Origin: Gaiellales bacterium | GTDB taxonomy: Bacteria; Actinomycetota; Thermoleophilia; Gaiellales; JALYLC01 | Assembly: GCA_035696365.1 (NCBI GenBank) | Contig: DASRQS010000136.1 | Coordinates: 259-64,258 of the forward strand | Direction of reading: 5' to 3' | Length of the DNA: 64,000 bases | In this document: piece after piece, positions 1 through 64,000 of the stretch | Numbering within the stretch: the first letter of the stretch is position 1 | How the letters are laid out: each line of letters starts with the position of its first letter | Position numbers and translations under genes: made by a program | Notes under the pieces: model-generated | Told to the model about the DNA's origin: nothing | Seen by the model: the letters and a program-made list of their open reading frames with translations, nothing else | Databases searched by the model: none

Positions 1-27
1 GGCGCCTCGGCGCCCGGATCGCGCGCG

Positions 28-831
28 CTAGGCGGCGGCCGCGTCGTAGTTCGACATCTGCTCGCGCAGGTTGTTCCGAACCTCCGCGAGGATCTGCGAG
101 ACGCGGGACTCGCTCACGCCGAGCAGCCGGCCGACGTCTGCGCCCTGCATCTCCTGCGAGTGCACGAGATGCAGCACCCGTTGCTCGCGCTCCGAGAGAC
201 CGGCGATCGCCTCGAGCATGATCTTCAGCCGCTCGGAGGCGAGGGCGGAGCGCTCCGGCTCGAGACGGCCGTCGCGCGCCTCGACCGTGTCGCCGATCTC
301 GAGCGGCATCGAGGGGTCGCTCGAGCGGGTCGGCGCATTCAGCGAGATCACGTCGGCGCGCTCGATGTTCTCCAGGATCGCCCAGACCTCGGGCACGGTC
401 AGCTCCAGGACGGCGGCAAGTTCCTCGTGGCTCGGCGCGCTGCCGGTGCGCGCGTACAACTCGTCCGCCGCGTGCTCGAGCTTCTGGCTCATCCGCCGTG
501 CCGAGCGCGAGGCCCAGTCCTGGCGCCGCAGCTCGTCGACCATCGCGCCGGCGACCCGCGTCCAGGCGAACTGCTCGAACGACGCGCCCTTCGCGGGATC
601 GAAACGGTCAACGGCCTCGATCAAGGCGATCATGCCGCAGGACAAGAAATCGTCGAAGTCGCTGTGAGACGGGAATTCCCGCACCTTGCGCGACGCGATG
701 TACCTGATCATCGGCGAGTACGCGAGCACGAGCCGATCGCGAGCGGATGAATCCTTCCGTACGCTCCACGCGCGCCAGAGGGCTTCAGCCTCAGCGGCTG
801 TGAGCCGCTGGAACTCACTGCTGTCCTTCAT
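28..831 (-). CDS. fliA: Flagellar sigma factor, sigma-28 family (FliA/WhiG-like)
   Basis: Sigma-70 region 2 and region 4 blocks typical of FliA (FDDFLSCGMIALIEAVDRFDP, FAWTRVAGAMVDELRR, C-terminal HTH LSEREQRVLHLV...GVSESRVSQI). It lies divergent from the flagellar export operon. Confidence 0.85.
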   Translation of the reverse strand: MKDSSEFQRLTAAEAEALWRAWSVRKDSSARDRLVLAYSPMIRYIASRKVREFPSHSDFDDFLSCGMIALIEAVDRFDPAKGASFEQFAWTRVAGAMVDELRRQDWASRSARRMSQKLEHAADELYARTGSAPSHEELAAVLELTVPEVWAILENIERADVISLNAPTRSSDPSMPLEIGDTVEARDGRLEPERSALASERLKIMLEAIAGLSEREQRVLHLVHSQEMQGADVGRLLGVSESRVSQILAEVRNNLREQMSNYDAAAA

Positions 832-941
832 CCAAACCGCCTTCAGGCTTTGAGAACCGGGTGATTCCTCCTGTTATCGCCGTACTGTCATGCCGGCCAG
901 ATGGCCGCTTCGCATCGGGTGCGGCTACCGGTTTGGCGTGA

Positions 942-1574
942 ATGCCCTCACCGGTTGGTAGCTGGCGCGCGGGGTTGCTCAAGCGGTCCCCCTGTCAGCC
1001 GAGTACGCCACCCGTGCTCTCGGTTCGTCCCCGCCGGCACGCAGGCCTCGCGCTTGCGTCCGTGCTCGTCCTGCTCGTCTGCCTGCCGGCGAGCAGCGCC
1101 GCGTCCGGCTTTCGCCGCGACCAGACGCCCCTGCCCGCGGACCTGACCGGGGGCGGGAGCAGTCACGCCGCGCTCAACGGCTCGGGCACGGGCGGCGCCG
1201 CGATCCACATGCTCTTCGGTCTCGCGCTCGTGCTGGGGCTGATCTACGCGCTCTACCGCCTGCTCAGGCGGAGCTCGGACAAGAACGAGAAGGAGAAGGT
1301 GATCCGTGGCGACGACTGGATGTCGGTCATCGCCTCGACGCCGCTCGCCCCGTCGCGCTCGGTGCACCTGATCCGCGTGGGGGAGGAGATCGTGCTGGTC
1401 GGCTCGGGCGAGCAGGGCGTGACCCCCATCCGCGTCTACAGCGCGGAGGAGGCCCGGCAGCTGCGCATCGATCCGCGCGAGTTCCCCGCGCTCGACGCGG
1501 CGCCGACCGGAGCTGCCGATCCGAGCTTCCTCTCCGCGCTGCTCGAATCGCTCAGGAGGATGACCGCCCGATGA
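942..1574 (+). CDS. fliO: Flagellar biosynthesis protein FliO (start uncertain)
   Basis: TM helix AAIHMLFGLALVLGLIYALYRLL followed by the MSVIASTPLAPSRSVHLIRVGEEIVLVG block typical of FliO. The stop overlaps the fliP start. The real start may be internal, for example the in-frame GTG at 1014. Confidence 0.6.
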   Translation: MPSPVGSWRAGLLKRSPCQPSTPPVLSVRPRRHAGLALASVLVLLVCLPASSAASGFRRDQTPLPADLTGGGSSHAALNGSGTGGAAIHMLFGLALVLGLIYALYRLLRRSSDKNEKEKVIRGDDWMSVIASTPLAPSRSVHLIRVGEEIVLVGSGEQGVTPIRVYSAEEARQLRIDPREFPALDAAPTGAADPSFLSALLESLRRMTAR

Positions 1575-2221
1575 TCGCCGCCGTCCAGACGGGTGGCGTG
1601 TCCACGTCCGTGCAGACCATGCTCCTCCTGGGAGTGATGGCCCTGCTGCCCGGACTGCTGCTCGTGATGACGAGCTTCACGCGCATCCTGATCGTGCTGG
1701 GCTTCGTGCGCAACGCGCTCGGCACGCAGTCGACGCCGCCGAACCAGGTGCTGGTCGGCATTGCGCTGTTCCTCTCGCTGTTCGTGATGGCGCCCACGCT
1801 GCACAAGGTCGACAAGGCCGCCGTGGAGCCGTACCGGGCACACACGATCGACGGCCGCGCGGCCATTATCCGCGGGCTGGAGCCGGTGCGGACGTTCATG
1901 TTCAAGCAAACGCGCGACTCCGACCTCGCGCTCTTCGTCCGGCTCGCCCATCAGAAGCGCCCGCGCACCCGGGCGGACGTGCCGACGCACGTGCTGGTGC
2001 CCGCCTTCGTGGTCTCGGAGCTGACGACGGCCTTCCAGATCGGTTTCCTGATCTACCTGCCGTTCCTGATCATCGACATGATCGTGTCGGCGACGCTCAT
2101 GTCGATGGGCATGATGATGCTGCCGCCCGTCCTGATCTCGCTGCCGTTCAAGATCCTCCTGTTCGTCTTGGTCGACGGCTGGAGTCTGATCATGCAATCG
2201 CTCGTGACGTCGTTCCACTGA
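1571..2221 (+). CDS. fliP: Flagellar type III export apparatus protein FliP
   Basis: Strong family resemblance (TSFTRILIVLGFVRNALGTQSTPPNQVLVGIALFLSLFVMAP, FLIYLPFLIIDMIVSATLMSMGMMMLPP) and position between fliO and fliQ. Confidence 0.95.
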   Translation: MIAAVQTGGVSTSVQTMLLLGVMALLPGLLLVMTSFTRILIVLGFVRNALGTQSTPPNQVLVGIALFLSLFVMAPTLHKVDKAAVEPYRAHTIDGRAAIIRGLEPVRTFMFKQTRDSDLALFVRLAHQKRPRTRADVPTHVLVPAFVVSELTTAFQIGFLIYLPFLIIDMIVSATLMSMGMMMLPPVLISLPFKILLFVLVDGWSLIMQSLVTSFH

Positions 2222-2235
2222 CGCGGAGGCCACGC

Positions 2236-2508
2236 TTGAACCAGGACACCATCTCGCATCTCGGCACGCGCGCGATGCTCATGACACTCGAGATCTCGGC
2301 GCCGTTCCTGGTCGCCGGGCTCGCCGTCGGCCTGCTTGTCTCGATCATCCAGGCCGCCACCCAGATCCAGGAGCCGACGCTCTCGTTCATCCCCAAGATC
2401 ATCGCCACCGGAGCGGTCATCGCCATCGGCGGTCCGTGGATGCTCTCGCAACTCGTCGGCTACACCACCGCGCTGTACCTGGACATCCCGACGCTCGTCG
2501 GGCGCTAG
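2236..2508 (+). CDS. fliQ: Flagellar export apparatus protein FliQ
   Basis: 90-aa two-TM protein with IIQAATQIQEPTLSFIPKI, the conserved FliQ core. Confidence 0.95.
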   Translation: MNQDTISHLGTRAMLMTLEISAPFLVAGLAVGLLVSIIQAATQIQEPTLSFIPKIIATGAVIAIGGPWMLSQLVGYTTALYLDIPTLVGR

Positions 2509-3308
2509 TGCAGCAGCTGGCCCTCCCGGGCGGCGTGCAGCTCCCGGAGATCGCGGGCGCGAACCTCGTCGCGTTCGCGCTCGTGCTGTGTCGCGTGGGG
2601 CCGTTCTTCCTGCTCGCGCCCGTGCTCTCGGCCGGCCTGCTGCCCGCCAGGGCGAAGTTCGCCGCCGCAGCCGCGATCGCCGTGGCGCTCGCTCCGGTCG
2701 CCTCGCACGGGCGGGTCATCCCCCAGGACCCGGTCGGGCTCGCGACGGTGCTCGTGCAGGAGATCGGGGTGGGGGTGGCGTTCGCGCTGGCGCTCAGCGT
2801 GCTGGCCGCCGGAGTCTCGGCCGGTGCCTCGCTCGTCGACACCCTCGTCGGTTTCTCCTTCGGCTCCCTCGTGGATCCGATCACCGGCGTCTCGGCCTCC
2901 GTGCTCGGGCAGGTCTACACGCTCTTCGCGCTGATGGTGTTCGTGCTCGGCGGCGGCATCCGCCTGATGATCGCGGGGCTCGCGCGCAGCTACGACCTCA
3001 TCCCGATCGGCACCTTCCCGTCGCCCTCGCAGCTCGGCAAGCTTGCCGTCGCGTCGCTCACGGAGGTGCCGCTGATCGGCCTCGAGCTCGTGGGGCCCGT
3101 GATCCTCTCGGTCGTCGTGGTGGACGCGGCCTTCGGCCTCGTCGCTCGAGCCGTTCCGCAGATGAACGTGTTCGTGGTGGGCCTGCCGGTCAAGGTGATC
3201 GTCTCGTTCGCAGTCGTCGCCGCCTCGCTGCCGTTCCTCGGCGCGCAGCTCCAGACCGACCTGTCGCAGGCGATCGAGCGGGCGCTCTCGACGCTGGCCA
3301 CGGGGTAG
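2508..3308 (+). CDS. fliR: Flagellar export apparatus protein FliR
   Basis: Polytopic membrane protein in FliR position. The in-frame GTG at 2508 overlaps the fliQ stop (TAGTG). The upstream part of the track ORF from 2436 overlaps fliQ and was rejected. Confidence 0.88.
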   Translation: MQQLALPGGVQLPEIAGANLVAFALVLCRVGPFFLLAPVLSAGLLPARAKFAAAAAIAVALAPVASHGRVIPQDPVGLATVLVQEIGVGVAFALALSVLAAGVSAGASLVDTLVGFSFGSLVDPITGVSASVLGQVYTLFALMVFVLGGGIRLMIAGLARSYDLIPIGTFPSPSQLGKLAVASLTEVPLIGLELVGPVILSVVVVDAAFGLVARAVPQMNVFVVGLPVKVIVSFAVVAASLPFLGAQLQTDLSQAIERALSTLATG

Positions 3309-3311
3309 GCC

Positions 3312-4388
3312 GTGGCCGACCAGGGCAAGACCGAGAAGCCGACCGGCAAGCGCCGGGAAAAGGCGCGCAAGGACGGCCAGGTCGCCCGCTCGACGGAGGT
3401 CAACTCGGTCATCGTGCTGCTCGCGACCTTCGGCGTGCTCGCGCTGACCGGGCCGCGCCTGCTGGCGCGTGCCGAGGCGATCGTGTCCAGCGGCCTCAGC
3501 CGCTCGGGGAATCCCTCGCTCGCGACCTCGGCCGGCCGGCAGGACATCACGGGCTGGGCCTTCAGCTCCTTCACCGGGATCGCGGCGCCCGTGATGATCG
3601 CCGCCGCGCTCGGCGGCATCCTGGCGAGCGTCGCGCAGGTGGGCTTCCGTCTCAACGGGCGCGCGCTCAAGCCGTCCCTGTCGAAGCTCAACCTGATCAA
3701 GGGGCTCAAGCGGCTGTTCGCGCCCTCGCAGGCGTTCGAGCTCGGGAAGACGCTCGTCAAGACCGCCATCATCGGGGGCGTCGCGTTCTCCGCCGTCTGG
3801 TCGCAGCTGCCGACCATGGGCGCGCTCGTGGGCATGCCGCCCGCCCAGCTCGTGTCCGTGCTCGCCCACACGATCCTCTCGATCGTGCTGCGTGTCGGTG
3901 CCGCGATGCTGCTCGTGGCCGCGGCCGACTACGCCTGGCAGCGGCACAAGCACGAGAAGTCGCTGAAGATGACACGGGAGCAGGTGCGCCGGGAGGCGAA
4001 GGAAGCCGACGTCGCACCGGAGATGAAGGGGCAGATGCGACGGCGGCAGTCGGAGATGGCCCGTCGGCGCATGCTCGCCGACGTCCCCACGGCCGACGTC
4101 GTCATCGTCAACCCCACGCACTATGCGGTCGCCCTCCGCTACGACGGCACGCGTCCGGCGCCCGAGCTCGTCGCGAAGGGCGTGGACAACGTCGCCCTGG
4201 CGATCCGCAGGACCGCGGAGGAGGCGGGCGTGGCGATCGTCCACGAAGCGCCCCTCGCGCGCGCCCTCTACCGCGACGTCGAGCTGGGCGCGCAGATCCC
4301 CGAGGAGCTCTTCGCGGCAGTCGCGCACGTGCTCGCCTTCGTCCTGCGCGCTGCCGGGCGGCTGCGCGCCGTCACCCAGGCCGCATGA
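3312..4388 (+). CDS. flhB: Flagellar export switch protein FlhB
   Basis: N-terminus MADQGKTEKPTGKRREKARKDGQVARS, four TM segments, and the autocleavage motif in VVIVNPTHYAVALRY. Confidence 0.95.
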   Translation: MADQGKTEKPTGKRREKARKDGQVARSTEVNSVIVLLATFGVLALTGPRLLARAEAIVSSGLSRSGNPSLATSAGRQDITGWAFSSFTGIAAPVMIAAALGGILASVAQVGFRLNGRALKPSLSKLNLIKGLKRLFAPSQAFELGKTLVKTAIIGGVAFSAVWSQLPTMGALVGMPPAQLVSVLAHTILSIVLRVGAAMLLVAAADYAWQRHKHEKSLKMTREQVRREAKEADVAPEMKGQMRRRQSEMARRRMLADVPTADVVIVNPTHYAVALRYDGTRPAPELVAKGVDNVALAIRRTAEEAGVAIVHEAPLARALYRDVELGAQIPEELFAAVAHVLAFVLRAAGRLRAVTQAA

Positions 4389-4520
4389 GAGCGGCTAAAT
4401 CGCCGGTCGTCGCGGCCGATCAACCTGGAGCAGTGCCTGCTCGGAACGTCCCCGTTCGGCGGCGCGCGTCTCGCTGCCCCAGCCTGGTCCTCGTCCTCCT
4501 AGCCGAGGATCGCTAGGCCC

Positions 4521-6569
4521 GTGGACGCGTTTCTGAAGCGCCTGCTGAGGCACAGCGACCTCGCCGCAGCCTTCGCGGTCGTGCTCGTCGTCGTGATGAT
4601 GGTCGTGCCGCTGCCGGCGGCGCTGCTCGACCTCATCATCACGCTCAACATCGCCGGCGCGCTCGTAATCGTGATCACGACGATGTACGTCCCGCGTGCC
4701 GTCGAGTTCGCCGCGTTCCCGTCGCTGCTGCTGTTCACGACGCTCCTGCGCCTGGCGATCAACGTCAGCGTGACCCGCCTGATCCTGCTGCACGGCGATG
4801 CGGGAGGCGTCATCCACGCGTTCGGCGACTTCGTCGTCGGAGGCAATCTCGTGGTCGGCCTCGTGGTCTTCTTTATCCTGATCGTGATCCAGTTCGTCGT
4901 GATCACGAACGGCGCGGGGCGCGTTGCCGAGGTCGCGGCGCGCTTCACCCTGGATGCGATGCCGGGCAAGCAGATGGCGATCGACGCCGACCTCAACGCC
5001 GGGCAGATCACCGACGACGAGGCCCGCGCGCGCCGGCTCGACATTCGCAAGGAGGCCGACTTCTACGGCGCGATGGACGGTGCCTCGAAGTTCGTCAAGG
5101 GCGATGCCATCGCGGGCGTGATCATCGTCGTCGTCAACCTCATCGGCGGCATCGCGGTCGGCGTGCTGATGCACGGCCAGTCTGCCTCCGCCGCGATGCA
5201 CACGTTCTCCCTGCTGACGATCGGCGACGGCCTCGCAGCTCAGATCCCGGCGCTGCTGATCTCGACGGCCACGGGCGTGATCGTGACGCGCTCGGGCAGT
5301 GACCGGGACCTCGGCAGCGAGATGACCTCGCAGCTGCTCAGCCAGCCGCGCGCGACGATGCTCGGCGGCGGCGTGATCTGTGCCATGGGGCTCGTGCCGG
5401 GTCTGCCCAAGCTGCCCTTCCTCATCATCGGCGGCATCCTCGTGATGGTCGGCCGCACAATCGACCGGCAGCAGAAGGCCGAGGCCGCCGCGCCTCCGCA
5501 GTCCGTGCTCGAGCTCGACGCTGCTCCGGCCGACCCGGTGATCGGCGCGCTCGCGATCGACCCGCTCGAGCTCTCGATCGGCTTCGGCCTCGTGCCGCTC
5601 GTCGATCAGCGCTCCGGCGGTGGCCTACTGGGCCGCGTCGGGCTGATCAGGCGCCAGATCGCGAGCGAGCTCGGAATCGTGATCGCCCCCGTGCGCATCC
5701 ACGACGAGGTGGCGCTCGACTCCCACGAGTACGTGATCAAGGTGCGCGGCGCCGAGGTCACGCGCAGCAAGCTGATTCCCGGCCATCGCCTGGCGATGGA
5801 CCCTGGGGACGCCGTTCCGGGACTCACCGGCATCCCGACCACCGAGCCGGCCTTCGGGCTCCCGGCCGTCTGGATCGACGACACGGCACGAGGCGAGGCC
5901 GAGGCGCTCGGCTACACGGTGGTGGACGGCGAGTCGGTGATCGTCACCCATCTGACCGAGACGATCCGCCGCCACGCCGACGAGCTCCTGACGCGCCAGG
6001 AGGCCAAGAAGCTGCTGGACGGGCTCAAGGAGCAGAATCCGGCCGCAGTCGACGACGTGGTGCCCGACAAGCTCGGCATCGGCGAGGTGCAGCGGGCGCT
6101 GCAGCACCTGCTGCGCGAGGGCGTCTCGATCCGCGACCTCGGCACCATTCTCGAAGCGATCGGCGATCGCGCGCAGCTCACGCGTGAGCCCGCGCAGCTG
6201 GCCGAGGCGGCCCGCCAGGCGCTCGGTCGCAGTATCACGTCCGGCTACCTCGACGAGGAGAACACCTTGCGGGCAATCTCGCTCGACCCGGCCCTCGAGC
6301 TCGAGGTGGCCGACTCGCTTGCACTCACGCCCGAGGGCGAGGTACTCGCCCTCGACCCGGTGCGCGCACGCGCACTGCTGGCTTCGCTCGGCGACTCCGT
6401 CGACCGCATGACCGCCTCCGGCGGGCGACCCGTCGTCGTCTGCTCGAGCCGCGTCCGGAGGCACCTGCGGCAGCTCGTCGAACAGGCCTTCCCGCAGGTC
6501 GCGGTGGTCTCGTACAACGAGATCGTCGCCGGAGTGCGCGTCGAGAGCGCCGGACTGGTGGCCGCATGA
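4521..6569 (+). CDS. flhA: Flagellar export gate protein FlhA
   Basis: 682 aa. N-terminal TM domain with GDFVVGGNLVVGLVVFFILIVIQFVVITNGAGRVAEVAARFTLDAMPGKQMAIDADL, plus the cytoplasmic C-terminal domain. Confidence 0.97.
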   Translation: MDAFLKRLLRHSDLAAAFAVVLVVVMMVVPLPAALLDLIITLNIAGALVIVITTMYVPRAVEFAAFPSLLLFTTLLRLAINVSVTRLILLHGDAGGVIHAFGDFVVGGNLVVGLVVFFILIVIQFVVITNGAGRVAEVAARFTLDAMPGKQMAIDADLNAGQITDDEARARRLDIRKEADFYGAMDGASKFVKGDAIAGVIIVVVNLIGGIAVGVLMHGQSASAAMHTFSLLTIGDGLAAQIPALLISTATGVIVTRSGSDRDLGSEMTSQLLSQPRATMLGGGVICAMGLVPGLPKLPFLIIGGILVMVGRTIDRQQKAEAAAPPQSVLELDAAPADPVIGALAIDPLELSIGFGLVPLVDQRSGGGLLGRVGLIRRQIASELGIVIAPVRIHDEVALDSHEYVIKVRGAEVTRSKLIPGHRLAMDPGDAVPGLTGIPTTEPAFGLPAVWIDDTARGEAEALGYTVVDGESVIVTHLTETIRRHADELLTRQEAKKLLDGLKEQNPAAVDDVVPDKLGIGEVQRALQHLLREGVSIRDLGTILEAIGDRAQLTREPAQLAEAARQALGRSITSGYLDEENTLRAISLDPALELEVADSLALTPEGEVLALDPVRARALLASLGDSVDRMTASGGRPVVVCSSRVRRHLRQLVEQAFPQVAVVSYNEIVAGVRVESAGLVAA

Positions 6570-7741
6570 GCAACGCCGAGCAAAACAACGAGACCACGAC
6601 CTACCGGGGCGGCACGCTCGAGGAGGTGCTGCCCCGGATCCGCGAGCAGCTCGGGCCCGAGGCCGTGATCGTCCGCCAGCGCGAGGGCGTCGTCGGTGGC
6701 TTCGGCGGCTTCTTCGGCAAGAAGTGCGTCGAGGTCGAGGCGCGTCCGGCGCCGGTGCGTCAAACCCAGCCGTCGCGCAGTGTGATCGACGCCTACGACA
6801 CGGGCGAAGTGCGCGCGGAGGGCAACAGCGCACTGGTGCAGACCTTACTCGGCCAGACGTCGCCGTTCGCATTCGAGCTGTCGAGCGCCCTGTCCGAGCA
6901 GCGCCCGGAGGTGCCGGCCGAGACGCGGCTCGACGGCCTGCTCCAGGAGCGCGCAGCGGTCATGCCACCGGAGCCGCGGACTGCTCACGCCGACGACCCA
7001 GGCGCCATGCTCGCCTGCCTGCTGGCTGCCGGGTTCAGCGGGACGGTCGCCGACGACATCGTGGCCGAGGTGGTGCGTTCGCTGCGTCCTTTCGCCCCCG
7101 GGGAGCCGTTCCGCGCTCTGGCGCAGCGCGCGCTGGCACGACGCATCCGCGTGGCGTCCGGCTGGGAGACGAAGCGCCGCACGATCGCCCTGATCGGCAC
7201 GCCCGGCTCGGGCCGGACGCTGACGGCGGCCAAGCTCTGCAACGCCTATGCGGGCGCCGGGCGCAAGGTCACCGCGCTCAGCCTGGAGCCCGCGCGCGAG
7301 GCGCTCGAGCTCGGCGGTTTCACCGATCGCGGCGATGTCCGCCTGGAGATCGCGGAGGCCCCGGACGCGATCGCGCGCGCGCGCCTGAGGAGCTCGGAGG
7401 TCGTGGTCGCCGACACGCCGCCGCTCGACCCGTCGGACCCGCGCTCCTTCGCGCCGGTCGCGCAGCTCCTCGACCGCCTGCGCGCGAACGAGACCCACCT
7501 GCTCCTGCGTCCGGACGTCGACTTCGAGGCCGGCCGCCTGCTGGTCGAGCTGCTCTCGGGGTCGCTCAAGCCGTCGCGCATCCTCATCACCGGCGCCGAT
7601 CGGGCCCACCCCGCCTGCGTACCGGTCGCGCTCTCGCTCGCCTGCGGCGTGCCGATCTCGTTCGTCGCCGACGGCCCGCTGTCGACCACCGGCCTGCATC
7701 CCGCCGAGCCCGCCGAGCTCGCGCGCATGGCGCTGCCATGA
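6566..7741 (+). CDS. flhF: FlhF-like SRP-family protein with divergent GTPase motifs
   Basis: FlhF position after flhA. B-domain-like N-terminus (TYRGGTLEEVLPRIREQLGPEAVIVRQRE) and an SRP-type G domain. The motifs read GTPGSGRT, DTPP and ITGAD instead of GxxGxGKT, DTAG and TKLD. Confidence 0.7.
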   Translation: MSNAEQNNETTTYRGGTLEEVLPRIREQLGPEAVIVRQREGVVGGFGGFFGKKCVEVEARPAPVRQTQPSRSVIDAYDTGEVRAEGNSALVQTLLGQTSPFAFELSSALSEQRPEVPAETRLDGLLQERAAVMPPEPRTAHADDPGAMLACLLAAGFSGTVADDIVAEVVRSLRPFAPGEPFRALAQRALARRIRVASGWETKRRTIALIGTPGSGRTLTAAKLCNAYAGAGRKVTALSLEPAREALELGGFTDRGDVRLEIAEAPDAIARARLRSSEVVVADTPPLDPSDPRSFAPVAQLLDRLRANETHLLLRPDVDFEAGRLLVELLSGSLKPSRILITGADRAHPACVPVALSLACGVPISFVADGPLSTTGLHPAEPAELARMALP

Positions 7742-8031
7742 TGTCGGAGCCCCGCCTCACCTCGCTGGCCGAGCATCCCTCCGCCGCGACCGCTATCCGC
7801 CGCACCAAGGCGGGCGGTGGCATCCTGGGCTACGGGCTCGTGCTGGGCGCCGGCGTCATGCACGGCGCACAGCTGGTTCCGGCGCTCGAGCATGCGCTGG
7901 TGGGCGGCATCGTCGCCTACGTGCTCACCTGGGCCGCCGCCGTCGAGATCTCGCGGCGCGTGCTCGCCGGACAGGCCAGGGCGGCCATCCGGCGAAGCCG
8001 TGCCCACTTGGCCGAGGAGACGACTGAGTGA
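7738..8031 (+). CDS. Small two-TM membrane protein (hypothetical), translationally coupled to flhF
   Basis: ATGA overlap with the flhF stop. 97 aa with two hydrophobic segments (GILGYGLVLGAGVM, VGGIVAYVLTWAAAV). No family recognised. Confidence 0.45.
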   Translation: MMSEPRLTSLAEHPSAATAIRRTKAGGGILGYGLVLGAGVMHGAQLVPALEHALVGGIVAYVLTWAAAVEISRRVLAGQARAAIRRSRAHLAEETTE

Positions 8032-8225
8032 GCACCCCGGTCGATCCGGTCGGCGTGCCGCTGATCCCGCCGGCCCCTGCGGCCCAGCGTGTCGTGCGCA
8101 GCCGCCGCAGCGGTGGCGACGACGACCGCCGTCCCCCGCGCGAGCCGGGCGGCGAGCCACGGCGCCGGCAGCCCGACGCCGAGGACGGTGAGGACGGGCT
8201 CCCGCACGTCGACGTGCGCGCCTGA
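8028..8225 (+). CDS. Small charged, probably disordered protein (hypothetical)
   Basis: The GTG start overlaps the preceding stop (GTGA) and GAGGAG lies about 10 nt upstream. The composition is low-complexity, so coding status is uncertain. Confidence 0.25.
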   Translation: MSTPVDPVGVPLIPPAPAAQRVVRSRRSGGDDDRRPPREPGGEPRRRQPDAEDGEDGLPHVDVRA

Positions 8226-8244
8226 AGCGGGCTGTCGGAGTTGC

Positions 8245-8871
8245 TCAGAGTCGCACGTAGCCGGTCGCCTCGGACGGCGACCGCTGGACGCGCGAGACGG
8301 CGTTGCGGTAGTTGCCCTCGACCGTCGTGAGCGAGCCGTCGGCGCCGACGGACTCGACGACGCCGATGTGGTGGCCGCCGAACAGGATCAGATCCCCCGC
8401 GGAGGGCGTCGAGGTCGCGGGCAGGAGGCGCCCGCTGCGCGATGCCCAATCTGCGATCGCAGCGACGGAGGCGGAGCCGCTGCCGTTGTCGCCCACGGGG
8501 ACACCGGCCTGGGCTGCGCACCACGACGCGAACGTCGCGCACCAAGGCTGCCCTGCGGCCGATCCGGCCACGGCGCCGCGGTAGGCGGCGAGCGCCGGCC
8601 CGTCGTTGGAGCCCGGCGGCTGCTCGCCCTGGCCGACCTGGCTCGCCGCAGCGGCCAGCACGTTCGCGCCGCTCGCCCCGCTTCCCGGGAACGCCGCGGT
8701 CTGAGGCACGAGCTCGAGCGGAGCACGTGCAGCGGCCGGCGCGGAGGCCGGTGCAGAAGCGGCGGTGAGAGCGGAAGGAAAGGCGCTCGCCTCGGGCGAG
8801 GCCGGCGAGATCGATCGCTGCACCAGCGCGTTGATCTCGGCCACACGGCTGACGATGTCTGTGATCGGCAT
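8245..8871 (-). CDS. CHAP/NlpC-P60-like peptidoglycan hydrolase (TIGR02594-like) with low-complexity N-terminal region
   Basis: Cys motif GQPWCATFASWCAAQAG, His motif LFGGHHIGVVESV, and TVEGNYRNAV. It lies immediately downstream of flagellin on the same strand. Confidence 0.7.
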   Translation of the reverse strand: MPITDIVSRVAEINALVQRSISPASPEASAFPSALTAASAPASAPAAARAPLELVPQTAAFPGSGASGANVLAAAASQVGQGEQPPGSNDGPALAAYRGAVAGSAAGQPWCATFASWCAAQAGVPVGDNGSGSASVAAIADWASRSGRLLPATSTPSAGDLILFGGHHIGVVESVGADGSLTTVEGNYRNAVSRVQRSPSEATGYVRL

Positions 8872-8920
8872 CGCTCGAGTAATCGGCCGCCGGAGGTCGC
8901 GATTGAGGCCCGAGAACGGC

Positions 8921-8945
8921 GAAGGCCCGCCGGAGGCGGGCCTTC
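8921..8945 (-). terminator. Perfect 11-bp stem hairpin downstream of flagellin
   Basis: gaaggcccgcc-gga-ggcgggccttc, 49 nt after the fliC stop. The U-tract is weak (GCCGUUCUC), so it could be a terminator or an RNA-stability hairpin. Confidence 0.45.
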
Positions 8946-8993
8946 AGGCCGTGCCTGACTCTCAGGGCGACCGTGAGAGTTTGGGCCCCGCTG

Positions 8994-9809
8994 CTAGCCG
9001 AGCAGCTTCAGCACCGACTGCGGCGAGGAGTTCGCCTGCGCCAGCATCGAGGTGCCGGCCGACTGCAGGATCTGCAGCTTCGTGAAGGTGACCATCTCGG
9101 CCGCCATGTCGACGTCCCTGATCTGGCTCACCGAGGCGCTCAGGTTCTCCTGGTAGGTCGCCAGGTTCGCGAGCGTGTGCTCGAGGCGATTCTGGATCGC
9201 GCCGAAGGTCGAGCGGGCGGTCGAGATGTTGCTGATTGCCGTGTCGATGGATGCCAGCGTGACCGTGGCGCCGAACGTGAACAGCGCGGAGTTGACGTCG
9301 AACGTCGCGTTGGCGCCGAACAGGTCGCGGGCCGAGACGCTGATCGTCTCGCCGTCGTCGGCGCCGATCTGGAAGCTGATCGCGCCCGCGCCGGTCAGCA
9401 GCGAGATGCCGTTGAACTTCGTCTGGGCCGAGATCCGGGCGATCTCGTCGCAGAGCTGGGCGACCTCGTTCGTGATCGAGGCCTTGTCCGAGGTGGACAG
9501 CGTGCCGTTGTTGTACTGCACGGCGAGGTCGCGAACGCGCTGCAGCATCGACTGCACCTCGCTCATCGAGCCCTCGGCGGTCTGCACCAGGGAGACTGCG
9601 TCCTGGGCGTTGCGTTGCGCCTGGCCGAGCCCGCCGACCTGCGTCTGCAGCTTCTCGCTGATGGCGAGGCCGGCCGCATCGTCGGCTGCCTTGTTGATGC
9701 GGAAGCCCGAGCTGAGCCTCGACATCGACTGCGAGATCTTGGTCGACGTGGCGAGCAGATTGCGATGGGCGTCCATCGCTTCGATATTCGTCTGGATGCG
9801 AAGTCCCAT
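8994..9809 (-). CDS. fliC: Flagellin (compact, 271 aa)
   Basis: Canonical N-terminus (MGLRIQTNIEAMDAHRNL...LSSGFRINKAADDAAGLAISEKL) and C-terminus (LQILQSAGTSMLAQANSSPQSVLKLL). Confidence 0.96.
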   Translation of the reverse strand: MGLRIQTNIEAMDAHRNLLATSTKISQSMSRLSSGFRINKAADDAAGLAISEKLQTQVGGLGQAQRNAQDAVSLVQTAEGSMSEVQSMLQRVRDLAVQYNNGTLSTSDKASITNEVAQLCDEIARISAQTKFNGISLLTGAGAISFQIGADDGETISVSARDLFGANATFDVNSALFTFGATVTLASIDTAISNISTARSTFGAIQNRLEHTLANLATYQENLSASVSQIRDVDMAAEMVTFTKLQILQSAGTSMLAQANSSPQSVLKLLG

Positions 9810-9814
9810 ATGAC

Positions 9815-9835
9815 CGTCAGGTCCTTTCCGAAGTG
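9815..9835 (-). promoter_or_regulatory. Candidate CsrA-binding GGA motifs overlapping the flagellin Shine-Dalgarno
   Basis: The 45-nt csrA-fliC spacer reads on the coding strand CACUUCGGAAAGGACCUGACGGUCAUAUG, with two GGA motifs. One lies in the AAGGA ribosome-binding site. Confidence 0.35.
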
Positions 9836-9854
9836 AGCTGTGACGAAGACGAGC

Positions 9855-10088
9855 TCAGGAGCTCGGGTTCGCGCGGTTCTCGGAGGAGGGAAGGTCCTTG
9901 ATGCTTGCGTCCGCTGCCGCCCGGTTCTCGGCCTTGACGTCCGCCCAGATCTCACCCCGGAAGATGGGGATCTCGGAGGGCGCTTCGATGCCGAGCCTGA
10001 CCGTCGAACCAGTGACGTCGAGCACCGTGATGGTGACGTCGTCGCCGAGACAGATCTGCTCACCGGTCTTGCGCGTGATCACGAGCAT
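9855..10088 (-). CDS. csrA: Carbon storage regulator CsrA (flagellar type)
   Basis: MLVITRKTGEQICLGDDVTITVLDVTGSTVRLGIEAPSEIPIFRGEIW matches the CsrA fold consensus. It lies next to fliW. Confidence 0.95.
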   Translation of the reverse strand: MLVITRKTGEQICLGDDVTITVLDVTGSTVRLGIEAPSEIPIFRGEIWADVKAENRAAADASIKDLPSSENRANPSS

Positions 10089-10110
10089 CAGAGACTGATT
10101 CCCTCGCCTT

Positions 10111-10593
10111 TCAACCGTTTGCCGCGGCTACCGGCACGGCCGAGTGGCTCGGCCGCACCTCGTCCAGCTCCACCTCGGAGAAGAGGGGATGACGGACAGA
10201 GTAGCCACCAGCGTCGTTGATCACCTGCCGGCCCTGGCGCGAGCCGGCGTTGATGACGAGCGGGCTGACGAGATTGATGGTGAAATCGTCGAGCTGCTCG
10301 GCTGCCCGCACGACGCAGACGATGTAGGCATCGCCGGCGTCGCTGAGCCCGAGCCGCGCGGCCTCGTCGTCGGAGACGCGCACCTCGTAGTCGCCGAAGA
10401 ACAGCCACGGCGACGTGACGGGGAGTGCGACGTCCCCGTGGTCGATCGACTGGAGCCAGAAGAACGGGGAGTTCTCGTCGGTCGCGACGAGGCCCCACTG
10501 CTGCCCCGGCAATCCGGGAAGTCCGTCGGCGAACGTGATCACCGCGTCGTCGCGGATCTCGATCGTGCCGAAGCGGGAACTTTCGATGTGCAT
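10111..10593 (-). CDS. fliW: Flagellar assembly factor FliW
   Basis: FGTIEIRDDAVITFADGLPGLPG...FFWLQS...NLVSPLVIN pattern, with the fliW-csrA-flagellin synteny seen in Bacillus. Confidence 0.92.
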   Translation of the reverse strand: MHIESSRFGTIEIRDDAVITFADGLPGLPGQQWGLVATDENSPFFWLQSIDHGDVALPVTSPWLFFGDYEVRVSDDEAARLGLSDAGDAYIVCVVRAAEQLDDFTINLVSPLVINAGSRQGRQVINDAGGYSVRHPLFSEVELDEVRPSHSAVPVAAANG

Positions 10594-10613
10594 CTTGTCG
10601 GCCTCCTTTCGGC

Positions 10614-11498
10614 CTATTTGAGGAAGTTCAGGAGAGACGGCTGGATCAGGTTCGCGCCTGCCTTGAGCGCCGCCTGATAGACCGCCGACTGGGTCGAGAA
10701 GTCGATCATCGTCTGGGCGACGTCGGCGTCCTCGGTGTCGGACAGCTGCTTGCTCTGCGCCTGCTCGAGCTGCTGCAGGCGATCGGTTGCGGCGGTCAGG
10801 CGGTTCGTGCGCGCGCCGACACTCGCCCGGGTGGTCAGGATCCCGTCGGAGGCGGCGTCGAGCGCCGTGAGGTCGGTGGTGCTGAGGTTGGCCGGGGTGC
10901 CGCCGGCGCGCAGGTCGACGGCGGCCTGCCGGAGCGCCGCGAGCAGCGGCGTCGCGACGGTGTCGCCCGTGACGTTGATCGGCACCTGGATGTTCTGGCC
11001 GATCTCGCGGTTGATCACGTTGGAGTTGCCGAGGTAGGTGTCTGCTCCTCCCGTCGAGAACGGGGCCGTGGTCGTGGCGGTGCCGGAGAAGATGTAGCGC
11101 CCGGCGTACTGGGTGTTCGCCGCGGTCTTGATGGACTCGGCGATCTGGTCGAGCTCGGAGGCGATGGCGCCACGCTGGTTGAGCGAGAGCGTGCCGTTTG
11201 CGCCCTGCAGGATCAGATCGCGCGCGCGGCCCGCGTCGCTGCCCATCTGGCCCAGCGCGGTGTCGGTCGCATCGAGCCAGGCGCTGGCATCGGACGTGTT
11301 CGCCTGGTACTGGGCGTTCGCCTCGAGGCCGGCGCGGTAGAGCAGCGCGCGACTCGTCCCGAACGGATCGTCCGAGGGCTTCGTCAGCTGCTTGCCCGAG
11401 GACAGCCGCTCCTGTGTCTTGGACAGCTCGGAGAAGACGTTCTGGATGTCGGACATCACGGTCCGCGCGGTCATGGCGTTCGTGATGCGATCGCTCAT
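10614..11498 (-). CDS. flgL: Hook-associated protein 3 FlgL
   Basis: Flagellin-like N-terminus (MSDRITNAMT...ERLSSGKQLTKPSDDP) and C-terminus. The ATG at 11498 overlaps the flgK stop (ATGA). The upstream 540 codons of track ORF 10614..13121 were rejected. Confidence 0.9.
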   Translation of the reverse strand: MSDRITNAMTARTVMSDIQNVFSELSKTQERLSSGKQLTKPSDDPFGTSRALLYRAGLEANAQYQANTSDASAWLDATDTALGQMGSDAGRARDLILQGANGTLSLNQRGAIASELDQIAESIKTAANTQYAGRYIFSGTATTTAPFSTGGADTYLGNSNVINREIGQNIQVPINVTGDTVATPLLAALRQAAVDLRAGGTPANLSTTDLTALDAASDGILTTRASVGARTNRLTAATDRLQQLEQAQSKQLSDTEDADVAQTMIDFSTQSAVYQAALKAGANLIQPSLLNFLK

Positions 11499-12901
11499 AG
11501 CCCGGCCCTTCCGGTGCGGGTGACGAGGAGCTCGAGCACGTCGTCGAGCGTCGTCAGCGCTCGCGCGGCGGCCTGGTAGCCCTGCTGGAACTTGATGAGG
11601 TTCGTCATCTCCTCGTCGAGCGAGACGCCGGAGATGGAGTCGCGCCGGTTCGTCAGCGAGGCGACGAGCGCATTGGCGTTGTCGACTCCCCGTGTGGCGT
11701 TCGCCGAGTCGGAGCCGATGGTCGTGACGAGGCTCGAATAGGAGCTGTCGATCGACGCGCCGCCGAGCGGTGCGAGCGTCCTGTCGCCGGCGAGGTTCGC
11801 GATCCGCAGTGCGTTCGTGTTGTCGCCGGGCACGCCGGCCGCCGCCGCCGCGGCGACCTTGGCGGCGGTGACGCCGACGGCGATCGTCGCCGCATTCGCA
11901 CCGGAGAAGAACGCCACACCTGTGGAGCCGTCGAGACCGGCACCGCCGGGCTGGGTGACGCCGTTGACGTCGACGCCGCCGGCCTGCAGGGCATTGGTCT
12001 GCGTGATCAGCGTCGAGGCGATCGTGTCGAGCCGCGACTCGTAGCCCGGCAGCGTCACGTCGCGCAGTGCGACCAGGGCGCCGAGCTTGCCGCTCGTGGC
12101 GCCGACGGTGGCGGTCTCGGGCGTGGCCATGTCGTTGGACAGCGTCCCGGCGCTCTCGCTCAGCGTCTGCACCGTCGTCCCGTTCACGAGCGTGACGCCG
12201 GAGAAGGTGACCTTGATCGTCCCGTCGCCGTTGTCGGTCGTGCTGACGGAGCCGAGCTTGCCCAGCCGGTCGAGCACGAGGTCGCGCTGGTCGAGCAGGT
12301 CGTCGGGCGTGTTCCCCGCCGCCTTGGCGTCGAAGATCGCCTTGTTGAGGCTGCCGAGGTCCTGGCCGTCCGCATTGATCTCGTCGAGCGTCAGCTGCGC
12401 CTGCTGCCCCGTCTGGGAGCCGATCGTCGCGAGCTGGCCGGAGAGCGTGTTGAAGCCGTAGGCGAGACTCGAGGCGGCCTCGACGAGCGCCTGGCGCGTG
12501 GCCACGTCCTCCGGCGCGTTGGCGACGTTCTGCCAGGCCGACCAGTACTTGCCGAGCAGGTTGCTGAGGCCGTTGTCCGACGGCTCGTTGAGCACGGACT
12601 CGACCTGGCTGAGCCCGTCCTGCTTGGTCTCGGCGGCGCCCTGGAGCATCGTCTGGCCGCGCAGCTGCACGTCGAGGAAGTCGTCGCGGATGCGCTGATA
12701 GGACGCGACGTCGACGCCCGTGCCGAGCAGCATCCCCGGCGCGACCTGCAGCGGGCTCGTGCTCTTGAGGTTCGCGACCTGGCGGGTGTAGCCGGCCGTG
12801 TTCGCATTGGCGATGTTGTGGCCGGCGAGATCGAGGGCTTGCTGCTGGGCGAGCAGCCCGCGCAGCGCGGTCTCGATGCCGGTGAAGGTGGAGACGGACA
12901 C
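11495..12901 (-). CDS. flgK: Hook-associated protein 1 FlgK
   Basis: N-terminus MSVSTFTGIETALRGLLAQQQALDLAGHNIANANTAGYTRQ and C-terminus SLDEEMTNLIKFQQGYQAAARAL. Confidence 0.93.
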   Translation of the reverse strand: MSVSTFTGIETALRGLLAQQQALDLAGHNIANANTAGYTRQVANLKSTSPLQVAPGMLLGTGVDVASYQRIRDDFLDVQLRGQTMLQGAAETKQDGLSQVESVLNEPSDNGLSNLLGKYWSAWQNVANAPEDVATRQALVEAASSLAYGFNTLSGQLATIGSQTGQQAQLTLDEINADGQDLGSLNKAIFDAKAAGNTPDDLLDQRDLVLDRLGKLGSVSTTDNGDGTIKVTFSGVTLVNGTTVQTLSESAGTLSNDMATPETATVGATSGKLGALVALRDVTLPGYESRLDTIASTLITQTNALQAGGVDVNGVTQPGGAGLDGSTGVAFFSGANAATIAVGVTAAKVAAAAAAGVPGDNTNALRIANLAGDRTLAPLGGASIDSSYSSLVTTIGSDSANATRGVDNANALVASLTNRRDSISGVSLDEEMTNLIKFQQGYQAAARALTTLDDVLELLVTRTGRAGL

Positions 12902-12904
12902 GGC

Positions 12905-13387
12905 TCAGGCCCTCGCGTCGACGACGGTGGGCGCCTGGTGGGTGGTGCTCAGCCAGCCGTTGGCCGAGTAGCCGGCCTGCGGCGCGCCCGAGAGGACGCG
13001 CATGAGATGGTCGAGGAACGTCAGCTCCTGGCGGATCAGGACGCGGTTCTGCTCGTGGATGCGGCCGACCTCGACGATCAGGCCGCGCAGCTCCGCCGAC
13101 ATCGTGCGGGCCTGGAGGCACTCTCCCGCCGGGCAGCCGGCGAGCAGATCCTCGAGATCGAGCGTCTCGGGCGCAGCGCCTCGCCGCACGGCGGCCTCGG
13201 CCAGGAGGCTGTCGCGTTCCTGCTCGAGACGCGCGCGGAAGCCCATCTCCGCGTGCACGTCGGCGAGGCTCGCGAGCACCGTCTCGACGTCCTGGCGGCG
13301 GATCGCGTCGCGCTGCACGATGACGATCTCGAGCAGGCGCCGCGAGGATGCGACCTGCCTGCCGAGATGCTCGAGCAGGCGGCTCAT
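12905..13387 (-). CDS. flgN: FlgN-like flagellar export chaperone (tentative)
   Basis: 160-aa helical protein immediately upstream of flgK, as in Bacillus and enteric bacteria. Sequence similarity is weak, so the call rests mainly on position. Confidence 0.5.
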   Translation of the reverse strand: MSRLLEHLGRQVASSRRLLEIVIVQRDAIRRQDVETVLASLADVHAEMGFRARLEQERDSLLAEAAVRRGAAPETLDLEDLLAGCPAGECLQARTMSAELRGLIVEVGRIHEQNRVLIRQELTFLDHLMRVLSGAPQAGYSANGWLSTTHQAPTVVDARA

Positions 13388-13722
13388 CCGCCGGCCTTCG
13401 CGGCGTTCTCCGCGGCGGTGGTGCCGCCGAGCGCCTGGTAGAGCTGGTCTGCGAGGCCGAGCCCTCCGGCCTGCGTCACGCCCTGTGCGAGCGCCGTCGG
13501 CAAGAGCTGCTGCACCATGCTGGTGCTCGCATCGCCGCCCGAGCCGCCGCCCGTGTCGTCGTTCGCGTCCTGCTGCGCGGGCGTCAGGGCCTGGGCGATC
13601 TGCTGCGTGAGCATCTGCTCGAACGACAGGGCGACGCCGTAGAGCTTCTGCGCGTCCGGGCCCGCCGCGCGCACGGAGGCCGGGATCATGGCCGAATCGA
13701 TGGGTGGCAGGGAGTCGGCCAT
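13384..13722 (-). CDS. Rod-binding protein (FlgJ N-terminal domain-like)
   Basis: LSFEQMLTQQIAQAL ... GGLGLADQLYQAL resembles the Rod_binding (FlgJ N-terminal) signature. No hydrolase domain is attached. Confidence 0.6.
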   Translation of the reverse strand: MADSLPPIDSAMIPASVRAAGPDAQKLYGVALSFEQMLTQQIAQALTPAQQDANDDTGGGSGGDASTSMVQQLLPTALAQGVTQAGGLGLADQLYQALGGTTAAENAAKAGG

Positions 13723-13726
13723 CGGA

Positions 13727-14446
13727 TCAGCGCTTCAGCCCGTTGGCGATCTGGGCCAGCTGGTCCTGGGTCTGGAGCGCGCGGCTCACCAGCGAGTAGG
13801 TCTGCTGTGCGTCGAGCATGTCGGTCATCGCCGTCGCGACGTCGACGTTCGACTCCTCCTCCTGGGCCTGGAGGATCTTCGCGCCCCGGGCGGCAGTCGG
13901 CGCGCCGCTTGCCCGCGTGGGCGCGAAGTCGCTGTCCCCGACCGCCCGCAGCTGGGAGGGAGCCGTCACGGTGACGAGCCGGATCCGGCCGATGGTCCTG
14001 CCGGCGAGCTGTACCGTCCCGTCGGTCGCGATGGTCACGTCGCTCGGCTGCGTGCCGCGCGGCACGCGGATCGGCGGTACGAGGTGCTCGCCGCTGGTGG
14101 TGACGAGCGCACCCGTCGCGTCGAGCTGGAAGCTGCCGTTGCGCGTCAGCGCCGTCGTGCCGTCGGCGCGCCTGACGGAGAAGTAGCCGGGGCCGGAGAT
14201 CGCAAGCGAGAGCGGATTGCCCGAGGAGCCGAGCGCACCCTGCGCGTCCGAGCGCCCGGCATCGACGGCGGCCGTGCCGGAGCCGACCGGGACGCCCTGC
14301 TCCGCGCCGTAGAGCAGATCCTTGAACCCGACCCGCTCGCTCTTGTACCCGAAGGTATTGGCGTTGGCCAGGTCGTTCGCGATCGCGTCGAGCCGTACCT
14401 GCTGCGCCGCCATGCCGGCGGCGGCAGAGTAGATCCCGTTCGCCAT
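13727..14446 (-). CDS. flgG: Flagellar distal rod protein FlgG
   Basis: MANGIYSAAAGMAAQQVRLDAIANDLANANTFGYK at the N-terminus and SNVDVATAMTDMLDAQQTYSLVSRALQTQDQL at the C-terminus. Start set at the internal ATG, codon 41 of the track ORF. Confidence 0.85.
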   Translation of the reverse strand: MANGIYSAAAGMAAQQVRLDAIANDLANANTFGYKSERVGFKDLLYGAEQGVPVGSGTAAVDAGRSDAQGALGSSGNPLSLAISGPGYFSVRRADGTTALTRNGSFQLDATGALVTTSGEHLVPPIRVPRGTQPSDVTIATDGTVQLAGRTIGRIRLVTVTAPSQLRAVGDSDFAPTRASGAPTAARGAKILQAQEEESNVDVATAMTDMLDAQQTYSLVSRALQTQDQLAQIANGLKR

Positions 14447-14586
14447 GAAGCCCTCAGCCTTTCGGAGTACCTGGAAGAGAGGTGGGGAGACCGACGTCTG
14501 CGAACTCCCGAGGCTTCTGCGCGATGCAGTCCGGCCTGTGATGTCCCTCTCTGACTGCACGGTCATCGGCCAGCGCGTCCACGTTT

Positions 14587-15309
14587 TTAGGCGCCGCCTA
14601 CCGAGATGCCCTTTTGCAGGGTCTCGTCGATCGTCTGGATGGCCTTCTGGCCGGCCTCGAAGGTGCGCAGCGAGGTCAGCATGTCGACCATCGCCGTGAT
14701 CGGGTTGATGCCCGACCCCTCGAGCGATCCCTGCACGACCTGCGTGCCGCCAGGTCGACGGCCGGCGGTGCCCGCGAAGAGCGTGTCGCCCTGCTTGACC
14801 GGGTTCGTCAGCGAGACGACGCCGAGTCGCCCGACAGTCTTGCCTGAGCTCGTGACGGTCCCGTCGGGAGCAATCACGAGCCCGGTCGGGCTCCCGGCCT
14901 TGAGCGGTCGCCCTCTGTCGTCCAGCACGAGCAGGCCGGTGGCAGTCGCAAGCCGTCCCTGCGAGTCGAGCACGAGCTGGCCGTCGCGCGTGTAGCGCTT
15001 CCCGGTCGGGGTCTGGACGGTCAGGAACCCCTCGCCGTCCAGTGCGATGTCCAGCGGCTCGCCGGTCTTCTTGAGCGCGGCCGGCGTCATGTCGGTCGTG
15101 TGGCCGACGATCTGGACGCCCTCCGCGAGCGGACCGACGACCTGACCGGTCGCGCGGTTGGAGAGCATCAGCTCGCCGAAGCTCTGCTGTGCCGACCGGT
15201 CGCCGCGATAGCCGGGCGTGGACGCGTTGGCCAGATCGTTGGCGATCTGGTCCTGACGCGTCAGCTCGGCCAGCATTCCGGCAGCTGCGATGTAGAGGCC
15301 GCGATCCAT
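14587..15309 (-). CDS. flgF: Flagellar rod protein, FlgF/FlgG family
   Basis: MDRGLYIAAAGMLAELTRQDQIANDLANASTPGYRGDR at the N-terminus and INPITAMVDMLTSLRTFEAGQKAIQT at the C-terminus. Only the last 240 codons of track ORF 14587..16119 were accepted. Confidence 0.8.
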   Translation of the reverse strand: MDRGLYIAAAGMLAELTRQDQIANDLANASTPGYRGDRSAQQSFGELMLSNRATGQVVGPLAEGVQIVGHTTDMTPAALKKTGEPLDIALDGEGFLTVQTPTGKRYTRDGQLVLDSQGRLATATGLLVLDDRGRPLKAGSPTGLVIAPDGTVTSSGKTVGRLGVVSLTNPVKQGDTLFAGTAGRRPGGTQVVQGSLEGSGINPITAMVDMLTSLRTFEAGQKAIQTIDETLQKGISVGGA

Positions 15310-15319
15310 TGGTCGATAA
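15293..15319 (+). promoter_or_regulatory. Candidate sigma-28-type promoter (TAGA-N15-GTCGATAA) upstream of the FliK-like gene
   Basis: Read directly from the DNA: taga (15293-15296), a 15-nt spacer, then gtcgataa (15312-15319). The consensus recalled from memory is TAAA-N15-GCCGATAA. Confidence 0.25.
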
Positions 15320-15381
15320 CGAAGGGAGCGGGAGCGCCCGTTCGGCAGCCGAGTCGTCGGCAGGAACCCCGCGAACTTGAG

Positions 15382-16113
15382 ATGGATGTCACAACCCTCG
15401 CCCGCCAGGTCGCCGCCGGAGTGCTGCTCGAGGAGCTCGCGCTGCGCCCCGGCACGGACCTCGTCGTCCGCGTCCAGGCCGCTCCGCCGAACGGCGGCCG
15501 CGGCATGATCTCGCTCGCCGGCGTCCTGCTCTCGGCACAGCTGCCCGCCGGCCTCGCTCCCGGGCAGCGGCTGCCCGTGCGGGTCGTGCGCTCCGGCGGC
15601 GACGAGGTGCTGTTGCGGCTCAAGACGGAGGCCGACGCGGCTCCCCTTGTGGCTCCCCTTGCGGCTCCCGCTGCGCGCGTCGCCCAGGTCGCCGGGACGC
15701 TCGCGCTGGCAGGCGACGGGCAGCTCGTCCAGGTCGCGAACGCGCTTCAGCAGCCGGGTCTCGCACTGCCGCTGCCGAACGGCGACGCGCTCACGCTGGC
15801 GGTCGCCGAGGACGAGGAAGCCGCTGCCCGGGGCGGCGCGGGGGAGGGCGGGCGCGAGGCGTCGTTCGTCCTGCATTCCGCGACGCTCGGGCCGATCGAG
15901 GCGCATCTGCGGCTCGTCGACGGCGCTCTCAGGGTCGAGGTGACGGTCGAGCCGGAGGCGCGGCGGCAGTTCGCCGAAGCAGCCCCGGCGCTGGTGAGCG
16001 CGCTCGAACGGGCCGTCTCCGGGCCCGCGCTGGTCGGCGTCGCCGCCCGCCGTCCGCAGCACGTCCGTCCCGCCCGGCCGCGCGTCGACGAGAGCTTCGA
16101 TGCCTACGCCTAG
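15382..16113 (+). CDS. FliK-like protein with C-terminal Flg_hook-type domain
   Basis: SFVLHSATLGPIEAHLRLVDGALRVEVTVEPEARRQFAEAAPALVSALE resembles the FliK C-terminal switch domain. The ATG at 15382 is codon 95 of the track ORF. Confidence 0.55.
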   Translation: MDVTTLARQVAAGVLLEELALRPGTDLVVRVQAAPPNGGRGMISLAGVLLSAQLPAGLAPGQRLPVRVVRSGGDEVLLRLKTEADAAPLVAPLAAPAARVAQVAGTLALAGDGQLVQVANALQQPGLALPLPNGDALTLAVAEDEEAAARGGAGEGGREASFVLHSATLGPIEAHLRLVDGALRVEVTVEPEARRQFAEAAPALVSALERAVSGPALVGVAARRPQHVRPARPRVDESFDAYA

Positions 16114-16378
16114 GCGCACTGCGGCGGCGCTCCGCTACGGCAAGGACGAGGGAGCGGGCGCCCCGCTGCTCGTCGCATCCGGGCGCGGCCCCGTGGCCGA
16201 CGCGATCGTGGCGGCCGCGAGGGAAGCGGGCGTCCCCATCCACGAGGACCGGCTGCTGGCCGAGGCGCTTTCGGGGCTGGAGCTGGGCGCAGAGGTGCCA
16301 CCCGCGCTCTATCAGGCCGTGGCCGAGACGCTGATCTGGGCCTACGCGCTCGCGCGCCGCGGCCCGTTCAAGAGCTGA
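16100..16378 (+). CDS. FlhB C-terminal-domain paralog (FhlB/YlqH-like), lacks TM region and NPTH
   Basis: AALRYGKDEGAGAPLLVASGRGPVADAIVAAAREAGVPIHEDRLLAEAL aligns by eye with FlhB AVALRYDGTRPAPELVAKGVDNVALAIRRTAEEAGVAIVHEAPLARAL in this same window. Confidence 0.8.
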   Translation: MPTPRRTAAALRYGKDEGAGAPLLVASGRGPVADAIVAAAREAGVPIHEDRLLAEALSGLELGAEVPPALYQAVAETLIWAYALARRGPFKS

Positions 16379-17069
16379 GACGCCGCGCGACGATCAGGTA
16401 CTGGTAGGCACCCAGGCCGAGCGCCGCCTCGTCCGGGTCGGCGCCGTAGGCAGCCGCCAGGTCGACGAACGGCCGCAGCTGTTCCGGGAGCGGCTGATGG
16501 TCGTTGACGCCCAGATGGATCGCCTCGAGCCCGAGGCCGGCGAGCAGGCTGCAGAACTCCTTGAGCGTGAAGAAGTGGACGTGCGTGCGGTCGAGCAGCC
16601 CGGCGTCGGTGTACTCCCACGAGTCGTTCACGAGGAGGGGGCACACGACCGACCAGTGCCGGACGTTCGGGACGGAGAAGACGAGCGCGCCCTCCGGCGA
16701 GAGCGACGGCAGGAGCGCGCCCAGCAGGCGCTTCGGGTCGCGCAGGTGCTCGAGGACGTCGCCGAAGACCATGGCGTCGAAGCTGCCGATCGAAGGGGGC
16801 AGCGCGGCCAGCGAATCGAGGTCGAGCTCCAGCACCTCGTCGAGGCGGGTGCGAGCACGCGCTGCGGCCTCCGGGAAGGCCTCGAGCCCGACGACCTGGC
16901 AGCCGCGCTCGCCCTTGAGCGCAGCGCCGAGAGCACCGGCGCCGCAGCCGACGTCGAGCACCCGGCGCGCGGACGCCGGCACCAGCGCCCGCAGCTCGGG
17001 CCGCGTGAACTCGAAGTAGGCGTCGTCGCCGTGATCGTCGCGGACTCCTGCTGCGGCGTGCGCGCTCAT
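16368..17069 (-). CDS. Class I SAM-dependent methyltransferase
   Basis: SAM motif RVLDVGCGAGALG and DAMVFGDVLEHL. The start overlaps the fliN stop (ATGA). Confidence 0.85.
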   Translation of the reverse strand: MSAHAAAGVRDDHGDDAYFEFTRPELRALVPASARRVLDVGCGAGALGAALKGERGCQVVGLEAFPEAAARARTRLDEVLELDLDSLAALPPSIGSFDAMVFGDVLEHLRDPKRLLGALLPSLSPEGALVFSVPNVRHWSVVCPLLVNDSWEYTDAGLLDRTHVHFFTLKEFCSLLAGLGLEAIHLGVNDHQPLPEQLRPFVDLAAAYGADPDEAALGLGAYQYLIVARRLSS

Positions 17070-17446
17070 GCCGCGAGGCTCGTGTCCACGCGGTAGGCCG
17101 GCGGCACCAGCTCGGTGATGCGCAGACCGAACTCCTCGTCGATCGTGACGACCTCGCCCCGGGCGAAGCGCTTGCCGTTGACGAGCAGCTCGACCGGCTC
17201 GCCCGCGGGCTTCTTGAGGGCGACGACGGATCCGGGCGCGAGCGCCATCGTCTCGCGGATCGTCATCGCGGTCCTGCCGATCTCGACGGCGATCTCGACG
17301 TGCACGTCGAGCACGAGCGTCAGATCGTCGCCGTCCTCGGCCGCACCGGGAGGGCCGAGCTCGTCGAGCGAGGGCGGCTCGGCGAGCGCCTCGCCCGCGT
17401 GTGTGTCGTGCGAATCGGACATCTCTCTCCTCGGTTCCATGGTCAC
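17066..17446 (-). CDS. fliN: Flagellar motor switch protein FliN
   Basis: SpoA-type C-terminal domain: LVLDVHVEIAVEIGRTAMTIRETMALAPGSVVALKKPAGEPVELLVNGKRFARGEVV. Confidence 0.9.
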   Translation of the reverse strand: MTMEPRREMSDSHDTHAGEALAEPPSLDELGPPGAAEDGDDLTLVLDVHVEIAVEIGRTAMTIRETMALAPGSVVALKKPAGEPVELLVNGKRFARGEVVTIDEEFGLRITELVPPAYRVDTSLAA

Positions 17447-17865
17447 TGGACGGCCAGGTCGGTGAACAACACCTTGGTCACCGGCACGTCGGTCGATTTC
17501 TTAAGCGTCTTGAGGATCTTGGCCTGCAGGCCGTGGCGGGGACCCGAGCTGTTGAGCGTGCTCGAGTCGACCCCGGTCAGCAGGTCGGTGACGATCGCGC
17601 GGACGGCGTCGTTCTGGGGCAGGACGGGCGTGCCCGCAGGCGCGGCGGGGTCGGGAGCGGGCGCCTTGCTCACGAGCAGCGACACGGAGATGCGCGCAAA
17701 GCGGCCGTTGGCGAGATCCAGCGTGAACGGCTCTCCCACGCTGACGAGCGAGCCCTGGATCTTCTTCATGGCGTGGCCCGGCTTGGAGGTCAGGAAGTTC
17801 GTGTACCCCTCGTAACCGACCAGCAGCAAGACGACGGGGAGGACGAACAGGAGTTTCTTCTTCAT
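17443..17865 (-). CDS. fliL: Flagellar basal-body-associated protein FliL
   Basis: 140 aa. N-terminal TM (MKKKLLFVLPVVLLLVG), then FTLDLANGRFARISVSLLV...IVTDLLTG, a FliL-like pattern. It sits between motB and fliN. Confidence 0.7.
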   Translation of the reverse strand: MKKKLLFVLPVVLLLVGYEGYTNFLTSKPGHAMKKIQGSLVSVGEPFTLDLANGRFARISVSLLVSKAPAPDPAAPAGTPVLPQNDAVRAIVTDLLTGVDSSTLNSSGPRHGLQAKILKTLKKSTDVPVTKVLFTDLAVQ

Positions 17866-17885
17866 GGCCGGGCTCTCTCTTCGGA

Positions 17886-18698
17886 TCAGTTGAAGGTGCG
17901 GCGGAGGAGGACGACGCTGACGCGCCGGTTGCGGCTGCGACCGGTCGCGCTCGCGTTCGACGCTATCGGGTGCTGGTCGCCGTAGCCGGCGGTCGAGAGG
18001 CGGCGGGCGGCGACGCCATGGCCGAGCATGAACTCGAGCACCGCGTTGGCGCGCGCCGAGGACAGCTCCCAGTTCGAGCGGAACTGCGACGACGAGACCG
18101 GGATGTTGTCGGTGTAGCCCTCGATGCGCACGGGGTTGACGATCCCGGTGCGCGTGATCAGGTGCGCCAGCTCGCCGAGCAGCGTCGCCGGGTGCTTGAG
18201 CGCCGCCTGCCCGGAGTCGAACAGCACCGCGTCGGTGAGCACGTGGATCACGAGGCCCCGCTCGTCGATCGTCGTCTTCAGTCGCGCGGACAGGCCGTGC
18301 TGCCGGGCATAGCGATCGACCTGCCGCTGGATGCGGCGCAGGTTGTCGTTGTCCTGCCGCCTCGCCGCGGCCTGCACCGAGGCCTTGATCGAGGTCATCT
18401 TGAAGGCCGGCTGCGAGCTCTGCAGGGGCGGCGTGATGGGCGCGCCCGAGTCGGAGAGCACCGCGCGCCCGCCGGTGAGCACAGCTGCGGGGGCCGGCAG
18501 CACCTTGCCCGAGAAGGCCGAATGCAACGAGACCTTGAGCTGGTCGAACTTGGAGATGTTGACCGACGAGATCGCCCATAACACGAGGAAGAGCGACATC
18601 AGCAGCGTGATCATGTCGCTGTAGGTCAGCAGCCAGCGCTCGTCGACGTGCTCCTCGGGAACCTGGCGCCGCCGGCGATCGTGGGTGCCGGTGCTCAT
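17886..18698 (-). CDS. motB: Flagellar stator protein MotB
   Basis: TM segment with the conserved Asp (WLLTYSDMITLLMSLF) and an OmpA-like C-terminus (RIEGYTDNIPV...NWELSSARANAV). ATGA overlap with motA. Confidence 0.92.
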   Translation of the reverse strand: MSTGTHDRRRRQVPEEHVDERWLLTYSDMITLLMSLFLVLWAISSVNISKFDQLKVSLHSAFSGKVLPAPAAVLTGGRAVLSDSGAPITPPLQSSQPAFKMTSIKASVQAAARRQDNDNLRRIQRQVDRYARQHGLSARLKTTIDERGLVIHVLTDAVLFDSGQAALKHPATLLGELAHLITRTGIVNPVRIEGYTDNIPVSSSQFRSNWELSSARANAVLEFMLGHGVAARRLSTAGYGDQHPIASNASATGRSRNRRVSVVLLRRTFN

Positions 18699-19534
18699 GC
18701 CGCCTCGGCCATCTCGTACTCCGCCGCCGGTGCCGCGGGGGTGGCCGGGGCCGCCGGAGCCGAGGCCGTCTCCGGCTGGCTGCCGCGCGCTGCAGGCTCG
18801 ATGAAGGTCTCGAGCTTCTCGCGCAACATGCGCGGGTTGTCGCCCGCCTGGATCGAGAGCACCGCCTCGAGCAGCATCTCGCGGTAGAGCAGCTCGACCG
18901 CCGAGAGCTCCTTGAGCTTGTTGGCGACGGGCAGGAAGATCAGGTTGGCGCTGCCGACGCCGTACAGCGTCGCCAGGAAGGCGCCGGCGATCGAGTGACC
19001 GAGGGTGCCCGGGCTCGAGAGGTTCTCGAGCACGTGCACGAGGCTGAGCACGGTGCCGAGGATGCCGAGCGTCGGCGCGAACCCGCCGGCGGTGGCGAAG
19101 AGATGGCCGCCGGCCCGATGGCGAGCGCTCATCCCGTCGATCTCGGACTGCAGGATGTTCCGGACGAGATCGGAGTCGGTGCCGTCGACGACCAGCTGGA
19201 TGCCGGTGCGCGTGAACGCGTCGTCGATCCCGGCCAGGTCGTTCTCGAGCGCGAGCAGGCCGTCGCGGCGGGCCTTCTCGGCCAGCCCGACCATCTGCGT
19301 GATGGCTGCGGTGGGATCGACCTCGGAGCCGCCGAACGACCGCTTGTAGAGCTTCGGGATGTTCTTGATCCCGTCGACCGTGGTCGAGGCGAACGTCGCC
19401 ATGCCGGTGCCGCCGACGACGATCAGCAGGGCGGGGAGGTTGAGCAGCGAGGCGGGGCTGCCGCCCTCCATGATCACAGCGAGGATCAGGCACGCCACAG
19501 CACCGAAGACCCCGATCGCGGTATTCGCCTTCAC
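18695..19534 (-). CDS. motA: Flagellar stator protein MotA
   Basis: MotA/TolQ/ExbB channel pattern (FAPTLGILGTVLSLVHVL, GAFLATLYGVGSANLIFLPVANKL). Confidence 0.92.
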   Translation of the reverse strand: MKANTAIGVFGAVACLILAVIMEGGSPASLLNLPALLIVVGGTGMATFASTTVDGIKNIPKLYKRSFGGSEVDPTAAITQMVGLAEKARRDGLLALENDLAGIDDAFTRTGIQLVVDGTDSDLVRNILQSEIDGMSARHRAGGHLFATAGGFAPTLGILGTVLSLVHVLENLSSPGTLGHSIAGAFLATLYGVGSANLIFLPVANKLKELSAVELLYREMLLEAVLSIQAGDNPRMLREKLETFIEPAARGSQPETASAPAAPATPAAPAAEYEMAEAA

Positions 19535-19633
19535 GTCGCTCCAGTCCGTTGGAGATCACACATGGCCGTCCGTGGCCACGTTCAGGTAATCGCCCGATGG
19601 CGATCCGTCTTTAGCGCTCCTGAACCCGAGGGC

Positions 19634-19915
19634 TCAGGAATCGTGCGCGGCCGGATCCCTGTACCCGCTCAGGTGCACGACCTGGCCGAGATCTTCGGGA
19701 ACCGCGCCATTGGAGTGCTCGAGCGCCTGCGCGATGATGCCCGCCCGCCAGTCGCGGATCATCGTCAGCACCTCGAGCGGCGTCTCGCTCACGACGAACC
19801 TCGACGAGTTCGTGAGCGCGACGACGGTGTCGGGCGTCGCCTCGATCGTCTGGATCAGGTCCGGGTTGAGGTACAGCGGGAGACCGGGATGGGTGAGTCG
19901 ATGCAGTGGGATCAT
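19634..19915 (-). CDS. flbD: Flagellar protein FlbD
   Basis: MIPLHRLTHPGLPLYLNPDLIQTIEATPDTVVALTNSSRFVVSETPLEV matches the FlbD family. It lies upstream of motA, as in Firmicutes and spirochetes. Confidence 0.85.
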   Translation of the reverse strand: MIPLHRLTHPGLPLYLNPDLIQTIEATPDTVVALTNSSRFVVSETPLEVLTMIRDWRAGIIAQALEHSNGAVPEDLGQVVHLSGYRDPAAHDS

Positions 19916-19930
19916 GCTGTGGGCCGAGTC

Positions 19931-19963
19931 GATGGCGGCGGGCCGAGGGTGCCCGCCGCCATC
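19931..19963 (-). other. Perfect 13-bp stem / 7-nt loop hairpin between flgE and flbD
   Basis: gatggcggcgggc-cgagggt-gcccgccgccatc read directly from the DNA. No U-tract follows on the coding strand. Confidence 0.5.
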
Positions 19964-19966
19964 GGG

Positions 19967-19993
19967 TTATCGGCTAGCCGCGGCCGATATTGA
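19967..19993 (-). promoter_or_regulatory. Candidate sigma-28-type promoter (TCAA-N15-GCCGATAA) upstream of flbD-motAB
   Basis: On the minus strand, TCAA (19993-19990), a 15-nt spacer, then GCCGATAA (19974-19967). It overlaps the flgE stop codon. Confidence 0.35.
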
Positions 19994-20837
19994 CCAGGTT
20001 CTGGAGGAGCTGGTCGGCGGTCGAGATGATCCGGCTGTTGGCCTCGTAGCCGCGCTGGGCGGAGATCATGCGCGTGAACTCCTGCGCGAGGTCGACGTTC
20101 GACATCTCGACCGCGCCCGTCGCAAGCGTGCCCATGCCGGTCGTCGCGTCACCGGGGACCGCGGACACGGCCGCGCCCGAGTTGTTGGAGGCCTGGAACA
20201 GGTTCCCCGAGATGCGCTCGACGCCCGACGGGTTCGGGAACTTGGCCATGCTGATCGTGCCGAGGGTCGTGAGGACGCCGGCCGGGTCGACGTAGGTGAC
20301 CGTGCCGTCGGACTGGATCGAGAGCGACTTGCCGCCGGTCGGGACCGTCAGCTTGGTCTGGTTCGCGGGATTGGCGTAGCCGGCCGGGGTGGCGGGGGTC
20401 GTCGGCAGGTAGCCGATCACGAACTGGCCGTCCTGCGTGACGAGGTTGCCGCCGGCGTCGAGCGTGAAGTTCCCGGCGCGCGTGTAGGAGACGGCGCCCG
20501 TGCCGGCGATCGCCGCGGCGTCGCCGACGCGGAAGAAGCCGTCGCCCTGGATCGCGAGGTCGAGCGGGCTGCCCGTCTGCTGGATCGCGCCGGCATCCAT
20601 GTGGTTCGAGATCGCGCCGAGCTGGACGCCCAGGCCGACCTGGATGGCGTTCGTGCCGCCCATGGCGCCCGACCCGCCGCTGGCGCCGCGCTGTGTCTGG
20701 GAGAGCGCGTCCTTGAAGGTCGTCTGCTCGCTCTTGTAGCCGACCGTGTTGGTGTTGGCGATGTCGTTGGCGACGACGTCGAGCATCGTCTGGTGCACCT
20801 GCAGGCCGCTGATCGCGGCGAACATTCCTCGCATCAT
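19974..20837 (-). CDS. flgE: Flagellar hook protein FlgE (compact, about 287 aa)
   Basis: MMRGMFAAISGLQVHQTMLDVVANDIANTNTVGYK at the N-terminus and VDLAQEFTRMISAQRGYEANSRIISTADQLLQNLVNI at the C-terminus. The upstream part of track ORF 19974..21284 was rejected. Confidence 0.9.
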   Translation of the reverse strand: MMRGMFAAISGLQVHQTMLDVVANDIANTNTVGYKSEQTTFKDALSQTQRGASGGSGAMGGTNAIQVGLGVQLGAISNHMDAGAIQQTGSPLDLAIQGDGFFRVGDAAAIAGTGAVSYTRAGNFTLDAGGNLVTQDGQFVIGYLPTTPATPAGYANPANQTKLTVPTGGKSLSIQSDGTVTYVDPAGVLTTLGTISMAKFPNPSGVERISGNLFQASNNSGAAVSAVPGDATTGMGTLATGAVEMSNVDLAQEFTRMISAQRGYEANSRIISTADQLLQNLVNIGRG

Positions 20838-20904
20838 TTCGGGTTCTCTGCCTTTCCTTGCCGCGACTTCCCCGCAGGGTCCAGCCTTGGCGGTTGACGG
20901 ATTT

Positions 20905-21288
20905 TCAGGAGATGACTGCGCTGTCGATGTTCGTGAACACGTGCTCGCGCATGTGCTCGCGGTCGACCGCGGTGATGACGGTCCGGTTGGGGACGGAGAC
21001 GACGAACGCCGTCTGGTCGACGAGCACGACGGAGTCGCGCGACCCCTTCGCAGCGGCGCGCGAGACGCCCTCGCCGAGGCGCGCCATGACGGCCGCGTCG
21101 ACGCTGATGCCGCGGCGCTCGATGCGCTGCAGGGCGTGCCCGCTGAAGCGGATCGGAGCCGCGTCGAGCTTCTGGGCCAGGACGTCCCCGAAGGACGCGC
21201 CTCCCGGGCGTGCCGGCACGCCGGCAGCCGGCGCCGGAGGGCGCTGACCGGCCTTCGCGATCTGGTCGGCGGCGGTGCGCTCAATCAC
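20905..21288 (-). CDS. Flagellar operon protein of unknown function (TIGR02530-like, between flgD and flgE)
   Basis: FSGHALQRIERRGI ... VVLVDQTAFVVSVPNRTVITAV ... VFTNIDSAVI resembles, from memory, the family found between flgD and flgE in Firmicutes and spirochetes. Confidence 0.6.
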   Translation of the reverse strand: MIERTAADQIAKAGQRPPAPAAGVPARPGGASFGDVLAQKLDAAPIRFSGHALQRIERRGISVDAAVMARLGEGVSRAAAKGSRDSVVLVDQTAFVVSVPNRTVITAVDREHMREHVFTNIDSAVIS

Positions 21289-21694
21289 CGGAGCTCACCC
21301 CGAGCACGTCCTTCAGCGCGACGTTCCCCGCCGCCACCTGGAGGGTCACGCCCCCCTTCGCGGACGAGACCGAGCTGACGGTGCCGGAGGCCGGCGAGCC
21401 GTCCGGGGCCGCGTAGGTGATCTGCTTGCCGATCATCGCGATGCCCTGCGAGACGTCGTTCGAGTGGCTCATCGCGTTCATGGTCGTGCCGAGGCTCGTG
21501 ACGCCCTGGACGGTCGAGAACTGGGCCATCTCGCCCATGAACTGGGACGAGTCGGTCGGCTTCATCGGATCCTGGTACTTGAGCTGCGCGACGAGCAGCA
21601 GCAAGAAGTCGTTCTGCCCGAGCGTCGCGCTGGGATTGGTCGCCTCGACAGTCGGCGTCGCACCGTTCGAGGCGAGGGCGGAGATGGTTGTCAT
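21281..21694 (-). CDS. flgD: Hook capping/assembly protein FlgD
   Basis: LGQNDFLLLLVAQLKYQDPMKPTDSSQFMGEMAQFSTVQG is the FlgD signature. Confidence 0.9.
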   Translation of the reverse strand: MTTISALASNGATPTVEATNPSATLGQNDFLLLLVAQLKYQDPMKPTDSSQFMGEMAQFSTVQGVTSLGTTMNAMSHSNDVSQGIAMIGKQITYAAPDGSPASGTVSSVSSAKGGVTLQVAAGNVALKDVLGVSSGD

Positions 21695-21712
21695 CGGGTC
21701 GCTTTCCTTCCT

Positions 21713-22951
21713 CTATGCGAGGACGTCGATTTGGCTTCCGGCCTCGGGCAGCCGGACGCCCGCAGTGGTCACGGGGTCGTCCTCCTCGGCGCCCGGCTCC
21801 GCGGCGAGGCGCCGGCGGGCCGCCGCTTCCCGGTCGTCCTGCGCGGCCTGCCGACGGCTGCCGTCGGTCACGTCCAGGTTCAGCACCGGCAGGCCCTGCG
21901 CCTCGAGCGAGCGACGCAGCTCGTCGCTCGCGAGCATGAGCGTCTGTGCGGCCTGTGGGTTGTCTGCGCGGACGGTGGCCGAGATCCCGTCCGGGCCGGA
22001 GTGCAGGTGGATCTCGACTGCGCCGAGCTCCTGCGGGTGGAGCAGGATGCGGGCGCTGCCACCGCCCTGCCCGGCCGTGAAGCGGATCGCCACCTGCGTA
22101 GCGTGCGCCAGCTCGCTCAGCCGCACGGGCGCCGCGGACGGCGGCGGGGAAGGAGCGACAGGGCTCGTCGCCGGTGCCGTCTCGACCCGCGCTGCGGCCG
22201 GGGCCAGGGTCGTGGGCGCCGCGACGGTCTGGTCGTTGTCCGCCGGCTGCGGGGCCGTCGGTTGCGGCAACTGCCCGGCGCTGGCCGGTGCGCGCGGCGG
22301 CACCTGCGCAGCGTCTGCCTCGATGTCGGCCTGCGCAGTCGGAGCCGGGGCCGTCGGCAGCGGGGGAGCAGCCGCTGGCTTCGGAGCTGCGTGCGTTGCA
22401 TGCGGCGGGGCGGGATCCGCGCCGGAAGCCGCAGGCTGAGGTGTGGCGGGCGCGGCCGCTGGCTGCGGAGCGGCCGGGGCGGTCGGGTCCTGCACCGGTG
22501 CGGTCGCCGCTTCGCGAACGGTGGCGGCGATCGGCGTCTCGCCGGCGAGCGCGGCTGCAGGGCCGGGCGGCTGCTCGCCGGGGTCCGCGGCCGGGCCGGT
22601 CGACGGGGGGACGACCTGACCCGGCTGCGCCGCTCCGACGTCGGGTGCCTGCGGCTGAAGGGGGGCGGCAACCGCAGACGAGGCCGCGAGCGCCAGGGCG
22701 ACATCCGCCGGGGGGACGGCAGTCGTGGCTCCCTTTTCGTCCTCGTGGCCGGGAGAGTCGCTCTCGGCCTTGGCACCTTCCGCATCGGCGGTCCGGGTGT
22801 CTGATCTGGCGCCGCTCCCAGGCGGCCCGCCGGCTGCCGTGGCAAGCGCTTCGGCGAAGCTCTCGCCCGGCGGTGCACCGCCGGGCGGCGACGCCGGCTC
22901 CGGCGCGATCGCCCCCTCCGGTCCCGTCACCCTCGGCGACGGGGGGGTCAT
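21713..22951 (-). CDS. fliK: Hook-length control protein FliK (Pro/Ala-rich ruler plus Flg_hook domain)
   Basis: C-terminus ARILLHPQELGAVEIHLHSGPDGISATVRADNPQAAQTLMLASDELRRSLEAQGL after a long P/A-rich N-terminal region. The ATG at 22951 lies 9 nt after the SLT stop. The remainder of track ORF 21713..23842 was rejected. Confidence 0.8.
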   Translation of the reverse strand: MTPPSPRVTGPEGAIAPEPASPPGGAPPGESFAEALATAAGGPPGSGARSDTRTADAEGAKAESDSPGHEDEKGATTAVPPADVALALAASSAVAAPLQPQAPDVGAAQPGQVVPPSTGPAADPGEQPPGPAAALAGETPIAATVREAATAPVQDPTAPAAPQPAAAPATPQPAASGADPAPPHATHAAPKPAAAPPLPTAPAPTAQADIEADAAQVPPRAPASAGQLPQPTAPQPADNDQTVAAPTTLAPAAARVETAPATSPVAPSPPPSAAPVRLSELAHATQVAIRFTAGQGGGSARILLHPQELGAVEIHLHSGPDGISATVRADNPQAAQTLMLASDELRRSLEAQGLPVLNLDVTDGSRRQAAQDDREAAARRRLAAEPGAEEDDPVTTAGVRLPEAGSQIDVLA

Positions 22952-22959
22952 GAGCTCGG

Positions 22960-23547
22960 TCAAGGCGCGCTCCTCTCGCTCTTCAAGCGCTCGTAGTGGG
23001 CCAGCACCTTCTGGACGTAGTTCTGGGTCTCGGGGTAGGGCGGCACGCCGCCATACCGCTCGACCGCGCCCGCGCCGGCGTTGTAGGCGGCTAGTGCGCG
23101 CACCGGGTCGCCGCCGAAGCGGGCCAGGTCGTTGCGCAGGTAGCGGGCGCCCCCGTCGATCGACTGCATCGGGTCGTACGGATTGGTGACGCCGAGGCCG
23201 GCCGCGGTGCCCGGCATCAGCTGCATCAGGCCCTGCGCGCCGGCCGAGCTCGTCGCGTGCGGGTTGAAGCCCGACTCCTGCGAGATCACGGCCTGCAGCA
23301 GCAGCGGGTCGACGCCGTAGGTGGCCCCGGCCTTGTTGATCGCGTCGAGGTACGGCGCGGCAGCCGGGTCGCCCGCGGCGCCGGTCGTCGCTGCCGGAGT
23401 GGCCGGCGCTGGGGCGGTCGACGCCTGCGAGAGCGCGGTGGCGAAGGTCGTCGCAGGCGTCGCGGCCTGCACAGGCGCCGCCGGGGCAGCCGGCGGTGGC
23501 GAGGGGACGAGCGACTCGATGCGCGCCAGCACGCTCGCGAGGCTCAC
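22960..23547 (-). CDS. Lytic transglycosylase (SLT domain)
   Basis: [34 protein letters not shown] ... AYNAG. The GTG at 23547 overlaps the fliJ stop (GTGA). The N-terminal part of track ORF 22960..24189 was rejected. Confidence 0.85.
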
Positions 23548-24005
23548 GCCACACCTCCCAGGTGCTGCTTGCGCATCGCCAGGGAGATCTCGTCGCCCGC
23601 GGCGCGCTCGGCGCGCCGGGCGAGATCGTCGTGGACCGAGCGCTGGCGGTCTTCGAGCCGATCCAGCGTCTCGCGATCGCGCGCGGCCGAGGCCAGCTGA
23701 CTCCGTCCGATCGCCACGTGTCCCGCCTGCGCCTCGGCGCGCATCCGCGCCTCGCCGAGCTCGCGCTCGCAGCGCTCGAGGTAGGCCTGCCGCACGGCGA
23801 GATCCCTCGCGCTCGAGATCCCGGGCGACGCCGCGCAGGCACCGGTGAGGACGGCCTCGGCGCTGTCGAGCTCCCCGCGGAGCTGCGCCGCGCGATCGAG
23901 CTCGTGGGCGAGCTGGCGCATGGCGACGAGCTCCGTGTGCTTGCGGAGCGTCCTGATGGACTCGAGTTTGAATGCGAAGCGGCGTCCGGTCATCGGCAGG
24001 GGCAC
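23544..24005 (-). CDS. fliJ: FliJ-like flagellar export chaperone (coiled coil)
   Basis: About 150-aa helical protein ([32 protein letters not shown]...) at the head of the fliK-flgD-flgE operon. The start is either GTG 24005 or ATG 23993. Confidence 0.6.
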
Positions 24006-24021
24006 TCGTGTGCCCGGCTGG

Positions 24022-24048
24022 TAATCGGCAGCGCGGTTCCGCTATTGA
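24022..24048 (-). promoter_or_regulatory. Candidate sigma-28-type promoter (TCAA-N15-GCCGATTA) upstream of fliJ
   Basis: On the minus strand, TCAA (24048-24045), a 15-nt spacer, then GCCGATTA (24029-24022). It lies 17 nt upstream of GTG 24005. Confidence 0.3.
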
Positions 24049-24157
24049 GGCCGCCGCGCGGCCACGGCTCGGCCGGCCCGTTTGCGGCGGTCCGGGCGTG
24101 CGTGGACTCGCCGCCCGGGCGGCGCTATCGTGGGCGCGTCTACAGGAGGTGAGAGCC

Positions 24158-24982
24158 GTGTCGTCCGGCCCCTCGGATTCCGAGCTCAAGTCGCGCCATC
24201 GCGCGATGTGGGCCTCCGGTGACTACCCATCCATGGTCGAGACCTTCCTGCTGCCGCTCGGGCCGCGGCTCGTCGACGCCTGCGGGATCGGTCCCGCTAT
24301 GCGCGTTCTGGATGTCGCCGCCGGCACTGGCAACGCCTCGCTCCCGGCCGCGCAGCGCGGAGCAAGCGTGACCGCCAGCGACCTGACGCCGGAGCTGCTG
24401 GAGGCGGGTCGCCGGCGCGCGGACGCCGAGGGTCTCGCGCTCGAATGGGCCGAAGGTGACGCCGAGCAGCTGCCGTTCGAGAACGGGTCGTTCGACGTCG
24501 TGATGTCGTCGATCGGCGCGATGTTCGCGCCCCACCACCAGGACGTCGCGGACGAGCTCGACCGCGTGTGTCGCCCGGGCGGCACGATCGGGCTGCTCAG
24601 CTGGACGCCCGAGGGCATGATCGGCGCGCTCTTCCGCACCATGGGGCCGTTCGCGCCGGCGCCGCCGCCCGGCGCGCAGCCTGCTCCGCTGTGGGGCAGC
24701 GAGGAGCACGTGCGCGAGCTGCTCGGCGACCGGGTCGACTTCGGCACGCTCGATCGGGAGATGCTGGAGATCACCGCCTTCGAGCATCCGCACGACTACG
24801 GCGAGCATTTCAAGCAGCGCTACGGACCGACGATCGCCGCCCAGGCCAACGCGCGCCGCAACGAGCGCGAGGCCGAGTTCGAGCAGGCGCTCGACGCGTT
24901 CTGCGACGAATGGAACTGCGGAACGCCGGAGAGCGCGCGCTTCATGAAGGAGTACCTGCTCGCGGTCGGCACCCGGGTGTGA
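24158..24982 (+). CDS. Class I SAM-dependent methyltransferase (type 11)
   Basis: AGGAGG at 24144-24149, then GTG 24158. Motifs [26 protein letters not shown] and [10 protein letters not shown]. Confidence 0.85.
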
Positions 24983-24984
24983 CG

Positions 24985-26781
24985 TCAGCGTTCGAGTCCG
25001 CGGGGCAACCGCCTCCGCAGGCGGTACATCCTGAGACGTCCGTAGTCCTTCGCGGTTGGCATGTGGCCGACGTAGTCGCAGCCGAGCTCCCGGCGCTGGG
25101 CGAGCTCCAGGGCCGCCGCGAACTGCTCGGTCACGTAGACCGTGCCGGGTGGGGTCACGGGCTCGATCCGCGCGGTGCGGCTGACGTGCGACCCGGCGAA
25201 CACGCGCACGCCCAGGACGGGATCCTCGATGGGGAACACGGGCCCGATGTGCAGGCCCATTCGCAGCACGAGCTGGTCTTCCAATCCGAGCGTGCGCATG
25301 TCGGTCGCCGACATCGCATCCTGCAACTCGAGCGCGCAGTTGGCGGCATGCACGGTGTCGGTCAGGACGACGTACAGCGCGTCGCCCCAGGTGTTCCGGT
25401 GCTCGATCACCTCGTCGTAGCGCGCGAGCACCGCGGCGAAAGCCCCCAGGACGCGCTGCACGACCGCTGGCACCTGCTCGTCCGCGAGCCTCGAGAAGCC
25501 CTTGACGTCGGCGAAGAGCATCGCCCGCATGACCCGTCCGGACGGGTCCGTGACGCCTCCGTTCGGGCCCGGCCGGGGCGCCGGGGGGTCTTCGACCGGA
25601 ATCACGGAGACGGCCTGCCCCGCAGCGCGCCAGGTGGCGATGTCCTGCGCGGTGCCGGCCTCGCCGTCGCCGGGATCGGGGTTCCCGTCCCACACGGCGA
25701 GTTGCCGCACATCGGCGTCCAGATAGCGCGCGCGCAGCAGGGCGAGCCCCATGGCGAGCTCACCGGCGTAGCGGTAGAGGGCGTCGTCGGGCACGAACGC
25801 GTCGTCCGTCGCGTAGGTGACGGTGAACGCCGCGCTCAGGCAGCGGTGGAAGCGCTCCACCCAGGCGGAGCCCGAAGGGGCGACCGAGCTCTCGATGAAC
25901 GCATCGCGAGCGAACGGCAGCACGACATGGAGCTCGGTTCCGCGCGCGAGCAAGGCCTCGGCGCACAGGATGTCCGCGCCGCTCGCCAGCGATCCGTACG
26001 CGTAGCGCGGCGTGTCGCGCGCCAACTCCGCCTGAATGGCATCCGAGACGCCCTGCTCGGCCTCGGCCGGAAACCGCCCGGACGCCCCGACGGCGGCGAT
26101 CCGATGACCGCAGAAATGCGCCACGCCGGGCCCGGCGAGGATGCCGATGATCTCGGCATCCATGCCGGTGAGCGCGCACACGAGGCGCAGCTGCCGGCGG
26201 GTCGTCGCCAGCGATCCGTAGTCGCCACCATGGGTGGCGGCCGCCCGTTCGAGCGCGTCGCGCGCGGCAGGCTCGTCTCCGAGCAGGAGCCTCGCCTCGG
26301 CCTCGGTGGCAGCGGCGTAGTACGAGTCCTCGCCGCTTCGATCGAGCACGGCGAGGGCCGTGCGGGCGAGCTCATGCGCCCTCGCCGGATCGCCGGCGAC
26401 GAGGCTCAGCGTCGCGGCGTTGATCGCCGGGTAGTAGCCGCCTGTGCGGCCATGGATCGCTTCGTACAGATCGCGCGCGCGCACCGCCCCGGCGCGCCGT
26501 TCCCATGGTGGGGCCTCGAGCGCGAGGTCCTTGGCGATGCGCGCCCGGAGTGCTGCGATGTCTTCCTCTTCCGAAGCGCTCAATCCATACTGCAGGAAGC
26601 GCTGCGCCGCCTCTCCCGTGGCGCCGGCGCGCGCGAGCGCAAGCACCGCGCGGTGCTTCAGCCAGAGATCGTCGGGACGCTCGGCGAGCCCCTGCTCCGC
26701 GAGATCGACTGCGGTCAGCAGCTCGCCGCGCCGCTCTGCCCCCTTGACGGCCTCGAGCCAGTCGGTGGCCGGCCGATTCAC
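24985..26781 (-). CDS. Three-module signalling protein: TPR-like (DUF4071-like) N-terminus, SLOG (DprA/LOG-like) centre, class III nucleotide cyclase C-terminus
   Basis: GGYYPAINAATL; YGSLASGADILCAEALLARGTELHVVLP and LAVWDG..GEAGTAQD; cyclase blocks MLFADVKGFS, NTWGDALYVV, RMGLHIGPV and GSHVSRTARIE. Confidence 0.8.
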   Translation of the reverse strand: MNRPATDWLEAVKGAERRGELLTAVDLAEQGLAERPDDLWLKHRAVLALARAGATGEAAQRFLQYGLSASEEEDIAALRARIAKDLALEAPPWERRAGAVRARDLYEAIHGRTGGYYPAINAATLSLVAGDPARAHELARTALAVLDRSGEDSYYAAATEAEARLLLGDEPAARDALERAAATHGGDYGSLATTRRQLRLVCALTGMDAEIIGILAGPGVAHFCGHRIAAVGASGRFPAEAEQGVSDAIQAELARDTPRYAYGSLASGADILCAEALLARGTELHVVLPFARDAFIESSVAPSGSAWVERFHRCLSAAFTVTYATDDAFVPDDALYRYAGELAMGLALLRARYLDADVRQLAVWDGNPDPGDGEAGTAQDIATWRAAGQAVSVIPVEDPPAPRPGPNGGVTDPSGRVMRAMLFADVKGFSRLADEQVPAVVQRVLGAFAAVLARYDEVIEHRNTWGDALYVVLTDTVHAANCALELQDAMSATDMRTLGLEDQLVLRMGLHIGPVFPIEDPVLGVRVFAGSHVSRTARIEPVTPPGTVYVTEQFAAALELAQRRELGCDYVGHMPTAKDYGRLRMYRLRRRLPRGLER

Positions 26782-26860
26782 GCCACCGCCGCGCCGGCGA
26801 CGGGCCGCGCGTGCGGCAGCGGCAGCTTCAGCATCGGCTGAGTGTACGCAGGCCGGAGGC

Positions 26861-28348
26861 TTAGCCGAACTGGTGGTGCCAGAAGTCGTAGAAGGACGCG
26901 ATTCCGGCGTGCACGCCGGACTGCTGCTCGGCCTTGACGAACATGTTGGCCGAGACGTCCGTCCACACGATCACGGAGCAGGTCGTCCCGTGAACGTTGG
27001 TCAGCTTCATCTTCGCGACGAGATCACACTGCCCGGGGGCCTGATAGCAGGCGAAGCGACCGCTGACGGGTCCCATCACGCCGCCGCTCGTCTCGTGGCT
27101 CCACGGACCTTCGCCTCTCCAGTGCGTGCGGTCGCAGCCGCCCGTCGCGGCCTTCAGTTGCGGGTCGGGATTGCCGCCGCGCGCCGCCACCTCGCCGGGA
27201 CCATGGAGCTTGTAGATCGGCTGGAGGTGCGCATTGTCGATGAAGCGATCGAGATGCACCAGGGTGCGGCCGTGCTTCGGATCGTTGTAGTCGCAGTTGA
27301 TGGTCGCCACACCGCCGGCGTGCTCGGTGTTCGCGAAGTTGCAGGCGCTACGGCGAATCACCTTGGGGATCGAGAGCCAGAGCTTGGCCTGGTCGGGATC
27401 GACGCCCGCGGGCACGGCGGCCTTGTCGGTGGCGGTCGTCGTGCCGCCCGCGTTCCCCGCAACGGTGCCCGGAGTGGAGGTCGGCGTGTTCGAGGGGCTC
27501 GCCGAGTTGTCATTGCCGAGCTGGTAGGCAGCGAACAGCGCCAACGCGACGAGGGCCACGACGCCGAGGCCGGCCAGCCCGAGCAACCAGCGCGGAGCGT
27601 CCGAGAGCCCACCGGACTTGCGTCCGCCTGAGCCACCGCCGGCGCCGCCTTGCGCGGGCCGGGGCGAGCCGCCAACGGGGCCGGCACTGGCCGAGCGCGG
27701 CGCGCTTGCCATACCGGCCGACGAGTGGGCCGGCGATTGCAACGCGGGGGCGACGCTCTCCTCGGTCGAAGGCTCCTGGGTCTGACCCGCTTCGTCCGTG
27801 TTGCGAACGTCCCCCGGCATGGCGGCCGGAACACCTGCCGGCGCGCCGGCCTCGAGTGGCAGCGCCGCTTCTGCGTTGCCTTCGCCCGCGCCGATGCGTT
27901 CGAGCAGGTTCAGGAGCCGCGAGACGTCGTATTGCCAGCGCGGACCGTCGGCCATCTCGACGGCGTTGCGAAGCGCGAGCGGCGCCAGCGCTCCCGGAAG
28001 GTCGTCGAGGACAGGCATGACCGCTCCGCCGACCAGTGCAGGGACGACGCGGATATTGCCGCGCCCGAGTGCCGTCTCCACTTCGAGACGCACGTAGTCG
28101 TCCACGTGGTTGAGACGGCGCTCGCCTCGGGTGTCGGCAGCCGTCAGCCAGCGCGGGCCGATCATGACGAACAGCACGTCGCAGCACGACACCGCGGCCT
28201 CGATCGCGTGCTTGAACTCGACACCGATGTCAATCGTGTCGACGTCCATGAAGACGTTGTCCGGGCCGAGCCTGCCGGCCAGGGCGTCGTAGAGGCGGCC
28301 GGCCTGACCGCTCGTGTCCTCGCGCCGGTAGCTGATGAAGACACGCAT
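26861..28348 (-). CDS. Membrane-anchored TIR-domain protein (cytoplasmic TIR, single TM, extracytoplasmic Cys-rich domain)
   Basis: MRVFISYRREDTSGQAGRLYDAL ... DYVRLEVETAL (TIR_2-like). A/G/P-rich linker, then TM WLLGLAGLGVVALVALALFAAY, then a 180-aa C-terminal domain with six Cys. Confidence 0.85.
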   Translation of the reverse strand: MRVFISYRREDTSGQAGRLYDALAGRLGPDNVFMDVDTIDIGVEFKHAIEAAVSCCDVLFVMIGPRWLTAADTRGERRLNHVDDYVRLEVETALGRGNIRVVPALVGGAVMPVLDDLPGALAPLALRNAVEMADGPRWQYDVSRLLNLLERIGAGEGNAEAALPLEAGAPAGVPAAMPGDVRNTDEAGQTQEPSTEESVAPALQSPAHSSAGMASAPRSASAGPVGGSPRPAQGGAGGGSGGRKSGGLSDAPRWLLGLAGLGVVALVALALFAAYQLGNDNSASPSNTPTSTPGTVAGNAGGTTTATDKAAVPAGVDPDQAKLWLSIPKVIRRSACNFANTEHAGGVATINCDYNDPKHGRTLVHLDRFIDNAHLQPIYKLHGPGEVAARGGNPDPQLKAATGGCDRTHWRGEGPWSHETSGGVMGPVSGRFACYQAPGQCDLVAKMKLTNVHGTTCSVIVWTDVSANMFVKAEQQSGVHAGIASFYDFWHHQFG

Positions 28349-28596
28349 CGTTCAGCCCACGCGACCGGCCGGCGCACTCACGCCCATGCCTCGAGCCGCC
28401 ACGCCCGTCCGCCCGGCAACCCGCATCTCGAGACCGAATCTGCCTTCACTCACGCGGGTCCGCGCTCCGACCGTCACCGGCTGACTCGCCGGGATCATCC
28501 GTGGATGGTAGCCCGCGCGACTGCCCGTGTCCAGAGCGGCGGAGCCTCCATTGATTCGCGTGCCGGATCCTCGCGGAATCGTTTGCCTATCGGTTC

Positions 28597-28620
28597 AGAG
28601 CTCATTCTGAAATGAGCTCT
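28597..28620 (-). terminator. 9-bp perfect hairpin abutting the stop of the small secreted ORF
   Basis: agagctcat-tctgaa-atgagctct read directly from the DNA. It is AT-rich relative to its surroundings. Confidence 0.4.
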
Positions 28621-28832
28621 CAGGCGATCCGATGAGGCCAGGCTGCCATGGCCAGGGCCCGCTCGCCCGGCGAAATGTACGTGCGTCCGCCGACGGGCTT
28701 GCGGTTTGCCTGGGCGAGAGACACCGTGCTGTGGCGAATGGCGGGCGTCCGCAGCTGACCGGCGTCAGCGGCTGGCACGGCGAGCGCGCTCAGCAGCAGC
28801 GCACATGCGATGGTGTGGATGCGACGGTTCAT
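28620..28832 (-). CDS. Small secreted protein (hypothetical, 70 aa)
   Basis: Signal peptide MNRRIHTIACALLLSALAVPAADA with an AxA cleavage site. It sits between the STAND regulator and the TIR gene on the same strand. Confidence 0.45.
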   Translation of the reverse strand: MNRRIHTIACALLLSALAVPAADAGQLRTPAIRHSTVSLAQANRKPVGGRTYISPGERALAMAAWPHRIA

Positions 28833-28978
28833 CGGTGCTCCGTTTCCTGACCGGGGCCGTCCGATACGGCCCGACCAGTCGAGCGTGCGCGGTCGCGCTT
28901 GCGACGGGCTATAGGCGCGCTTGCTGCCGCTTGGGAACGTCCTCGCGCCGTGCCCACTCGGCGCCGCGCGAACCGTCG

Positions 28979-31900
28979 TTAGACGGACGCGATCGCTTGG
29001 TCGATCGTGAGCGTTGCCGCTGCGGCGCGAGCCACGGCGAACCGCTTCGCGGCGTCCGGATCGAGTGCGCCGAGCGCGTGCTCGTAGCGGGCCTGAGGAC
29101 TGGGGTCGAAGCGCATCCCGAGTCGCTCCGCCAATCGCTCGCCGGCGCTCCAGAGGGCTCCGGCCGCCTCGGCCTCCCCGCCGGCGCCGGCCACGGCCGC
29201 AAGCCCGAGCAGGCAGTGCGCGGCGACAGCCTGGTACGGAGTGTCGCGTGAGGCCAGAAGGGCGGAGCGGTAGAGCTCCTCGGCTGCGTCGAGGTTGCCG
29301 GCACTCAACTCGAGGTCGGCCAGGGTCTGTGTCGTTCGAGCCACATTTCGGTCGTCACCTGCCTCGCGCGCGACCGTCAGTGCGCGGCCCAGCAGGTCGC
29401 GCGCCGACGGGACGGCACGTCGATCGAGTGCCAATTCGCCGAGGAACCTCAACCGCCCCGCCATCGCTCCTCTGTCGTTCAGCGCGGTGAAGAGCTCGAG
29501 CGACTCCTCGGCTGCCGCCCGCGCCTCCCGATTCCGCCCTCGCTCGCCGGCAAGCTCGGCGAAACCACGCAGCGCCTCGGCCAGCCCGGCCTCGTCGCCG
29601 AGCTCGCGCAGACTCTGGATGCTTTCCTCGTAGCGTTGCTCGGCGACGTCGACGTTGCCGGCGAGAGCGCTCAGGTGGGCGCCGGCCGCGAGCGCGCGCG
29701 CTCGCCCCTCCGGGAGCGCCGGCGGCGCGAGTGCGAGAACCCCGTCGAACCAGCGCGCGCCTTCCTGGTACTGGCCTCGGCGGCGCCAGAAGATCTCGAG
29801 TGCGGTCGCCAGACGCAAGGCGACGGTGCTCTCCTGTTGTGCCACAGCCCAGCTCAGGGCGGCGCGGAAATTGTCCTGCTCGGCGACCAATGCCCGGAAC
29901 CACAGCTCCTGCTCGGGACCGCGAAGCTGCCGTTGAGCCGTCTCCGCCAGCGCGACGAAGTGCTCGGCGAGACGGCGGTGGACGTCGTCCCTCTCGTCGC
30001 CCTCCTCCAGCCGCTCCCAGGCAAACTCGCGGATGGTCTCGAGCAGCCAGAAGCGCTCGCCAGTTCGCTGCAGGAGGCTCTTCTCGACGAGAGCCTGCAG
30101 CGTGTCGAGATCGGCTGCGCAAATGGCCTCGGCTGCCTCGTTGGTGCAGCCGCCGGCGAACACGGCCAGTCGAGCGAGAAGCTGCTGTTCGTCCGGTGCA
30201 AGCAGGTCGAACGACCAGGCGATGCTCGCGCGCAGTGTGTTCTGGCGTGGTTCTCCGCCTCGCCTCGCCTTGAGTAGATCGAGGCGCTCGGCGAGCCGCC
30301 CGAGCATCTGTGCCGGCGAGAGCACGTTCGTGCGCGCAGCGGCGAGCTCGATCGCAAGCGGCAGGCTGTCGAGGCGCCGGCAAAGCTCGCGGACGTCGTC
30401 GCTCGGACCGATGCGGGCGCGCGCGCAGAACAGCGCGACGGCCTCCGGCTCCGCAAGCGCGGGCACGCGGTAGGCGATTTCGCCCTCGACGAGCAGCAGC
30501 TCGCGGCTGGTGACGAGGATTTTCAAGTGTGGTCCGGCTTCGAGCAGTTCCGTCACCAGGGGTGCAGCAGCGAGCACGTGCTCGAAGTTGTCCAATACGA
30601 GCAGGGTCCTCCGCTCGCGTAGTGCGTCGCCGAGCTTCCCCGCATCGGTGTTCGCCAGCGCGTCCGCGATCGCGGGCCCGACCAGGGCGGCTTCAGCGAG
30701 CGGCGCGAGCGCGACGAAGTACGCGCCGTCGCGAAATTCCCGCCAGAGCTCGTGGGCGACCTCGAGCGCGAGTCGCGTCTTTCCGCTGCCACCCGCGCCC
30801 GTCAGCGTCAGAAGACGCGTGTCGGCATCTCGTAGGAGCGCCACGACTTCCGAGACCTCTCTCTCCCGGCCGACGAAGGAGCTCGTGGGACGCCGCAACG
30901 AGATGTTCCCGGTTCCTCGCAGAGGCGGGAAGGACTCGTCGCCGAGCTGGAAGACCCGCACGGGATCCCCGATGTCCCTGAGCCGCTGCTCGCCGAGATC
31001 GCTGACCGCCGTCTGGACGAGGTCGCGGGTGGCCTGCGAGATGAGGACCTGGCCGCCCGACGCGACGGCGCAGATCCGCGCTGCGCGGTGCACGTCCATG
31101 CCGACGTAGCCCTCGTCCGTCAGCACCGGCTCGCCGGTATGCACGCCCATGCGTACCCGCAGTGGCCCGTCCGCGAGCGCGCGCTGCGCGTCGAGCGCGG
31201 CGGCGACAGCGTCAGTCGCGGTGGCGAAGACTGCGAAGAACGCGTCGCCTTGGGTGTCCACCTCCACGCCGGCGTGCGTCTCGAGCGCCTCACGCAGTCG
31301 CTGGCGGTGCTCGGCGAGCGCATTGGCGTAGCTTGCGCCCAGCGTTTCCAGCACGCGGGTCGACCCTTCGACGTCGCAAAACAGTAGCGTCACGGTACCT
31401 TGCGGCAAGTCACGACGCGGTGCGCGCGCCGCTGCCGCCGCCTCCGGTTCGAGCTGGGGGTCATGGTTGAGGATCGCCCGTTCCAGCCGCTGAAGCTCCT
31501 CCGTGGGCTCGAGTCCGAGCGTGTCGCCCAGCAAGCGATGCGTCTGCTGGTACAGCTCGAGCGCCTCGGCCTGGCGGCCGGCGCGGTAGAGCGCGAGCAT
31601 CAGTTGGGCGCGCAGCCGTTCGCGCAGCGGGTGCTCGGCGATCAGCGCCCTCAGCTCGCCGATCAGCTGCGTCTCGCGGCCGAGCTCGAGGTCGGCCGCG
31701 ATGCGCTCCTCGAGCGCAGCAACGCGCGCCTCCTCCAGGCGGCCGATGGCCTCTGCCGCGAACCGGTCATAGGTGAAGTCCGCGAGCGGCGGTCCGCGCC
31801 AGAGCGCGAGCGCCTGCGCGAGGGCCGTCGCTCGGGCCATCGGCTCGGAGCTCCGCGCCTCGCGCAGCACCGTCTCGAATCGCTCCGCGTCCAACTCACC

Positions 31901-32173
31901 CGGCCTCACACGTAGCACGTAGCCGGGTGGGCGGGTGAACAACACGTCCTCACCGAGGGCCTTGCGCAGTGCTGAGACGTACACGTGAACACTCGTGCGC
32001 GCTGCGGGCGGCGCCTGGCCGTCCCAGACCAGATCGATCAGGCGATCGACCGACACCACCTCGTTCGGGTGCAGCAGCAGCACACCGAGCAGCGATCGCT
32101 GGTTGCCACCGCCGATCACCACGGAAGTACCGTCGGCGAGCACTTCCAGCGGGCCCAGAATGCCGAATTCCAT
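28979..32173 (-). CDS. SARP (OmpR-wHTH plus BTAD) - class III cyclase - NB-ARC/STAND ATPase - TPR regulator
   Basis: N-terminus MEFGILGPLEV...RSLLGVLLLHPNEVVSVDRLIDLVW and BTAD; cyclase TLLFCDVEGST..DTQGDAFFAVF..RMGVHTGEP..GMDVHRAARI; P-loop LTGAGGSGKTRLA; long TPR-like tail. Confidence 0.9.
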   Translation of the reverse strand: MEFGILGPLEVLADGTSVVIGGGNQRSLLGVLLLHPNEVVSVDRLIDLVWDGQAPPAARTSVHVYVSALRKALGEDVLFTRPPGYVLRVRPGELDAERFETVLREARSSEPMARATALAQALALWRGPPLADFTYDRFAAEAIGRLEEARVAALEERIAADLELGRETQLIGELRALIAEHPLRERLRAQLMLALYRAGRQAEALELYQQTHRLLGDTLGLEPTEELQRLERAILNHDPQLEPEAAAAARAPRRDLPQGTVTLLFCDVEGSTRVLETLGASYANALAEHRQRLREALETHAGVEVDTQGDAFFAVFATATDAVAAALDAQRALADGPLRVRMGVHTGEPVLTDEGYVGMDVHRAARICAVASGGQVLISQATRDLVQTAVSDLGEQRLRDIGDPVRVFQLGDESFPPLRGTGNISLRRPTSSFVGREREVSEVVALLRDADTRLLTLTGAGGSGKTRLALEVAHELWREFRDGAYFVALAPLAEAALVGPAIADALANTDAGKLGDALRERRTLLVLDNFEHVLAAAPLVTELLEAGPHLKILVTSRELLLVEGEIAYRVPALAEPEAVALFCARARIGPSDDVRELCRRLDSLPLAIELAAARTNVLSPAQMLGRLAERLDLLKARRGGEPRQNTLRASIAWSFDLLAPDEQQLLARLAVFAGGCTNEAAEAICAADLDTLQALVEKSLLQRTGERFWLLETIREFAWERLEEGDERDDVHRRLAEHFVALAETAQRQLRGPEQELWFRALVAEQDNFRAALSWAVAQQESTVALRLATALEIFWRRRGQYQEGARWFDGVLALAPPALPEGRARALAAGAHLSALAGNVDVAEQRYEESIQSLRELGDEAGLAEALRGFAELAGERGRNREARAAAEESLELFTALNDRGAMAGRLRFLGELALDRRAVPSARDLLGRALTVAREAGDDRNVARTTQTLADLELSAGNLDAAEELYRSALLASRDTPYQAVAAHCLLGLAAVAGAGGEAEAAGALWSAGERLAERLGMRFDPSPQARYEHALGALDPDAAKRFAVARAAAATLTIDQAIASV

Positions 32174-32366
32174 CAGCCGCGTCGCGCGACAGCGCGGGAC
32201 GCATTCCTCGCCTTCCTACATGACGTGCTTACTGTATCGCTGCGATCCCGCCTTCATCGCGTCTGGAAGCGCCGTCTTCGCGCCACGGTTCGGACGACTC
32301 CCGGCACGTTGACCGCGCTCCGTCGCGTCTGTAGGCTCGCGGTCCAGCCGAAGAGGGACAACGCGT

Positions 32367-32864
32367 ATGCGGGCACGGCCTTCTCTTCTCGCCACCGGAG
32401 GCGTGGGCTTGTTCTTGGCCCTGGGCTTCGCGTCGCAGGCTGGCGGCACCAGCCAGCAGTCGGCAGCACCGTGGAACAGCGTCGTGCCATCCCACAGGGT
32501 GGTCAGGGGCGTGGTCGGAGGCGGATGCGTCGCGCTCAAGGTCGGTGACGCGTGCGCAGCGACCGCGTCGCTTTTCCCGAGCGCGGCGAGCAATGTCAAC
32601 GAAGCCGCCATGGGTGTTCAGGGCGGCACTCTCGAGAACCCGCATTGCGTGGGAGACGCCGAGCGTCCGGACCCGGCACCCGGCTATCTGTGCATTTATC
32701 CGAACGAGCCCGAGCTCGTCAATGTCGCAAAGACCGGGGAAGGGCTTCTCAGCGCCGAGCCGCACCCGATCTCCAACGGTCGGCGCGGCTTCAAGCTGAT
32801 CTGGAGCGCCCAAGCACCTGGCAGCACCCAGCTCTACGCAGTCTGGGCATACCGTGCGCCGTAG
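32367..32864 (+). CDS. Secreted protein of unknown function
   Basis: GAGGGA ribosome-binding site and signal-like N-terminus MRARPSLLATGGVGLFLALGFASQAGG. The end overlaps the pstS start. Confidence 0.5.
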   Translation: MRARPSLLATGGVGLFLALGFASQAGGTSQQSAAPWNSVVPSHRVVRGVVGGGCVALKVGDACAATASLFPSAASNVNEAAMGVQGGTLENPHCVGDAERPDPAPGYLCIYPNEPELVNVAKTGEGLLSAEPHPISNGRRGFKLIWSAQAPGSTQLYAVWAYRAP

Positions 32865-33681
32865 GTTCTCCGCCCTGACGGCGCTCGCCGCGGCGCTCCT
32901 GGTGCCCGCGCTGCTTGCTGTGCCCCGCGCCCAGGCCTCCACGGTCATCAGGAGCGGCGGCGGATCGGTTTTCCAACTGATCGTCTCCGCCCTCGCGATC
33001 GACTACGGCAAGGTGCAGAAGGACGTCAGCATCACGGTCATCGGCGGGGGCTCGGGAGCGGGCATCGCCGGGGTCGCTGCGGGTACGTTGGACATCGGCC
33101 TCTCCTCGCGCGACCAATTGCCCAGCGATCCGCCCGGGCTGACGTTCATCCCCGTTGCGCGTGAGGGTTTCGCCATCGTGGTCAACCCGCACAACCCGAT
33201 TAGGAGCCTGACACACGCGCAGATCAAGGCCATCCTGACAGGCCAGACGGTCACGTGGGGCGCCGTGGGCTGGGCCGCGGGCGGGCCGATCCAGGTCTAC
33301 TCGCGCATCCCTGCGTCTGGCTCGTACGTCAACTGCAAGCGGTTTTTCACGGACGACCTCGAGTTCGCGAGCAACGCTCCGCAGACGCCTTCCCACGGCA
33401 TCACCAGGGTCGACGTGGCGCGAGACCGGCACTCGATCGCATGCATTGCGCTCTCGTACCTGACGACCGCCCGCGGCACGATCAAAGGGCTCGCGGTCAA
33501 CGGTCTGGCGCCGACGCGCCGCAACGCCTTCGCTGGACGCTACCCATACCGGAGCGCGCTCTGGTTCGTCACGAAAGGCCCGCCGAGCGGGCCGGTGGCG
33601 GACTACATCAAGTGGGTTCGCTCGACGGGCGTCCAATGCGGCCTGATCGCCACATATGTCCTGCCGCTGGGGCGGTGCTGA
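32854..33681 (+). CDS. pstS: Phosphate ABC transporter substrate-binding protein (PstS family)
   Basis: Signal peptide, then ITVIGGGSGAGIAGVAAGTLDIGLSSRD ... FAIVVNPHNP..LT..QIKAILTG, the PBP_like_2 pattern. Confidence 0.8.
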   Translation: MRRRFSALTALAAALLVPALLAVPRAQASTVIRSGGGSVFQLIVSALAIDYGKVQKDVSITVIGGGSGAGIAGVAAGTLDIGLSSRDQLPSDPPGLTFIPVAREGFAIVVNPHNPIRSLTHAQIKAILTGQTVTWGAVGWAAGGPIQVYSRIPASGSYVNCKRFFTDDLEFASNAPQTPSHGITRVDVARDRHSIACIALSYLTTARGTIKGLAVNGLAPTRRNAFAGRYPYRSALWFVTKGPPSGPVADYIKWVRSTGVQCGLIATYVLPLGRC

Positions 33682-34691
33682 GCGCGCGCCCTGCCCGGCC
33701 GCCGCTGCGTCGCGCCCCCACGTTCGAGCCTGGCGAGCGGTTCGCACACGCCGTCTTCGCTCTCGCCGGCGCGGTCTCGCTGGTCGTCCTCGGCCTCGTC
33801 CTGGGCTACGTGCTCTGGCGGGCCTGGCCCGCCTTCGAGGCGAACGGATTCTCGTATTTCGGTCAGCACCAGGATCCTGACCTTGCTGGCGAGCTGGGAC
33901 TTGCCACCCAGCAACCGGTCGGCGTGTCCTTCCGCCAGTTGCACGCGTGGCCCGCCATCTACGGAACGCTGCTGACGACGGGCGGGGCGATCCTGCTGGG
34001 TCTCCCCTTTTCGCTCTTGACGTCCATCTTCGTGGCCGAGCTTGCGCCTCGGCCTCTGGCCCGGCTCATGCAGCCGCTCATACGCGTCATGGCCGCCGTC
34101 CCGTCCGTGGTGTGGGGTTTGTTCGGGCTGCTCGTGCTCGCCCCGTTTGTCGATCGCGTCCTCATCTCCGACGACCTGGCGTCCCGCTACGCGCGTGTCG
34201 TGCCACTGCGCGGGGAGAGCCTCCTGCTCGGCATCGTCGTGCTCGTCTGCATGACCGTCCCCTTCCAGATTGCGATCTTCACCGACGCGTTGCGGGCGGT
34301 CCCGGCCCCCTGGAGAGAAGGTGGACGCGCGCTGGGTCTCGACGCCTGGCGGGTGACGGTCAAGATCTTGCTGCCCGTCATTCGCCCCGCCATCGCGACC
34401 GGGGTCGTGCTCGCCACCGGGCGAGCGATCGGCGAGGCGATCGCCCTCTCGATGACGGCGGGCTCGATCGCGTTCGTGCCAAACCCGCTCGATCGTCTCG
34501 TCTTTCTCCTGGAGCCCGCCCACCCGCTTGCCAGCATGTTCGTCGACTACAACAGCGAGGGCCTGGTGCAGGGCGCATTGGCGGCCGACCTGTTCTCATT
34601 CGCGGCGCTGATTCTGCTCTCGGCCCTGGCGATGATGCTCGCCGTGCGCCTGGCGCTCGCGCCCGTGCGGGCACGCGGCGGGGTGCTCTGA
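33675..34691 (+). CDS. pstC: Phosphate ABC transporter permease PstC
   Basis: The in-frame GTG at 33675 overlaps the pstS stop. Polytopic permease with the EAA-like loop REGGRALGLDAWRVTVKILLPV. Confidence 0.85.
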   Translation: MLSARPARPPLRRAPTFEPGERFAHAVFALAGAVSLVVLGLVLGYVLWRAWPAFEANGFSYFGQHQDPDLAGELGLATQQPVGVSFRQLHAWPAIYGTLLTTGGAILLGLPFSLLTSIFVAELAPRPLARLMQPLIRVMAAVPSVVWGLFGLLVLAPFVDRVLISDDLASRYARVVPLRGESLLLGIVVLVCMTVPFQIAIFTDALRAVPAPWREGGRALGLDAWRVTVKILLPVIRPAIATGVVLATGRAIGEAIALSMTAGSIAFVPNPLDRLVFLLEPAHPLASMFVDYNSEGLVQGALAADLFSFAALILLSALAMMLAVRLALAPVRARGGVL

Positions 34692-35602
34692 TGCGTCGCA
34701 TCGCCGACCGCGCCGGCGTGATCCTGGCGTGGGCCTGCGGGCTTGCGCTCCTCGGCACGACCGGCGGTCTCATCGGTTGGCTCGTCTGGGGAGGTGCGGG
34801 CCGGCTCGGCTGGTCGTTCCTGACGAGCGACCCGCTGCCGGGCTTGCTGCAGCAGGGCGTCGTGGGAGGCATCCGCGGGCCGCTCGTGGGAACGCTTCTC
34901 GTGACCGCGATCGGTCTCGGCATCGCCTTTCCGCTCGGGGTCGGCACGGCGGTCTTCCTGACCGAATACCGCCGGCCCGCGTTGCTCGCTCGCGCGGTGG
35001 ACGCAGCCGTCGACCTGCTCTTCGGTGTCCCTGCAGTCGTGTTCGCGCTGCTCGCCCTCGCGGTCTTCACCGCTCCCTGGTTGAGTCCGCTGTCGGGCAC
35101 GGTGGCCACGTCGGGGCAGGCCTACGGCCGATCGTTCCTCGTTGCCGGGATCGTGATGTCTTTGCTCGCCCTCCCGCCCGTCACGCGAGCCACGCAGGAG
35201 GCGATCGAAGCGGTCCCGCACGACCTGCGCGAGGCGTCCTTCGCGCTTGGCAAGGGGCACTTCGCGACGATCCGGCGTGTCGTTCTGCCAGGCGCACGCC
35301 CGGGCATGGCCACCGGAGCGATCCTCGGCGCCGGACGGATCGCCGCCGACACGGCCATCGCGTTCATCGTGCTCGGCGCCGTGATCACGTTTACAGATCG
35401 CTGGTACGAGCCGGCGCACTGGTCGCAGACTGTGCGCGGGGGTGGCGCGACGCTCACGTCCTACATCTACTACACGTCGCCCGCAGGCGACGGCAATGAG
35501 AGCAGCGCCGCGCTCGGCGCGGCGCTGGTCCTCATCCTGCTGATGCTGCTCGTGAACGCGGCCATCGCGTTCGTCTCGAGGAGTGGGGGGTGGAGACGCT
35601 GA
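34691..35602 (+). CDS. pstA: Phosphate ABC transporter permease PstA
   Basis: The ATG at 34691 shares one base with the pstC stop. Loop LREASFALGKGHFATIRRVVLPGARPG. Confidence 0.85.
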   Translation: MRRIADRAGVILAWACGLALLGTTGGLIGWLVWGGAGRLGWSFLTSDPLPGLLQQGVVGGIRGPLVGTLLVTAIGLGIAFPLGVGTAVFLTEYRRPALLARAVDAAVDLLFGVPAVVFALLALAVFTAPWLSPLSGTVATSGQAYGRSFLVAGIVMSLLALPPVTRATQEAIEAVPHDLREASFALGKGHFATIRRVVLPGARPGMATGAILGAGRIAADTAIAFIVLGAVITFTDRWYEPAHWSQTVRGGGATLTSYIYYTSPAGDGNESSAALGAALVLILLMLLVNAAIAFVSRSGGWRR

Positions 35603-36366
35603 CGACGGGAGACCGACAGCGGCTGGCGGTAGACGACGTCTCCGTCCGTTACGGAGCGCACCAGGTGCTGCAGGGCGTCTCGCTCGGATGGGCGGCGCAC
35701 CAGGTGGGCGCGATCGTCGGGCCGTCCGGATGCGGCAAGACGACATTGCTGCGCGTCGTCAACCGGCTCGTAGAGACGACTCCGTCCGCGCAGGTGAGCG
35801 GCCGCGTCCTGCTCGCCGGCGACGACGTGCGCGAGTTGACCGCCCAAGCCCTGCGCCGGCGCGTCGGCATGGTCTTTCAACGACCCAACCCCTTCCCGAT
35901 GACGATCTTCGACAACGTCGCCTACGCACTGCGCCCGCAGGGGTCGCGCCGGCCGGGCCGACGCGCGCTCGCCGACGCGGTGCAGCGTGTGCTGGCGCGA
36001 GCGGGATTGTGGAAGGAGGTCGAGCACCGGCTGCACCGTCCGGCGCTGCGCCTCTCCGGTGGACAGCAGCAGCGTCTCTGTATTGCTCGTGCGCTCGCCG
36101 CCGAGCCCGAGGTGATTCTCATGGACGAGCCCTGCTCGTCGCTCGATCCCGCGGCGACGGCAACGATCGAGACCTTGATCGGGCAGCTCCGCTCGCAACT
36201 CGTCGTGGTGGTCGTCACGCACGATCTTGCCCAGGCCAGGCGTCTCTCCGACCAGGTCGCCTTCCTGCTCGACGGCCGGCTGATCGAGAGTGGCGAGACC
36301 GCGCGCGTGTTCGCGCAGCCGCGCGAGGAGACGACGGCGGCCTACCTCGCCGGCGCGTTCGGATGA
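35590..36366 (+). CDS. pstB: Phosphate ABC transporter ATP-binding protein PstB
   Basis: Walker A GPSGCGKTT, signature LSGGQQQRLCIARAL, Walker B ILMDEP, and the PstB-type MVFQRPNPFPMTIFDNV. Confidence 0.92.
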   Translation: METLTTGDRQRLAVDDVSVRYGAHQVLQGVSLGWAAHQVGAIVGPSGCGKTTLLRVVNRLVETTPSAQVSGRVLLAGDDVRELTAQALRRRVGMVFQRPNPFPMTIFDNVAYALRPQGSRRPGRRALADAVQRVLARAGLWKEVEHRLHRPALRLSGGQQQRLCIARALAAEPEVILMDEPCSSLDPAATATIETLIGQLRSQLVVVVVTHDLAQARRLSDQVAFLLDGRLIESGETARVFAQPREETTAAYLAGAFG

Positions 36367-37100
36367 GCCGGGGGAGCCCGCGATCGCCGGTTCTTGCAGG
36401 CGCGGCGGCGCTTGCTGCGGTGGTCGTGCTCGTGCTGGGGGCGGCGAGCCATGGCTTCGAGGCCTCGCTCGCAGAGGTCCCCACCGCGACGCCGACGCCG
36501 ACCGCCTCCGGCAACTCGGCGCCTCAGACCCGCGGTCACCCTCTGCGGACTTCGGTCGTGGCGTTCCTCCCCGACCGGGCGGACGGCTCGGTCGCCGTCG
36601 TCGTGCGCATCGAGAACCCGGATGCCCGCCGCGCAGCCCGGAACGTGCTGATCGTGACCTACCTCGTCGACCGCGCCGGGACCGTGGTGGGGAGGAGCAC
36701 GACTGCGGGCACCGATCCGCTTCGCGTGCGCGTTCCCTATGTCGGCCCCGGCCAGAGCGTCCTGTTTGTAAACGACACCATCGCCGCCGGTCCTGTCCCG
36801 TCGGCCGCGCGGGCCTCGGCGACCGGGACGTTCTCAGCCCCGCGATCGGCGGGCGTCGCGGTGCGATCGGCCAGGCTGCGTCATAGCGCGTTCGGCTGGA
36901 TCGCGACGGCAACACTGCAGGATCGTCCGGCGGCGGGCCCGCCGCGAAACGTGCTCGTCGAGGCCGTGGTGCGCCGCAACGGACGCATCGTCGCCGCGGG
37001 GACGGAGATCGCTTCCGTGCCGCGCGACGACGTCGTCGACATCTTCCTCACCGGTGATGCGGCGGGAGGCACGCCGAGCGTATGGATAGCAGGGCCGTAG
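36363..37100 (+). CDS. Exported/membrane-anchored protein of unknown function inserted between two pstB paralogs
   Basis: ATGA overlap with the pstB stop. N-terminal hydrophobic anchor SPVLAGAAALAAVVVLVLGAA. No family recognised. Confidence 0.5.
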   Translation: MSRGSPRSPVLAGAAALAAVVVLVLGAASHGFEASLAEVPTATPTPTASGNSAPQTRGHPLRTSVVAFLPDRADGSVAVVVRIENPDARRAARNVLIVTYLVDRAGTVVGRSTTAGTDPLRVRVPYVGPGQSVLFVNDTIAAGPVPSAARASATGTFSAPRSAGVAVRSARLRHSAFGWIATATLQDRPAAGPPRNVLVEAVVRRNGRIVAAGTEIASVPRDDVVDIFLTGDAAGGTPSVWIAGP

Positions 37101-37879
37101 GAGGGAACCTTGTCGCCGGCGAGCCACTGCTGGAGGTTCGCCACCTCTCGTGCGCCTACGGACGCCGCGCGGCCGTGCGGGACGTGTCGTTCGACGTGCG
37201 TCAAGGCGAGATCCTGGCGCTCATCGGGCCTTCGGGATCGGGAAAGACGACGCTGCTGCGAGCGCTCAACCGTATGCACGAGCTCACCCCAGGCGGGCGT
37301 AGCGAGGGGTCGATCCGCCTGGGCGGTGCGCCCGCCACGGGACGCGGTGCGTTTGGGTGCGAGGAGCTCCGGCGGCGGGTCGGCTACGTCTTCCAGCAGG
37401 CCAACCCCTTTCCGCTGTCTGTCTACGACAACGTCGCCCTGCCGCTGCGCGAGCATCGCCTCGTTGCCGGTGACGAGGCGTGCACGGAGCGCGTGCTGCA
37501 CCTGCTCGAACGAGTCGGATTGCTCGCCGAGGTGAGAAACCGGCTCGACGCGTCGGCGCTGGAACTGTCGGGGGGTCAGCAGCAACGCCTGTGCATCGCG
37601 CGGGTGCTCGCGTCCCGTCCCGAGGCGATCCTTCTCGACGAGCCGTGCTCTGCGCTCGACCCGAGCGCGGCTGCTCTCGTGGAGCATCAGCTTGTCGGGC
37701 TCCGGGCGGATCTCGCATTGGTCATCGTGACGCACAGCCTCGCGCAGGCCCGGCGACTAGCGGACCGCGTCGGCTTCCTCCTCGATGGCGAGCTCGTCGA
37801 GCTCGGGGCGCGAGAGCAGATCTTCATGGCCCCAGCCGATCCGCGCACACGCGATTACATCTCGGGTCGCCTCGCCTGA
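37082..37879 (+). CDS. Second PstB-like ABC ATPase
   Basis: Walker A GPSGSGKTT, YVFQQANPFPLSVYDNV, LSGGQQQRLCIARVL and ILLDEP. Overlaps the preceding gene by 19 nt. Confidence 0.88.
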   Translation: MDSRAVGGNLVAGEPLLEVRHLSCAYGRRAAVRDVSFDVRQGEILALIGPSGSGKTTLLRALNRMHELTPGGRSEGSIRLGGAPATGRGAFGCEELRRRVGYVFQQANPFPLSVYDNVALPLREHRLVAGDEACTERVLHLLERVGLLAEVRNRLDASALELSGGQQQRLCIARVLASRPEAILLDEPCSALDPSAAALVEHQLVGLRADLALVIVTHSLAQARRLADRVGFLLDGELVELGAREQIFMAPADPRTRDYISGRLA

Positions 37880-37958
37880 CGCCCTCGGGCGAGGCTATCC
37901 GAGCGGGCCTGGTGCCGCCGAGTAGGTGTGAACGCGTACGCGTTCCGGCAGGGCTGTT

Positions 37959-37982
37959 GTGCCTGCATAGGGGCACGTTTTT
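37959..37982 (+). terminator. Weak intrinsic-terminator-like hairpin with T5 run after the pst operon
   Basis: gtgcc-tgcatagg-ggcac followed by gttttt. T-runs are rare in this sequence. Confidence 0.3.
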
Positions 37983-38112
37983 GAAAATAAGTGTGTAGCA
38001 TCGGATACAAGGCGCCGCCTGAGAAGATGCTGCAATTCCGGATTCTGGGAGCTCGAGCGCTGGCGCGCGGGTCCCATTGGGAGCGCAGGCCCGCACCGGA
38101 AGACGCAAGCCT

Positions 38113-38149
38113 GCGGGATCGGAAACCGCCGGGCCGGCCCCGATCCCGC
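38113..38149 (-). terminator. 10-bp stem hairpin downstream of the His-rich small ORF
   Basis: gcgggatcgg ... ccgatcccgc, read directly from the DNA, 16 nt after the stop at 38165. Confidence 0.35.
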
Positions 38150-38164
38150 ACGCGCCTCTTGGGG

Positions 38165-38335
38165 CTAGTGCTCGTGCCGTTCCGCAGGCTTGTGCTCGTG
38201 GCGGTGCGCCTGGACGTCGTCCGCCGGCTCGTGCTCCTTGCGGTGGGCTTCGACGTCATCCGCCGGGTCGTGCTCCTTGCGGCTACGGGACTCGTCATCC
38301 TCGTTGGGCTCAGCAGCGGGCGTCTCGTCGGGCAT
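38165..38335 (-). CDS. 56-aa acidic, His-rich tandem-repeat protein (below the ORF-track size cutoff)
   Basis: Hand translation: MPDETPAAEPNEDDESRSRKEHDPADDVEAHRKEHEPADDVQAHRHEHKPAERHEH. CCAGGAGGAGCACT precedes the ATG, giving a strong Shine-Dalgarno. Confidence 0.45.
   Translation of the reverse strand: MPDETPAAEPNEDDESRSRKEHDPADDVEAHRKEHEPADDVQAHRHEHKPAERHEH
38204..38281. repeat. Two tandem 39-nt repeats inside the His-rich ORF
   Basis: gtgcgcctggacgtcgtccgccggctcgtgctccttgcg / gtgggcttcgacgtcatccgccgggtcgtgctccttgcg, encoding RKEHxPADDVxAH units. Confidence 0.8.
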
Positions 38336-38427
38336 AGTGCTCCTCCTGGATAGGACGGTTGCTCCCTGGACGGTGACGGCGCCGGGTTTCTTCCCGACGT
38401 GATGGAATCTGCAGTCTGGCCGCAGCG

Positions 38428-40089
38428 CTAGACCGATGCAAGGGCCGGGCGCAGCGAGTGCAAGCGCGAGGCAATCACCGCGTCCGCGGCCGCAGCGCTC
38501 GTCGCATGCCCGGTCACGGCGGAGACGAATTCGTCTCCGCGCAGCGCGTACAGGCTCGTGGTCGTCTCGGCGGTCACGGTGGCGGTGCGCGGGATAGCGC
38601 GGATGAGCGCGATCTCACCGAAGCCCGCGCCCGCTGCGAGCACGACTTCTTCCCTTCCTGGAGGCGCGATCCGCACGCTTCCCTGGTCGATGAGGTAGTA
38701 GCGATCGCCGGCGTCCCCGGCGCGGAACAGCACCTCGCCCGCGGCCAGCGACACCGGCTCGAGTGCGCTCGCGAGCTGCTCGATCATCGCGCCCGGCAGC
38801 GGCGCGAAGATCGGATCGCCTCGTAGCAGCTCTATCCGGCGCTCCTGGACGGTCGGGACGTCGAGTCGGCGCAGGCGTTTCCAGAGCGGGAGCGTCACGA
38901 TCGGAAGCAGGGCGCCTGTGACCACCAACGTCGCGCGCACGCCGAGCAGGTCGAGCAGCGCAGGCGTGACCGCCGAGCCGACTGCGACGGATGCGATCAC
39001 GATGCTCTCGAGCACGCCGAACACACGGCCGAGCAGTTCGCCCGGCGTTGCCCGTTGCAGCAGTGTGACCGCCGAGACGTCGACGAGCGTGTTGCCGACG
39101 CCCACGAGGGCCATCATCACGAGCGCGAGCGGCAGGCTACTGGCGAGCGCGATCAGTGCGATCGGCGCGCCCCACAGGATCAGCCCGCACACGAACACCG
39201 TCGTCAGGCGTGCGCGCTGCGACAGCATGAGCGCCGGCACCGCGCCCACGAGCCCGCCGATGCCGACCGCCGCCACCAGTGCACCGACACCGCTGTCGCC
39301 CGCTTGCAGCAACTCGAGGGCCGCCACCACCGTGAGCACGTTGAGCGCACCGCAGACGAGCACCTGCGCCCCGTAGAGCGAGACGAGCACGCGCACGTCA
39401 CCGTTCCGGAGGATCGCGGCGAGGCCCGCCAGCACTCCGTGGCTCGGCTCGTCGCCGGCCGCCTCGCCGCCGCCTTCCGCGGACGCGGTGGCGGCCGCGG
39501 CGCTGCGCGGATGGACTCGCGTCACTGCGATGGCCGAGAGCGTGTAGGCGACGACCGGGACGAGGAATGCGAGCGTGGTCCCGAACGCCGCGAGCGCAGC
39601 GCCGCCGAGCGCCGGGCCGATCACGCTGCCGGTCGACTCGATCGTGCTCTGCGCCACGTTGCAGGCGGTCAGTTCCTCGGGCTCGCGCGTGAGCGTGGGG
39701 AGCATGGCTCCCTGGGCCGGCCAGAAGAGCGTGCCCACGAGCGTGTTCACCGTCGCCAGCCCGATCAGGACGAAGAGTGGCCCGGTCAGCGCGGCACAGA
39801 TGCAGAAGCCCGTCATGATCAGAGCTCGGGCGGCATCGGTCAGGAACAGAACGCGCTGCTTGGGATAGCGGTCCACGAGCGAGGCCAGGAAGGGCGCCGC
39901 GAGCGCCGCCGGGACGAGGCGGAACACCTGTGCGAGCCCTACCCAGGTCGCGCCTGCACGGTCGTAGACGAGCACGCTGAAGGCGACCGAGTACGACCAG
40001 TTGCCGATCGTCGAGCCCGCCAGCGCCAGTTGCGCGCGGCGCACCGCCTCGTTCGACCAGACCGCGCGCAGCGCTCCCCCCGAACCCAC
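38428..40089 (-). CDS. MFS transporter fused to a C-terminal cyclic-nucleotide-binding domain
   Basis: 12-TM MFS body, then LRGDPIFAPLPGAMIEQLASALEPVSLAAGEVLFRAGDAGDRYYLIDQGSVRI...GAGFGEIALIRAIPRTATVTA (cNMP-binding fold motif FGE..L....RTA). Confidence 0.88.
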   Translation of the reverse strand: MGSGGALRAVWSNEAVRRAQLALAGSTIGNWSYSVAFSVLVYDRAGATWVGLAQVFRLVPAALAAPFLASLVDRYPKQRVLFLTDAARALIMTGFCICAALTGPLFVLIGLATVNTLVGTLFWPAQGAMLPTLTREPEELTACNVAQSTIESTGSVIGPALGGAALAAFGTTLAFLVPVVAYTLSAIAVTRVHPRSAAAATASAEGGGEAAGDEPSHGVLAGLAAILRNGDVRVLVSLYGAQVLVCGALNVLTVVAALELLQAGDSGVGALVAAVGIGGLVGAVPALMLSQRARLTTVFVCGLILWGAPIALIALASSLPLALVMMALVGVGNTLVDVSAVTLLQRATPGELLGRVFGVLESIVIASVAVGSAVTPALLDLLGVRATLVVTGALLPIVTLPLWKRLRRLDVPTVQERRIELLRGDPIFAPLPGAMIEQLASALEPVSLAAGEVLFRAGDAGDRYYLIDQGSVRIAPPGREEVVLAAGAGFGEIALIRAIPRTATVTAETTTSLYALRGDEFVSAVTGHATSAAAADAVIASRLHSLRPALASV

Positions 40090-40284
40090 GAAATCCTCAA
40101 TCCCCGCGAGTCAGAGCCGCGCCTACTCGTCGTCCTGGCGCTGGATGGAGTCGCTTTCGTCGGGGGCATGCTGCATGGCGGTCTCCCTCGGGTCGGTCGG
40201 CCGATTGTGCACACTCGACGCCTGCGGCGCGAATCCTCTTCCGGCCGTTTGGGCGCCGCGAGCGGGGAGTAGACTCGCCCGGGC

Positions 40285-41121
40285 ATGGTCGATGCCGAGG
40301 AGACAGGCGAGGACCTGCCCGCCTGGAGCCTGCCGGCGGGCGGCCTCGCTTCCGCCCACGTGCAGAGCGATTGGCCCGCGGGGGTGACGCGCGAGTGGGC
40401 GTTCGGCGGGTCTACTGGCGCAGGCGTGCGGGTCTGCGTGATCGACAGCGGCGTCGACGCCCACCCCCTCGTCGGCGAGGTGCAGTCGGCGGTTGCCGTA
40501 GCGCGCGACGAGGACGGCCGGCTGCGCGTCGAGCCGGACGATCAGGGCGACCTCTGCGGCCACGGCAACGCCTGTGCCGGCGTGATCCGCGCGCTCGCAC
40601 CGGGCTGTGAGCTGCACAGCGTCCGTGTGCTGGGCGCGGGCTCGACCGGAAATGGCGCGCTCCTGCTCGAGGGATTGCGATACGCGGTGCAGGAGTGCTA
40701 CGACGTCATCAACCTGAGCCTCTCGACGACCAATGCCGAGTGGTCCGCAGGTCTCCACGAGCTGGCAGACCGGGGCGTGTTCCAGCGCTCGTTGATCGTG
40801 GCCTCAGCCCATAACATGCCGGTCGATTCCTTCCCCTGGCGCTTCTCGAGCGTGATCAGCGTCGGGAGCCACGACCAGCCCGGCGCGCTCACCTGGTACG
40901 CGAACCCGGAGCCACCGGTGGAGCTGTTCGCGCGTGGGGTCGACGTGGAGGTCGCGTGGGAGGGCGGCACCACGATCACGGCCACCGGCAACAGCTTCGC
41001 GACGCCTCACATCACCGGAATCTGCGCGCTCATTCGCGCCAAGCACCCGACGCTCACGCCGACCGCGGTCAAGCATCTGCTCGCGCTCCTGGCCGACAAT
41101 GCGGAGACGCGGGATGGGTGA
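40285..41121 (+). CDS. S8 (subtilisin-like) serine peptidase, no signal peptide
   Basis: Catalytic triad contexts VCVIDSGVD, GHGNACAGVI and GNSFATPHITG. The N-terminus is not hydrophobic. Confidence 0.88.
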   Translation: MVDAEETGEDLPAWSLPAGGLASAHVQSDWPAGVTREWAFGGSTGAGVRVCVIDSGVDAHPLVGEVQSAVAVARDEDGRLRVEPDDQGDLCGHGNACAGVIRALAPGCELHSVRVLGAGSTGNGALLLEGLRYAVQECYDVINLSLSTTNAEWSAGLHELADRGVFQRSLIVASAHNMPVDSFPWRFSSVISVGSHDQPGALTWYANPEPPVELFARGVDVEVAWEGGTTITATGNSFATPHITGICALIRAKHPTLTPTAVKHLLALLADNAETRDG

Positions 41122-41782
41122 CGGCGATCTGCAAGCAGCCCTGGCCGCGGGCGTGAGCGCCGCCGAGGGCGAGCAGCGGGCGCTCCTGGGCTCGATCGTG
41201 AACGTTGCCCGTTCCATCTTCCGTGCCAAGGCCGCGTCCGTCTTCCTCTACGACGGCGAGGCCGACGAGCTCGTGTTCGAGGCCGTGTCCGGAGAGGGCG
41301 AGCAGTCGCTCGTCGGAACGCGCATGCCGTCAGGCACGGGCGTCGCGGGCTGGGTGCTGACGACCCGCCAGCCGCTGATCGTCAACGACACGACGGCGGA
41401 TTCGCGCTTTTCACGCGAGGCGGCCGAGCGCACGGGGTTCGTGCCGAAGAGCCTGATGTGCGCGCCGCTCCTGCACGGCGATCAGTCGCTCGGGGTGATC
41501 AACGTCCTCGACCGGCCGCTGCGGCCGGGCTTCGCGCTCGAGGAGATCGACCTGCTCGGCCTGTTCGCGCACCAGGCGGCGCTGGCGCTCCTGCAACTGC
41601 AACGCGCGCGTCGCGTGCAACGCGTGCTGTCCGGCCAGAGCGACGAGACCCAGGCGGTGGCGCGACTCGCCCAGGTACTCGCGCTCTCGACGCCCGAGGC
41701 CGCCAGCGCGGATCGGGTCGCGCTGCTCGTGGCGCTCGCGAAGATCCTCGAAGGGCAGACGGGCGGGCGGCCCCGGGGATGA
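41114..41782 (+). CDS. GAF-domain protein
   Basis: The ATG at 41114 overlaps the S8 gene end by 8 nt. ASVFLYDGEADELVFEAVSGEG...GVAGWVLTTRQPLIVND...KSLMCAPLLHGDQSLGVINVLD is a GAF pattern. Confidence 0.8.
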   Translation: MGDGDLQAALAAGVSAAEGEQRALLGSIVNVARSIFRAKAASVFLYDGEADELVFEAVSGEGEQSLVGTRMPSGTGVAGWVLTTRQPLIVNDTTADSRFSREAAERTGFVPKSLMCAPLLHGDQSLGVINVLDRPLRPGFALEEIDLLGLFAHQAALALLQLQRARRVQRVLSGQSDETQAVARLAQVLALSTPEAASADRVALLVALAKILEGQTGGRPRG

Positions 41783-42306
41783 CGCTCGCCGATCTCCCCG
41801 ACGCCGAGCTCGTACGGCGGATGCGCAACGGCGACGAGGCTGCGTGGGCGGCCTTCGTCGAGCGCTACTCGCGCTACGTCTACGCAATTGCGATTCGGGC
41901 CTACCGGCTGCGCGAGCACGATGCGGAGGACGTGTTCCAGGAGGTCTTCGCGCGTGCCTATAGCCACCTCGGGAGCCTCCGCAACGACGATGGGGTCAGG
42001 CCCTGGATCGGGCAGCTGACGCGTCACCTCTGCGTCGACCGGCTCCGCTCGAGCGGCCGCGAGGAGCTCGCGGCGAACATCGAGGTGGCAGCGGAGGAGA
42101 CGATCGAGCGGATCGAAGAAGCCTGCGTGGTGCAGGAGGCACTCGGTACTCTGAGCCTCGACTGCCGCGAGGTCGTCGATCGCTTCTTCTGCCGCGACGA
42201 GTCGTATCGCCAGATCGGCGATGCGCTCGGCATCCCGAGCGGCACGATTGCAAGCCGTATCTCCCGCTGTCTTGCGCGTCTGCGCGAGCACATGGAGGCC
42301 CGCTGA
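41779..42306 (+). CDS. ECF-type sigma-70 family factor
   Basis: ATGA overlap with the GAF gene. Region 2 (FVERYSRYVYAIAIR..EDVFQEVF) and region 4 (ESYRQIGDALGIPSGTIASRISRCLARLR). Confidence 0.88.
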   Translation: MTLADLPDAELVRRMRNGDEAAWAAFVERYSRYVYAIAIRAYRLREHDAEDVFQEVFARAYSHLGSLRNDDGVRPWIGQLTRHLCVDRLRSSGREELAANIEVAAEETIERIEEACVVQEALGTLSLDCREVVDRFFCRDESYRQIGDALGIPSGTIASRISRCLARLREHMEAR

Positions 42307-42342
42307 TGGGCGAGGGAAGAAATCGCATCCTGCCACCGTCTC

Positions 42343-42612
42343 TTGACCACGATGTCTGAAGGCTTCCTCCCCGAAGAGCGGATCGCGGCGCTCCTTTCCC
42401 TGCTGTCGCCGGCACCGCCGGCGTGGGTCGAGGCGGCCAAGCAGCTGCCCGCGGCCCGTGCGCAGATCGACGGCATCGTGGCGCGAGCCGAGCGGGACGC
42501 CGAGTATCGCGCCCGGCTGGTGGCTGACCTCGAGCAGGCCCTCGCGGCAGACGGGATCGAGCCGACACCGACCCTGCGGCGCGAGCTCTCGCGCCGCCTC
42601 GAGGCCGACTAG
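42343..42612 (+). CDS. Small soluble protein downstream of the ECF sigma (hypothetical)
   Basis: 89 aa with no TM segment and no zinc anti-sigma motif. It sits in anti-sigma position, 36 nt after the sigma stop. Confidence 0.4.
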   Translation: MTTMSEGFLPEERIAALLSLLSPAPPAWVEAAKQLPAARAQIDGIVARAERDAEYRARLVADLEQALAADGIEPTPTLRRELSRRLEAD

Positions 42613-43166
42613 GGGCCGGGCTCATCCGCGCGCAGAGCGGCGCGGGCTGCTTCTGCGGCCGCAGCACTCGCGCCCGTGCGACGCCAGTCGTCGTCGCCAA
42701 TGATGAGGTTGCTGCGCACGAGCACCGACGCGGTGGAGGCCGCCGCAGCCGAGAGGTGCGCTATGCCCACGTAATCGGCGCGGCGGACGCCGTCGCACGT
42801 GTGAGCGAGGTGGGCCGCGAGCAACGCGAGGTCACAGGCCGTCTCGGCGATCACGCGCGGTGTTGCAGCTGCCTCGCCAAGCGTGACCTCGAGCCAGAAC
42901 CCGTCGCCTTCGCCGGTCGCCGCCGCTACGAGCTGCTTCCTCGCGGCGGCGAACGCCGCGTCATTCGAGATGGAGAGCACCCCGGCGCGCATGCCGATGC
43001 GCTGCGCCTGCGCGGCGGTCCCTCCGTCGCCGTCCTCGTGCGCGAGCGCGGCAACCAGCATCGCGGCTTGTGCGACGACGTTCGCCGCCAGACTGCCGAC
43101 TCCGAGCGGGGATCGCTCGCCGGGCTCGTCGGCCGCGCTCATCGAATCCTCTCGCCTGGGTGGCAA
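42609..43166 (-). CDS. Cyclodeaminase/cyclohydrolase-family-like helical protein (tentative)
   Basis: GVGSLAANVVAQAAMLVAALA resembles the N-terminal motif of FTCD_C-type proteins. The match is weak. Confidence 0.4.
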   Translation of the reverse strand: MPPRREDSMSAADEPGERSPLGVGSLAANVVAQAAMLVAALAHEDGDGGTAAQAQRIGMRAGVLSISNDAAFAAARKQLVAAATGEGDGFWLEVTLGEAAATPRVIAETACDLALLAAHLAHTCDGVRRADYVGIAHLSAAAASTASVLVRSNLIIGDDDWRRTGASAAAAEAARAALRADEPGP

Positions 43167-43411
43167 GGCCGGCGGATCATGTCGAGAGAGTACGGCGGTT
43201 TTCGGGGGTGATGCTCACGATTCACGAGATGCCGATGTTGGCATCGACCCTCTGCGTGAACGTGCCGTGCCCGTTCGGGTCGGCTGCGGTGACAGGATCC
43301 TCGAGTGGATGACAGCGCGGCGCACACCTTGTGGGGGCCAGATCGTTTCCTCGTTCGAGGCCGAGGCAAGCGCCACGCCCGCCGAGACCGTCGCGCATCC
43401 GGAGTCGGCTC

Positions 43412-44029
43412 TCACCCCCCTTGCTTACCCTCATGCGTCGTCAGGCGTAGTTCACGGTCGAGGGCACGGGCCGACGTGAATGTGGCGGTGTGCATTCCGA
43501 GGTCGCGGGCGGTCAGGGTGTTCTCGGAGCGGTCGTCGATGAAGAGCACCTCGCTCGGCTGCGCGCCGAGATCGTTCAGCACAAGCTGAAAGGCTTGCGG
43601 GTCGGGCTTGGCGGCACCGAGTCGGCAGCTGTAGTAGCGGTGCTCGAAGTTTCGTGACCACGAGCATTGATCGATAGCGTCGGCCAGCGGTTCGGGCGCG
43701 TTGGACAGCAGCGCAAGCTGGGCGCCAGTGCGGCGCGCGTAGCTGAGCAGGGTGGGCAGGGTGAGGGAGTTCAGCCGGAGCCAGCCGTGGACGTCGATGC
43801 TCGTGAGCCGGTCCACCAGGCGGCGTGACCCGCTCAGGTCGCGGGCCAGGACATCGGACCAGTAGTCGGCGGGTGGTTGGCCGAGATCGTAGGCGTGTCG
43901 GTGGTGCCAGTAGCGCTCGAGGAAGGCGTCGCGCAGTTGGTCGGCGAGGCCGGCCAGGTCGTTGATGGTATTTTCGGGTAGCGGGGTGCTGATGACCTCG
44001 CCGTAGTCCACGAGCAGCCGCCGGATCAT
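43412..44029 (-). CDS. HAD-superfamily hydrolase
   Basis: Motif I LLVDYGEVIS, motif II LALLSNA, and motifs III/IV KPDP...VLFIDD. ATGA overlap with the upstream MFS gene. Only the last 205 codons of track ORF 43412..45175 were accepted. Confidence 0.8.
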   Translation of the reverse strand: MIRRLLVDYGEVISTPLPENTINDLAGLADQLRDAFLERYWHHRHAYDLGQPPADYWSDVLARDLSGSRRLVDRLTSIDVHGWLRLNSLTLPTLLSYARRTGAQLALLSNAPEPLADAIDQCSWSRNFEHRYYSCRLGAAKPDPQAFQLVLNDLGAQPSEVLFIDDRSENTLTARDLGMHTATFTSARALDRELRLTTHEGKQGG

Positions 44030-45282
44030 GCCGCTCCGTTGTGATGGCCGTAGGCAGCGGGCTGGCGATCGCTTAGCGCTCGGGAGGTGCGGGTGCCGGC
44101 GATGACAAAGGCGGTGAGCAGCGGCAGTAGACCCAGCGCGACGGGCAGCGACGTCCATTCCGACAGGCGCCCGATGAGCGGTGGGCCGCAGACGAATCCT
44201 GCCCATCCGCAGGCTGATGCGGTGGCCACAGCTGTGCCCGGGTGCAGGCCGGGTATACGTCCGGAGGCGCTGAACACGGCCGGGATCACGGAGGCCAATC
44301 CGATACCGAGGCAGCCGAACCCGAGCAGGCTGATCGCGGGCTGGGCGATCAGCAGGCTGGCGGCGAACCCGACCGTCGCGACCGCGGCCAATGTGGGTAT
44401 CAAGCGGTCGGGGCCAAAGCGGGTCAGCAGGCGGTTCCCGAACAGCCGGACGGTCACCATGGCCAGGGAGAACGCGGCGTAGCCGAGGCCGGACGTCACA
44501 CCGCTGGTGTGCAGCGGGCCGGATAGGTAGACGGCAGCCCAGTCGGCGGTGGCGCCCTCGCACAGCATCGCGGCGAACGCGATCGCGCCCAGCAGGATCA
44601 TTCCACCGGACCACCGCGACGTCGAGCCAACCGCGTGCCGGTCGGCATCGGGATGGCCGGAGAGGGCGTTGGGGTTGCCGGGGCGTTCCGCTGTGGCGGG
44701 CAGCATCCGGGCGGTGAGCAGCCCGGCGACCAGCAGGGCGATCATGCCCATAACGAGCAGTTGGATGCTGAGGGTGATGCCGGCGGCCACGGCGAGAGCG
44801 CCGATGCCGGCGCCGGCGAACGAGCCGAGGCTCCAGCTGCCGTGCAGCCCGGACATCAGCACCCGCCGTTCGGTTCGCTCGACGGTGATGGCCTGGGTAT
44901 TCATCGCCACGTCGAGCGTGCCCTGGAACGCGCCCCACACGAACAGCGCCGCGAACAGCATCGGCAGGCTGCCGCTCAGGCCAAGTAGTGGGCCGGCGGC
45001 GCAGTAGCCGACCAGCGCGACCTGCACGATGCGGCGACTTCCCAGCCTGAGCAGCAGCCAGGACGACGCGATCATCGCGGTCACCGAACCGACCGGGGCG
45101 CCCAGGAGCGCGAACCCCAGCGTGCCGTCCGTCAACCCGAGATGTGCCTTGACGTTGGGGATGTGCGCGGTCCACGACGCGAACAGCAACCCATGCACGA
45201 CGAAGACTGCGGTCACCGCGATCCGTGGCCAGCGCACCAAGCTACCGACAGCCGCGGTGGTCTGCCAGGTCGTGTCAGACAC
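44026..45282 (-). CDS. MFS transporter
   Basis: 418 aa, about 12 predicted TM segments, typical MFS layout. Confidence 0.85.
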   Translation of the reverse strand: MSDTTWQTTAAVGSLVRWPRIAVTAVFVVHGLLFASWTAHIPNVKAHLGLTDGTLGFALLGAPVGSVTAMIASSWLLLRLGSRRIVQVALVGYCAAGPLLGLSGSLPMLFAALFVWGAFQGTLDVAMNTQAITVERTERRVLMSGLHGSWSLGSFAGAGIGALAVAAGITLSIQLLVMGMIALLVAGLLTARMLPATAERPGNPNALSGHPDADRHAVGSTSRWSGGMILLGAIAFAAMLCEGATADWAAVYLSGPLHTSGVTSGLGYAAFSLAMVTVRLFGNRLLTRFGPDRLIPTLAAVATVGFAASLLIAQPAISLLGFGCLGIGLASVIPAVFSASGRIPGLHPGTAVATASACGWAGFVCGPPLIGRLSEWTSLPVALGLLPLLTAFVIAGTRTSRALSDRQPAAYGHHNGAA

Positions 45283-46033
45283 GGTGCACGTGCACGCCGG
45301 CGGCTTCCAGCGCGCGGACCGCCGACTCGGGCGCTTGATCGTCGGTGACCACGACGTCGATCGCGGCCAGCTCGCACACCACGGCCATCGCGGCCCGGCT
45401 GAACTTGGCGCCGTCCACGGCCAGGATGCTGCGACGGGCCGATGCCAGCAGCGCCTGCTTGACCGAGGCGTCGCCTAGATCGTGGGCCATCACGTTCCCT
45501 TCCGGCGACACTCCGCAGCAGCCCAGTACGACGGTGTCGAACCGCAGGGCCGCGATGCCGGCCAGGGCCAGTGGACCCACCATGGCCAGCTCGCCGGGAC
45601 GGACCTCACCACCGGGCAGCATCAGCCGAACAGACGCCGATCCAGCCAGCGCCATCGTCGCGTGCAGCGACAGGGGCATGACCGTCAACCGGTGCCCGGT
45701 CAACGCGCGTGCCGTCTCGACCACCGTGGTGCCGCTGTCCAGGCCGACGGCCTCGCCGTCGGCGATCAGTTCCGCCACCGCGGCGGCGATCCGGCGTTTG
45801 CTGTCCACCGCCTCGATCTCGCGCATCGCGAACGGCAGTTCTTCGCCGCGCATCAGTAGGTTCACCGCCCCGCCCCGCACTCGCCGAGCCACGCCCCGTG
45901 CGACCAGCACGTCCAGGTCGCGGCGGATCGTCAGCTCCGCCGTGCCGAACTCCGCGGCCGCGGTTGCGACCTCGACCCGGCCGTCCCGTCGCAGCACGTC
46001 GACCAGCTCACTCAGACGTTGCGAACCATCCAT
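45275..46033 (-). CDS. DeoR/GlpR-family transcriptional regulator
   Basis: N-terminal HTH (RLSELVDVLRRDGRVEVATAAAEFGTAELTIRRDLDVL) and the DeoR C-terminal sensor domain. Confidence 0.92.
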   Translation of the reverse strand: MDGSQRLSELVDVLRRDGRVEVATAAAEFGTAELTIRRDLDVLVARGVARRVRGGAVNLLMRGEELPFAMREIEAVDSKRRIAAAVAELIADGEAVGLDSGTTVVETARALTGHRLTVMPLSLHATMALAGSASVRLMLPGGEVRPGELAMVGPLALAGIAALRFDTVVLGCCGVSPEGNVMAHDLGDASVKQALLASARRSILAVDGAKFSRAAMAVVCELAAIDVVVTDDQAPESAVRALEAAGVHVHRV

Positions 46034-46227
46034 AAACCCTAAGGTACACGCTATATGTTCGTACGAACATGAGCCAGGTGCTAATTGGTCGACGAGGGCG
46101 GATCGGGGTCACGCGTCTGGCAGGCGGTCGTGGGGCACACCGTCGCCCGTCCTCATCACGGGTAGCGGATCGACTTCCGGCCGCCCGTGGATGAGGCCCT
46201 GAGCGAGACACAGTTGCTCTCCCATGA

Positions 46228-46420
46228 GCCGCGCGTCGTCACGTTGCCGACGACTATCCGCTCGCGGGGCGGGCGAGCGTCGGCATCCAAGAGATCCTCC
46301 CCGAGCCGATCGTCGCGGCGCGGGGCTCTGCCGGCCCGTGGCGCGACTACTGGCTCGCCATCGAGCATCGCAACGGCGTCCCGCCGATCGTCATCGGCGA
46401 GGCGGCGACGCGCGAGGCGG
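46228..46420 (+). pseudogene. Possible decayed fragment of a LysR-type regulator substrate-binding domain
   Basis: Hand translation of a frame not in the track: ...VGIQEILPEPIVAARGSAGPWRDYWLAIEHRNGVPPIVIGEAATREAELQ. It resembles actinobacterial LysR C-terminal regions but has no start codon, and the continuation is frameshifted. Confidence 0.25.
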
Positions 46421-46577
46421 AGTTGCAGCCGTGCCCTCCGCGTATTCCAGCAGCTGTCAGCGCCTCAGCGACCTTCGCATGTCACGGCGGCAAAGCCGCC
46501 GCAAGCGAGATCGTCGATGGCAAGGGTCTGTTCATGAGCGAACCGGGGCGGCACCAGCTCCGCCCTCCGCCGACGTC

Positions 46578-47075
46578 CTAACCGCTCGACGTCGCGCTGC
46601 TGCCGTCAGCGTGGTTGCTCTGCAGGCTCGAACAGCCGCCAACGGGCACAGGATAGATCGCGCCCTTGGAGACGAGCGACGGGACCGAGCGAGCCGAAAC
46701 GCGCCGTGTGACGTAAAGCTCGACGTGGCGCTTGTGGTGCTTCGGCCAGCAGATGAGGACCTTGCGGTGATACTGCTTGGCGAATGGCTCATGGCTGCCG
46801 CTGTTGGAGTGCTTGCCGGCGGACTCGCCCACGGCCGAGCGAACCGCTGAAGTGGAGGAATTGATCGCATTCTTGGCAGCGCCCACGCCGCCGAATGCGA
46901 GCATGCTGGCGAGGAGCGCCATCGTCACCGCGAAGGCCAGCGTCAGACGCGGCCTCGGCGTCGAGTGCTGACGACGGCCGACCGAAGCGGTGACGCGCTG
47001 CACGAACTGCGCATCCGGCTCGCTGCGCGCGTCGCGCAACCTTCGTTCGAGGTCGTGACGGTCGCGTTCCGGCAT
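46578..47075 (-). CDS. Single-pass membrane protein, paralog A (anti-sigma-like layout, function unknown)
   Basis: GGAGGGGG ribosome-binding site and TM LAFAVTMALLASMLAFGGV. The C-terminus KQYHRKVLIC...SARSVPSLVSKGAIYPVPVGGC is shared with the ORF at 59624..60184. Confidence 0.55.
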   Translation of the reverse strand: MPERDRHDLERRLRDARSEPDAQFVQRVTASVGRRQHSTPRPRLTLAFAVTMALLASMLAFGGVGAAKNAINSSTSAVRSAVGESAGKHSNSGSHEPFAKQYHRKVLICWPKHHKRHVELYVTRRVSARSVPSLVSKGAIYPVPVGGCSSLQSNHADGSSATSSG

Positions 47076-47160
47076 CTCTGCTACCCCCTCCGAGATTCCT
47101 GCTACACGACTTACTACCGGCAGTCAGCGGAAAACCTTACGGAGAGGACGGGGTGGGTCA
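46578..47160 (-). repeat. Left copy of a duplicated module flanking the polysaccharide island
   Basis: Shares with 59581..60262 a 53-nt block with 3 mismatches (ggatagatcgcgcccttggagacgagcg..gggac.gagcgagccgaaacgcg) and an upstream block (aaaccttacggRgaggaYggggtg, with taccggc 17 nt before it). Confidence 0.65.
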
Positions 47161-47306
47161 GACCACCACACGACGGTCGTCGTGCGGTGGGCACGACCAG
47201 TTCGTCGGCCGTGCCGTGAGGGATCGAACGGGCGTGCCGGAGGCGGGTACCGGCCACGCGATAGGCAATGAGTTGCCGTTGCCACTGTTCGCGGGTGGCG
47301 ACAGCC

Positions 47307-49262
47307 TTACTTAAGTGGATTGCCCCCAAGAAGCCGTGCGAGCTTCAGCGTCTCCAGATCGAGCGGGTTCAGCGCCAGGGCCTTGGCTGTAGCCTTGCGG
47401 CGCTCGGCTCCCTTCGCAACTTGGGCGAGGTCGTACCACGCCTGCCATGCGGCCGGGTCGCGCGCCACGGCGACACGCAGAGAGGCACGCGCGGCGGCCG
47501 GCTCGCGCCGCGCGGTTTGCGCCTCACCAAGCAGCTGCCAGGGCAGTGCGGAAAAACCGCCCACGCGCGCCGCGGCCTGGGCGGCGTGGCTCTCGGCCGC
47601 GGCCCAATCACCATTATCGATGGCGTTCCGCGCTTGCCCGAGCGGGTAGGCGCCATGCAGTGACCACAGCGCGAAACCGGAAAACGCGATGCCTGCCGCG
47701 ATAGGCAGAATCCGCGCCGGCGTACTCGGCCGAGAGGAGTGCGACCTGCGTGCCATGATCAGCAAAGCAGCACCGCAGCCCAGTCCCGCCAGCGAGACAG
47801 CCGCCAGTTGCCAGTCCCAATCGGCGCCCGCGTGGACGAGGAAGGCGACGTAGGCCGCGGTGGCACCGGCAGCCAGCGGATGCCTGCGGGCGCGCCAGGC
47901 GGCGACGACCGGTGCGCCGAGAGCAGTCAGGAGCAGCGCCAGTCCGAGCGGTCCGAGCTCGGCAAGCGTCTCCAGGTATTGGGAGTGCGCGTTATCCGCG
48001 TCAAGCGCCAGCGGACGGTTCTGCAGCCACTTGGATGCATAGCTGCCCGCTCCCGAGCCGAAAAGCGGATGGCGACCGGCATCCTGCCATGCCACACTCC
48101 ACAGGTCGATCCGGAAGGAGCCCGATGCGTCGAACAGGCGCGCGTTGAGATCGGCAGTGCTCGACGGGGGTGGGGCAGCGAAGCGATGCGCGGCACGGTC
48201 GACCATCGTCCACGGTGCTCCGAACCGCAGGACGCCGCCGGCGAGTACCAGGAGGCACAGCGCTGCGAGGATCCGCGCGAATGCTTGCCGAGCGCCCAGC
48301 GGAACACGAACGCGCCGCTCGGCGCGCGCGAGTGAGGCCACGACGAGTGCCGCCGCCACCGCCAGCGCGAGGAACTCGAGGGCGAGTGATCGTCCGTCGC
48401 TACGCGCTTCTGATAGCACCGGCTGCGCACTGGTGAGGGCGTGCGAGCGCGAGGCGAGCAAGACAGCCGCGCCGGGCCATGGCGCGATTACCCCGAGCCA
48501 CGCGACCAGGCCGAGCCGGCGAGGATCGAGCGCCAGTGCCACCAGCAGGCCGACCGCGAGCGCCACCCACGCCCCTCGAGAGAATGTGAAATAGAGAGCT
48601 CCCGCGCACGGAACCGTGCTTGCGGCCGCGGCCGCACGGAGAACCGGAGAGCGCACCCGGGCGGCGAGCACAACGCCCAAGCACAAACCCATAGCCGCCC
48701 AGAGCCCGAGGCTGTTCCAATAGCCCAGCGGTTCGTACAGGCGGTTGTTGCCCGAGGCGTCGTCGCGGACGCCCCCGCCCGGGAACAGCCGGGTACCCAG
48801 GGCGACGAGCGAGACAACGACGAGCGATCCCCAGATGGCCGTCAGCGCATGAGTTGCGCAACGGACGAGCGTGAGCACCGCGGCGAGCACGGCCACGTAG
48901 AGGGCGATCAGCTGCGCCTGGGGCAACGCCGATCCGAGGCCGCCGGGAGCCCAGGCGGCTGAGAAAAGAGCAACGGCGCCCAGCAGCGTGAGCGCGGTGA
49001 GCTGCAGGAGTTCAAATCGCTGAAGCCGTTGCCGCCTCCCGAGCAGTGCGGTCAACGCGACCAGCCAGGCGCACGCCGCTGTGGGTAGCCCCCAGCTCTC
49101 CGGGTAATAGCCGCCATGTTGCAGCGCAAGGAAGACGAGCAACGCGCCGAGCAGCACAGGCCCAGCAAGTTCACCTCGGAATCGACCAAACGTGCGCCTG
49201 GCTGCAACAGAAGCCGCATCATCAACCGTAGTCTGCACGTCAGATCTAGTATAGTCAGGCAC
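47307..49262 (-). CDS. O-antigen ligase/polymerase-family membrane protein with C-terminal TPR repeats
   Basis: Wzy_C-type signatures YFTFSRGAWVALAVGLLV and GSGAGSYASKW...DNAHSQYLETLAELGPLG, with a TPR-like tail. Confidence 0.85.
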   Translation of the reverse strand: MPDYTRSDVQTTVDDAASVAARRTFGRFRGELAGPVLLGALLVFLALQHGGYYPESWGLPTAACAWLVALTALLGRRQRLQRFELLQLTALTLLGAVALFSAAWAPGGLGSALPQAQLIALYVAVLAAVLTLVRCATHALTAIWGSLVVVSLVALGTRLFPGGGVRDDASGNNRLYEPLGYWNSLGLWAAMGLCLGVVLAARVRSPVLRAAAAASTVPCAGALYFTFSRGAWVALAVGLLVALALDPRRLGLVAWLGVIAPWPGAAVLLASRSHALTSAQPVLSEARSDGRSLALEFLALAVAAALVVASLARAERRVRVPLGARQAFARILAALCLLVLAGGVLRFGAPWTMVDRAAHRFAAPPPSSTADLNARLFDASGSFRIDLWSVAWQDAGRHPLFGSGAGSYASKWLQNRPLALDADNAHSQYLETLAELGPLGLALLLTALGAPVVAAWRARRHPLAAGATAAYVAFLVHAGADWDWQLAAVSLAGLGCGAALLIMARRSHSSRPSTPARILPIAAGIAFSGFALWSLHGAYPLGQARNAIDNGDWAAAESHAAQAAARVGGFSALPWQLLGEAQTARREPAAARASLRVAVARDPAAWQAWYDLAQVAKGAERRKATAKALALNPLDLETLKLARLLGGNPLK

Positions 49263-49326
49263 CGCAAATTGGGGTATCCTGGCTTTTCCCCCGCGTCAAG
49301 GCGTGGGCTTTTGCATATGGAGACAG

Positions 49327-49836
49327 ATGCAGCGTCGGCGCGACCCGCTGATTAACCCCGAGCCCTTGATTCGACGGGTATATAGCTACGCGGCGTATCG
49401 CTTGGGCGACGGTGCAGATGCTGAGGATGCGACGAGCGAAACGCTCGAGCGAGCTCTGCGATACCGCCAGTCGTACGATCCTCGAGCCGGCAGCGCGCAG
49501 GCATGGCTTCTGGGCATCGCGCGCCGGGTTGTCGACGATCACCTCTCGCGAGCGCGGACGCTGGTGAACTGCGGCTCAGACGCCGATGTCGCGGGCGACG
49601 ACGAACTAAGCTCGGAGGCGATCGAGCGATTGTCGCTCCGCAGCGCACTCGCGGCACTCGCGCAGGACGAGCGTGACCTGCTCGCCATGCGCTATGGCGC
49701 CGACCTCACGGCGCGCGACATTGCGCGAATCACCGACACCCGAGTCAACACGGTGGAGGTCGCACTTCACCGCGTGCTTGCCAAGCTCCGCGAGAGTATG
49801 GACGCAAGCTCGCTAGCGCAGAAGAAGGACGCATGA
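49327..49836 (+). CDS. ECF-type sigma-70 family factor embedded in the polysaccharide cluster
   Basis: Region 2 (RVYSYAAYRLGDGADAEDATSETL) and region 4 (DERDLLAMRYGADLTARDIARITDTRVNTVEVALHRVLAKLR). ATG 49327 is preceded by GGAGA. The track ORF starts at GTG 49303. Confidence 0.85.
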   Translation: MQRRRDPLINPEPLIRRVYSYAAYRLGDGADAEDATSETLERALRYRQSYDPRAGSAQAWLLGIARRVVDDHLSRARTLVNCGSDADVAGDDELSSEAIERLSLRSALAALAQDERDLLAMRYGADLTARDIARITDTRVNTVEVALHRVLAKLRESMDASSLAQKKDA

Positions 49837-51452
49837 CAGCGCCCGAACCTCGGGAGCCGGAAGGACAACGCCACGGCGGCACGCTACGAGACTACCTGCA
49901 GATGCTACGCCGGCGTAAATGGATTGTCTTGCAGGCGATCGTTCTCGTGCCTGCGATCGCTATCGCGATCTCGCTGCGCTCTCCAGCCCGCTACGAGGCT
50001 CAAGCACAGGTGCTTCTCACGCATCAATCGTTTGCGGCGCTCCTGACAAATACGCAGGACCAAAGCTCGAACCAGCAGCTCGCGGATCGCGTAGCGAACA
50101 CACAGGCCGACCTCGCCCGGGTGCCCCCTGTAGTGCAACGCACGCTGGCAGCGGTGCCGGGAGCTGGCCTCACGGGGCTCCAGTTGTTGCACTCCTCGAC
50201 GGTGACGGCACGCCAGAACGCCGACCTACTGACGTTCGCCGTCACCGCGCGTTCGCCGGAGCTGGCAACCCGCTTGGCCACTGCCTATGCGCAATCGTAT
50301 ACAGCGTACCGCCACGAGCTGGATACCGCGTCGTTGCAGCGCGCGCGCGAAGACGTCGGCACGCGCATCGCGTCGCTGCGCGCCAACCACCAGGGCGCTT
50401 CGGCCCTTGCGGCCAAGCTTGTAGAGACCGAGCAGCAGCTTCAGACGTTGCAAACGCTTCAGACCGCCAACGCGACCGTCGTGAAAATAGCCAGCGTTGC
50501 GCCGCAAGTCTCGCCGCGCCCGTGGCGTGACGCCATTCTGGGCGTCGTCTTCGGCACCTTGATCGGTCTCGGCCTCGCGTTGGTCATCGAGGCGTTGGAC
50601 ACGCGAGTGCGCAGCGGCGAAGAAGTCGCCGAGCGGTTGGGAGTATCCCTGCTCGGGCGGCTGCCCGAACCGCCAAAGAAGCTGCGTGACCGCAACGCGC
50701 TCGTCATGCTGGAGGAGCCCTACGGGCAGCACGCAGAGGCCTTTCGCACGCTACGCACGAACATCGAGTTGTCCAACTTGGAGCGCGAGGCGAGGGTCAT
50801 CGCGGTAGCGAGCGCCCTGCCATCCGAAGGCAAGTCGACGACCGCTGCGAATCTGGCCGTGGCAATCGCGCGTGGCGGTCACCGCGTCGCTCTCGTCGAT
50901 CTCGACCTACGCAAGCCAATCTTGGCGACGTTCTTCAAGGCTCGTGCGCAGCCTGGTTTGACCGACGTGGCACTCGGCCGCGTCACGCTCGAACAGGCCC
51001 TCATACGGATCAACGTCGCGACTTTCTCTGAGGAAGCGGATGTGGCGGGGCACGCGCAGCCCCAGCTGGACGTGCTGATCGCGGGGCGCCCGCCACCGAA
51101 TCCGGGGGAGTTCGTGTCCTCGCGCCGTCTCGCGAATATCCTCGCAACGCTACGCGAAAGCTACGACGTCGTGCTGGTCGATACGCCTCCAATGCTGAGC
51201 GTCGGCGATACGCTCGCATTGACCTCGCAGCTGGACGCGCTGATGCTGGTCTCCAACCTCTCGCTCACCAAGCGCGGCGAGTTGCACGAATTGCGCCGTG
51301 TTCTCGCCCTCGCACGTTGCCAGATCTTGGGAACCGTCCTGACAGCTGCGGGCGTCGATCGTAACTACGGGTACGGGTACGGCTACGGGAGTTACGGGCT
51401 GGAGCCAAAACGTGAGGGCGCCGGCACGCCGACCGGCTCCACAGATGTGTGA
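49833..51452 (+). CDS. Polysaccharide co-polymerase / BY-tyrosine kinase (Wzc-like fusion)
   Basis: Wzz N-terminal domain (LRDYLQMLRRRKWIVLQAIVLVP), P-loop SALPSEGKSTTAANLA, VLVDTPP, and a C-terminal Tyr cluster NYGYGYGYGSYG. ATGA overlap with the sigma gene. Confidence 0.9.
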   Translation: MTAPEPREPEGQRHGGTLRDYLQMLRRRKWIVLQAIVLVPAIAIAISLRSPARYEAQAQVLLTHQSFAALLTNTQDQSSNQQLADRVANTQADLARVPPVVQRTLAAVPGAGLTGLQLLHSSTVTARQNADLLTFAVTARSPELATRLATAYAQSYTAYRHELDTASLQRAREDVGTRIASLRANHQGASALAAKLVETEQQLQTLQTLQTANATVVKIASVAPQVSPRPWRDAILGVVFGTLIGLGLALVIEALDTRVRSGEEVAERLGVSLLGRLPEPPKKLRDRNALVMLEEPYGQHAEAFRTLRTNIELSNLEREARVIAVASALPSEGKSTTAANLAVAIARGGHRVALVDLDLRKPILATFFKARAQPGLTDVALGRVTLEQALIRINVATFSEEADVAGHAQPQLDVLIAGRPPPNPGEFVSSRRLANILATLRESYDVVLVDTPPMLSVGDTLALTSQLDALMLVSNLSLTKRGELHELRRVLALARCQILGTVLTAAGVDRNYGYGYGYGSYGLEPKREGAGTPTGSTDV

Positions 51453-51636
51453 CTGCGCGCACGCCGGCGGCTCGCGCACACAGCCGGACATGTCCCGTCT
51501 CACCGTCTCGCCGATCCGGAACGTCGATGTTACGTTTGCATCGACGCTGCGGTCCGACACGCCGACGCTGGTGCCCAACCCCTCGTTTGCTGCCACACCG
51601 GGCCGCCCGGCGACCCGCGAGCAGGTGCTCTGAGCA

Positions 51637-52881
51637 TTGGTCGTTTCCCCGGCCAAGCGCACGCTGGGGCACGTCACGCTCGTGACGAGCGCCGCCGTCG
51701 TCTCGCGCCTCGCGTTGCTGGCCGTGCTCGTGGCCGCCGGCTCCGCAGACGTTAGCCACGTCGAGTTCCAACTCATCGCGTTCGCACTGGCCGCCTCATC
51801 CGCAGTTCAGGTCATCGTCGACCCCAACACCGCGGCGGCGTTCACCGTGGTGGCGTGGGAACGTTGCGAGCGTGCTGGCTTCAGCGTCTGGCGTGGCGTG
51901 CTGCGCCTGCAACTCGCCGCGGCTGTCCTAACCGTAGGCGCATTGACTCTGATCGTCGGTGCGGTGGCGGATTCGCGTGAGGGGGTGTTGGTGGGCATGG
52001 CGCTGGGAACGACGGCGATGGCCGAAAACGTCGCGCGTTTCGCGCGTTGCAGCTTCCAACGCCGTGGGCAGTTCGCGAGCTACGCCGCGGTTGACGCCAC
52101 GCTGGGCGTGTGCCGCCTGGTCGGAGCCGGTGCGCTCCTGATCGGCGGCATCGACGTGTTCCTGGCCCTTCAGCCGCTCACCCTGCTCGTCGGCCTCGGC
52201 TGGGTCGTCGCTTGCAGCCGAGCGCTCGCACGAGCAGGCACCCTGCCACCCTCACCGGCCGGCGTGACGCTGCGGGACATGTGGCCGTTCTCGGCAGGTG
52301 GGGGAGTCTCGGCACTCTATTCGCAGTTGCCGACAATCTTCGTCGGCGCCGTTGGCGGACTCAGCGCGGGCGCAATCTATGGTGTTGCCACGCGCATCAC
52401 ACAGCCTTCCGAGGTACTGCCGGCGGCATTCTCATCAGTTCGACTGCCAGAGCTCGTGAGCGCTCCGTCGCGGCAGCGCGACGCGCTTGTGCGAACGCAG
52501 GTGCGCGTCGCGGCGACGGCTGGCGCGCTGATTGCACTCGTCATCGTAGCTACCTCCCCGTTCCTGGCTCATCACCTCGCGCGCGGTGCGCAGGACGCCG
52601 ACGTCGTGATCGCGACATTGGCGCTCGCGCTGCCGTTCAAGTTCGTCAACTACCAGCTCGTGGCAGTCGCCGTCGCCTCTGGGAATGCCAAGGCACGACT
52701 GCTTGCGGCCTCGCGCGTAGCAGTGGTGTCCATTTGTCTGACGCTGCCCGCGGCTGCGCTGGACGTGCGCCTGGTGCCGTGTGTGGTGATCGCTTGCGAG
52801 GTCTTCCTATACGCGCAGCTGCGCACGTTGCAGCGGCGCATCGCGAGGTTGCCGGTGCACTCCCCGGTTGTGGAGGTCTGA
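51637..52881 (+). CDS. Polysaccharide flippase-like (Wzx/MOP-type) membrane protein, start uncertain
   Basis: About 12 hydrophobic segments in a polysaccharide-cluster context. No sharp motif was recognised. The track start is TTG. Confidence 0.5.
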   Translation: MVVSPAKRTLGHVTLVTSAAVVSRLALLAVLVAAGSADVSHVEFQLIAFALAASSAVQVIVDPNTAAAFTVVAWERCERAGFSVWRGVLRLQLAAAVLTVGALTLIVGAVADSREGVLVGMALGTTAMAENVARFARCSFQRRGQFASYAAVDATLGVCRLVGAGALLIGGIDVFLALQPLTLLVGLGWVVACSRALARAGTLPPSPAGVTLRDMWPFSAGGGVSALYSQLPTIFVGAVGGLSAGAIYGVATRITQPSEVLPAAFSSVRLPELVSAPSRQRDALVRTQVRVAATAGALIALVIVATSPFLAHHLARGAQDADVVIATLALALPFKFVNYQLVAVAVASGNAKARLLAASRVAVVSICLTLPAAALDVRLVPCVVIACEVFLYAQLRTLQRRIARLPVHSPVVEV

Positions 52882-52884
52882 ACT

Positions 52885-53949
52885 GTGCGCATCATCGTGG
52901 CCGGAGCAGCCGCCCTGACGCGAGAGGGGCATGTCATGAATCTCGGCGACGAGGCAATTGCCGAGACGATCGTCGGCGCGATTGGCCGACATCGGGGCAT
53001 TTCCGAGGTAGTAGCTACGCTGAACACTCGGCTGGCGAATCGCGCGGCGCCAACGGGCCGGTTTTCACCACGCCCGGTGCACCGGCTCGCTCACGAGGTC
53101 GCTCGAGCCGACGCGGTGCTGATCGGCGGTGGCACACTACTTCAGGACAACGTGCCTATTGAGTCGTCATGGAGACTACGCGGGTTGTTGCGTCTGCAGT
53201 TGGCTGTCGTCGCATTGTGCCGCTCGACTCGCACGCCGTATGCCTACGCGCTCGTGGGGGCGGAATACCTGGAGCGGCCGGCAGCGAGGCGCGCTGTGCG
53301 CTTTCTCGTCGAGCACGCGGCATGTGTAGCCGTGCGCGATCCGGCCTCGGCGGAGCTGCTCACCTCGTTCGCAACGCCTCAAAGGCTGGCGGTCGGAGCC
53401 GATGCGGTCTTTCTGGCCGCGACTCCCGTACCCCGCGGGCAGGCGCGCACTCGTGTGGCCGTGAGCTTGCTGTCGCTCGCCCAGCCGGAATTGATCAAGA
53501 CCCTTGCGCGGTCGCTCGATGCGCTCTTCCCGCACGCGCACCTGTTGCTCGTCCCGACCGACCGTCGTGTCGACTGTGACGGTGTCGCTCTGCGCATTCT
53601 CCAACAGAGTCTGATGGAGCCGAGCCGCGTCAGCTGGTTTGCCGCCGACCGTCCGTGGCAGGAGCTCGTCGCCGAGCTCGGCAGCTGCCAGCTGGCAGTC
53701 GGCATGCGCATGCACTTCCTGATGTTGGCTGCGCTCGCTCGCACACCCGCAGTCGTGATTGCGGCGTCGCCAAAGCTCCGGAGCTTCGCAGCGGATGGCG
53801 CGCTGGCACTGGTCGATGCGCGCGCTCCGGCCGGCCTCAACGCTGCGCTCGCGGACGCTGCGGCGATGGACGAACTCGTCTTCGCGGCCCTGCGCCGCCG
53901 TGCCGAAACTGGACTAGCGTGCTGTTTGCAAGCTGTGGGGGCGAAATGA
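52885..53949 (+). CDS. Polysaccharide pyruvyl transferase family protein
   Basis: NLGDEAI..., ADAVLIGGGTLLQD and VGMRMHFLMLAA resemble the PS_pyruv_trans (CsaB/WcaK) pattern. Confidence 0.6.
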   Translation: MRIIVAGAAALTREGHVMNLGDEAIAETIVGAIGRHRGISEVVATLNTRLANRAAPTGRFSPRPVHRLAHEVARADAVLIGGGTLLQDNVPIESSWRLRGLLRLQLAVVALCRSTRTPYAYALVGAEYLERPAARRAVRFLVEHAACVAVRDPASAELLTSFATPQRLAVGADAVFLAATPVPRGQARTRVAVSLLSLAQPELIKTLARSLDALFPHAHLLLVPTDRRVDCDGVALRILQQSLMEPSRVSWFAADRPWQELVAELGSCQLAVGMRMHFLMLAALARTPAVVIAASPKLRSFAADGALALVDARAPAGLNAALADAAAMDELVFAALRRRAETGLACCLQAVGAK

Positions 53950-55418
53950 GGGTGTGGACATTTCCTGCGGCCGCCGTGGCTGTCTCGGCTGGCGCGGCAA
54001 TCTTCTTGGCGGGAGCACTGCGCGACCCATCGAGCCCCTACCTGCTCGTTGGGCTCACCGCGGCAGCCGTCGGGCTGGCCATTCCGGCATATCTGCGCGG
54101 CGCGCGAGACCCTCTTTCGCCGGCTCTCGCGTTTGCCGCCATCTTTTTTGTCTATTATGTGTTGCGTCCGCTGCATGTTCTTTCGAGTGGGGTTCTCGGC
54201 CCTGCTAAGTCGAGCTACGACACGCCGATCGCGGCGGTGCTGCCATCGGTGCGGATGGCATTGCTTCTCGCGGCGTTCGGAGTCGCAAGCTTTTTTCTCG
54301 CCTATATCGCGGCCATCCGCAAGCCATCGCGATCGCTCACCGACGAGCGGGTTGAGCACGCCTGGCTTGCGCTCGAACGCGAGCATTTTCATTTCGCCGT
54401 TGTAATTGCGTCGATTTGCGCGATCGCTTTCATCGGCACTCTGGTAATCAAGAGTGGCGGTTTGGCTGCGTACCTCGGGCAGATCGGATATCGGCAGCAC
54501 ACGTTCACGAACATCGCCTTTCTCACTCAGCTCGCACTGCCGATAAAATCCGTGCTGTTCGTCGCGTTGCTGAGTCGTCGCGCACCACGGCCGCAGCGGG
54601 CAAGCTGGCGCTTGATCCTGCTTCTCGGAGCGCTTGCCGCGACGACTGACGTATTTACCGGCGGGCGTGCGAACTTGATCATCGGGACCATTCTGCCGGC
54701 CCTCCTCATCGTTCACTACGCGTTACGGCCTCTGCGGGCCCACACGGTCATCGTGGCCGGACTAGTCCTTCTGGCAATCGCGATCAGTTTCCGCGTCGTC
54801 TTCCGTGATTCGCAGTTTTCGGGCAGTAGCGACCACTCGCGTACGTCGCTCCTGCAGCAGGCCTACCGGCAGCCGCTGGACGCCGTAGTGGGGGGCCACG
54901 ACACGATCGCGTTCGACTCCCTGGCTACTCTCAACGGCGCTTACCAGCAGAACACGCCTCGTCAGTGGGGCGTCACCTACCTGGACACCCTGGCGTTTCC
55001 GGTGCCGCGCGCGTTATGGCTGGGCAAGCCGCTCGGCGGCGGCAGTGCGTGGTTTACTTCGACATACTTTTCCGGCTACTACGGTCCCGATCACGTCGAG
55101 ACCAGCGTGACCATGCTCGGCGAAGCGCAAGCTAATTTCGGGCTTATTGGTGTACTGCTCGTGCCGGGGCTGCTTGGCTTCGGCCTGGCCTCGCTGTACC
55201 GCCGCATGATGGTCCGTCCGACCCCGAAGGCGATTCTGGTCTACGCGAACGTCCTGCCGTATGCGTACACCTTCGTGCGGGGCGACGCCTATCACTCAAT
55301 TCCCTTGGCGTTGCTCGCGTCGGGCACGAGCTTGCTCGCGCTCGCCTATTGCTCCCGTCCCGTCCCGAGCGCCGCTCGCCTGCGTGTCGGAGGTATAGGC
55401 GTTGCCAGCGGGAGCTGA
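53946..55418 (+). CDS. Oligosaccharide repeat-unit polymerase (Wzy-like) membrane protein
   Basis: ATGA overlap with the previous gene. A 490-aa polytopic protein. The call rests on topology and context. Confidence 0.55.
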   Translation: MRVWTFPAAAVAVSAGAAIFLAGALRDPSSPYLLVGLTAAAVGLAIPAYLRGARDPLSPALAFAAIFFVYYVLRPLHVLSSGVLGPAKSSYDTPIAAVLPSVRMALLLAAFGVASFFLAYIAAIRKPSRSLTDERVEHAWLALEREHFHFAVVIASICAIAFIGTLVIKSGGLAAYLGQIGYRQHTFTNIAFLTQLALPIKSVLFVALLSRRAPRPQRASWRLILLLGALAATTDVFTGGRANLIIGTILPALLIVHYALRPLRAHTVIVAGLVLLAIAISFRVVFRDSQFSGSSDHSRTSLLQQAYRQPLDAVVGGHDTIAFDSLATLNGAYQQNTPRQWGVTYLDTLAFPVPRALWLGKPLGGGSAWFTSTYFSGYYGPDHVETSVTMLGEAQANFGLIGVLLVPGLLGFGLASLYRRMMVRPTPKAILVYANVLPYAYTFVRGDAYHSIPLALLASGTSLLALAYCSRPVPSAARLRVGGIGVASGS

Positions 55419-55420
55419 AG

Positions 55421-56527
55421 ATGCGCAGGCTCGATGAACTACTTATCAACGGACGCTTCCTGACCCAGCCGCTTAGCGGTGTGCAGCGCTATGGGCTCGA
55501 ATTGAGCTCGGAGCTTGCGGGTCGTGACCTTGAAGTCGTGATCGCAACGCCTCGCGGCGCGCCGGTGCCGCCGAAGCTCCGGCCGTTCGTCCGCGAGCTC
55601 GGCACACGGGGAGGCCACTCTTGGGAGCAGTGTGACCTCGCACGCCTTGCGGCTCGGGGCAGCGCTGTACTGTGGTCTCCCGGGAATACGGGCCCAGTAG
55701 CCACGCAGCGCCAGTTGGTCACGCTGCATGACATGTTCGTCTTTCGCTTCCCGTCTCACCATACGCGGTCGTTCCGTGTGTGGTACAAGACCTTGCACCG
55801 TTTGCTTGTGCAGCGTGGGGTGAGTTTTGCCGCAGTGTCACAGTATACCCGTGATGAGATTAGCAACACACTCGGTGTGGATCCCGATAAGATCGCGATC
55901 GTCCCAGATGGCGTGAGTGAGCGTTTCCGTCTGTTGGATCGGGCGCAGGCACGCGTCACGGCCCAGCGGATGGGCTTGTTCGGACGCTACGCACTTTGCC
56001 TGGCCGTCGCCTCGGAGCGCAAGAATTTGGGGCGCCTGATCGACGCCTGGCGTGTCGTGCGCACCACGTCACCCGACGTGCAACTCGTCCTGGCCGGGGG
56101 CGCGAGCTTCAAGCGCCTGTACGGTTACTCGTTACCCGAGCTGAACGTGCTCGAGCCGCTCGGCGTTCGTGTCGTCGAGCATGTGCCTGAAGCGGACCTG
56201 CCCGCGATCTACTCGGCGGCGGAGTTGGTGGTCATGCCGTCGCTGGCCGAAGGCTTCGGCTTGCCGGCGCTGGAGGCATTGGCGTGCGGCACGCCGGTGG
56301 TGGTGTCGGCGAATTCGGCGCTGGTGGAGAACTTCGCTTCGCTTGGCGGCGTTCTCGTCGATCCGTACTCGGCGGCTTCAATCGCCTCCGGCCTGCTCCG
56401 CGTTCTCCGGGAGCGCGCGGCATACGCGCCCCATGATCCAAGCGGCATCGCCGAGGCGTACTCGTGGCCGAGGGCAGCCGACCGCTTGCTCGAAGCGCTC
56501 GCGCGCGTGGACAGCGATTTCTGCTGA
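55421..56527 (+). CDS. Glycosyltransferase family 4 (GT-B)
   Basis: C-terminal EX7E-type region LVVMPSLAEGFGLPALEALACGTPVVVS. Confidence 0.85.
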   Translation: MRRLDELLINGRFLTQPLSGVQRYGLELSSELAGRDLEVVIATPRGAPVPPKLRPFVRELGTRGGHSWEQCDLARLAARGSAVLWSPGNTGPVATQRQLVTLHDMFVFRFPSHHTRSFRVWYKTLHRLLVQRGVSFAAVSQYTRDEISNTLGVDPDKIAIVPDGVSERFRLLDRAQARVTAQRMGLFGRYALCLAVASERKNLGRLIDAWRVVRTTSPDVQLVLAGGASFKRLYGYSLPELNVLEPLGVRVVEHVPEADLPAIYSAAELVVMPSLAEGFGLPALEALACGTPVVVSANSALVENFASLGGVLVDPYSAASIASGLLRVLRERAAYAPHDPSGIAEAYSWPRAADRLLEALARVDSDFC

Positions 56528-56565
56528 GCGCCGGTCGTCGAGTGCTGCCCAGAGGTCTTCGGCAC

Positions 56566-57687
56566 CTAGCACCGGAGCAGCTGGGTGAGCTCTGCGGTCG
56601 AGGCCAAGGTGGCGGTCAACGAGCGGTGCGTCTCCACCAGGGCCCGGTTACGTTTGCCAAGCTGGCGCCGGCCTGTTGGATCATCGAGCAAGCCGGATAT
56701 GACTCGCACCATCTCATCCGGTTCACCCACGGGGACGAGGCAGCGCTCGTCGAGGATGGAGGCCATGCCGTTCACCCGGGTGGCTACAACCGGAAGACCC
56801 TGCGCCATGGCTTCCATCACCGCCAGCGAAGCGCCCGCCTCCCAGCGCGAGGGAGCGACGAAGAGATCGCCGGCCGCGAGGTACAGAGTGGGGTCTGCCG
56901 CACCAACAAGCTCAGCGTGCTGCGGACAGGTGGAGTCGAGATGCTCTCGATCAGGGCCGTCGCCAACGACCACCAGGCGCGCCTCGGGGTGAACAACGCT
57001 CAGCATGCGCCATGCCTTCAGCAGTACGTCGATTCCCTTCGAGTGCGCCAGGCGACCAACCGTGACCACCAGCGGGGTTCCTCGCGCTACGCCGAGGCGC
57101 GCGCGGGCGTGTGCGCGCCTCGAGGCAGATGCTGGTTGCCAACGTTGAGCATCGACTCCGTTCGGAATGACTGCCCACGTCGTGCATACGCCGTGTGCTT
57201 CACCCGCGACCTTCTCGTCAGCACTGACGCAGACGGTTGTGCTTGTCCAGCGGGTCGCAAAGCGCTCCCACCCGAGGGCGCCTTGCCGCGGCAAACCCTC
57301 GACCGCGTAGAAGGACCACCCATGAGGCTGATACAGGGTCGGTCGGCGACCCCTGATGGCGAGCCTTCCGCACAGGCCCGCCTTCGAAGAATGGAGATGA
57401 ATTACGTCCGGGTCGAAGCGCGAAATGATCGCGCATAGCCGTCGTGTCTCACCCAGCACGGATATGCCCGGTGAGCGCGAAGCTTCCCACGGCAGGTAGG
57501 TGCCTCCGCAGCGCTGAGTCGTCCGGGAGAGTTCATTTTCACACGTGGCTGCGGCGACGTGCCATCCGCGTCTAGCCTGATCGGCGACCAGGTTCGCGGC
57601 GCAGACGATGCTTCCACCGTCCTGCGGCTGTGCTACATGCAACACGCGCGGGGTTCGCGATGGTCGAGTCTCTAGGCTCATATTCAC
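56566..57687 (-). CDS. Glycosyltransferase family 4 (GT-B)
   Basis: LFVAPSRWEAGASLAVMEAMAQGLPVVATRVNG and N-terminal VLHVAQPQDGG. Confidence 0.85.
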   Translation of the reverse strand: MNMSLETRPSRTPRVLHVAQPQDGGSIVCAANLVADQARRGWHVAAATCENELSRTTQRCGGTYLPWEASRSPGISVLGETRRLCAIISRFDPDVIHLHSSKAGLCGRLAIRGRRPTLYQPHGWSFYAVEGLPRQGALGWERFATRWTSTTVCVSADEKVAGEAHGVCTTWAVIPNGVDAQRWQPASASRRAHARARLGVARGTPLVVTVGRLAHSKGIDVLLKAWRMLSVVHPEARLVVVGDGPDREHLDSTCPQHAELVGAADPTLYLAAGDLFVAPSRWEAGASLAVMEAMAQGLPVVATRVNGMASILDERCLVPVGEPDEMVRVISGLLDDPTGRRQLGKRNRALVETHRSLTATLASTAELTQLLRC

Positions 57688-57699
57688 AGCGCACCGACC

Positions 57700-59151
57700 T
57701 CACGCCGTGTCGCTGCCGCGTACGATCACTGCCACCGTGCGCGCAAGGATGCGTATGTCAGATGTCACGGACCAATGGCGCGCGTACACGCAGTCGAGAT
57801 GCAGTCGCTCTTCCCAGCTGATCGCGTTTCGGCCGGACACCTGCCACAGACCGGTGATTCCAGGTCGCACCGAATGCCGTACGCCGGCTTGCCACTCGCT
57901 CAGCGCTTCGACCTCGTATTCGCGCATCGGGCGTGGTCCCACGAGCCCCATGTCGCCTCGTATGACGTTCCAAAGCTGAGGCAGTTCGTCCAGGCTACGC
58001 AGTCTCAACCGACGACCGATGCGTGTGGCGTGCATGTACGCGCTGCCGGCCTTCAGCTGAAGTGCAGCGTCTTCGATCGAGAGGCCTTCGATCAGATCGG
58101 AGCCCTGTAGTTCGGCGCCTTGGACCATCGTGCGGAACTTGAGCATGCTGAACACCTGGGCGCCTTTGCCCACCCGGCGTTGTCGAAAGATGATCGGTCC
58201 CCCATCCGCAACCTTGATCACGATCGCAATCGCGAGGAGGAGCGGGCACAGCAGCAGAAGGAGAAGCGAGGCGCCGAGAATGTCGAGCGCGCGCTTGATC
58301 CCGTGCTCGCCGAGGCATCGCGGCATGCCGCCGGCTTCGAGCACCGTGATGCGGCCTAGTTCATAGCCGCGCGCCTGCACGATCTCGTAGAGGCGCGGGA
58401 TGACTTGGACGCGGACACCTTGCAGGGTGCGCAGTACTTCGAGCACATCGGCGTCGATTGCGCTTGTGTACGCGACGATGACCAGCTCGATGTTGTGCTC
58501 TGCGACGAGACGCGGTAGCTCGGCGAGCTGCCCGAGTGTCGCGGGGGCTCCCGCTGGAAGCTCGAGTGGTTCATCGTCGAGAAAGCCGACGACCTCGAAA
58601 GCGCATTCGCGGTGGCGCAGGGAGAGCTCCCACACGTGGCGCGCCGTCGAACCCGTTCCCAAGACGACCGTCCTCGCTGGAACACGGCGTTCCGCCACAG
58701 CGGCAAGAATGCGTGCCGCTACCCACGCGGCGGGCAAGCCGATAGAGGCGATCACGAGCCGTTTGGCGTCGAGGATGCCGTCAAAGCCCCCCGAGACGAG
58801 TGCCGCGACGACAGCCGCAACCCAGCCGAAGAGCGCAAGCTGGCCAGCGGTGCGCAGCCGCGCCCCAGGCAAGCGAGTCGCAGGATCGTATGCGCGTGTC
58901 GCGCCAAGCAGCAGAATCGTCAGGACGGTTGTCAGCAGCAAACCGGCGTTCGCCTGCCAGGACATCCTGGCCGCGACCGGGTGGGCTCCGCCATCGCGCA
59001 TGAGCGCGAGGAAGGCCGACGTCACCAGGACGTCAAACCCGACGAGGGCAGCTCGGACTTTGTCGCCACGACGATCGTTCGATCGCCGTTCAGTGCTGGC
59101 GGTGCCGTAGTCTGTAGCCAGCTCCGTGCGCTCGATGACGATGGAATTCAC
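57700..59151 (-). CDS. Polyprenyl-phosphate sugar phosphotransferase (WbaP/CpsE-like priming enzyme)
   Basis: PIIFRQRRVGKGAQVFSMLKFRTM ... DELPQLWNVIRGDMGLVGPRP, the bacterial sugar transferase signature. Confidence 0.92.
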   Translation of the reverse strand: MNSIVIERTELATDYGTASTERRSNDRRGDKVRAALVGFDVLVTSAFLALMRDGGAHPVAARMSWQANAGLLLTTVLTILLLGATRAYDPATRLPGARLRTAGQLALFGWVAAVVAALVSGGFDGILDAKRLVIASIGLPAAWVAARILAAVAERRVPARTVVLGTGSTARHVWELSLRHRECAFEVVGFLDDEPLELPAGAPATLGQLAELPRLVAEHNIELVIVAYTSAIDADVLEVLRTLQGVRVQVIPRLYEIVQARGYELGRITVLEAGGMPRCLGEHGIKRALDILGASLLLLLLCPLLLAIAIVIKVADGGPIIFRQRRVGKGAQVFSMLKFRTMVQGAELQGSDLIEGLSIEDAALQLKAGSAYMHATRIGRRLRLRSLDELPQLWNVIRGDMGLVGPRPMREYEVEALSEWQAGVRHSVRPGITGLWQVSGRNAISWEERLHLDCVYARHWSVTSDIRILARTVAVIVRGSDTA

Positions 59152-59580
59152 TCACGTGCTCCGGCGAACGTTGCGAGAGCGTCTCGGAGAGGGCGTCCAT
59201 CCGCATGCCCGGCGGAATTCCAAGCGCCAAGCCCTGGCAATCCGACGACCTTCGCGTAGCAAGCCTCGCGACGGCGCCCGAGTGGTTCCTCTCCTTCGCA
59301 TGGACACGGATGGTGGCGAGAGCTGGATCGTGCGGCAATGCACCCCACGGTCCAATCTCGCCGAGAAGCGCCAAAATGGATGTACCAGAGCTGTACCTCT
59401 CGACAAACACCCGGAGGTCTTCGCCAGTTTGCGCATGGTTTGCGCGCCTCTGGGTGGATGTGGGCACCCTACCGCCCCGTATTTTGCGGCGGGCAGCACG
59501 ACGCGCTCATCTCACTGATGAGCGAACGGCAGGGCGTGGCACAACGATGGCCAAGCCACGCCTTCCTTCGACGTTCTCTC

Positions 59581-60262
59581 TAGCCGCTCGACGCCGTCCT
59601 GATGTCGCCGGTGGGCTTCCCGTTCAGGGACAGCCGCTGCCAGGCACGGGATAGATCGCGCCCTTGGAGACGAGCGTTGGGACAGAGCGAGCCGAAACGC
59701 GGCTGGCAAGGTGTTCCTGCGTCATGCAGATAGAGACCTTGGTGTGATATTGCTTGTCGGCTGGCGCCGGGCTGCGGCTCGGGGATTGCGCGTTGGCGGT
59801 TCCGCCCGTAGCCGAGTCAATCGCCGCGGTCGAGGAATCGACGGCTTGCTGGAGCGCTCCAACGACGTCCCCGCTCACGGAGTTCGAAACTGCGCCGATC
59901 GTTCCGGCAACTGCGCCGACCTTGTCGGCGGACTCGCCCACGGCCGAGCGGAGCGCGGCGACGGAGGAGTTGGCGGCTTGCCGGAGCGGGCCTAAGAATT
60001 GCTCTCTGAACGTGTTCGACACGGAGCCGACCCCGCTGAACGCCACCCAGCTCGCTAGTACGGCCAGGAAGAGCACGACCACCGCAAGCGCCCATCGCGC
60101 CTCGGAGAGCGTCATCTCTTCGCCCGCATCGACAGGCTCTTCGTGGAGCCCTTCTTCGAGTTCGGGATCGTCGTGACCCGGCAACGCGTTCCTCGCGATC
60201 CTCGTTCACCAGCCTTTACCGGCGGACGGCGCGAAACCTTACGGGGAGGATGGGGTGATTCG
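59581..60262 (-). repeat. Right copy of the duplicated module flanking the polysaccharide island
   Basis: See 46578..47160. Same orientation, with the same spacing of the conserved upstream blocks relative to the gene start. Confidence 0.65.
59624..60184 (-). CDS. Single-pass membrane protein, paralog B
   Basis: TM WALAVVVLFLAVLASWVAF. The C-terminus KQYHTKVSIC...SARSVPTLVSKGAIYPVPGSGC matches paralog A. The TTG start at 60184 is uncertain. Confidence 0.55.
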   Translation of the reverse strand: MPGHDDPELEEGLHEEPVDAGEEMTLSEARWALAVVVLFLAVLASWVAFSGVGSVSNTFREQFLGPLRQAANSSVAALRSAVGESADKVGAVAGTIGAVSNSVSGDVVGALQQAVDSSTAAIDSATGGTANAQSPSRSPAPADKQYHTKVSICMTQEHLASRVSARSVPTLVSKGAIYPVPGSGCP

Positions 60263-60501
60263 ACCACCTCGCGCGTCGGCCCGTCGTGCCGCCACCCAGA
60301 GCCTCAACTGGGGAGCGTCGGTGGTGGGTCAGGTATCGAACAGACCCACCACCGGAGCGCAAGTTTACTCTTCGTGCGGATGAGCACCAGGGGTGCCTTC
60401 CACCACCAGAACTCTTCGCGTGAGCCGTTGAGGGCGCAGAGCCGTAAACCAACATGGCAACGGAGAAGGCGACGCCGGCGCATGGGTCGGCGGAGGCCCT
60501 G

Positions 60502-60621
60502 CTAGTCGTCGTGGTTTTCGTAGCCGGCGTTCCCAACCGAGTAGCCTGCCGCTGTCCGGCAGCGCCGGACTGCCAGGCGCGACGTCGCCGCCCGGTGAGT
60601 CACCTTGTCGCTTCGGATCAT
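60502..60621 (-). CDS. 39-codon ORF translationally coupled to the PPOX-like gene (speculative)
   Basis: The ATG overlaps the upstream stop (ATGA). Hand translation: MIRSDKVTHRAATSRLAVRRCRTAAGYSVGNAGYENHDD. Confidence 0.2.
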   Translation of the reverse strand: MIRSDKVTHRAATSRLAVRRCRTAAGYSVGNAGYENHDD

Positions 60622-61073
60622 CGCGTACTCGTTGCGGCTTCCCAGCCGTGCCAGTCATGGATGTCGATGGCGAGCACGGGCAGGTTGGGGCTCTCGCGCC
60701 GGTACTGCTCGTACTTTTCGATCAGCAGGCGGAGTGCCAACTCAGCCTCCTCACCGGCGTCGAGCACGCGCGCCTGTCCATCTAGTCGCACCCACCACAG
60801 CCGGCTCCAGTCGTCTTCGTAGTGGTCAACCAGGACGGTGACGCCGGGACGGGCGCGGGCGTTCTCGATGCGGCGTAGCCGGCGCGAGCGCTTGGGCTTG
60901 GCGTCGACGGCGCTGTAGAGCGTCTTGCCGTGGATGACAAAGACGATCGGCACGAGGTGCGGACAGCCGTCCGCATCGATCGTCGCCAGCCGCGCGACCC
61001 GCGCAGAGAGCACCCGTCTGAGCGCTTTCTCCCGGTCCACCTGGGAAGTATCGCGGCGAACCCCGACCAGCAC
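60618..61073 (-). CDS. PPOX-class (pyridoxamine 5'-phosphate oxidase-like), probably F420-dependent protein; start uncertain
   Basis: ARLATIDADGCPHLVPIVFVIHGKTLYSAVDAKPK...LRRIENARARPGVTVLVDHYEDDWSRLWWVRLDG resembles the Rv0121-type F420 family. The track ORF start at 61313 overlaps the neighbouring gene. GTG candidates are at 61073 and 61040. Confidence 0.65.
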   Translation of the reverse strand: MLVGVRRDTSQVDREKALRRVLSARVARLATIDADGCPHLVPIVFVIHGKTLYSAVDAKPKRSRRLRRIENARARPGVTVLVDHYEDDWSRLWWVRLDGQARVLDAGEEAELALRLLIEKYEQYRRESPNLPVLAIDIHDWHGWEAATSTR

Positions 61074-61158
61074 GCCGAGTACCACGGCCGAATGCGCAGG
61101 CAGGAGGTCGGCGGTTTTGAATCCTGATTGGTTCCATTGCCCGTTGCTGACGTCTCCG

Positions 61159-61857
61159 TTATCCCGGGAGCTGGGTCCGGAAGAGGCGGCCGAGACCTTC
61201 GATCTCGTCGCGGATCCCGGCGAGTCGTAGGCAATGCCAGGCAAGCGCGTGGTTCGATGACGTGATCGGCTTTCCGACGCGCTCCTCGGCGCGCTCGACG
61301 ATGCCGCAGACACGCAGGCTGGTACAGGCGACGAAGGCGGCGTCGACGGCCGGATCGGAAGCCAATTCGATCAACGCGTCCTCGATCGAGGCCTCGCTGA
61401 TGCGGGCGACGGCGTTGTCATCGGGGAGGTTGAAGGAGCCCATGACGGGCACCTCGAGGCTCTCCGCCAGGATCGCGCGGCGCATTCCCTGGTTGACCTC
61501 GTCGACGTACGGTGTGAGTAGCGCGATGCGGCTCGTCCGCATCGCCGCAAGGGCGGTGAGTGCCGCCGTGAACGGGTTCGTGACGGCGATGCCGGGTCGC
61601 GCCTCGTGCACGCGGGCGGCCACGTTCGCCGGGCCGATCACCATCGCACCCGACGTACAGCCGTAGCCGACAACGTCGATCCGTTCGCCAGGACGCAGGA
61701 CGGCCGTGCAGTCGACCAGCCGTGCCTCCATCGCAGCGAGGGTCTCGGAGTTGATGTCCGGCGAGTTCATGATCCTGCTCGCGAACACGCCGACGCCCGC
61801 GAAGCGAGGCACGATCTGGCGCCATTCAGCTTCGATCGTGTGGTCCGTCGCCAGCAC
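61159..61857 (-). CDS. Asp/Glu/hydantoin racemase superfamily protein (maleate isomerase / EutA-like)
   Basis: Two catalytic Cys contexts, VVGYGCTSGAMV and AAFVACTSLRV. The N-terminus appears to extend upstream of the first canonical start (see findings). Confidence 0.75.
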   Translation of the reverse strand: MLATDHTIEAEWRQIVPRFAGVGVFASRIMNSPDINSETLAAMEARLVDCTAVLRPGERIDVVGYGCTSGAMVIGPANVAARVHEARPGIAVTNPFTAALTALAAMRTSRIALLTPYVDEVNQGMRRAILAESLEVPVMGSFNLPDDNAVARISEASIEDALIELASDPAVDAAFVACTSLRVCGIVERAEERVGKPITSSNHALAWHCLRLAGIRDEIEGLGRLFRTQLPG

Positions 61858-61965
61858 GATCAGTCCGATCGCCGCGCGCGACGCGACGCCGCCGTCGAGC
61901 GTGTGGGCGATGTGGTGGCGGTTGACGCGGAGGTTGTGGTCGGTCGCGGCGATAGTGATCCTCGT

Positions 61966-63216
61966 CTACCGGCTGCCGGCGGCGAGCGCCAGACCGGTCA
62001 CGTCGATCGCGGTTGGCTCCTGACGCAGCATATCGGCGAGCAGGCGCGCCGATCCGGCCGACATCGTCCAGCCCATGTGGCCGTGGCCCGTGTTGAGCCA
62101 CAGGTTTGCCTGCTTCGAGGGTCCGATGATCGGCGGCCCTCCGGGCGTCATCGGACGAAGCCCCGCCCAGTAGCTCGGCGTCGACCAATCCGCCGCAGCG
62201 GGGAAGAGCGAGCGTGCGGAGCGCAGCATGGCGTCGAAATCCGACGGTCTGTGGGACGTGTCGTAGCCCTTGAACTCCGCCGTCGAGGTGAGTCTGAGGC
62301 GATCGCCGAAACGGGCCCAGGCAACGAGGTTGTTCTCGTCGACGCCGCCGACGCAGGGTGCGCCCTCGCGAGCCGGCAGCGTCACGGAGTAGCCCTTGAC
62401 GGGGTAGATCGGGAGGCGCAAACCGAGCTGCTTGCCGAGGCCGGCCGACCAGCAGCCGGCACACAGCACGTAGGCGTCGGCGGAGGCCGGGCCGCGCGAT
62501 GTGCGGACATGCTCGACGCGGTCGCCGGCGAGGGTGAAGCCGAGCACGTTCGTCGCGAAGCGGAACGTCACTCCGCGCTGCGCCAGCCAGTCGACGAGAC
62601 CGCGCGTGAAGAGGCGCGAGTCGCCCGATTCGTCGCTTGGGCAGTAGATCGCGCCACCGATCTGGTCGCTCGCTGCGGCGAACGCGGCTTCGACCGCGAT
62701 CACCTGCTCGGGAGTGAGGATCTCCATCACCTGCCCGGCCTCGCGGAGTATCTCCATGTGCGCCACACCGGCCTCGAACGAGGCCGTGTCGCGGTAGAGG
62801 TAGAGCAGGCCCTTGCTCAGCCCGTCGTAGGCGATGCCCGTGTCCTCGACGATCGCGTGCAGCCGCTCTTGTGAGTAGCTGCAGAGCCGCAGCTTGGTGA
62901 GCGTGTTGACGCGCGCGCGCTCGGCGGTGCACTCACGCAGGAACTTCAGAGACCAGCGATAGAGATCGGGGTCAAGGCTGGGCGAGAAGCGCAGCGCCTG
63001 GTCGCGGCGGAAGAGCGACTTGACGAGGATCTTCGGCGCCCTTGGCGAGGCCCAGGTATATGAGTGACCGGGCGCGATCAGGCCGGCGTTACCGAAGCTC
63101 GTTTCGTCGGCGGCGCCCTCGTGCCGCTCGACAACAGATACCTCGTGGCCGTCCTTGCAGAGTTCGTACGCCGTGGTCAGTCCGACAACGCCGGCACCAA
63201 TGACGATGACCTTCAC
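61966..63216 (-). CDS. dadA: FAD-dependent D-amino-acid dehydrogenase-like oxidoreductase
   Basis: GTG 63216 gives VKVIVIGAGVVGLTTAYEL (GxGxxG), FGNAGLIAPG and GHGHMGWTMSAGSARLLADM, which are DadA-like. Confidence 0.85.
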   Translation of the reverse strand: MKVIVIGAGVVGLTTAYELCKDGHEVSVVERHEGAADETSFGNAGLIAPGHSYTWASPRAPKILVKSLFRRDQALRFSPSLDPDLYRWSLKFLRECTAERARVNTLTKLRLCSYSQERLHAIVEDTGIAYDGLSKGLLYLYRDTASFEAGVAHMEILREAGQVMEILTPEQVIAVEAAFAAASDQIGGAIYCPSDESGDSRLFTRGLVDWLAQRGVTFRFATNVLGFTLAGDRVEHVRTSRGPASADAYVLCAGCWSAGLGKQLGLRLPIYPVKGYSVTLPAREGAPCVGGVDENNLVAWARFGDRLRLTSTAEFKGYDTSHRPSDFDAMLRSARSLFPAAADWSTPSYWAGLRPMTPGGPPIIGPSKQANLWLNTGHGHMGWTMSAGSARLLADMLRQEPTAIDVTGLALAAGSR

Positions 63217-64000
63217 GTCTGCTGGGTCTGACCGGCGACGTCGGCCGAGTCGTCGGCTGCGACCTGGCTGGTCTGGCTCATCCGCTGGTTCGTGTGGAGG
63301 CCCTCGAGGTTGCTGATCGCCGCCATCGTTGCACCCGCGCGGCATCGAGGTACGCGAGTTCGAGCCTACACGAGACCAGTTGCGACGCTCGCGGCGCGGT
63401 CGCTGCAGGAGCGGCGCAGCGGCGCTGCCGCCGCTTCATGCTGCCTCCCCTCATGGTTCCGCCGATGAGCCTGGCCTGCACGCCCGCCTCGTCAGCGGCA
63501 GCGACGAGCCGCAATGCCTCCTGTGTCACGTCCGGGAGGATCACGTCGCGCGTTGCGATTGTCCGAGCGGCGACACCGGAGGTGAGTCTACCGGCCGCAG
63601 CGCTCCCGGATGTCGAGCGCGGGGCGCAACTGGCCCGGCGGGCGAGAGCATTCGCATCACATGGATCTGGACGAAGCGAGCTGCCAGGCTTAGGCCTTTG
63701 AGGTCCCCACCTAGCGATCCGTCGATCGCGCCGGCCGAAGCGTTGTCCGGCGCTCAATTCCGAGTCGTGATCTTCAGGACAGCCTCGTTCGGCGAGCTCC
63801 TGTAAACGGCTGTTCGAGCCGTTATCGAGCAAGGTTGGCGAGGGTCGCTGCGACTCGCGCGCGGCAACCTGCGAGGCAACGCTAGGCCTCGACCCTGCCA
63901 AGGCCTTTCGTGACGCGCACGGGGGGTTCGTGCGGGAAGCTTCGCCGTCTCTCGGGTGCCTGGACGGCCCCGCCCGGTACGACGGTGCCGGAAACAGGCA

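Follow-up and report, generated by a model that had tools for sequence, protein, structure and literature searches.

The window, the whole stretch of 64,000 nucleotides that was analysed, carries on its minus strand a pair of genes encoding a TIR protein with one transmembrane (TM) helix and a three-domain protein ending in a class III cyclase. The two open reading frames (ORFs) had been called in a sequence-only reading as same-strand neighbours 79 nt apart, with coordinates that proved exact, and all motifs quoted there occur in the translations (the TIR protein contains MRVFISYRREDT and DYVRLEVETAL, and the cyclase protein GGYYPAINAATL, YGSLASGADILCAEALLARGTELHVVLP and LAVWDG...GEAGTAQD).

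28505..28533, minus strand: sigma-70-like promoter match, 157 nt upstream of the TIR start
26861..28348, minus strand: TIR-TM-ectodomain gene, 495 aa, ATG start, Pfam TIR_2
26782..26860, minus strand: spacer from the TIR gene to the cyclase gene, 79 nt
24985..26781, minus strand: cyclase-protein gene, 598 aa, GTG start, with TPR-S, SLOG and class III cyclase domains

The promoter match, the single one in the region, is a consensus resemblance only (9/12 consensus matches, against 0.2 expected in shuffles). No terminator-like site was found within 24700-29100, which, together with the short spacer, is consistent with co-transcription of the two genes.

The TIR protein is composed of three parts.

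27899..28348, minus strand: TIR domain, approximately aa 1-150 (Pfam TIR_2 at aa 3-133), with candidate catalytic E89 at codon 28082-28084
27527..27589, minus strand: single transmembrane helix at aa 254-274 (WLLGLAGLGVVALVALALFAA; mean Kyte-Doolittle hydropathy 2.41 across 21 residues)
26864..27478, minus strand: predicted extracytoplasmic C-terminal domain, aa 291-495, with six Cys, conserved in orthologues; proposed ligand sensor

The TIR_2 match is well above the curated Pfam cut-off (E 4e-10, 40.7 bits against 28), the N-termini of all 72 partner proteins match the same family, and full-length orthologues of the window's protein show 53-72% identity. The Glu in DYVRLEVETAL, previously marked as a catalytic candidate, is E89; all 72 cyclase-linked TIRs have it, together with F4, Y7 and D35. 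Built into a profile, these domains best match the NADase TIRs Cat1, SARM1/TIR-1 and AbTIR, with E values from 1e-15 to 1e-12, and E89 falls on the Glu of those enzymes, which in SARM1 lies in WVHKEIVTAL; this upholds the earlier choice.

One strong transmembrane helix follows the TIR domain in nearly all partners. In the window's protein the flanks of this helix contain three Lys or Arg residues before it and none after it, and a positive-inside bias of the same direction is present in 61/67 partner TIR proteins. This charge bias, the sole basis for assigning the C-terminal domains to the extracytoplasmic side, predicts a cytoplasmic TIR domain with the C terminus outside. The ectodomain of most relatives is a WD40 beta-propeller, the usual partner being TIR-TM-WD40, whereas the window has a Cys-containing domain of about 205 residues, for which the AlphaFold2 model is poor (pLDDT 54.8). 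The latter domain, with the juxtamembrane motif SGGLSDAPRWL, is also carried by two Ser/Thr (Hanks-type) kinases, P0265 and P0270. The cyclase has a mean pairwise identity of 62%, compared with 48% in the TIR and 28% in the ectodomain, which is thus the fastest-evolving part. Being a single-pass membrane protein with a predicted extracytoplasmic domain, the TIR protein is not ThsB-like, and on its sequence the input looks receptor-like.

The cyclase protein has a three-domain architecture.

26404..26715, minus strand: TPR-S, Pfam match at aa 23-126 (PF20308), in a helical region extending to approximately aa 205
25597..26139, minus strand: SLOG-fold Rossmannoid domain, approximately aa 215-395, as modelled by AlphaFold2 and searched with Foldseek
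25063..25524, minus strand: class III nucleotidyl cyclase, aa 420-573, Pfam Guanylate_cyc

The N-terminal domain had been read as DUF4071-like, which was essentially right in that PF13281 (MAP3K_TRAF_bd) is found on several homologues, but TPR-S fits best (E 3.6e-10; 40.8 bits, cut-off 27.6). The TPR of this type was predicted by Burroughs & Aravind to act in TIR signalling and the sensing of NAD+-derived signals, and the same TPR is carried by ThsI, the effector of type VIII Thoeris, which is activated by cADPR (bioRxiv 10.64898/2025.12.03.692087). Given this prediction and this precedent, TPR-S is a candidate sensor and, by analogy, may be the signal sensor rather than, or alongside, the SLOG domain, the only reader in the earlier view, which had overlooked TPR-S.

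For the central region, Pfam and PDB sequence searches returned no match, SLOG families included. AlphaFold2 models the region with high confidence (pLDDT 92.3), and the best Foldseek match is YpsA (PDB entry 2nx2, E 1.6e-6, TM 0.58/0.66), followed by DprA, ShosA and LOG; TRPM2 is also matched. SLOG members account for 11 of the 12 matches at E <= 1e-3, and ThsA is missing from the top 50. On its modelled fold alone, the domain is a member of the SLOG superfamily, in support of the DprA/LOG-type module that had been proposed from motifs. A GxD motif (G268-A-D270) after strand 2 is comparable to the GxD/E signature of the YpsA clade, for which a link to NAD and ADPR has been proposed (PMC6459960). 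The window family matches no Pfam SLOG family by sequence and has its own HxxGH, LHVVLPF and QxxxWDG motifs within the signature HxxGH ... GSLAxGAD ... LHVVLPF ... QxxxWDG ... AGTxxD. Among known SLOG-type domains, that of TRPM2 binds ADPR and that of ThsA binds 3'cADPR.

The C-terminal class III cyclase of the earlier reading stands, with a Guanylate_cyc match above the Pfam cut-off (E 8e-9, 35.7 bits against 21.9) and similarity to PDB entry 3mr7 (E 2e-5). The metal-binding residues D425 and D467 are kept, as is R538. The canonical Lys/Asp substrate pair is replaced by N463, at the Lys position, and V/A527, and S534 occupies the position of the transition-state Asn; N463 and S534 are family-invariant. 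These replacements make the cyclase activity and its product uncertain.

More than 2148 homologues share the architecture of the cyclase protein, and the gene is present in 207 GTDB species genomes, with 53-77% identity across Thermoleophilia and Acidimicrobiia. The distance from a TIR ORF to the TPR-S/SLOG/cyclase gene was surveyed in 80 genomes, each of a different species. The two are less than 600 bp apart in 55 genomes and less than 3 kb apart in 12 more; a conserved neighbourhood, raised earlier as a check on the pair, was thus found in 67/80. In a further four a TIR ORF lies 3-6 kb away, and nine have no nearby TIR. The 55 adjacent pairs comprise 23 divergent, 15 co-directional upstream, 10 convergent and 7 co-directional downstream arrangements, and the pair is conserved across many soil Actinomycetota. 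In the window clade the equivalent place is taken by another TIR subtype whose ectodomain also differs, which suggests that the partner was swapped and the pairing retained. Divergence of the cyclase and of the TIR is only modestly correlated (r = 0.28); this and the nine loci without a nearby TIR count against a functional pairing.

A candidate reader of a cyclic mononucleotide (cNMP) and two other genes are encoded around the pair.

28979-32173: SARP-cyclase-STAND gene, adjoining the pair
38168..38335, minus strand: small charged ORF, 56 aa (tblastn 89% identity to ORF 7787-7957 of locus L001)
38428..40089, minus strand: MFS transporter with a C-terminal cNMP-binding domain (Pfam MFS_1 and cNMP_binding, E 3.7e-16), candidate reader

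In the closest relatives, L001 and L004, an 85% identical orthologue of the MFS-cNMP gene directly adjoins the TIR-gene side, giving the contiguous order MFS-cNMP, small ORF, TIR, cyclase. ORFs with a cNMP-binding domain occur within 10 kb at 41/80 loci and are enriched close to the pair, numbering 18, 10, 5, 4 and 0 in successive 2-kb bins outward; Crp-type regulators are the commonest local readers (17 loci). The transporter suggested from the sequence as a possible reader is a real gene, and these neighbourhoods lend support to that role. The adjacent STAND cyclase is also a real gene, but it lies inside an insertion of approximately 10 kb that is missing from the closest relatives and is not a conserved part of the module. 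Neighbouring genes are housekeeping or flagellar. No defence-island or mobile-element context was found at the window or the related loci, so that the defence-island setting considered earlier falls away.

We propose, with about even confidence, that the pair, often with a third gene, forms a signalling module in which a diffusible nucleotide derived from NAD+ links a membrane TIR receptor to a cytoplasmic sensor-cyclase. The biochemical steps, the direction of signal flow and the identities of both messengers are inferred as follows, with a role in either physiological sensing or immunity. The ectodomain would bind an external or envelope cue and cluster the receptor, and the clustered cytoplasmic TIRs would become an active NAD+ glycohydrolase/cyclase. 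They would make a signal derived from ADP-ribose, for which canonical cADPR or one of its isomers is the most plausible identity, and TPR-S and/or SLOG of the second protein would bind it. Binding would favour a productive class III cyclase dimer, and the resulting cNMP could be read by locally encoded Crp-type regulators, the MFS-cNMP transporter or cNMP-gated ABC exporters. The TIR-made signal thus probably switches on a second messenger through the cyclase. If true, a TIR-derived signal would be converted into a second, cyclic-nucleotide signal, in a Thoeris-like relay with a cyclase output. Of the relay from TIR through SLOG to cyclase that was first suggested, the SLOG fold, the gene pairing and the catalytic Glu are retained; the ThsB-like TIR, the STAND cyclase as a conserved part and the defence-island setting are not.

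The logic is shared with type I Thoeris (ThsB TIR and ThsA SIR2-SLOG), in which a TIR-made ADPR-derived signal meets a SLOG reader and activates a fused enzyme. However, the window pair has no SIR2/NADase effector, its SLOG domain is nearest to YpsA rather than ThsA, it has an extra TPR-S, and its proposed output is a second messenger instead of NAD+ depletion. In type VIII Thoeris, which signals through canonical cADPR, a TIR gene likewise adjoins a protein with the same TPR and a Rossmannoid nucleotide-handling domain (bioRxiv 10.64898/2025.12.03.692087). Its effector ThsI is of the CMP-hydrolase type and arrests growth, whereas the window protein has SLOG, an N-terminal TPR-S and an added class III cyclase output; the window's TIR is, in addition, membrane-anchored with an ectodomain, and lies outside a defence island. 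Type VII Thoeris, composed of a TIR and the SLATT effector ThsH, also signals with cADPR (bioRxiv 10.64898/2025.12.03.692087). The genes for the nearest paralogues of the window's TIR (approximately 50-55% identity) directly follow SLATT genes (L084, L085), which suggests a shared product chemistry, cADPR, but no SLATT gene is paired with the window's TIR, which continues into one transmembrane helix and an ectodomain.

These likenesses are also the main argument for a somewhat unlikely alternative, an anti-phage Thoeris variant near type VIII, in which the TIR senses infection, cADPR acts on TPR-S, and the cyclase amplifies the alarm to a cNMP that acts on gated effectors or defence transcription. 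The combination of a TIR with a cADPR-activated TPR-S protein is otherwise known from anti-phage Thoeris, and the SLATT-linked paralogues have the type VII arrangement. Weak PADLOC and NCBIfam matches to ThsB and to the type III Thoeris protein ThcB4, which cover the TIR part only, agree with this, as do the rapid divergence of the ectodomain and two loci (L058, L011) at which the TIR next to the cyclase gene is soluble and SIR2_2 and/or nSTAND1-WD40 genes, typical parts of conflict systems, come after it. Against it, the neighbourhoods lack defence or mobile-element character, and the identity of the cyclase gene across its 207 species genomes looks like long-term retention rather than the patchy turnover of defence genes. 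Sensing domains predicted to face outward are oddly placed for detecting phage that replicates inside the cell, the local readers are most often Crp-type regulators rather than killing effectors, and the tables of a systematic TIR survey of defence islands list no cyclase or PF20308 partner.

As predicted, the topology of the window's TIR protein, with an ectodomain, a single transmembrane helix and a cytoplasmic signalling domain, resembles that of Toll-like receptors (TLRs), IL-1 receptors and receptor Ser/Thr kinases. The likeness to bacterial receptor kinases includes an ectodomain that is interchangeable between TIR and Hanks kinase, and a beta-propeller in most relatives; Mycobacterium tuberculosis PknD is a kinase-TM-beta-propeller protein. 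The ectodomains of TLRs, IL-1 receptors and PknD have no sequence relationship to those of the window family. It is improbable, in our view, that the TIR is a protein scaffold of the animal TLR/MyD88 kind, touching TPR-S directly with no small messenger while SLOG takes its metabolic input from an unrelated nucleotide of the cell. Such a scaffold would agree with the receptor topology, and protein-protein contacts are commonly mediated by TPR repeats. BcTir/BcTpr was reported to function as a complex whose TIR is catalytically inactive, but BcTir, unlike the cyclase-linked TIRs, lacks the catalytic Glu (bioRxiv 10.1101/2023.05.26.542521). The TIRs of TLRs are likewise scaffolds without this Glu, whereas it and three further residues are invariant in the cyclase-linked TIRs, whose profile is nearest to NADase TIRs. 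Divergent and convergent adjacency fits a diffusible signal equally well as a complex.

There is similarly little likelihood that SLOG is an enzyme (a LOG-like N-glycosidase or nucleotide processor) that converts or destroys the TIR product, leaving TPR-S as the sole sensor. SLOG members have been predicted to be sensors or nucleotide-processing enzymes (PMC6459960), and LOG enzymes are among the fold matches. The acidic residue of AGTxxD380 is at the place of LOG GTxxE, and G268-A-D270 is like the YpsA-clade motif, an equivalence drawn by motif and not by residue-level structural alignment. TPR-S is paired with a glycosidase-type Rossmannoid domain in ThsI and BcTpr, but ThsA provides a precedent for SLOG as a pure receptor.

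Pycsar and Pucsar also combine a class III-type cyclase and a TIR protein in one locus with a cNMP messenger, but there the cyclase makes a cNMP that acts on a TIR effector with a cNMP-binding domain, whereas the window's TIR has no such domain and its cyclase carries sensors associated with NAD derivatives. A reversed flow of this kind, with the TPR-S/SLOG protein sensing, the cyclase making cNMP and the TIR protein depleting NAD+ as effector, has known counterparts in which cyclase-made cGMP activates a TIR effector (bioRxiv 10.64898/2026.08.12.744502) and a weak PADLOC PycC match (E 0.0055), but is highly improbable, as the Pfam content of the TIR proteins is TIR and WD40 only, their large variable ectodomain resembles an input and not an effector module, cNMP-binding proteins are encoded separately nearby, and TPR-S and SLOG fit a place downstream of the TIR.

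TPR-S almost always precedes the SLOG domain of this family; standalone SLOG versions of approximately 185 aa also exist, as do fusion proteins of SARP, cNMP_binding, TPR-S and SLOG.

The pair belongs to a module that is kept across two classes of Actinomycetota, outside defence islands. Its two genes, in a window with a G+C content of approximately 70%, are separated by 79 nt and were recovered exactly at the coordinates assigned to them by the sequence-only reading.

Genes of the pair
26861-28348, minus strand: TIR gene, encoding a protein of 495 aa
24985-26781, minus strand: cyclase gene, encoding a protein of 598 aa with TPR-S, predicted SLOG-fold and class III cyclase domains

A single sigma-70-like promoter site, identified by consensus match, precedes the TIR gene by 157 nt, and no terminator-like site was found between the two genes. 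The upstream protein matches Pfam TIR_2 over residues 3–133 (E-value of 4e-10, above the curated threshold). The downstream protein matches TPR-S (PF20308) over residues 23–126 (E-value of 3.6e-10, 40.8 bits against a cut-off of 27.6) and Guanylate_cyc over residues 420–573 (E-value of 8e-9, above the curated threshold). Its N-terminus had been read as DUF4071-like, and PF13281 is annotated on several homologues, but the match of the window protein itself is to TPR-S, which we take to be the TPR of Burroughs and Aravind's TIR-signalling prediction. The class III cyclase is the sole catalytic output domain that Pfam detects in the pair, with no match to a SIR2 domain or to a nucleotide hydrolase domain of the CMP-hydrolase type.

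The TIR domain is followed by a low-complexity linker, a strongly hydrophobic helix (residues 254–274) and a C-terminal domain of 205 aa that contains six cysteines, and full-length orthologues share 53–72% identity. In the 72 partner TIRs, encoded near the cyclase gene in a set of 80 homologous loci (one per species), F4, Y7, D35 and E89 are invariant (72/72, window numbering). A profile of these partners has its best matches among the NAD+-cleaving TIRs Cat1, C. elegans TIR-1, human SARM1 and AbTIR (E-values of 2e-15 to 1e-12). The glutamate proposed earlier as catalytic, E89, aligns with that of the SARM1 motif WVHKEIVTAL, which we take to be the catalytic E642, and with those of the TIR-1 and Cat1 motifs. 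Nearly all partner TIRs possess one transmembrane helix, approximately 200 residues from the N-terminus, and for 61 of 67 partner proteins the positive-inside rule predicts a cytoplasmic TIR. The predicted topology is an ectodomain, a single transmembrane helix and a cytoplasmic TIR; the likeness to Toll-like receptors is one of predicted topology only, and the TIR here carries a catalytic glutamate. The AlphaFold2 model of the C-terminal domain of the window protein is poor (pLDDT of 54.8). This domain recurs, together with the transmembrane helix and the juxtamembrane motif SGGLSDAPRWL (26864-27589), behind Hanks-type Ser/Thr kinase domains in two proteins from the homologue searches (P0265 and P0270), which suggests a sensor module that swaps its cytoplasmic output domains and points to a recent exchange of kinase and TIR on one sensor.

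The central region of the cyclase protein has no Pfam match at E ≤ 0.1 (residues 130–415). PDB searches with the SLOG region gave no match as a single sequence (phmmer) or as a profile, which returned chance hits near E = 1, and neither Pfam nor the PDB placed it in a described SLOG family (LOG, DprA, YpsA, TPALS and LSDAT among others). An AlphaFold2 model of residues ~205–410, built on an alignment of 70 sequences, has a pLDDT of 92.3 and a pTM of 0.87 and is Rossmannoid, with strands alternating with helices. Its best Foldseek match in the PDB is YpsA (PDB entry 2nx2, E-value of 1.6e-6, TM-scores of 0.58/0.66), followed by DprA from three species, ShosA and LOG enzymes; these SLOG members constitute 11 of the 12 matches at E ≤ 1e-3, and the ADPR-binding TRPM2 chanzyme and MoCo carrier proteins appear further down the list. 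As modelled, the central domain is a SLOG-type Rossmannoid fold. The SLOG module proposed from motifs is therefore borne out at the level of the fold, but ThsA, with which it had been compared, is not among the top 50 Foldseek matches.

The family has a signature of its own, composed of HxxGH, GSLAxGAD, LHVVLPF, QxxxWDG and AGTxxD, and G268-A-D270, positioned after strand 2 of the model, is invariant. By motif, G268-x-D270 recalls the GxD/E motif of the YpsA clade (G53/E55 in YpsA), which binds substrate in a clade with a proposed link to NAD or ADP-ribose (PMC6459960). Searched against 1.84 billion representatives, the SLOG-domain profile retrieved 5492 clusters (50% identity), of which 1023 reached E ≤ 1e-30. 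The main architecture is TPR-S, SLOG and cyclase in a protein of ~600 aa, with more than 2148 homologues; others comprise SLOG with cyclase, TPR-S with SLOG, standalone SLOG of ~185 aa, and SARP, cNMP_binding, TPR-S and SLOG in one fusion. A homologue search with the central region alone returned mostly gene fragments and a few standalone versions of ~185 aa.

The reading of the C-terminus as a class III cyclase stands: besides the Guanylate_cyc match, the metal-binding D425 (FADVKGF) and D467 (WGDA) are invariant in the family, as is the transition-state arginine R538. The substrate-defining lysine position is occupied by asparagine (N463), the position of its aspartate partner by V/A527, and the transition-state asparagine position by serine (S534, within the invariant HVSRTARIEP). 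Neither the canonical Asn–Arg pair nor the substrate residues of adenylate (Lys/Asp) or guanylate (Glu/Cys) cyclases are present, the arginine alone being kept. The strict conservation of the variant residues argues for a functional site. Rv1900c of M. tuberculosis is an active cyclase with asparagine at the lysine position, and the PDB sequence matches of the domain include its relatives 3mr7 (the top match) and 1ybt.

The cyclase gene is present in 207 GTDB species genomes, from the Solirubrobacterales, other Thermoleophilia, Gaiellales and Acidimicrobiales. A tblastn search of the 80 loci with the window TIR found TIRs in approximately five, the nearest relatives only; the resulting view that the pair is not conserved was rejected as a false negative, because neighbour clustering, Pfam and a family HMM showed the partners to be divergent TIRs. 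Clustering across the 80 loci revealed one dominant neighbour of ~945 aa, composed of TIR_2 (Pfam, E-values of 1e-21 to 1e-27) followed by WD40 β-propellers, and TIR_2 is matched by 72 of 72 partner N-termini. Distances were determined in the 80 species genomes using an HMM built from the partner TIRs.

Distance of the nearest TIR ORF from the cyclase gene
Less than 600 bp: 55/80 loci
600 bp to 3 kb: 12/80 loci
3–6 kb: 4/80 loci
TIR ORF not found: 9/80 loci, 3 of them short contigs

A TIR thus lies within 3 kb in 67 of 80 species genomes, and the two genes are conserved neighbours. Of the 55 adjacent TIR genes, 23 are divergent from the cyclase gene and 10 convergent with it, and the co-directional ones lie upstream in 15 loci and downstream in 7. 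Loci without a TIR have ordinary neighbours (glycosyltransferase, sulfatase, UvrB and RPE65). Mean pairwise identity declines from the cyclase (62%) through the TIR (48%) to the ectodomain (28%). The divergences of cyclase and TIR are modestly correlated (mirror-tree r = 0.28, Mantel 0/999 permutations), which supports co-inheritance and is weak evidence for co-evolution. In the clade of the window (with L001-L004 and L035), this position is taken by a TIR of another subtype with another ectodomain; here the partner appears to have been replaced and the pairing kept.

Some loci vary this arrangement. Two TIR-TM-WD40 genes, arranged in tandem or on either side, accompany a single cyclase gene in L023 (3260-9244), L026 (7099-9978 and 13457-16342) and L041 (11857-17667), an arrangement compatible with several receptors feeding one transducer. 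A soluble TIR lies beside the cyclase gene in L058 (11876-16911), followed by SIR2_2 and nSTAND1-WD40, and in L011 (12857-18154), followed by nSTAND1-WD40; these soluble TIRs could represent another, cytoplasmic route of input, or else belong to a distinct conflict system that came to lie there.

Candidate receptors of the cyclase product are encoded nearby. In L001 and L004, genes for an MFS transporter with a cNMP-binding domain, a 56-aa ORF, the TIR and the cyclase are contiguous in that order. In the window, the transporter gene (38428-40089, minus strand) and the 56-aa ORF occupy 38168-40089, ~10 kb away from the TIR gene, and the intervening block, 28349-38167, looks like an insertion into the module. 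The block contains a regulator composed of SARP (Trans_reg_C and BTAD), class III cyclase, NB-ARC and TPR domains (28979-32173), and a phosphate-type ABC system with a PBP_like_2 binding protein and two ABC ATPases. This regulator, the adjacent STAND cyclase of the sequence-only reading, is present in the window but was rejected as a part of the system: L001 and L004 have no copy of it between the transporter and TIR genes, and among the other loci only one or two carry a clear homologue near the cyclase.

The earlier suggestion that the MFS transporter is a reader gains support both from its contiguity with the pair in L001 and L004 and from the concentration of cNMP-binding genes near the pair. 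In 41/80 loci, such ORFs are located within 10 kb, and they become fewer with distance, numbering 18, 10, 5, 4 and 0 in successive 2-kb bins (61 loci with full flanks). They encode Crp-type regulators (17 loci), MFS-cNMP transporters and ABC exporters with cNMP-binding domains. Independent support for the cNMP link comes from the fusions of SARP and cNMP_binding to TPR-S/SLOG, in which a predicted sensor, a cNMP reader and a transcription factor are combined in one chain. Large SARP, TPR-S and SLOG fusions include P0406, P0486, P0418 and P0410, the last of which is missing the cNMP-binding domain. ABC exporters encoded a few kb from the cyclase gene in L013 (6644-9829), L024 (3633-6809), L015 (2187-5447) and L080 (3189-6275) carry a C39 peptidase of the bacteriocin-exporter type and a pair of cNMP-binding domains at the N-terminus, which hints at cNMP-gated peptide export. 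The 56-aa ORF (38168-38335, minus strand), located between the transporter and TIR genes in close relatives, is rich in His, Glu, Lys and Asp; its L001 orthologue, to which the window copy is 89% identical, contains the repeat DDVQAHRKEH twice.

A setting in a defence island, raised at the outset, is found neither in the window nor in the related loci examined, where the neighbours are flagellar, methyltransferase, ABC transporter and housekeeping genes. The window lacks restriction, CRISPR, integrase and other defence genes; along it, flagellar genes are followed by a methyltransferase, the pair, the STAND regulator, transport genes and a subtilase. The flagellar genes (18.7-24.2 kb) encode MotA, FlgE, FlgD and FliJ, with an SLT transglycosylase. 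This cluster (18695-24189) directly adjoins the module; its FlgE is a FlgE-like hook protein, and a long, proline/alanine-rich ORF (21713-23842) may encode a hook-length or scaffold protein.

Among known systems, the closest comparison is with Thoeris. The pair shares with it a TIR with a catalytic glutamate (TIR_2 at E 4e-10, E89 in 72/72) and a conserved adjacent partner with a reader-type domain (TPR-S and the SLOG fold, a predicted reader); a killing or arresting effector (NADase, pore, nucleotide depletion or protease) was not found in the pair. PADLOC and NCBIfam matches to ThsB and the type III protein ThcB4 are weak and confined to the TIR, and PADLOC finds no ThsA in the pair. In type I Thoeris, SLOG can be the receptor of the TIR-made signal; ThsA there carries a SIR2 or transmembrane effector on a ThsA-type SLOG, whereas the pair is without these. 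The type VIII protein ThsI shares the Aravind TPR (TPR-S) with the window protein but has a CMP-hydrolase domain in place of a SLOG closest to YpsA, DprA and LOG. The TPR of ThsI has been identified with that predicted by Burroughs and Aravind (2020) for TIR signalling, and both ThsI (CMP hydrolase and TPR) and the type VII protein ThsH (SLATT) are activated by canonical cADPR from their own TIRs (bioRxiv 10.64898/2025.12.03.692087). The closest paralogues of the window TIR (~50–55% identity; L084 7492-9188 and L085 7525-9284) directly follow SLATT genes, the order of type VII Thoeris, so that a cADPR-type product is, by analogy, the best guess for the window TIR. These two TIR genes, on Actinomycetota metagenome contigs, encode multi-pass membrane C-termini and overlap the preceding SLATT_1/DUF4231 genes by 4 nt. 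A TIR/TPR pair, BcTir/BcTpr, also acts in anti-phage defence (bioRxiv 10.1101/2023.05.26.542521).

The cyclase-based systems are more distant. In Pucsar, the signal passes from cyclase to TIR (bioRxiv 10.64898/2026.08.12.744502); the Pucsar TIR has a cNMP-binding domain, whereas the window TIR does not. Pycsar combines, in a defence setting, a PycC-type cyclase with an effector to which a cNMP-binding domain is fused, a combination not found here: the PycC match is marginal (PADLOC, E-value of 0.0055 over 95 residues), and the cNMP-binding neighbours of the pair are instead Crp regulators, MFS and ABC transporters. The literature searched and the supplementary tables of the TIR survey contain no mention of a cyclase or PF20308 partner of a TIR; within the same literature, searches for TPR-S found nothing. 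The module would be a variant of Thoeris-like TIR signalling, and the architecture of the cyclase protein, or its TIR neighbour, may already stand in computational listings in the two Aravind-group papers that defined SLOG and TPR-S.

The functional idea of the sequence-only reading passed each of the computational tests it had proposed (SLOG fold, adjacency and catalytic glutamate), and the corrected picture has three putative tiers: a membrane TIR receptor, a cyclase gated by TPR-S and SLOG, and local cNMP receptors. On the genomic evidence, we consider the full mechanism to be evenly poised between right and wrong. The broader proposal, of a bacterial counterpart of Toll-like receptor signalling that serves ordinary transmembrane sensing rather than immunity through a cascade from a cADPR-like messenger to a cNMP, is put forward tentatively, as somewhat improbable. 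In it, single-pass receptors with interchangeable ectodomains (WD40 propellers, or the cysteine domain also found on Ser/Thr kinases) would take an extracellular cue, from which the enzymatic TIR would produce an NAD+-derived messenger in the cytoplasm. The TPR-S/SLOG protein, as an adenylate or guanylate cyclase dedicated to this messenger, would translate it into a cNMP controlling Crp-type regulators and cNMP-gated transporters. The system lends itself to direct tests, since it is made up of two soluble domains, a single small molecule and an enzymatic read-out.

To our knowledge, the TIR signalling described so far in bacteria, that of Thoeris types I to VIII, leads to an effector that kills the infected cell or arrests it. 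The conserved TIR partner here is a predicted second-messenger cyclase surrounded by genes for cNMP receptors, which would link NAD+-derived and cyclic-nucleotide systems and place two second messengers, cADPR-like and then cNMP, in series in a prokaryote. The TIR itself would be the intracellular end of a receptor that spans the membrane and bears a large domain on the outside, an arrangement known from animal Toll-like receptors, here with a putatively catalytic TIR. Confirmation of the mechanism would extend bacterial TIR signalling beyond phage defence to transmembrane sensing, or reveal an immune module adapted for sensing; it would give the TPR-S and SLOG modules a ligand and a role, and define an unstudied large family of more than 2000 proteins in 207 species of soil Actinomycetota. 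Beyond the pair itself, many proteins of ~340–530 aa from the homologue searches (P0271-P0360) have the TIR subtype of the window, a transmembrane segment and varied C-termini, comprising FGE-sulfatase/lectin-like, SnoaL, PDZ and Cys-rich domains, and look like diversified TIR membrane receptors of soil Actinomycetota.

Follow-up and report, generated by a model that had tools for sequence, protein, structure and literature searches.

Can TIR signalling in a bacterium be driven from outside the cell? The question is raised by a gene for a TIR membrane protein that is carried by an uncultured soil actinobacterium, within a window of 64,000 nucleotides (the whole stretch of DNA that was analysed). 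In the literature searched, characterised bacterial TIR proteins sit in the cytosol, and little has been established about the way in which they detect infection; if a TIR domain were tethered to a sensor shared with kinases, TIR signalling would be drivable from outside the cell. An outer module shared with kinases, together with a constant TPR-S/cyclase neighbour, points to a putative Toll-like-receptor-style signalling route in bacteria, as judged from sequence comparison. The gene and the predicted parts of its product are as follows.

26861..28348, minus strand: whole gene of the TIR-linker-TM-ectodomain protein, 495 aa (open reading frame list; about 24 full-length homologues)
27899..28348, minus strand: predicted cytoplasmic TIR domain, residues 1-150 (Pfam TIR_2; best PDB sequence match SARM1 TIR; 85% mean orthologue identity)
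28082..28084, minus strand: codon of Glu89, the candidate catalytic glutamate (aligned to the Glu of SARM1 VHKEIVTAL; codon checked)
27635..27898, minus strand: low-complexity A/G/P/S cytoplasmic linker, residues 151-238 (composition; orthologue identity 43%)
27590..27634, minus strand: conserved juxtamembrane motif GSGGRKSGGLSDAPR, residues 239-253 (identity to TIR orthologues and kinase versions)
27524..27589, minus strand: single TM helix, residues 254-275 (Kyte-Doolittle peak 2.62; positive-inside bias)
27413..27523, minus strand: T/A/G/P-rich extracytoplasmic linker, residues 276-312 (variable, 41% identity)
26864..27412, minus strand: extracytoplasmic alpha/beta domain with 6 Cys, residues 313-495, of an unnamed family (no Pfam match; AF2)

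The sequence-only reading had divided the protein into a TIR domain at residues 1 to about 150, an A/G/P/S-rich linker of about 100 aa, one TM helix and a C-terminal domain of about 180 aa with six cysteines, and this division was borne out. Pfam TIR_2 covers residues 3-133 (E=4e-10, 40.7 bits against a cutoff of 28), and residues 151-252 consist of 21% A, 20% G, 12% P and 12% S. In a Kyte-Doolittle analysis with a 19-residue window, the sole hydrophobic segment of the protein peaked at 255-273; the helix noted earlier, WLLGLAGLGVVALVALALFAAY, corresponds to residues 254-275 and is conserved in homologues. The C-terminal domain comprises 183 aa and its six cysteines were found at positions 336, 352, 405, 434, 441 and 457, with two further cysteines (55 and 56) inside the TIR domain. 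All parts of the architecture recur in the homologues, which are 53-72% identical to the protein. Among orthologues the mean pairwise identity of the TIR domain was 85%; the ectodomain reached 83%, the juxtamembrane motif 78% and the TM helix 75%, against 43% with indels for the cytoplasmic linker, which varies in length from 73 to 115 aa, and 41% for the linker after the helix. Since the parts are conserved across homologues, it was concluded that the architecture is real and that the hydrophobic stretch is not a product of chance.

The orientation of the protein in the membrane was predicted from hydropathy and the positive-inside rule; in addition, the protein has no signal peptide, and its fusion partners were taken into account. 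Three Lys or Arg residues are present in the 15 residues before the helix and none in the 15 after it, and the same charge bias was observed in 76 of 79 single-TM relatives (mean K+R of 3.9 before and 1.1 after). The N-in/C-out arrangement proposed earlier agrees with this bias in the protein and its relatives and also with the kinase fusions described below; a kinase domain must sit in the cytoplasm, so the TM-ectodomain module that it shares with the TIR protein would lie outside the cell. Three outcomes that would have spoken against a receptor were also considered, and none was seen. A hydrophobic segment that does not span the membrane is disfavoured by its conservation. A cytoplasmic location of the C-terminal domain is contradicted by the charge bias, which instead puts the N-terminal side in the cytoplasm, and an unstructured or unconserved C-terminal region by its identity among orthologues and by its predicted fold (pLDDT 90.6, pTM 0.88). 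Hence, the prediction of a single-pass membrane receptor with its TIR domain in the cytoplasm and a disulfide-braced alpha/beta domain directed toward the envelope is well supported.

The outer domain was modelled as an alpha/beta fold by AF2 from an alignment of 16 sequences, distant members among them. This model replaced an earlier one from 10 close homologues, which had a pLDDT of 58.9 and gave meaningless Foldseek matches. In Pfam, zero families were matched by residues 310-495 at E<=10, and the domain is neither PASTA nor PknH_C. The Foldseek comparison suggested earlier gave no convincing PDB relative for the folded model: nothing was found at E<1e-3 in the PDB and BFVD, and no fold family was assigned. 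An exhaustive profile search of 1.84 billion cluster representatives gave 28 ectodomain matches, and the domain was preceded by a TM helix in every match whose full sequence was inspected; a search with a merged ectodomain profile gave only 13 matches, mostly fragments, and added nothing. Upstream of the helix, the relatives carry a TIR domain, a Ser/Thr kinase or a short tail. The ectodomain is also homologous to the ectodomain of about 150 aa of many TIR-TM proteins (hhalign 97.8%), and the survey of homologues showed the TIR-TM-ectodomain architecture to be conserved. Four cysteines are invariant across this superfamily and the other two are lost jointly with their intervening loop, as would be expected if the cysteines form disulfides; the predicted pairs are 336-352, 405-434 and 441-457.

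A resemblance of the outer domain to the ectodomains of actinobacterial Ser/Thr kinases had been noted in the sequence-only reading, and the profile searches gave this resemblance a firm basis. Proteins with a Pkinase domain were matched by the ectodomain profile in the exhaustive search (P0025, 6.7e-96; P0123, 2.6e-34; P0125, 7e-25; P0126, 4.4e-20), and the complete module of juxtamembrane motif, TM helix and ectodomain follows Pkinase in these four and in P0030. The juxtamembrane motif is 80% identical to that of P0025 and 53% identical to that of P0030. The protein is thus comparable to the actinobacterial receptor kinases of the PknB/PknH type, which are built as kinase-linker-TM-sensor, in that the module is homologous (50-61% identity with P0025 and P0030); it differs from them in that the output is a TIR domain rather than a kinase and that the ectodomain is of neither of their named types. 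These alignments strongly support a second use of the TM-plus-ectodomain module, as the sensor part of receptor Ser/Thr kinases.

On the cytoplasmic side, Glu89 aligns with the Glu in the SARM1 motif VHKEIVTAL, which we take to be the catalytic E642. This residue is invariant in 103 of 103 TIR domains of the clade, as are the motifs FISYRRED, NVFMDVD and DDFVRLE. The invariant Glu89 and these motifs argue that the TIR domain is probably enzymatic, of the SARM1/bacterial NAD-cleaving type. The best PDB sequence match of the domain was the SARM1 TIR, a weak match (E=0.07) in which FISYRR, VF-DV and D-V--E--TAL are common to both proteins and include the candidate catalytic Glu. SARM1 is a cytosolic/mitochondrial ARM-SAM-TIR octamer without a TM receptor module, unlike the protein described here. 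The membrane-anchored TIR architecture is not rare: JGI metagenomes contain at least 564 loci of the TIR clade, and TM helices follow the TIR domain in 59 of the 73 loci that could be assessed. No description of this architecture was found in the searchable literature.

It had also been proposed that the arrangement matches that of eukaryotic Toll-like receptors, and this comparison held in part. As in the animal Toll-like/IL-1 receptors, the ectodomain is predicted outside and the TIR domain inside, with a single TM helix between them, and in both it is probably the association of receptor molecules that sets off the TIR output. The inside/outside logic therefore stands, whereas the order of the polypeptide is reversed. 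The protein is type II-like, with an N-terminal TIR domain and without an LRR or Ig ectodomain; neither an LRR match, a type I orientation nor a C-terminal TIR domain was found in it. In addition, the TIR domain described here keeps its catalytic Glu and is probably enzymatic, whereas that of the animal receptors is an adaptor-recruiting scaffold. Nothing points to common descent of the whole architecture with these receptors.

The strongest hint at the use made of the TIR output comes from a partner gene that was absent from the sequence-only reading.

24985..26781, minus strand: partner gene, 598 aa (Pfam TPR-S 3.6e-10, Guanylate_cyc 8.2e-9), with TPR-S at about residues 1-195, an uncharacterised middle domain at about 196-415 and a class III cyclase at about 416-598

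The partner gene starts 79 nt past the stop of the TIR gene on the same strand, and no terminator was found between the two. What is new here is that a gene for TPR-S, an unknown domain and a class III cyclase comes after the TIR gene in all eight loci, directly downstream in the window and in seven of seven homologous loci (L001-L007). The other flanks are rearranged among these loci and the pair is kept; the loci represent one lineage with 78-86% nucleotide identity, and their shared gene order is partly inherited. A profile search for related loci returned only two GTDB species genomes, and the carriers are uncultured Actinomycetes.

The cyclase domain of the partner scored 35.7 bits for Guanylate_cyc against a cutoff of 21.9. 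Its motifs LFADVKGFS, NTWGDA and TARIE are conserved, so that both metal-binding Asp residues and the transition-state Arg are kept. In 12 of the 13 intact cyclase orthologues examined, Ser (HVSRTARIE) stands in place of the transition-state Asn. The base-specifying Lys/Glu position is occupied by Asn, in departure from the canonical Lys/Asp or Glu/Cys residues, and these two substitutions make the activity and the product of the cyclase uncertain. For the middle domain, Pfam gave no match and a PDB profile search gave noise only; its motifs GHR, YGSLASGADIL and WDG..G.AGTA leave the impression of a SLOG/DprA-like domain. More distant cyclase orthologues (61-65% identity) adjoin TIR-WD40 genes or lie 1.7 kb from them, and TIR-WD40 belongs to a different TIR clade (30% identity over 64 aa); no TIR gene lies within 5 kb of one further orthologue, L100. 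A TIR-TM protein with a related ectodomain, P0088, is encoded two genes from a TPR-S protein and a patatin.

A pairing of this kind has been described in type VIII Thoeris, in which the TIR protein ThsB is accompanied by the effector ThsI, with TPR and CMP-hydrolase domains (10.64898/2025.12.03.692087). It was proposed that the TPR of ThsI perceives canonical cADPR made by the TIR protein, and a role in TIR signalling had been predicted before (10.64898/2025.12.03.692087). Both systems consist of two genes, for a TIR protein and a TPR partner, and the two genes are co-oriented in the window and in the seven homologous loci as in a Thoeris operon; the putative equivalence of TPR-S and the TPR of ThsI is taken from a statement in the preprint. 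The partner in type VIII Thoeris is a nucleotide hydrolase, whereas the partner described here has a class III nucleotide cyclase as its output and departs from the described cell-killing or metabolite-depleting effector types of Thoeris; no nucleotide cyclase is present among the Thoeris effector types in the text and available supplements of 10.64898/2025.12.03.692087. In addition, the TIR protein described here is predicted to be membrane-anchored with an extracytoplasmic domain, unlike that of type VIII Thoeris. The latter occurs mainly in Pseudomonadota (10.64898/2025.12.03.692087), whereas the present system is found in uncultured Actinomycetes and outside a defence island.

From the architecture and the gene pair we infer a signalling chain that runs from TIR through TPR-S to the cyclase. 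In the main reading, to which a probability of about 45% is given, a cue from outside would cluster the receptor, the TIR domain would produce an NAD-derived signal, TPR-S would read it and the cyclase would relay it as a cNMP. The first step would be the binding of an envelope or extracellular cue that brings receptor molecules together. The TIR domain is held on a tether of about 100 aa, the flexibility of which is suggested by a linker with 43% identity and 73-115 aa in length between flanks with 75-85% identity, and transmission by induced proximity is therefore likely rather than by a rigid conformational relay. Induced proximity would fit both outputs of the module, since TIR NADases require self-association for their activity and dimerisation leads receptor kinases to trans-phosphorylate. 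The assembled SARM1-like TIR would then cleave NAD+ through Glu89 to an ADP-ribose-derived messenger, possibly canonical cADPR, which the presumably co-transcribed partner would sense via TPR-S, turning on its class III cyclase domain. Finally, the cNMP would act on cNMP-binding proteins, for which one candidate is encoded in the window.

38428..40089, minus strand: MFS transporter with a C-terminal cNMP-binding domain, a tentative reader of the cyclase product (Pfam)

An MFS-cNMP_binding gene also lies directly upstream of the TIR gene in three of the homologous loci (L004, L005 and L007) and adjoins the cyclase orthologue in L100.

The outer domain presumably senses at the envelope, and ordinary sensing of the envelope or environment is slightly favoured over phage defence at the adsorption stage because of the housekeeping context of the genes and the slow evolution of the ectodomain. 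The fullest form of the proposal is possible but doubtful: the TIR domain would be a transmembrane signalling output that can be swapped with a Ser/Thr kinase, and a ligand would act through an NAD messenger and the TPR-S-cyclase on cAMP or cGMP, in environmental or envelope sensing and not in suicide defence. If the chain is true, TIR, TPR-S and cyclase join NAD-derived and cyclic-nucleotide signalling in one cascade, and the large TPR-S-cyclase family (>2000 database matches) gains a function. Such a two-tier second-messenger cascade would be an enzymatic, functional counterpart in prokaryotes of Toll-like receptor signalling. The system would also be tractable for the study of bacterial TIR activation: domains could be exchanged with those of the kinase versions, dimerisation could be forced and ligands could be screened on the small disulfide-bonded domain.

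Among other explanations, it is conceivable though unlikely that the protein is a self-contained suicide or defence effector, in which phage adsorption or envelope damage would cluster the receptor, the TIR domain would deplete NAD+ in abortive infection and the cyclase would be a separate regulator. NAD+ depletion by TIR domains is an established effector mode (10.64898/2025.12.03.692087), the SARM1-type catalytic Glu is invariant and most members of the wider TIR-TM clade are without a conserved neighbour. No general partner for this clade was found in 15 long metagenome loci, in which the immediate neighbours were heterogeneous, so that most membrane TIR proteins appear to be without an adjacent partner; only SLATT (7 ORFs matched) and TPR-S relatives (a few of 80 loci) recur near members of the wider clade. 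In the subfamily described here, however, the cyclase gene is always co-oriented, close downstream of the TIR gene and not separated from it by a terminator. The locus lacks the enrichment in defence genes expected of a Thoeris-type system: flagellar, methyltransferase, SARP regulator and pst genes are the neighbours in the window, no defence island is present and PADLOC gave weak TIR-level matches only. The strong conservation of the ectodomain is likewise unlike the pattern of a phage arms race.

A complex of receptor and cyclase without a diffusible messenger is distinctly unlikely. TPR-S would here dock on the TIR domain or other cytoplasmic segments, clustering would activate the cyclase and the TIR domain would be mainly a scaffold, like that of animal TLR signalling. 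TPR repeats are classical peptide-binding modules, and the TPR region of some partner orthologues also matches MAP3K_TRAF_bd, the TRAF-binding TPR of ASK1. Furthermore, conservation is high in the juxtamembrane motif and in the C-terminal helix of the TIR domain. The invariant catalytic Glu nevertheless argues for an enzymatic TIR domain, and the cyclase family also pairs with TIR-WD40, which is better explained by a shared small-molecule signal than by a conserved interface.

It is improbable that the outer domain is structural, anchoring or oligomerising the protein in the envelope and only localising the TIR or kinase activity, in the manner of the rings of TiME. The soluble domain of mycobacterial TiME is TM-anchored, disulfide-bonded and ring-forming (PMC8378821), and it was the best Foldseek match of the ectodomain model (E=3.6e-3, prob 0.91, TM 0.38), followed by UTRA and PsbP-like folds. 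Both TiME (Rv3705c, PDB 7cu8/7cu9) and the domain described here are TM-anchored, extracytoplasmic alpha/beta domains of actinobacteria in which an antiparallel sheet lies between helices and the disulfides are conserved, and members of the present family with just a short cytoplasmic tail exist. The structural likeness is marginal, though, and too weak for a transfer of function; the sequences show no detectable similarity and a cytoplasmic signalling domain is missing from TiME, whereas fusion to both kinase and TIR outputs is the hallmark of a sensor module.

In Pycsar and Pucsar, where a cNMP made by a cyclase acts on a CNBD-TIR or TM effector, a class III-type cyclase gene also stands beside the TIR gene; unlike in these systems, the cyclase described here carries an N-terminal TPR-S and an unknown domain, and the direction of signalling is likely opposite. 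A reverse flow of this type, in which the TPR-S-cyclase would sense and its cNMP activate the TIR effector, has precedent in established cyclase-plus-TIR operons (10.64898/2026.08.12.744502) and is highly improbable here, as the TIR effectors of Pucsar and Pycsar have a cyclic-nucleotide-binding domain whereas the cytoplasmic part of the present protein is TIR plus a low-complexity linker (Pfam gave no cNMP_binding match in it), and the conserved ectodomain would be left without a role.

With regard to the main reading, in which signalling runs from the receptor to the cyclase, two genes upstream of the TIR gene were considered as further components and rejected. The SARP-cyclase-NB-ARC-TPR gene (28979..32173), as a partner, is absent from all homologous loci, and a 70-aa signal-peptide ORF (28620..28832), as a cognate secreted ligand, is not conserved. 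A leader peptide that seemed to be conserved ahead of the TIR start was rejected as well, the conservation being that of a promoter and a short hairpin; most of the leader is missing from L002 and L006. Rfam gave no match in the window. The promoter-like sequence is the only sigma-70-like match in 24800-29100.

28505..28533, minus strand: promoter-like TGGACA-17-TACCAT upstream of the TIR gene

Both of its hexamers are conserved in eight of eight loci.

The TIR gene (26861..28348, minus strand) encodes a protein of 495 amino acids, in which TIR_2 was matched by Pfam at residues 3-133 (E=4e-10, above the curated cutoff); matches to ThsB-like TIRs in NCBIfam and PADLOC were partial and far under the family thresholds. 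A Kyte-Doolittle scan found one strongly hydrophobic segment, with a peak of 2.62 at residues 255-273, and the runner-up segments, all below 1.5, lie within the TIR fold. Around the TM helix (residues 254-275), three K/R residues are found in the preceding 15 residues and none in the following 15. A, G, P and S make up 65% of residues 151-252, and six Cys follow the helix (336, 352, 405, 434, 441 and 457). The TIR, linker, helix and Cys described in the sequence-only reading were all found at the positions it assigned. About 24 full-length homologues of 53-72% identity were retrieved by database search, and the helix and the six Cys are present in every one without a frameshift.

Mean pairwise identity of TIR-protein regions, nine intact orthologues
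TIR domain: 85%
Cytoplasmic linker, 73 to 115 aa long: 43%
Juxtamembrane motif GGRKSGGLSDAPR: 78%
TM helix: 75%
Post-TM linker: 41%
C-terminal domain: 83%

From these values it was concluded that the protein consists of two globular parts and a membrane segment, all of them conserved, connected by two fast-evolving tethers. The C-terminal region is therefore not of the unstructured or unconserved kind that would have refuted the sequence-only reading.

The main new finding is the partner gene. By tblastn it comes immediately after the TIR gene, on its downstream side, in each of the seven homologous loci (L001-L007), also where frameshifts broke the gene calls; the other flanks vary between loci. 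L002, L003, L004 and L006 are MFD long-read MAG contigs, where gene calls understate conservation and tblastn is needed because of such frameshifts.

Features beside the TIR gene
24985..26781, minus strand: partner gene, 598 aa, 79 nt downstream of the TIR gene on the same strand
Within 28440..28540, minus strand: promoter-like TGGACA-17-TACC(A/C)T, both hexamers kept in 8/8 loci (promoter/leader alignment A6)
28620..28832, minus strand: 70-aa ORF with signal-peptide-like N-terminus (MNRRIHTIACALLLSALAVPAADA/GQ...), between the SARP gene and the TIR promoter
28979..32173, minus strand: SARP/BTAD, class III cyclase, NB-ARC/STAND ATPase and TPR, 1064 aa
38428..40089, minus strand: MFS transporter fused to a cNMP-binding domain

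The promoter-like element precedes the TIR start by about 160 nt and is the sole sigma-70-like site within 24800-29100; no terminator-like site was found between the two genes. A short inverted repeat (CCGGCGAG..GCCGG), kept in 8/8 loci, opens the leader after the promoter; the remainder of this leader of about 130 nt is variable and mostly deleted in L002/L006. No Rfam match was obtained for promoter or leader.

According to Pfam, the partner carries an N-terminal TPR-S ("Tetratricopeptide Repeats-Sensor") and a class III cyclase; a conserved region of about 220 aa lies between them. The family gave 2077 matches, the best 120 all being about 590-640 aa long. The middle region had no sequence match in Pfam or the PDB and contains the highly conserved motifs HFCGHR, AYGSLASGADILWAEALL, LHVVLPF and LAVWDG..G.AGTA; it may be SLOG/DprA-like, and would then add another possible site for sensing nucleotides. 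In the cyclase, the two metal-binding Asp and the catalytic Arg are retained, whereas the transition-state Asn is replaced by Ser and the Lys/Glu specificity position is occupied by Asn. Cyclase activity is plausible.

The best PDB sequence match of the TIR domain, a weak one (E=0.07), was the SARM1 TIR, in which VHKEIVTAL aligns with VRLEVETAL of the window; the Glu of the SARM1 motif is the catalytic E642, to which E89 corresponds. E89 is invariant in 103/103 TIRs of the clade, as are FISYRRED, NVFMDVD..G and DDFVRLE, and hence the domain is probably an enzyme more than a mere scaffold. That the TIR protein would be a stand-alone effector depleting NAD is unlikely, considering the partner kept beside it. 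In type VIII Thoeris, a TIR is combined with an effector having CMP-hydrolase and TPR domains, which is activated by canonical cADPR and whose TPR, earlier predicted for TIR signalling by Burroughs and Aravind, was suggested as the perceiving part (10.64898/2025.12.03.692087); SLATT effectors (type VII Thoeris) also respond to canonical cADPR. By analogy with type VIII, the window TIR would make an NAD-derived messenger, which would be read by the partner TPR-S, or by TPR-S and the middle domain together, and this reading would control the cyclase. Direct docking by the partner TPR is somewhat less probable even than NAD depletion. The cyclase product may in turn be read by the MFS-cNMP_binding protein, a candidate receiver.

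In the sister genomes L004, L005 and L007, the MFS-cNMP_binding gene is the immediate upstream neighbour of the TIR gene, and in the related locus L100 it adjoins the cyclase orthologue; in the window, an insertion of about 9.8 kb parts it from the pair. The SARP gene, immediately upstream of the TIR gene here, is not kept beside the pair in homologous loci, and seems to belong to an inserted block with PstS-like and ABC phosphate-transport genes (32854 to about 37900). The 70-aa ORF, followed by a perfect hairpin GAGAGCTCATT-TCAG-AATGAGCTCTG, has no counterpart in L001-L007.

Partner orthologues (61-65% identity) were found in two further lineages, again neighbouring a TIR protein, which here belongs to a different clade and has WD40 propellers in place of the membrane module. 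These large TIR-WD40 proteins of 950-1037 aa (for example L013 5805..8918; L016 1..2329) would be a cytosolic-sensor counterpart of the membrane receptor; their gene adjoins the partner orthologue in L013-L015 and is 1.7 kb off in L016-L019. The partner orthologue of one lineage (L100) has no TIR within 5 kb.

The topology of the TIR protein rests on four independent arguments: charge bias, N-terminus, fusion partners and Cys pattern. A positive-inside bias was observed in 76 of 79 single-TM relatives, with means of 3.9 K+R on the N-terminal side and 1.1 on the C-terminal side. The protein begins with the TIR and has no signal peptide, which makes export of the 250-residue N-terminal segment implausible, and TIR requires the NAD+ of the cytoplasm. 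When 1.84 billion cluster representatives were searched exhaustively with HMMER, the ectodomain profile matched only 28 proteins, and the ectodomain follows the TM helix in each match whose full sequence was inspected. Helix and ectodomain are preceded by a Pkinase domain in P0025, P0030, P0123, P0125 and P0126, by a short tail in P0122, P0127, P0133, P0140 and P0143, and by TIR in the others inspected; since kinase domains are cytoplasmic, the outer part of the module should be extracytoplasmic. Cys 336, 352, 405 and 434 are invariant throughout the ectodomain superfamily, and the pair 441/457 is missing together with its intervening loop in P0125, P0127 and P0143; in the sequences compared, the Cys thus behave as disulfide pairs of an oxidising compartment do. 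The N-in/C-out topology of the sequence-only reading is supported on all four counts, and the likeness it suggested to Ser/Thr-kinase ectodomains proved to be homology. The kinase-fused relatives share the ectodomain (50-61% identity in P0025 and P0030) and also the juxtamembrane motif and TM helix, so the transmembrane sensor module as a whole was swapped between kinase and TIR outputs. Rigid transmembrane coupling is unlikely because of the disordered tether of about 100 aa. Induced proximity would fit both outputs, as TIR NADases work only when self-associated and receptor kinases phosphorylate each other in trans. Envelope sensing is plausible.

No Pfam family matched the ectodomain. AlphaFold modelling from close homologues gave pLDDT 58.9; after distant members were added, pLDDT 90.6 and pTM 0.88 were reached, with two helices, a beta-hairpin, two helices, four more strands and two helices in order. 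Foldseek gave no match under E=1e-3 in PDB or BFVD; the top PDB match, without family assignment, was the mycobacterial TiME soluble domain (E=3.6e-3, probability 0.91, TM-score 0.38). Next came the UTRA effector-binding domains found in GntR/HutC regulators, and PsbP. The TiME domain is likewise TM-anchored and has disulfide bonds (PMC8378821). By profile-profile comparison, the 6-Cys ectodomain of about 150 aa in shorter TIR-TM proteins (P0033, P0037, P0088 and others) is homologous to that of the window (hhalign 97.8%, E=7e-13, 136 columns), which is on this evidence an expanded member of a wider, unnamed superfamily. A purely structural ectodomain is improbable.

The pair is inherited within a lineage, in a chromosomal, housekeeping context (flagellar FliK, SLT transglycosylase, methyltransferase and pst genes), and these facts, together with an ectodomain conserved as much as the TIR, make us lean to ordinary sensing rather than defence. 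The FliK (Flg_hook) and SLT lytic transglycosylase genes lie at 21713..24189 (minus strand), in overlapping alternative frames of a 70-76% GC stretch. We would class the system as a hitherto undescribed form of TIR (Thoeris-like) signalling, combining a transmembrane, receptor-kinase-type sensor with a nucleotide-cyclase output. It differs from Thoeris proper in effector type and defence context, and from TLRs in the orientation of the TIR protein and the lack of LRR. The lack of a cyclic-nucleotide-binding domain in the TIR protein sets the system apart from Pycsar/Pucsar and makes the weakest rival, a reverse, Pycsar/Pucsar-like flow, very improbable.

The window ectodomain and TIR occur together in only 2 of 185,579 GTDB species genomes, both "uncultured Actinomycetes bacterium" MAGs, and no description of the TIR-TM-ectodomain architecture was found in the searchable literature. 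Between the homologous loci and the window, nucleotide identity is 78-86% across several blocks; these loci hence stand for a single lineage that has been rearranged locally. Frameshifts typical of long-read assemblies break P0019, P0021-P0024 and P0027, as well as neighbouring genes. The TIR clade comprises at least 564 confirmed loci in JGI metagenomes; among the best 80 of these, 53 have one TM helix and a 70-500-aa tail, 6 several TM helices, 11 a tail with no TM helix detected and 3 TIR only, while the contig ends within the remaining 7. Most members of this clade are thus membrane-anchored, and the outer domains are variable, some matching SnoaL-like or FGE-sulfatase families. Most long loci of the wider clade have no recurrent neighbour; near the shorter TIR-TM relative P0088, a different TPR-S protein with a patatin after it is encoded two genes away, and a SLATT gene precedes the TIR-4TM relative P0034. 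Tandem TIR-TM-FGE-sulfatase paralogues with a free FGE-sulfatase gene are present in the related locus L012 (1951..7555), and are another ectodomain type of the same clade. A second, different TIR system was seen in the sister genome L001 (1638..6730), 1 kb from the TIR-TM-ectodomain pair; it consists of TIR_2 (442 aa), SLATT_1/DUF4231 and a 1053-aa patatin/DUF3376 protein, and its TIR is 46% identical to that of the window over 149 aa.
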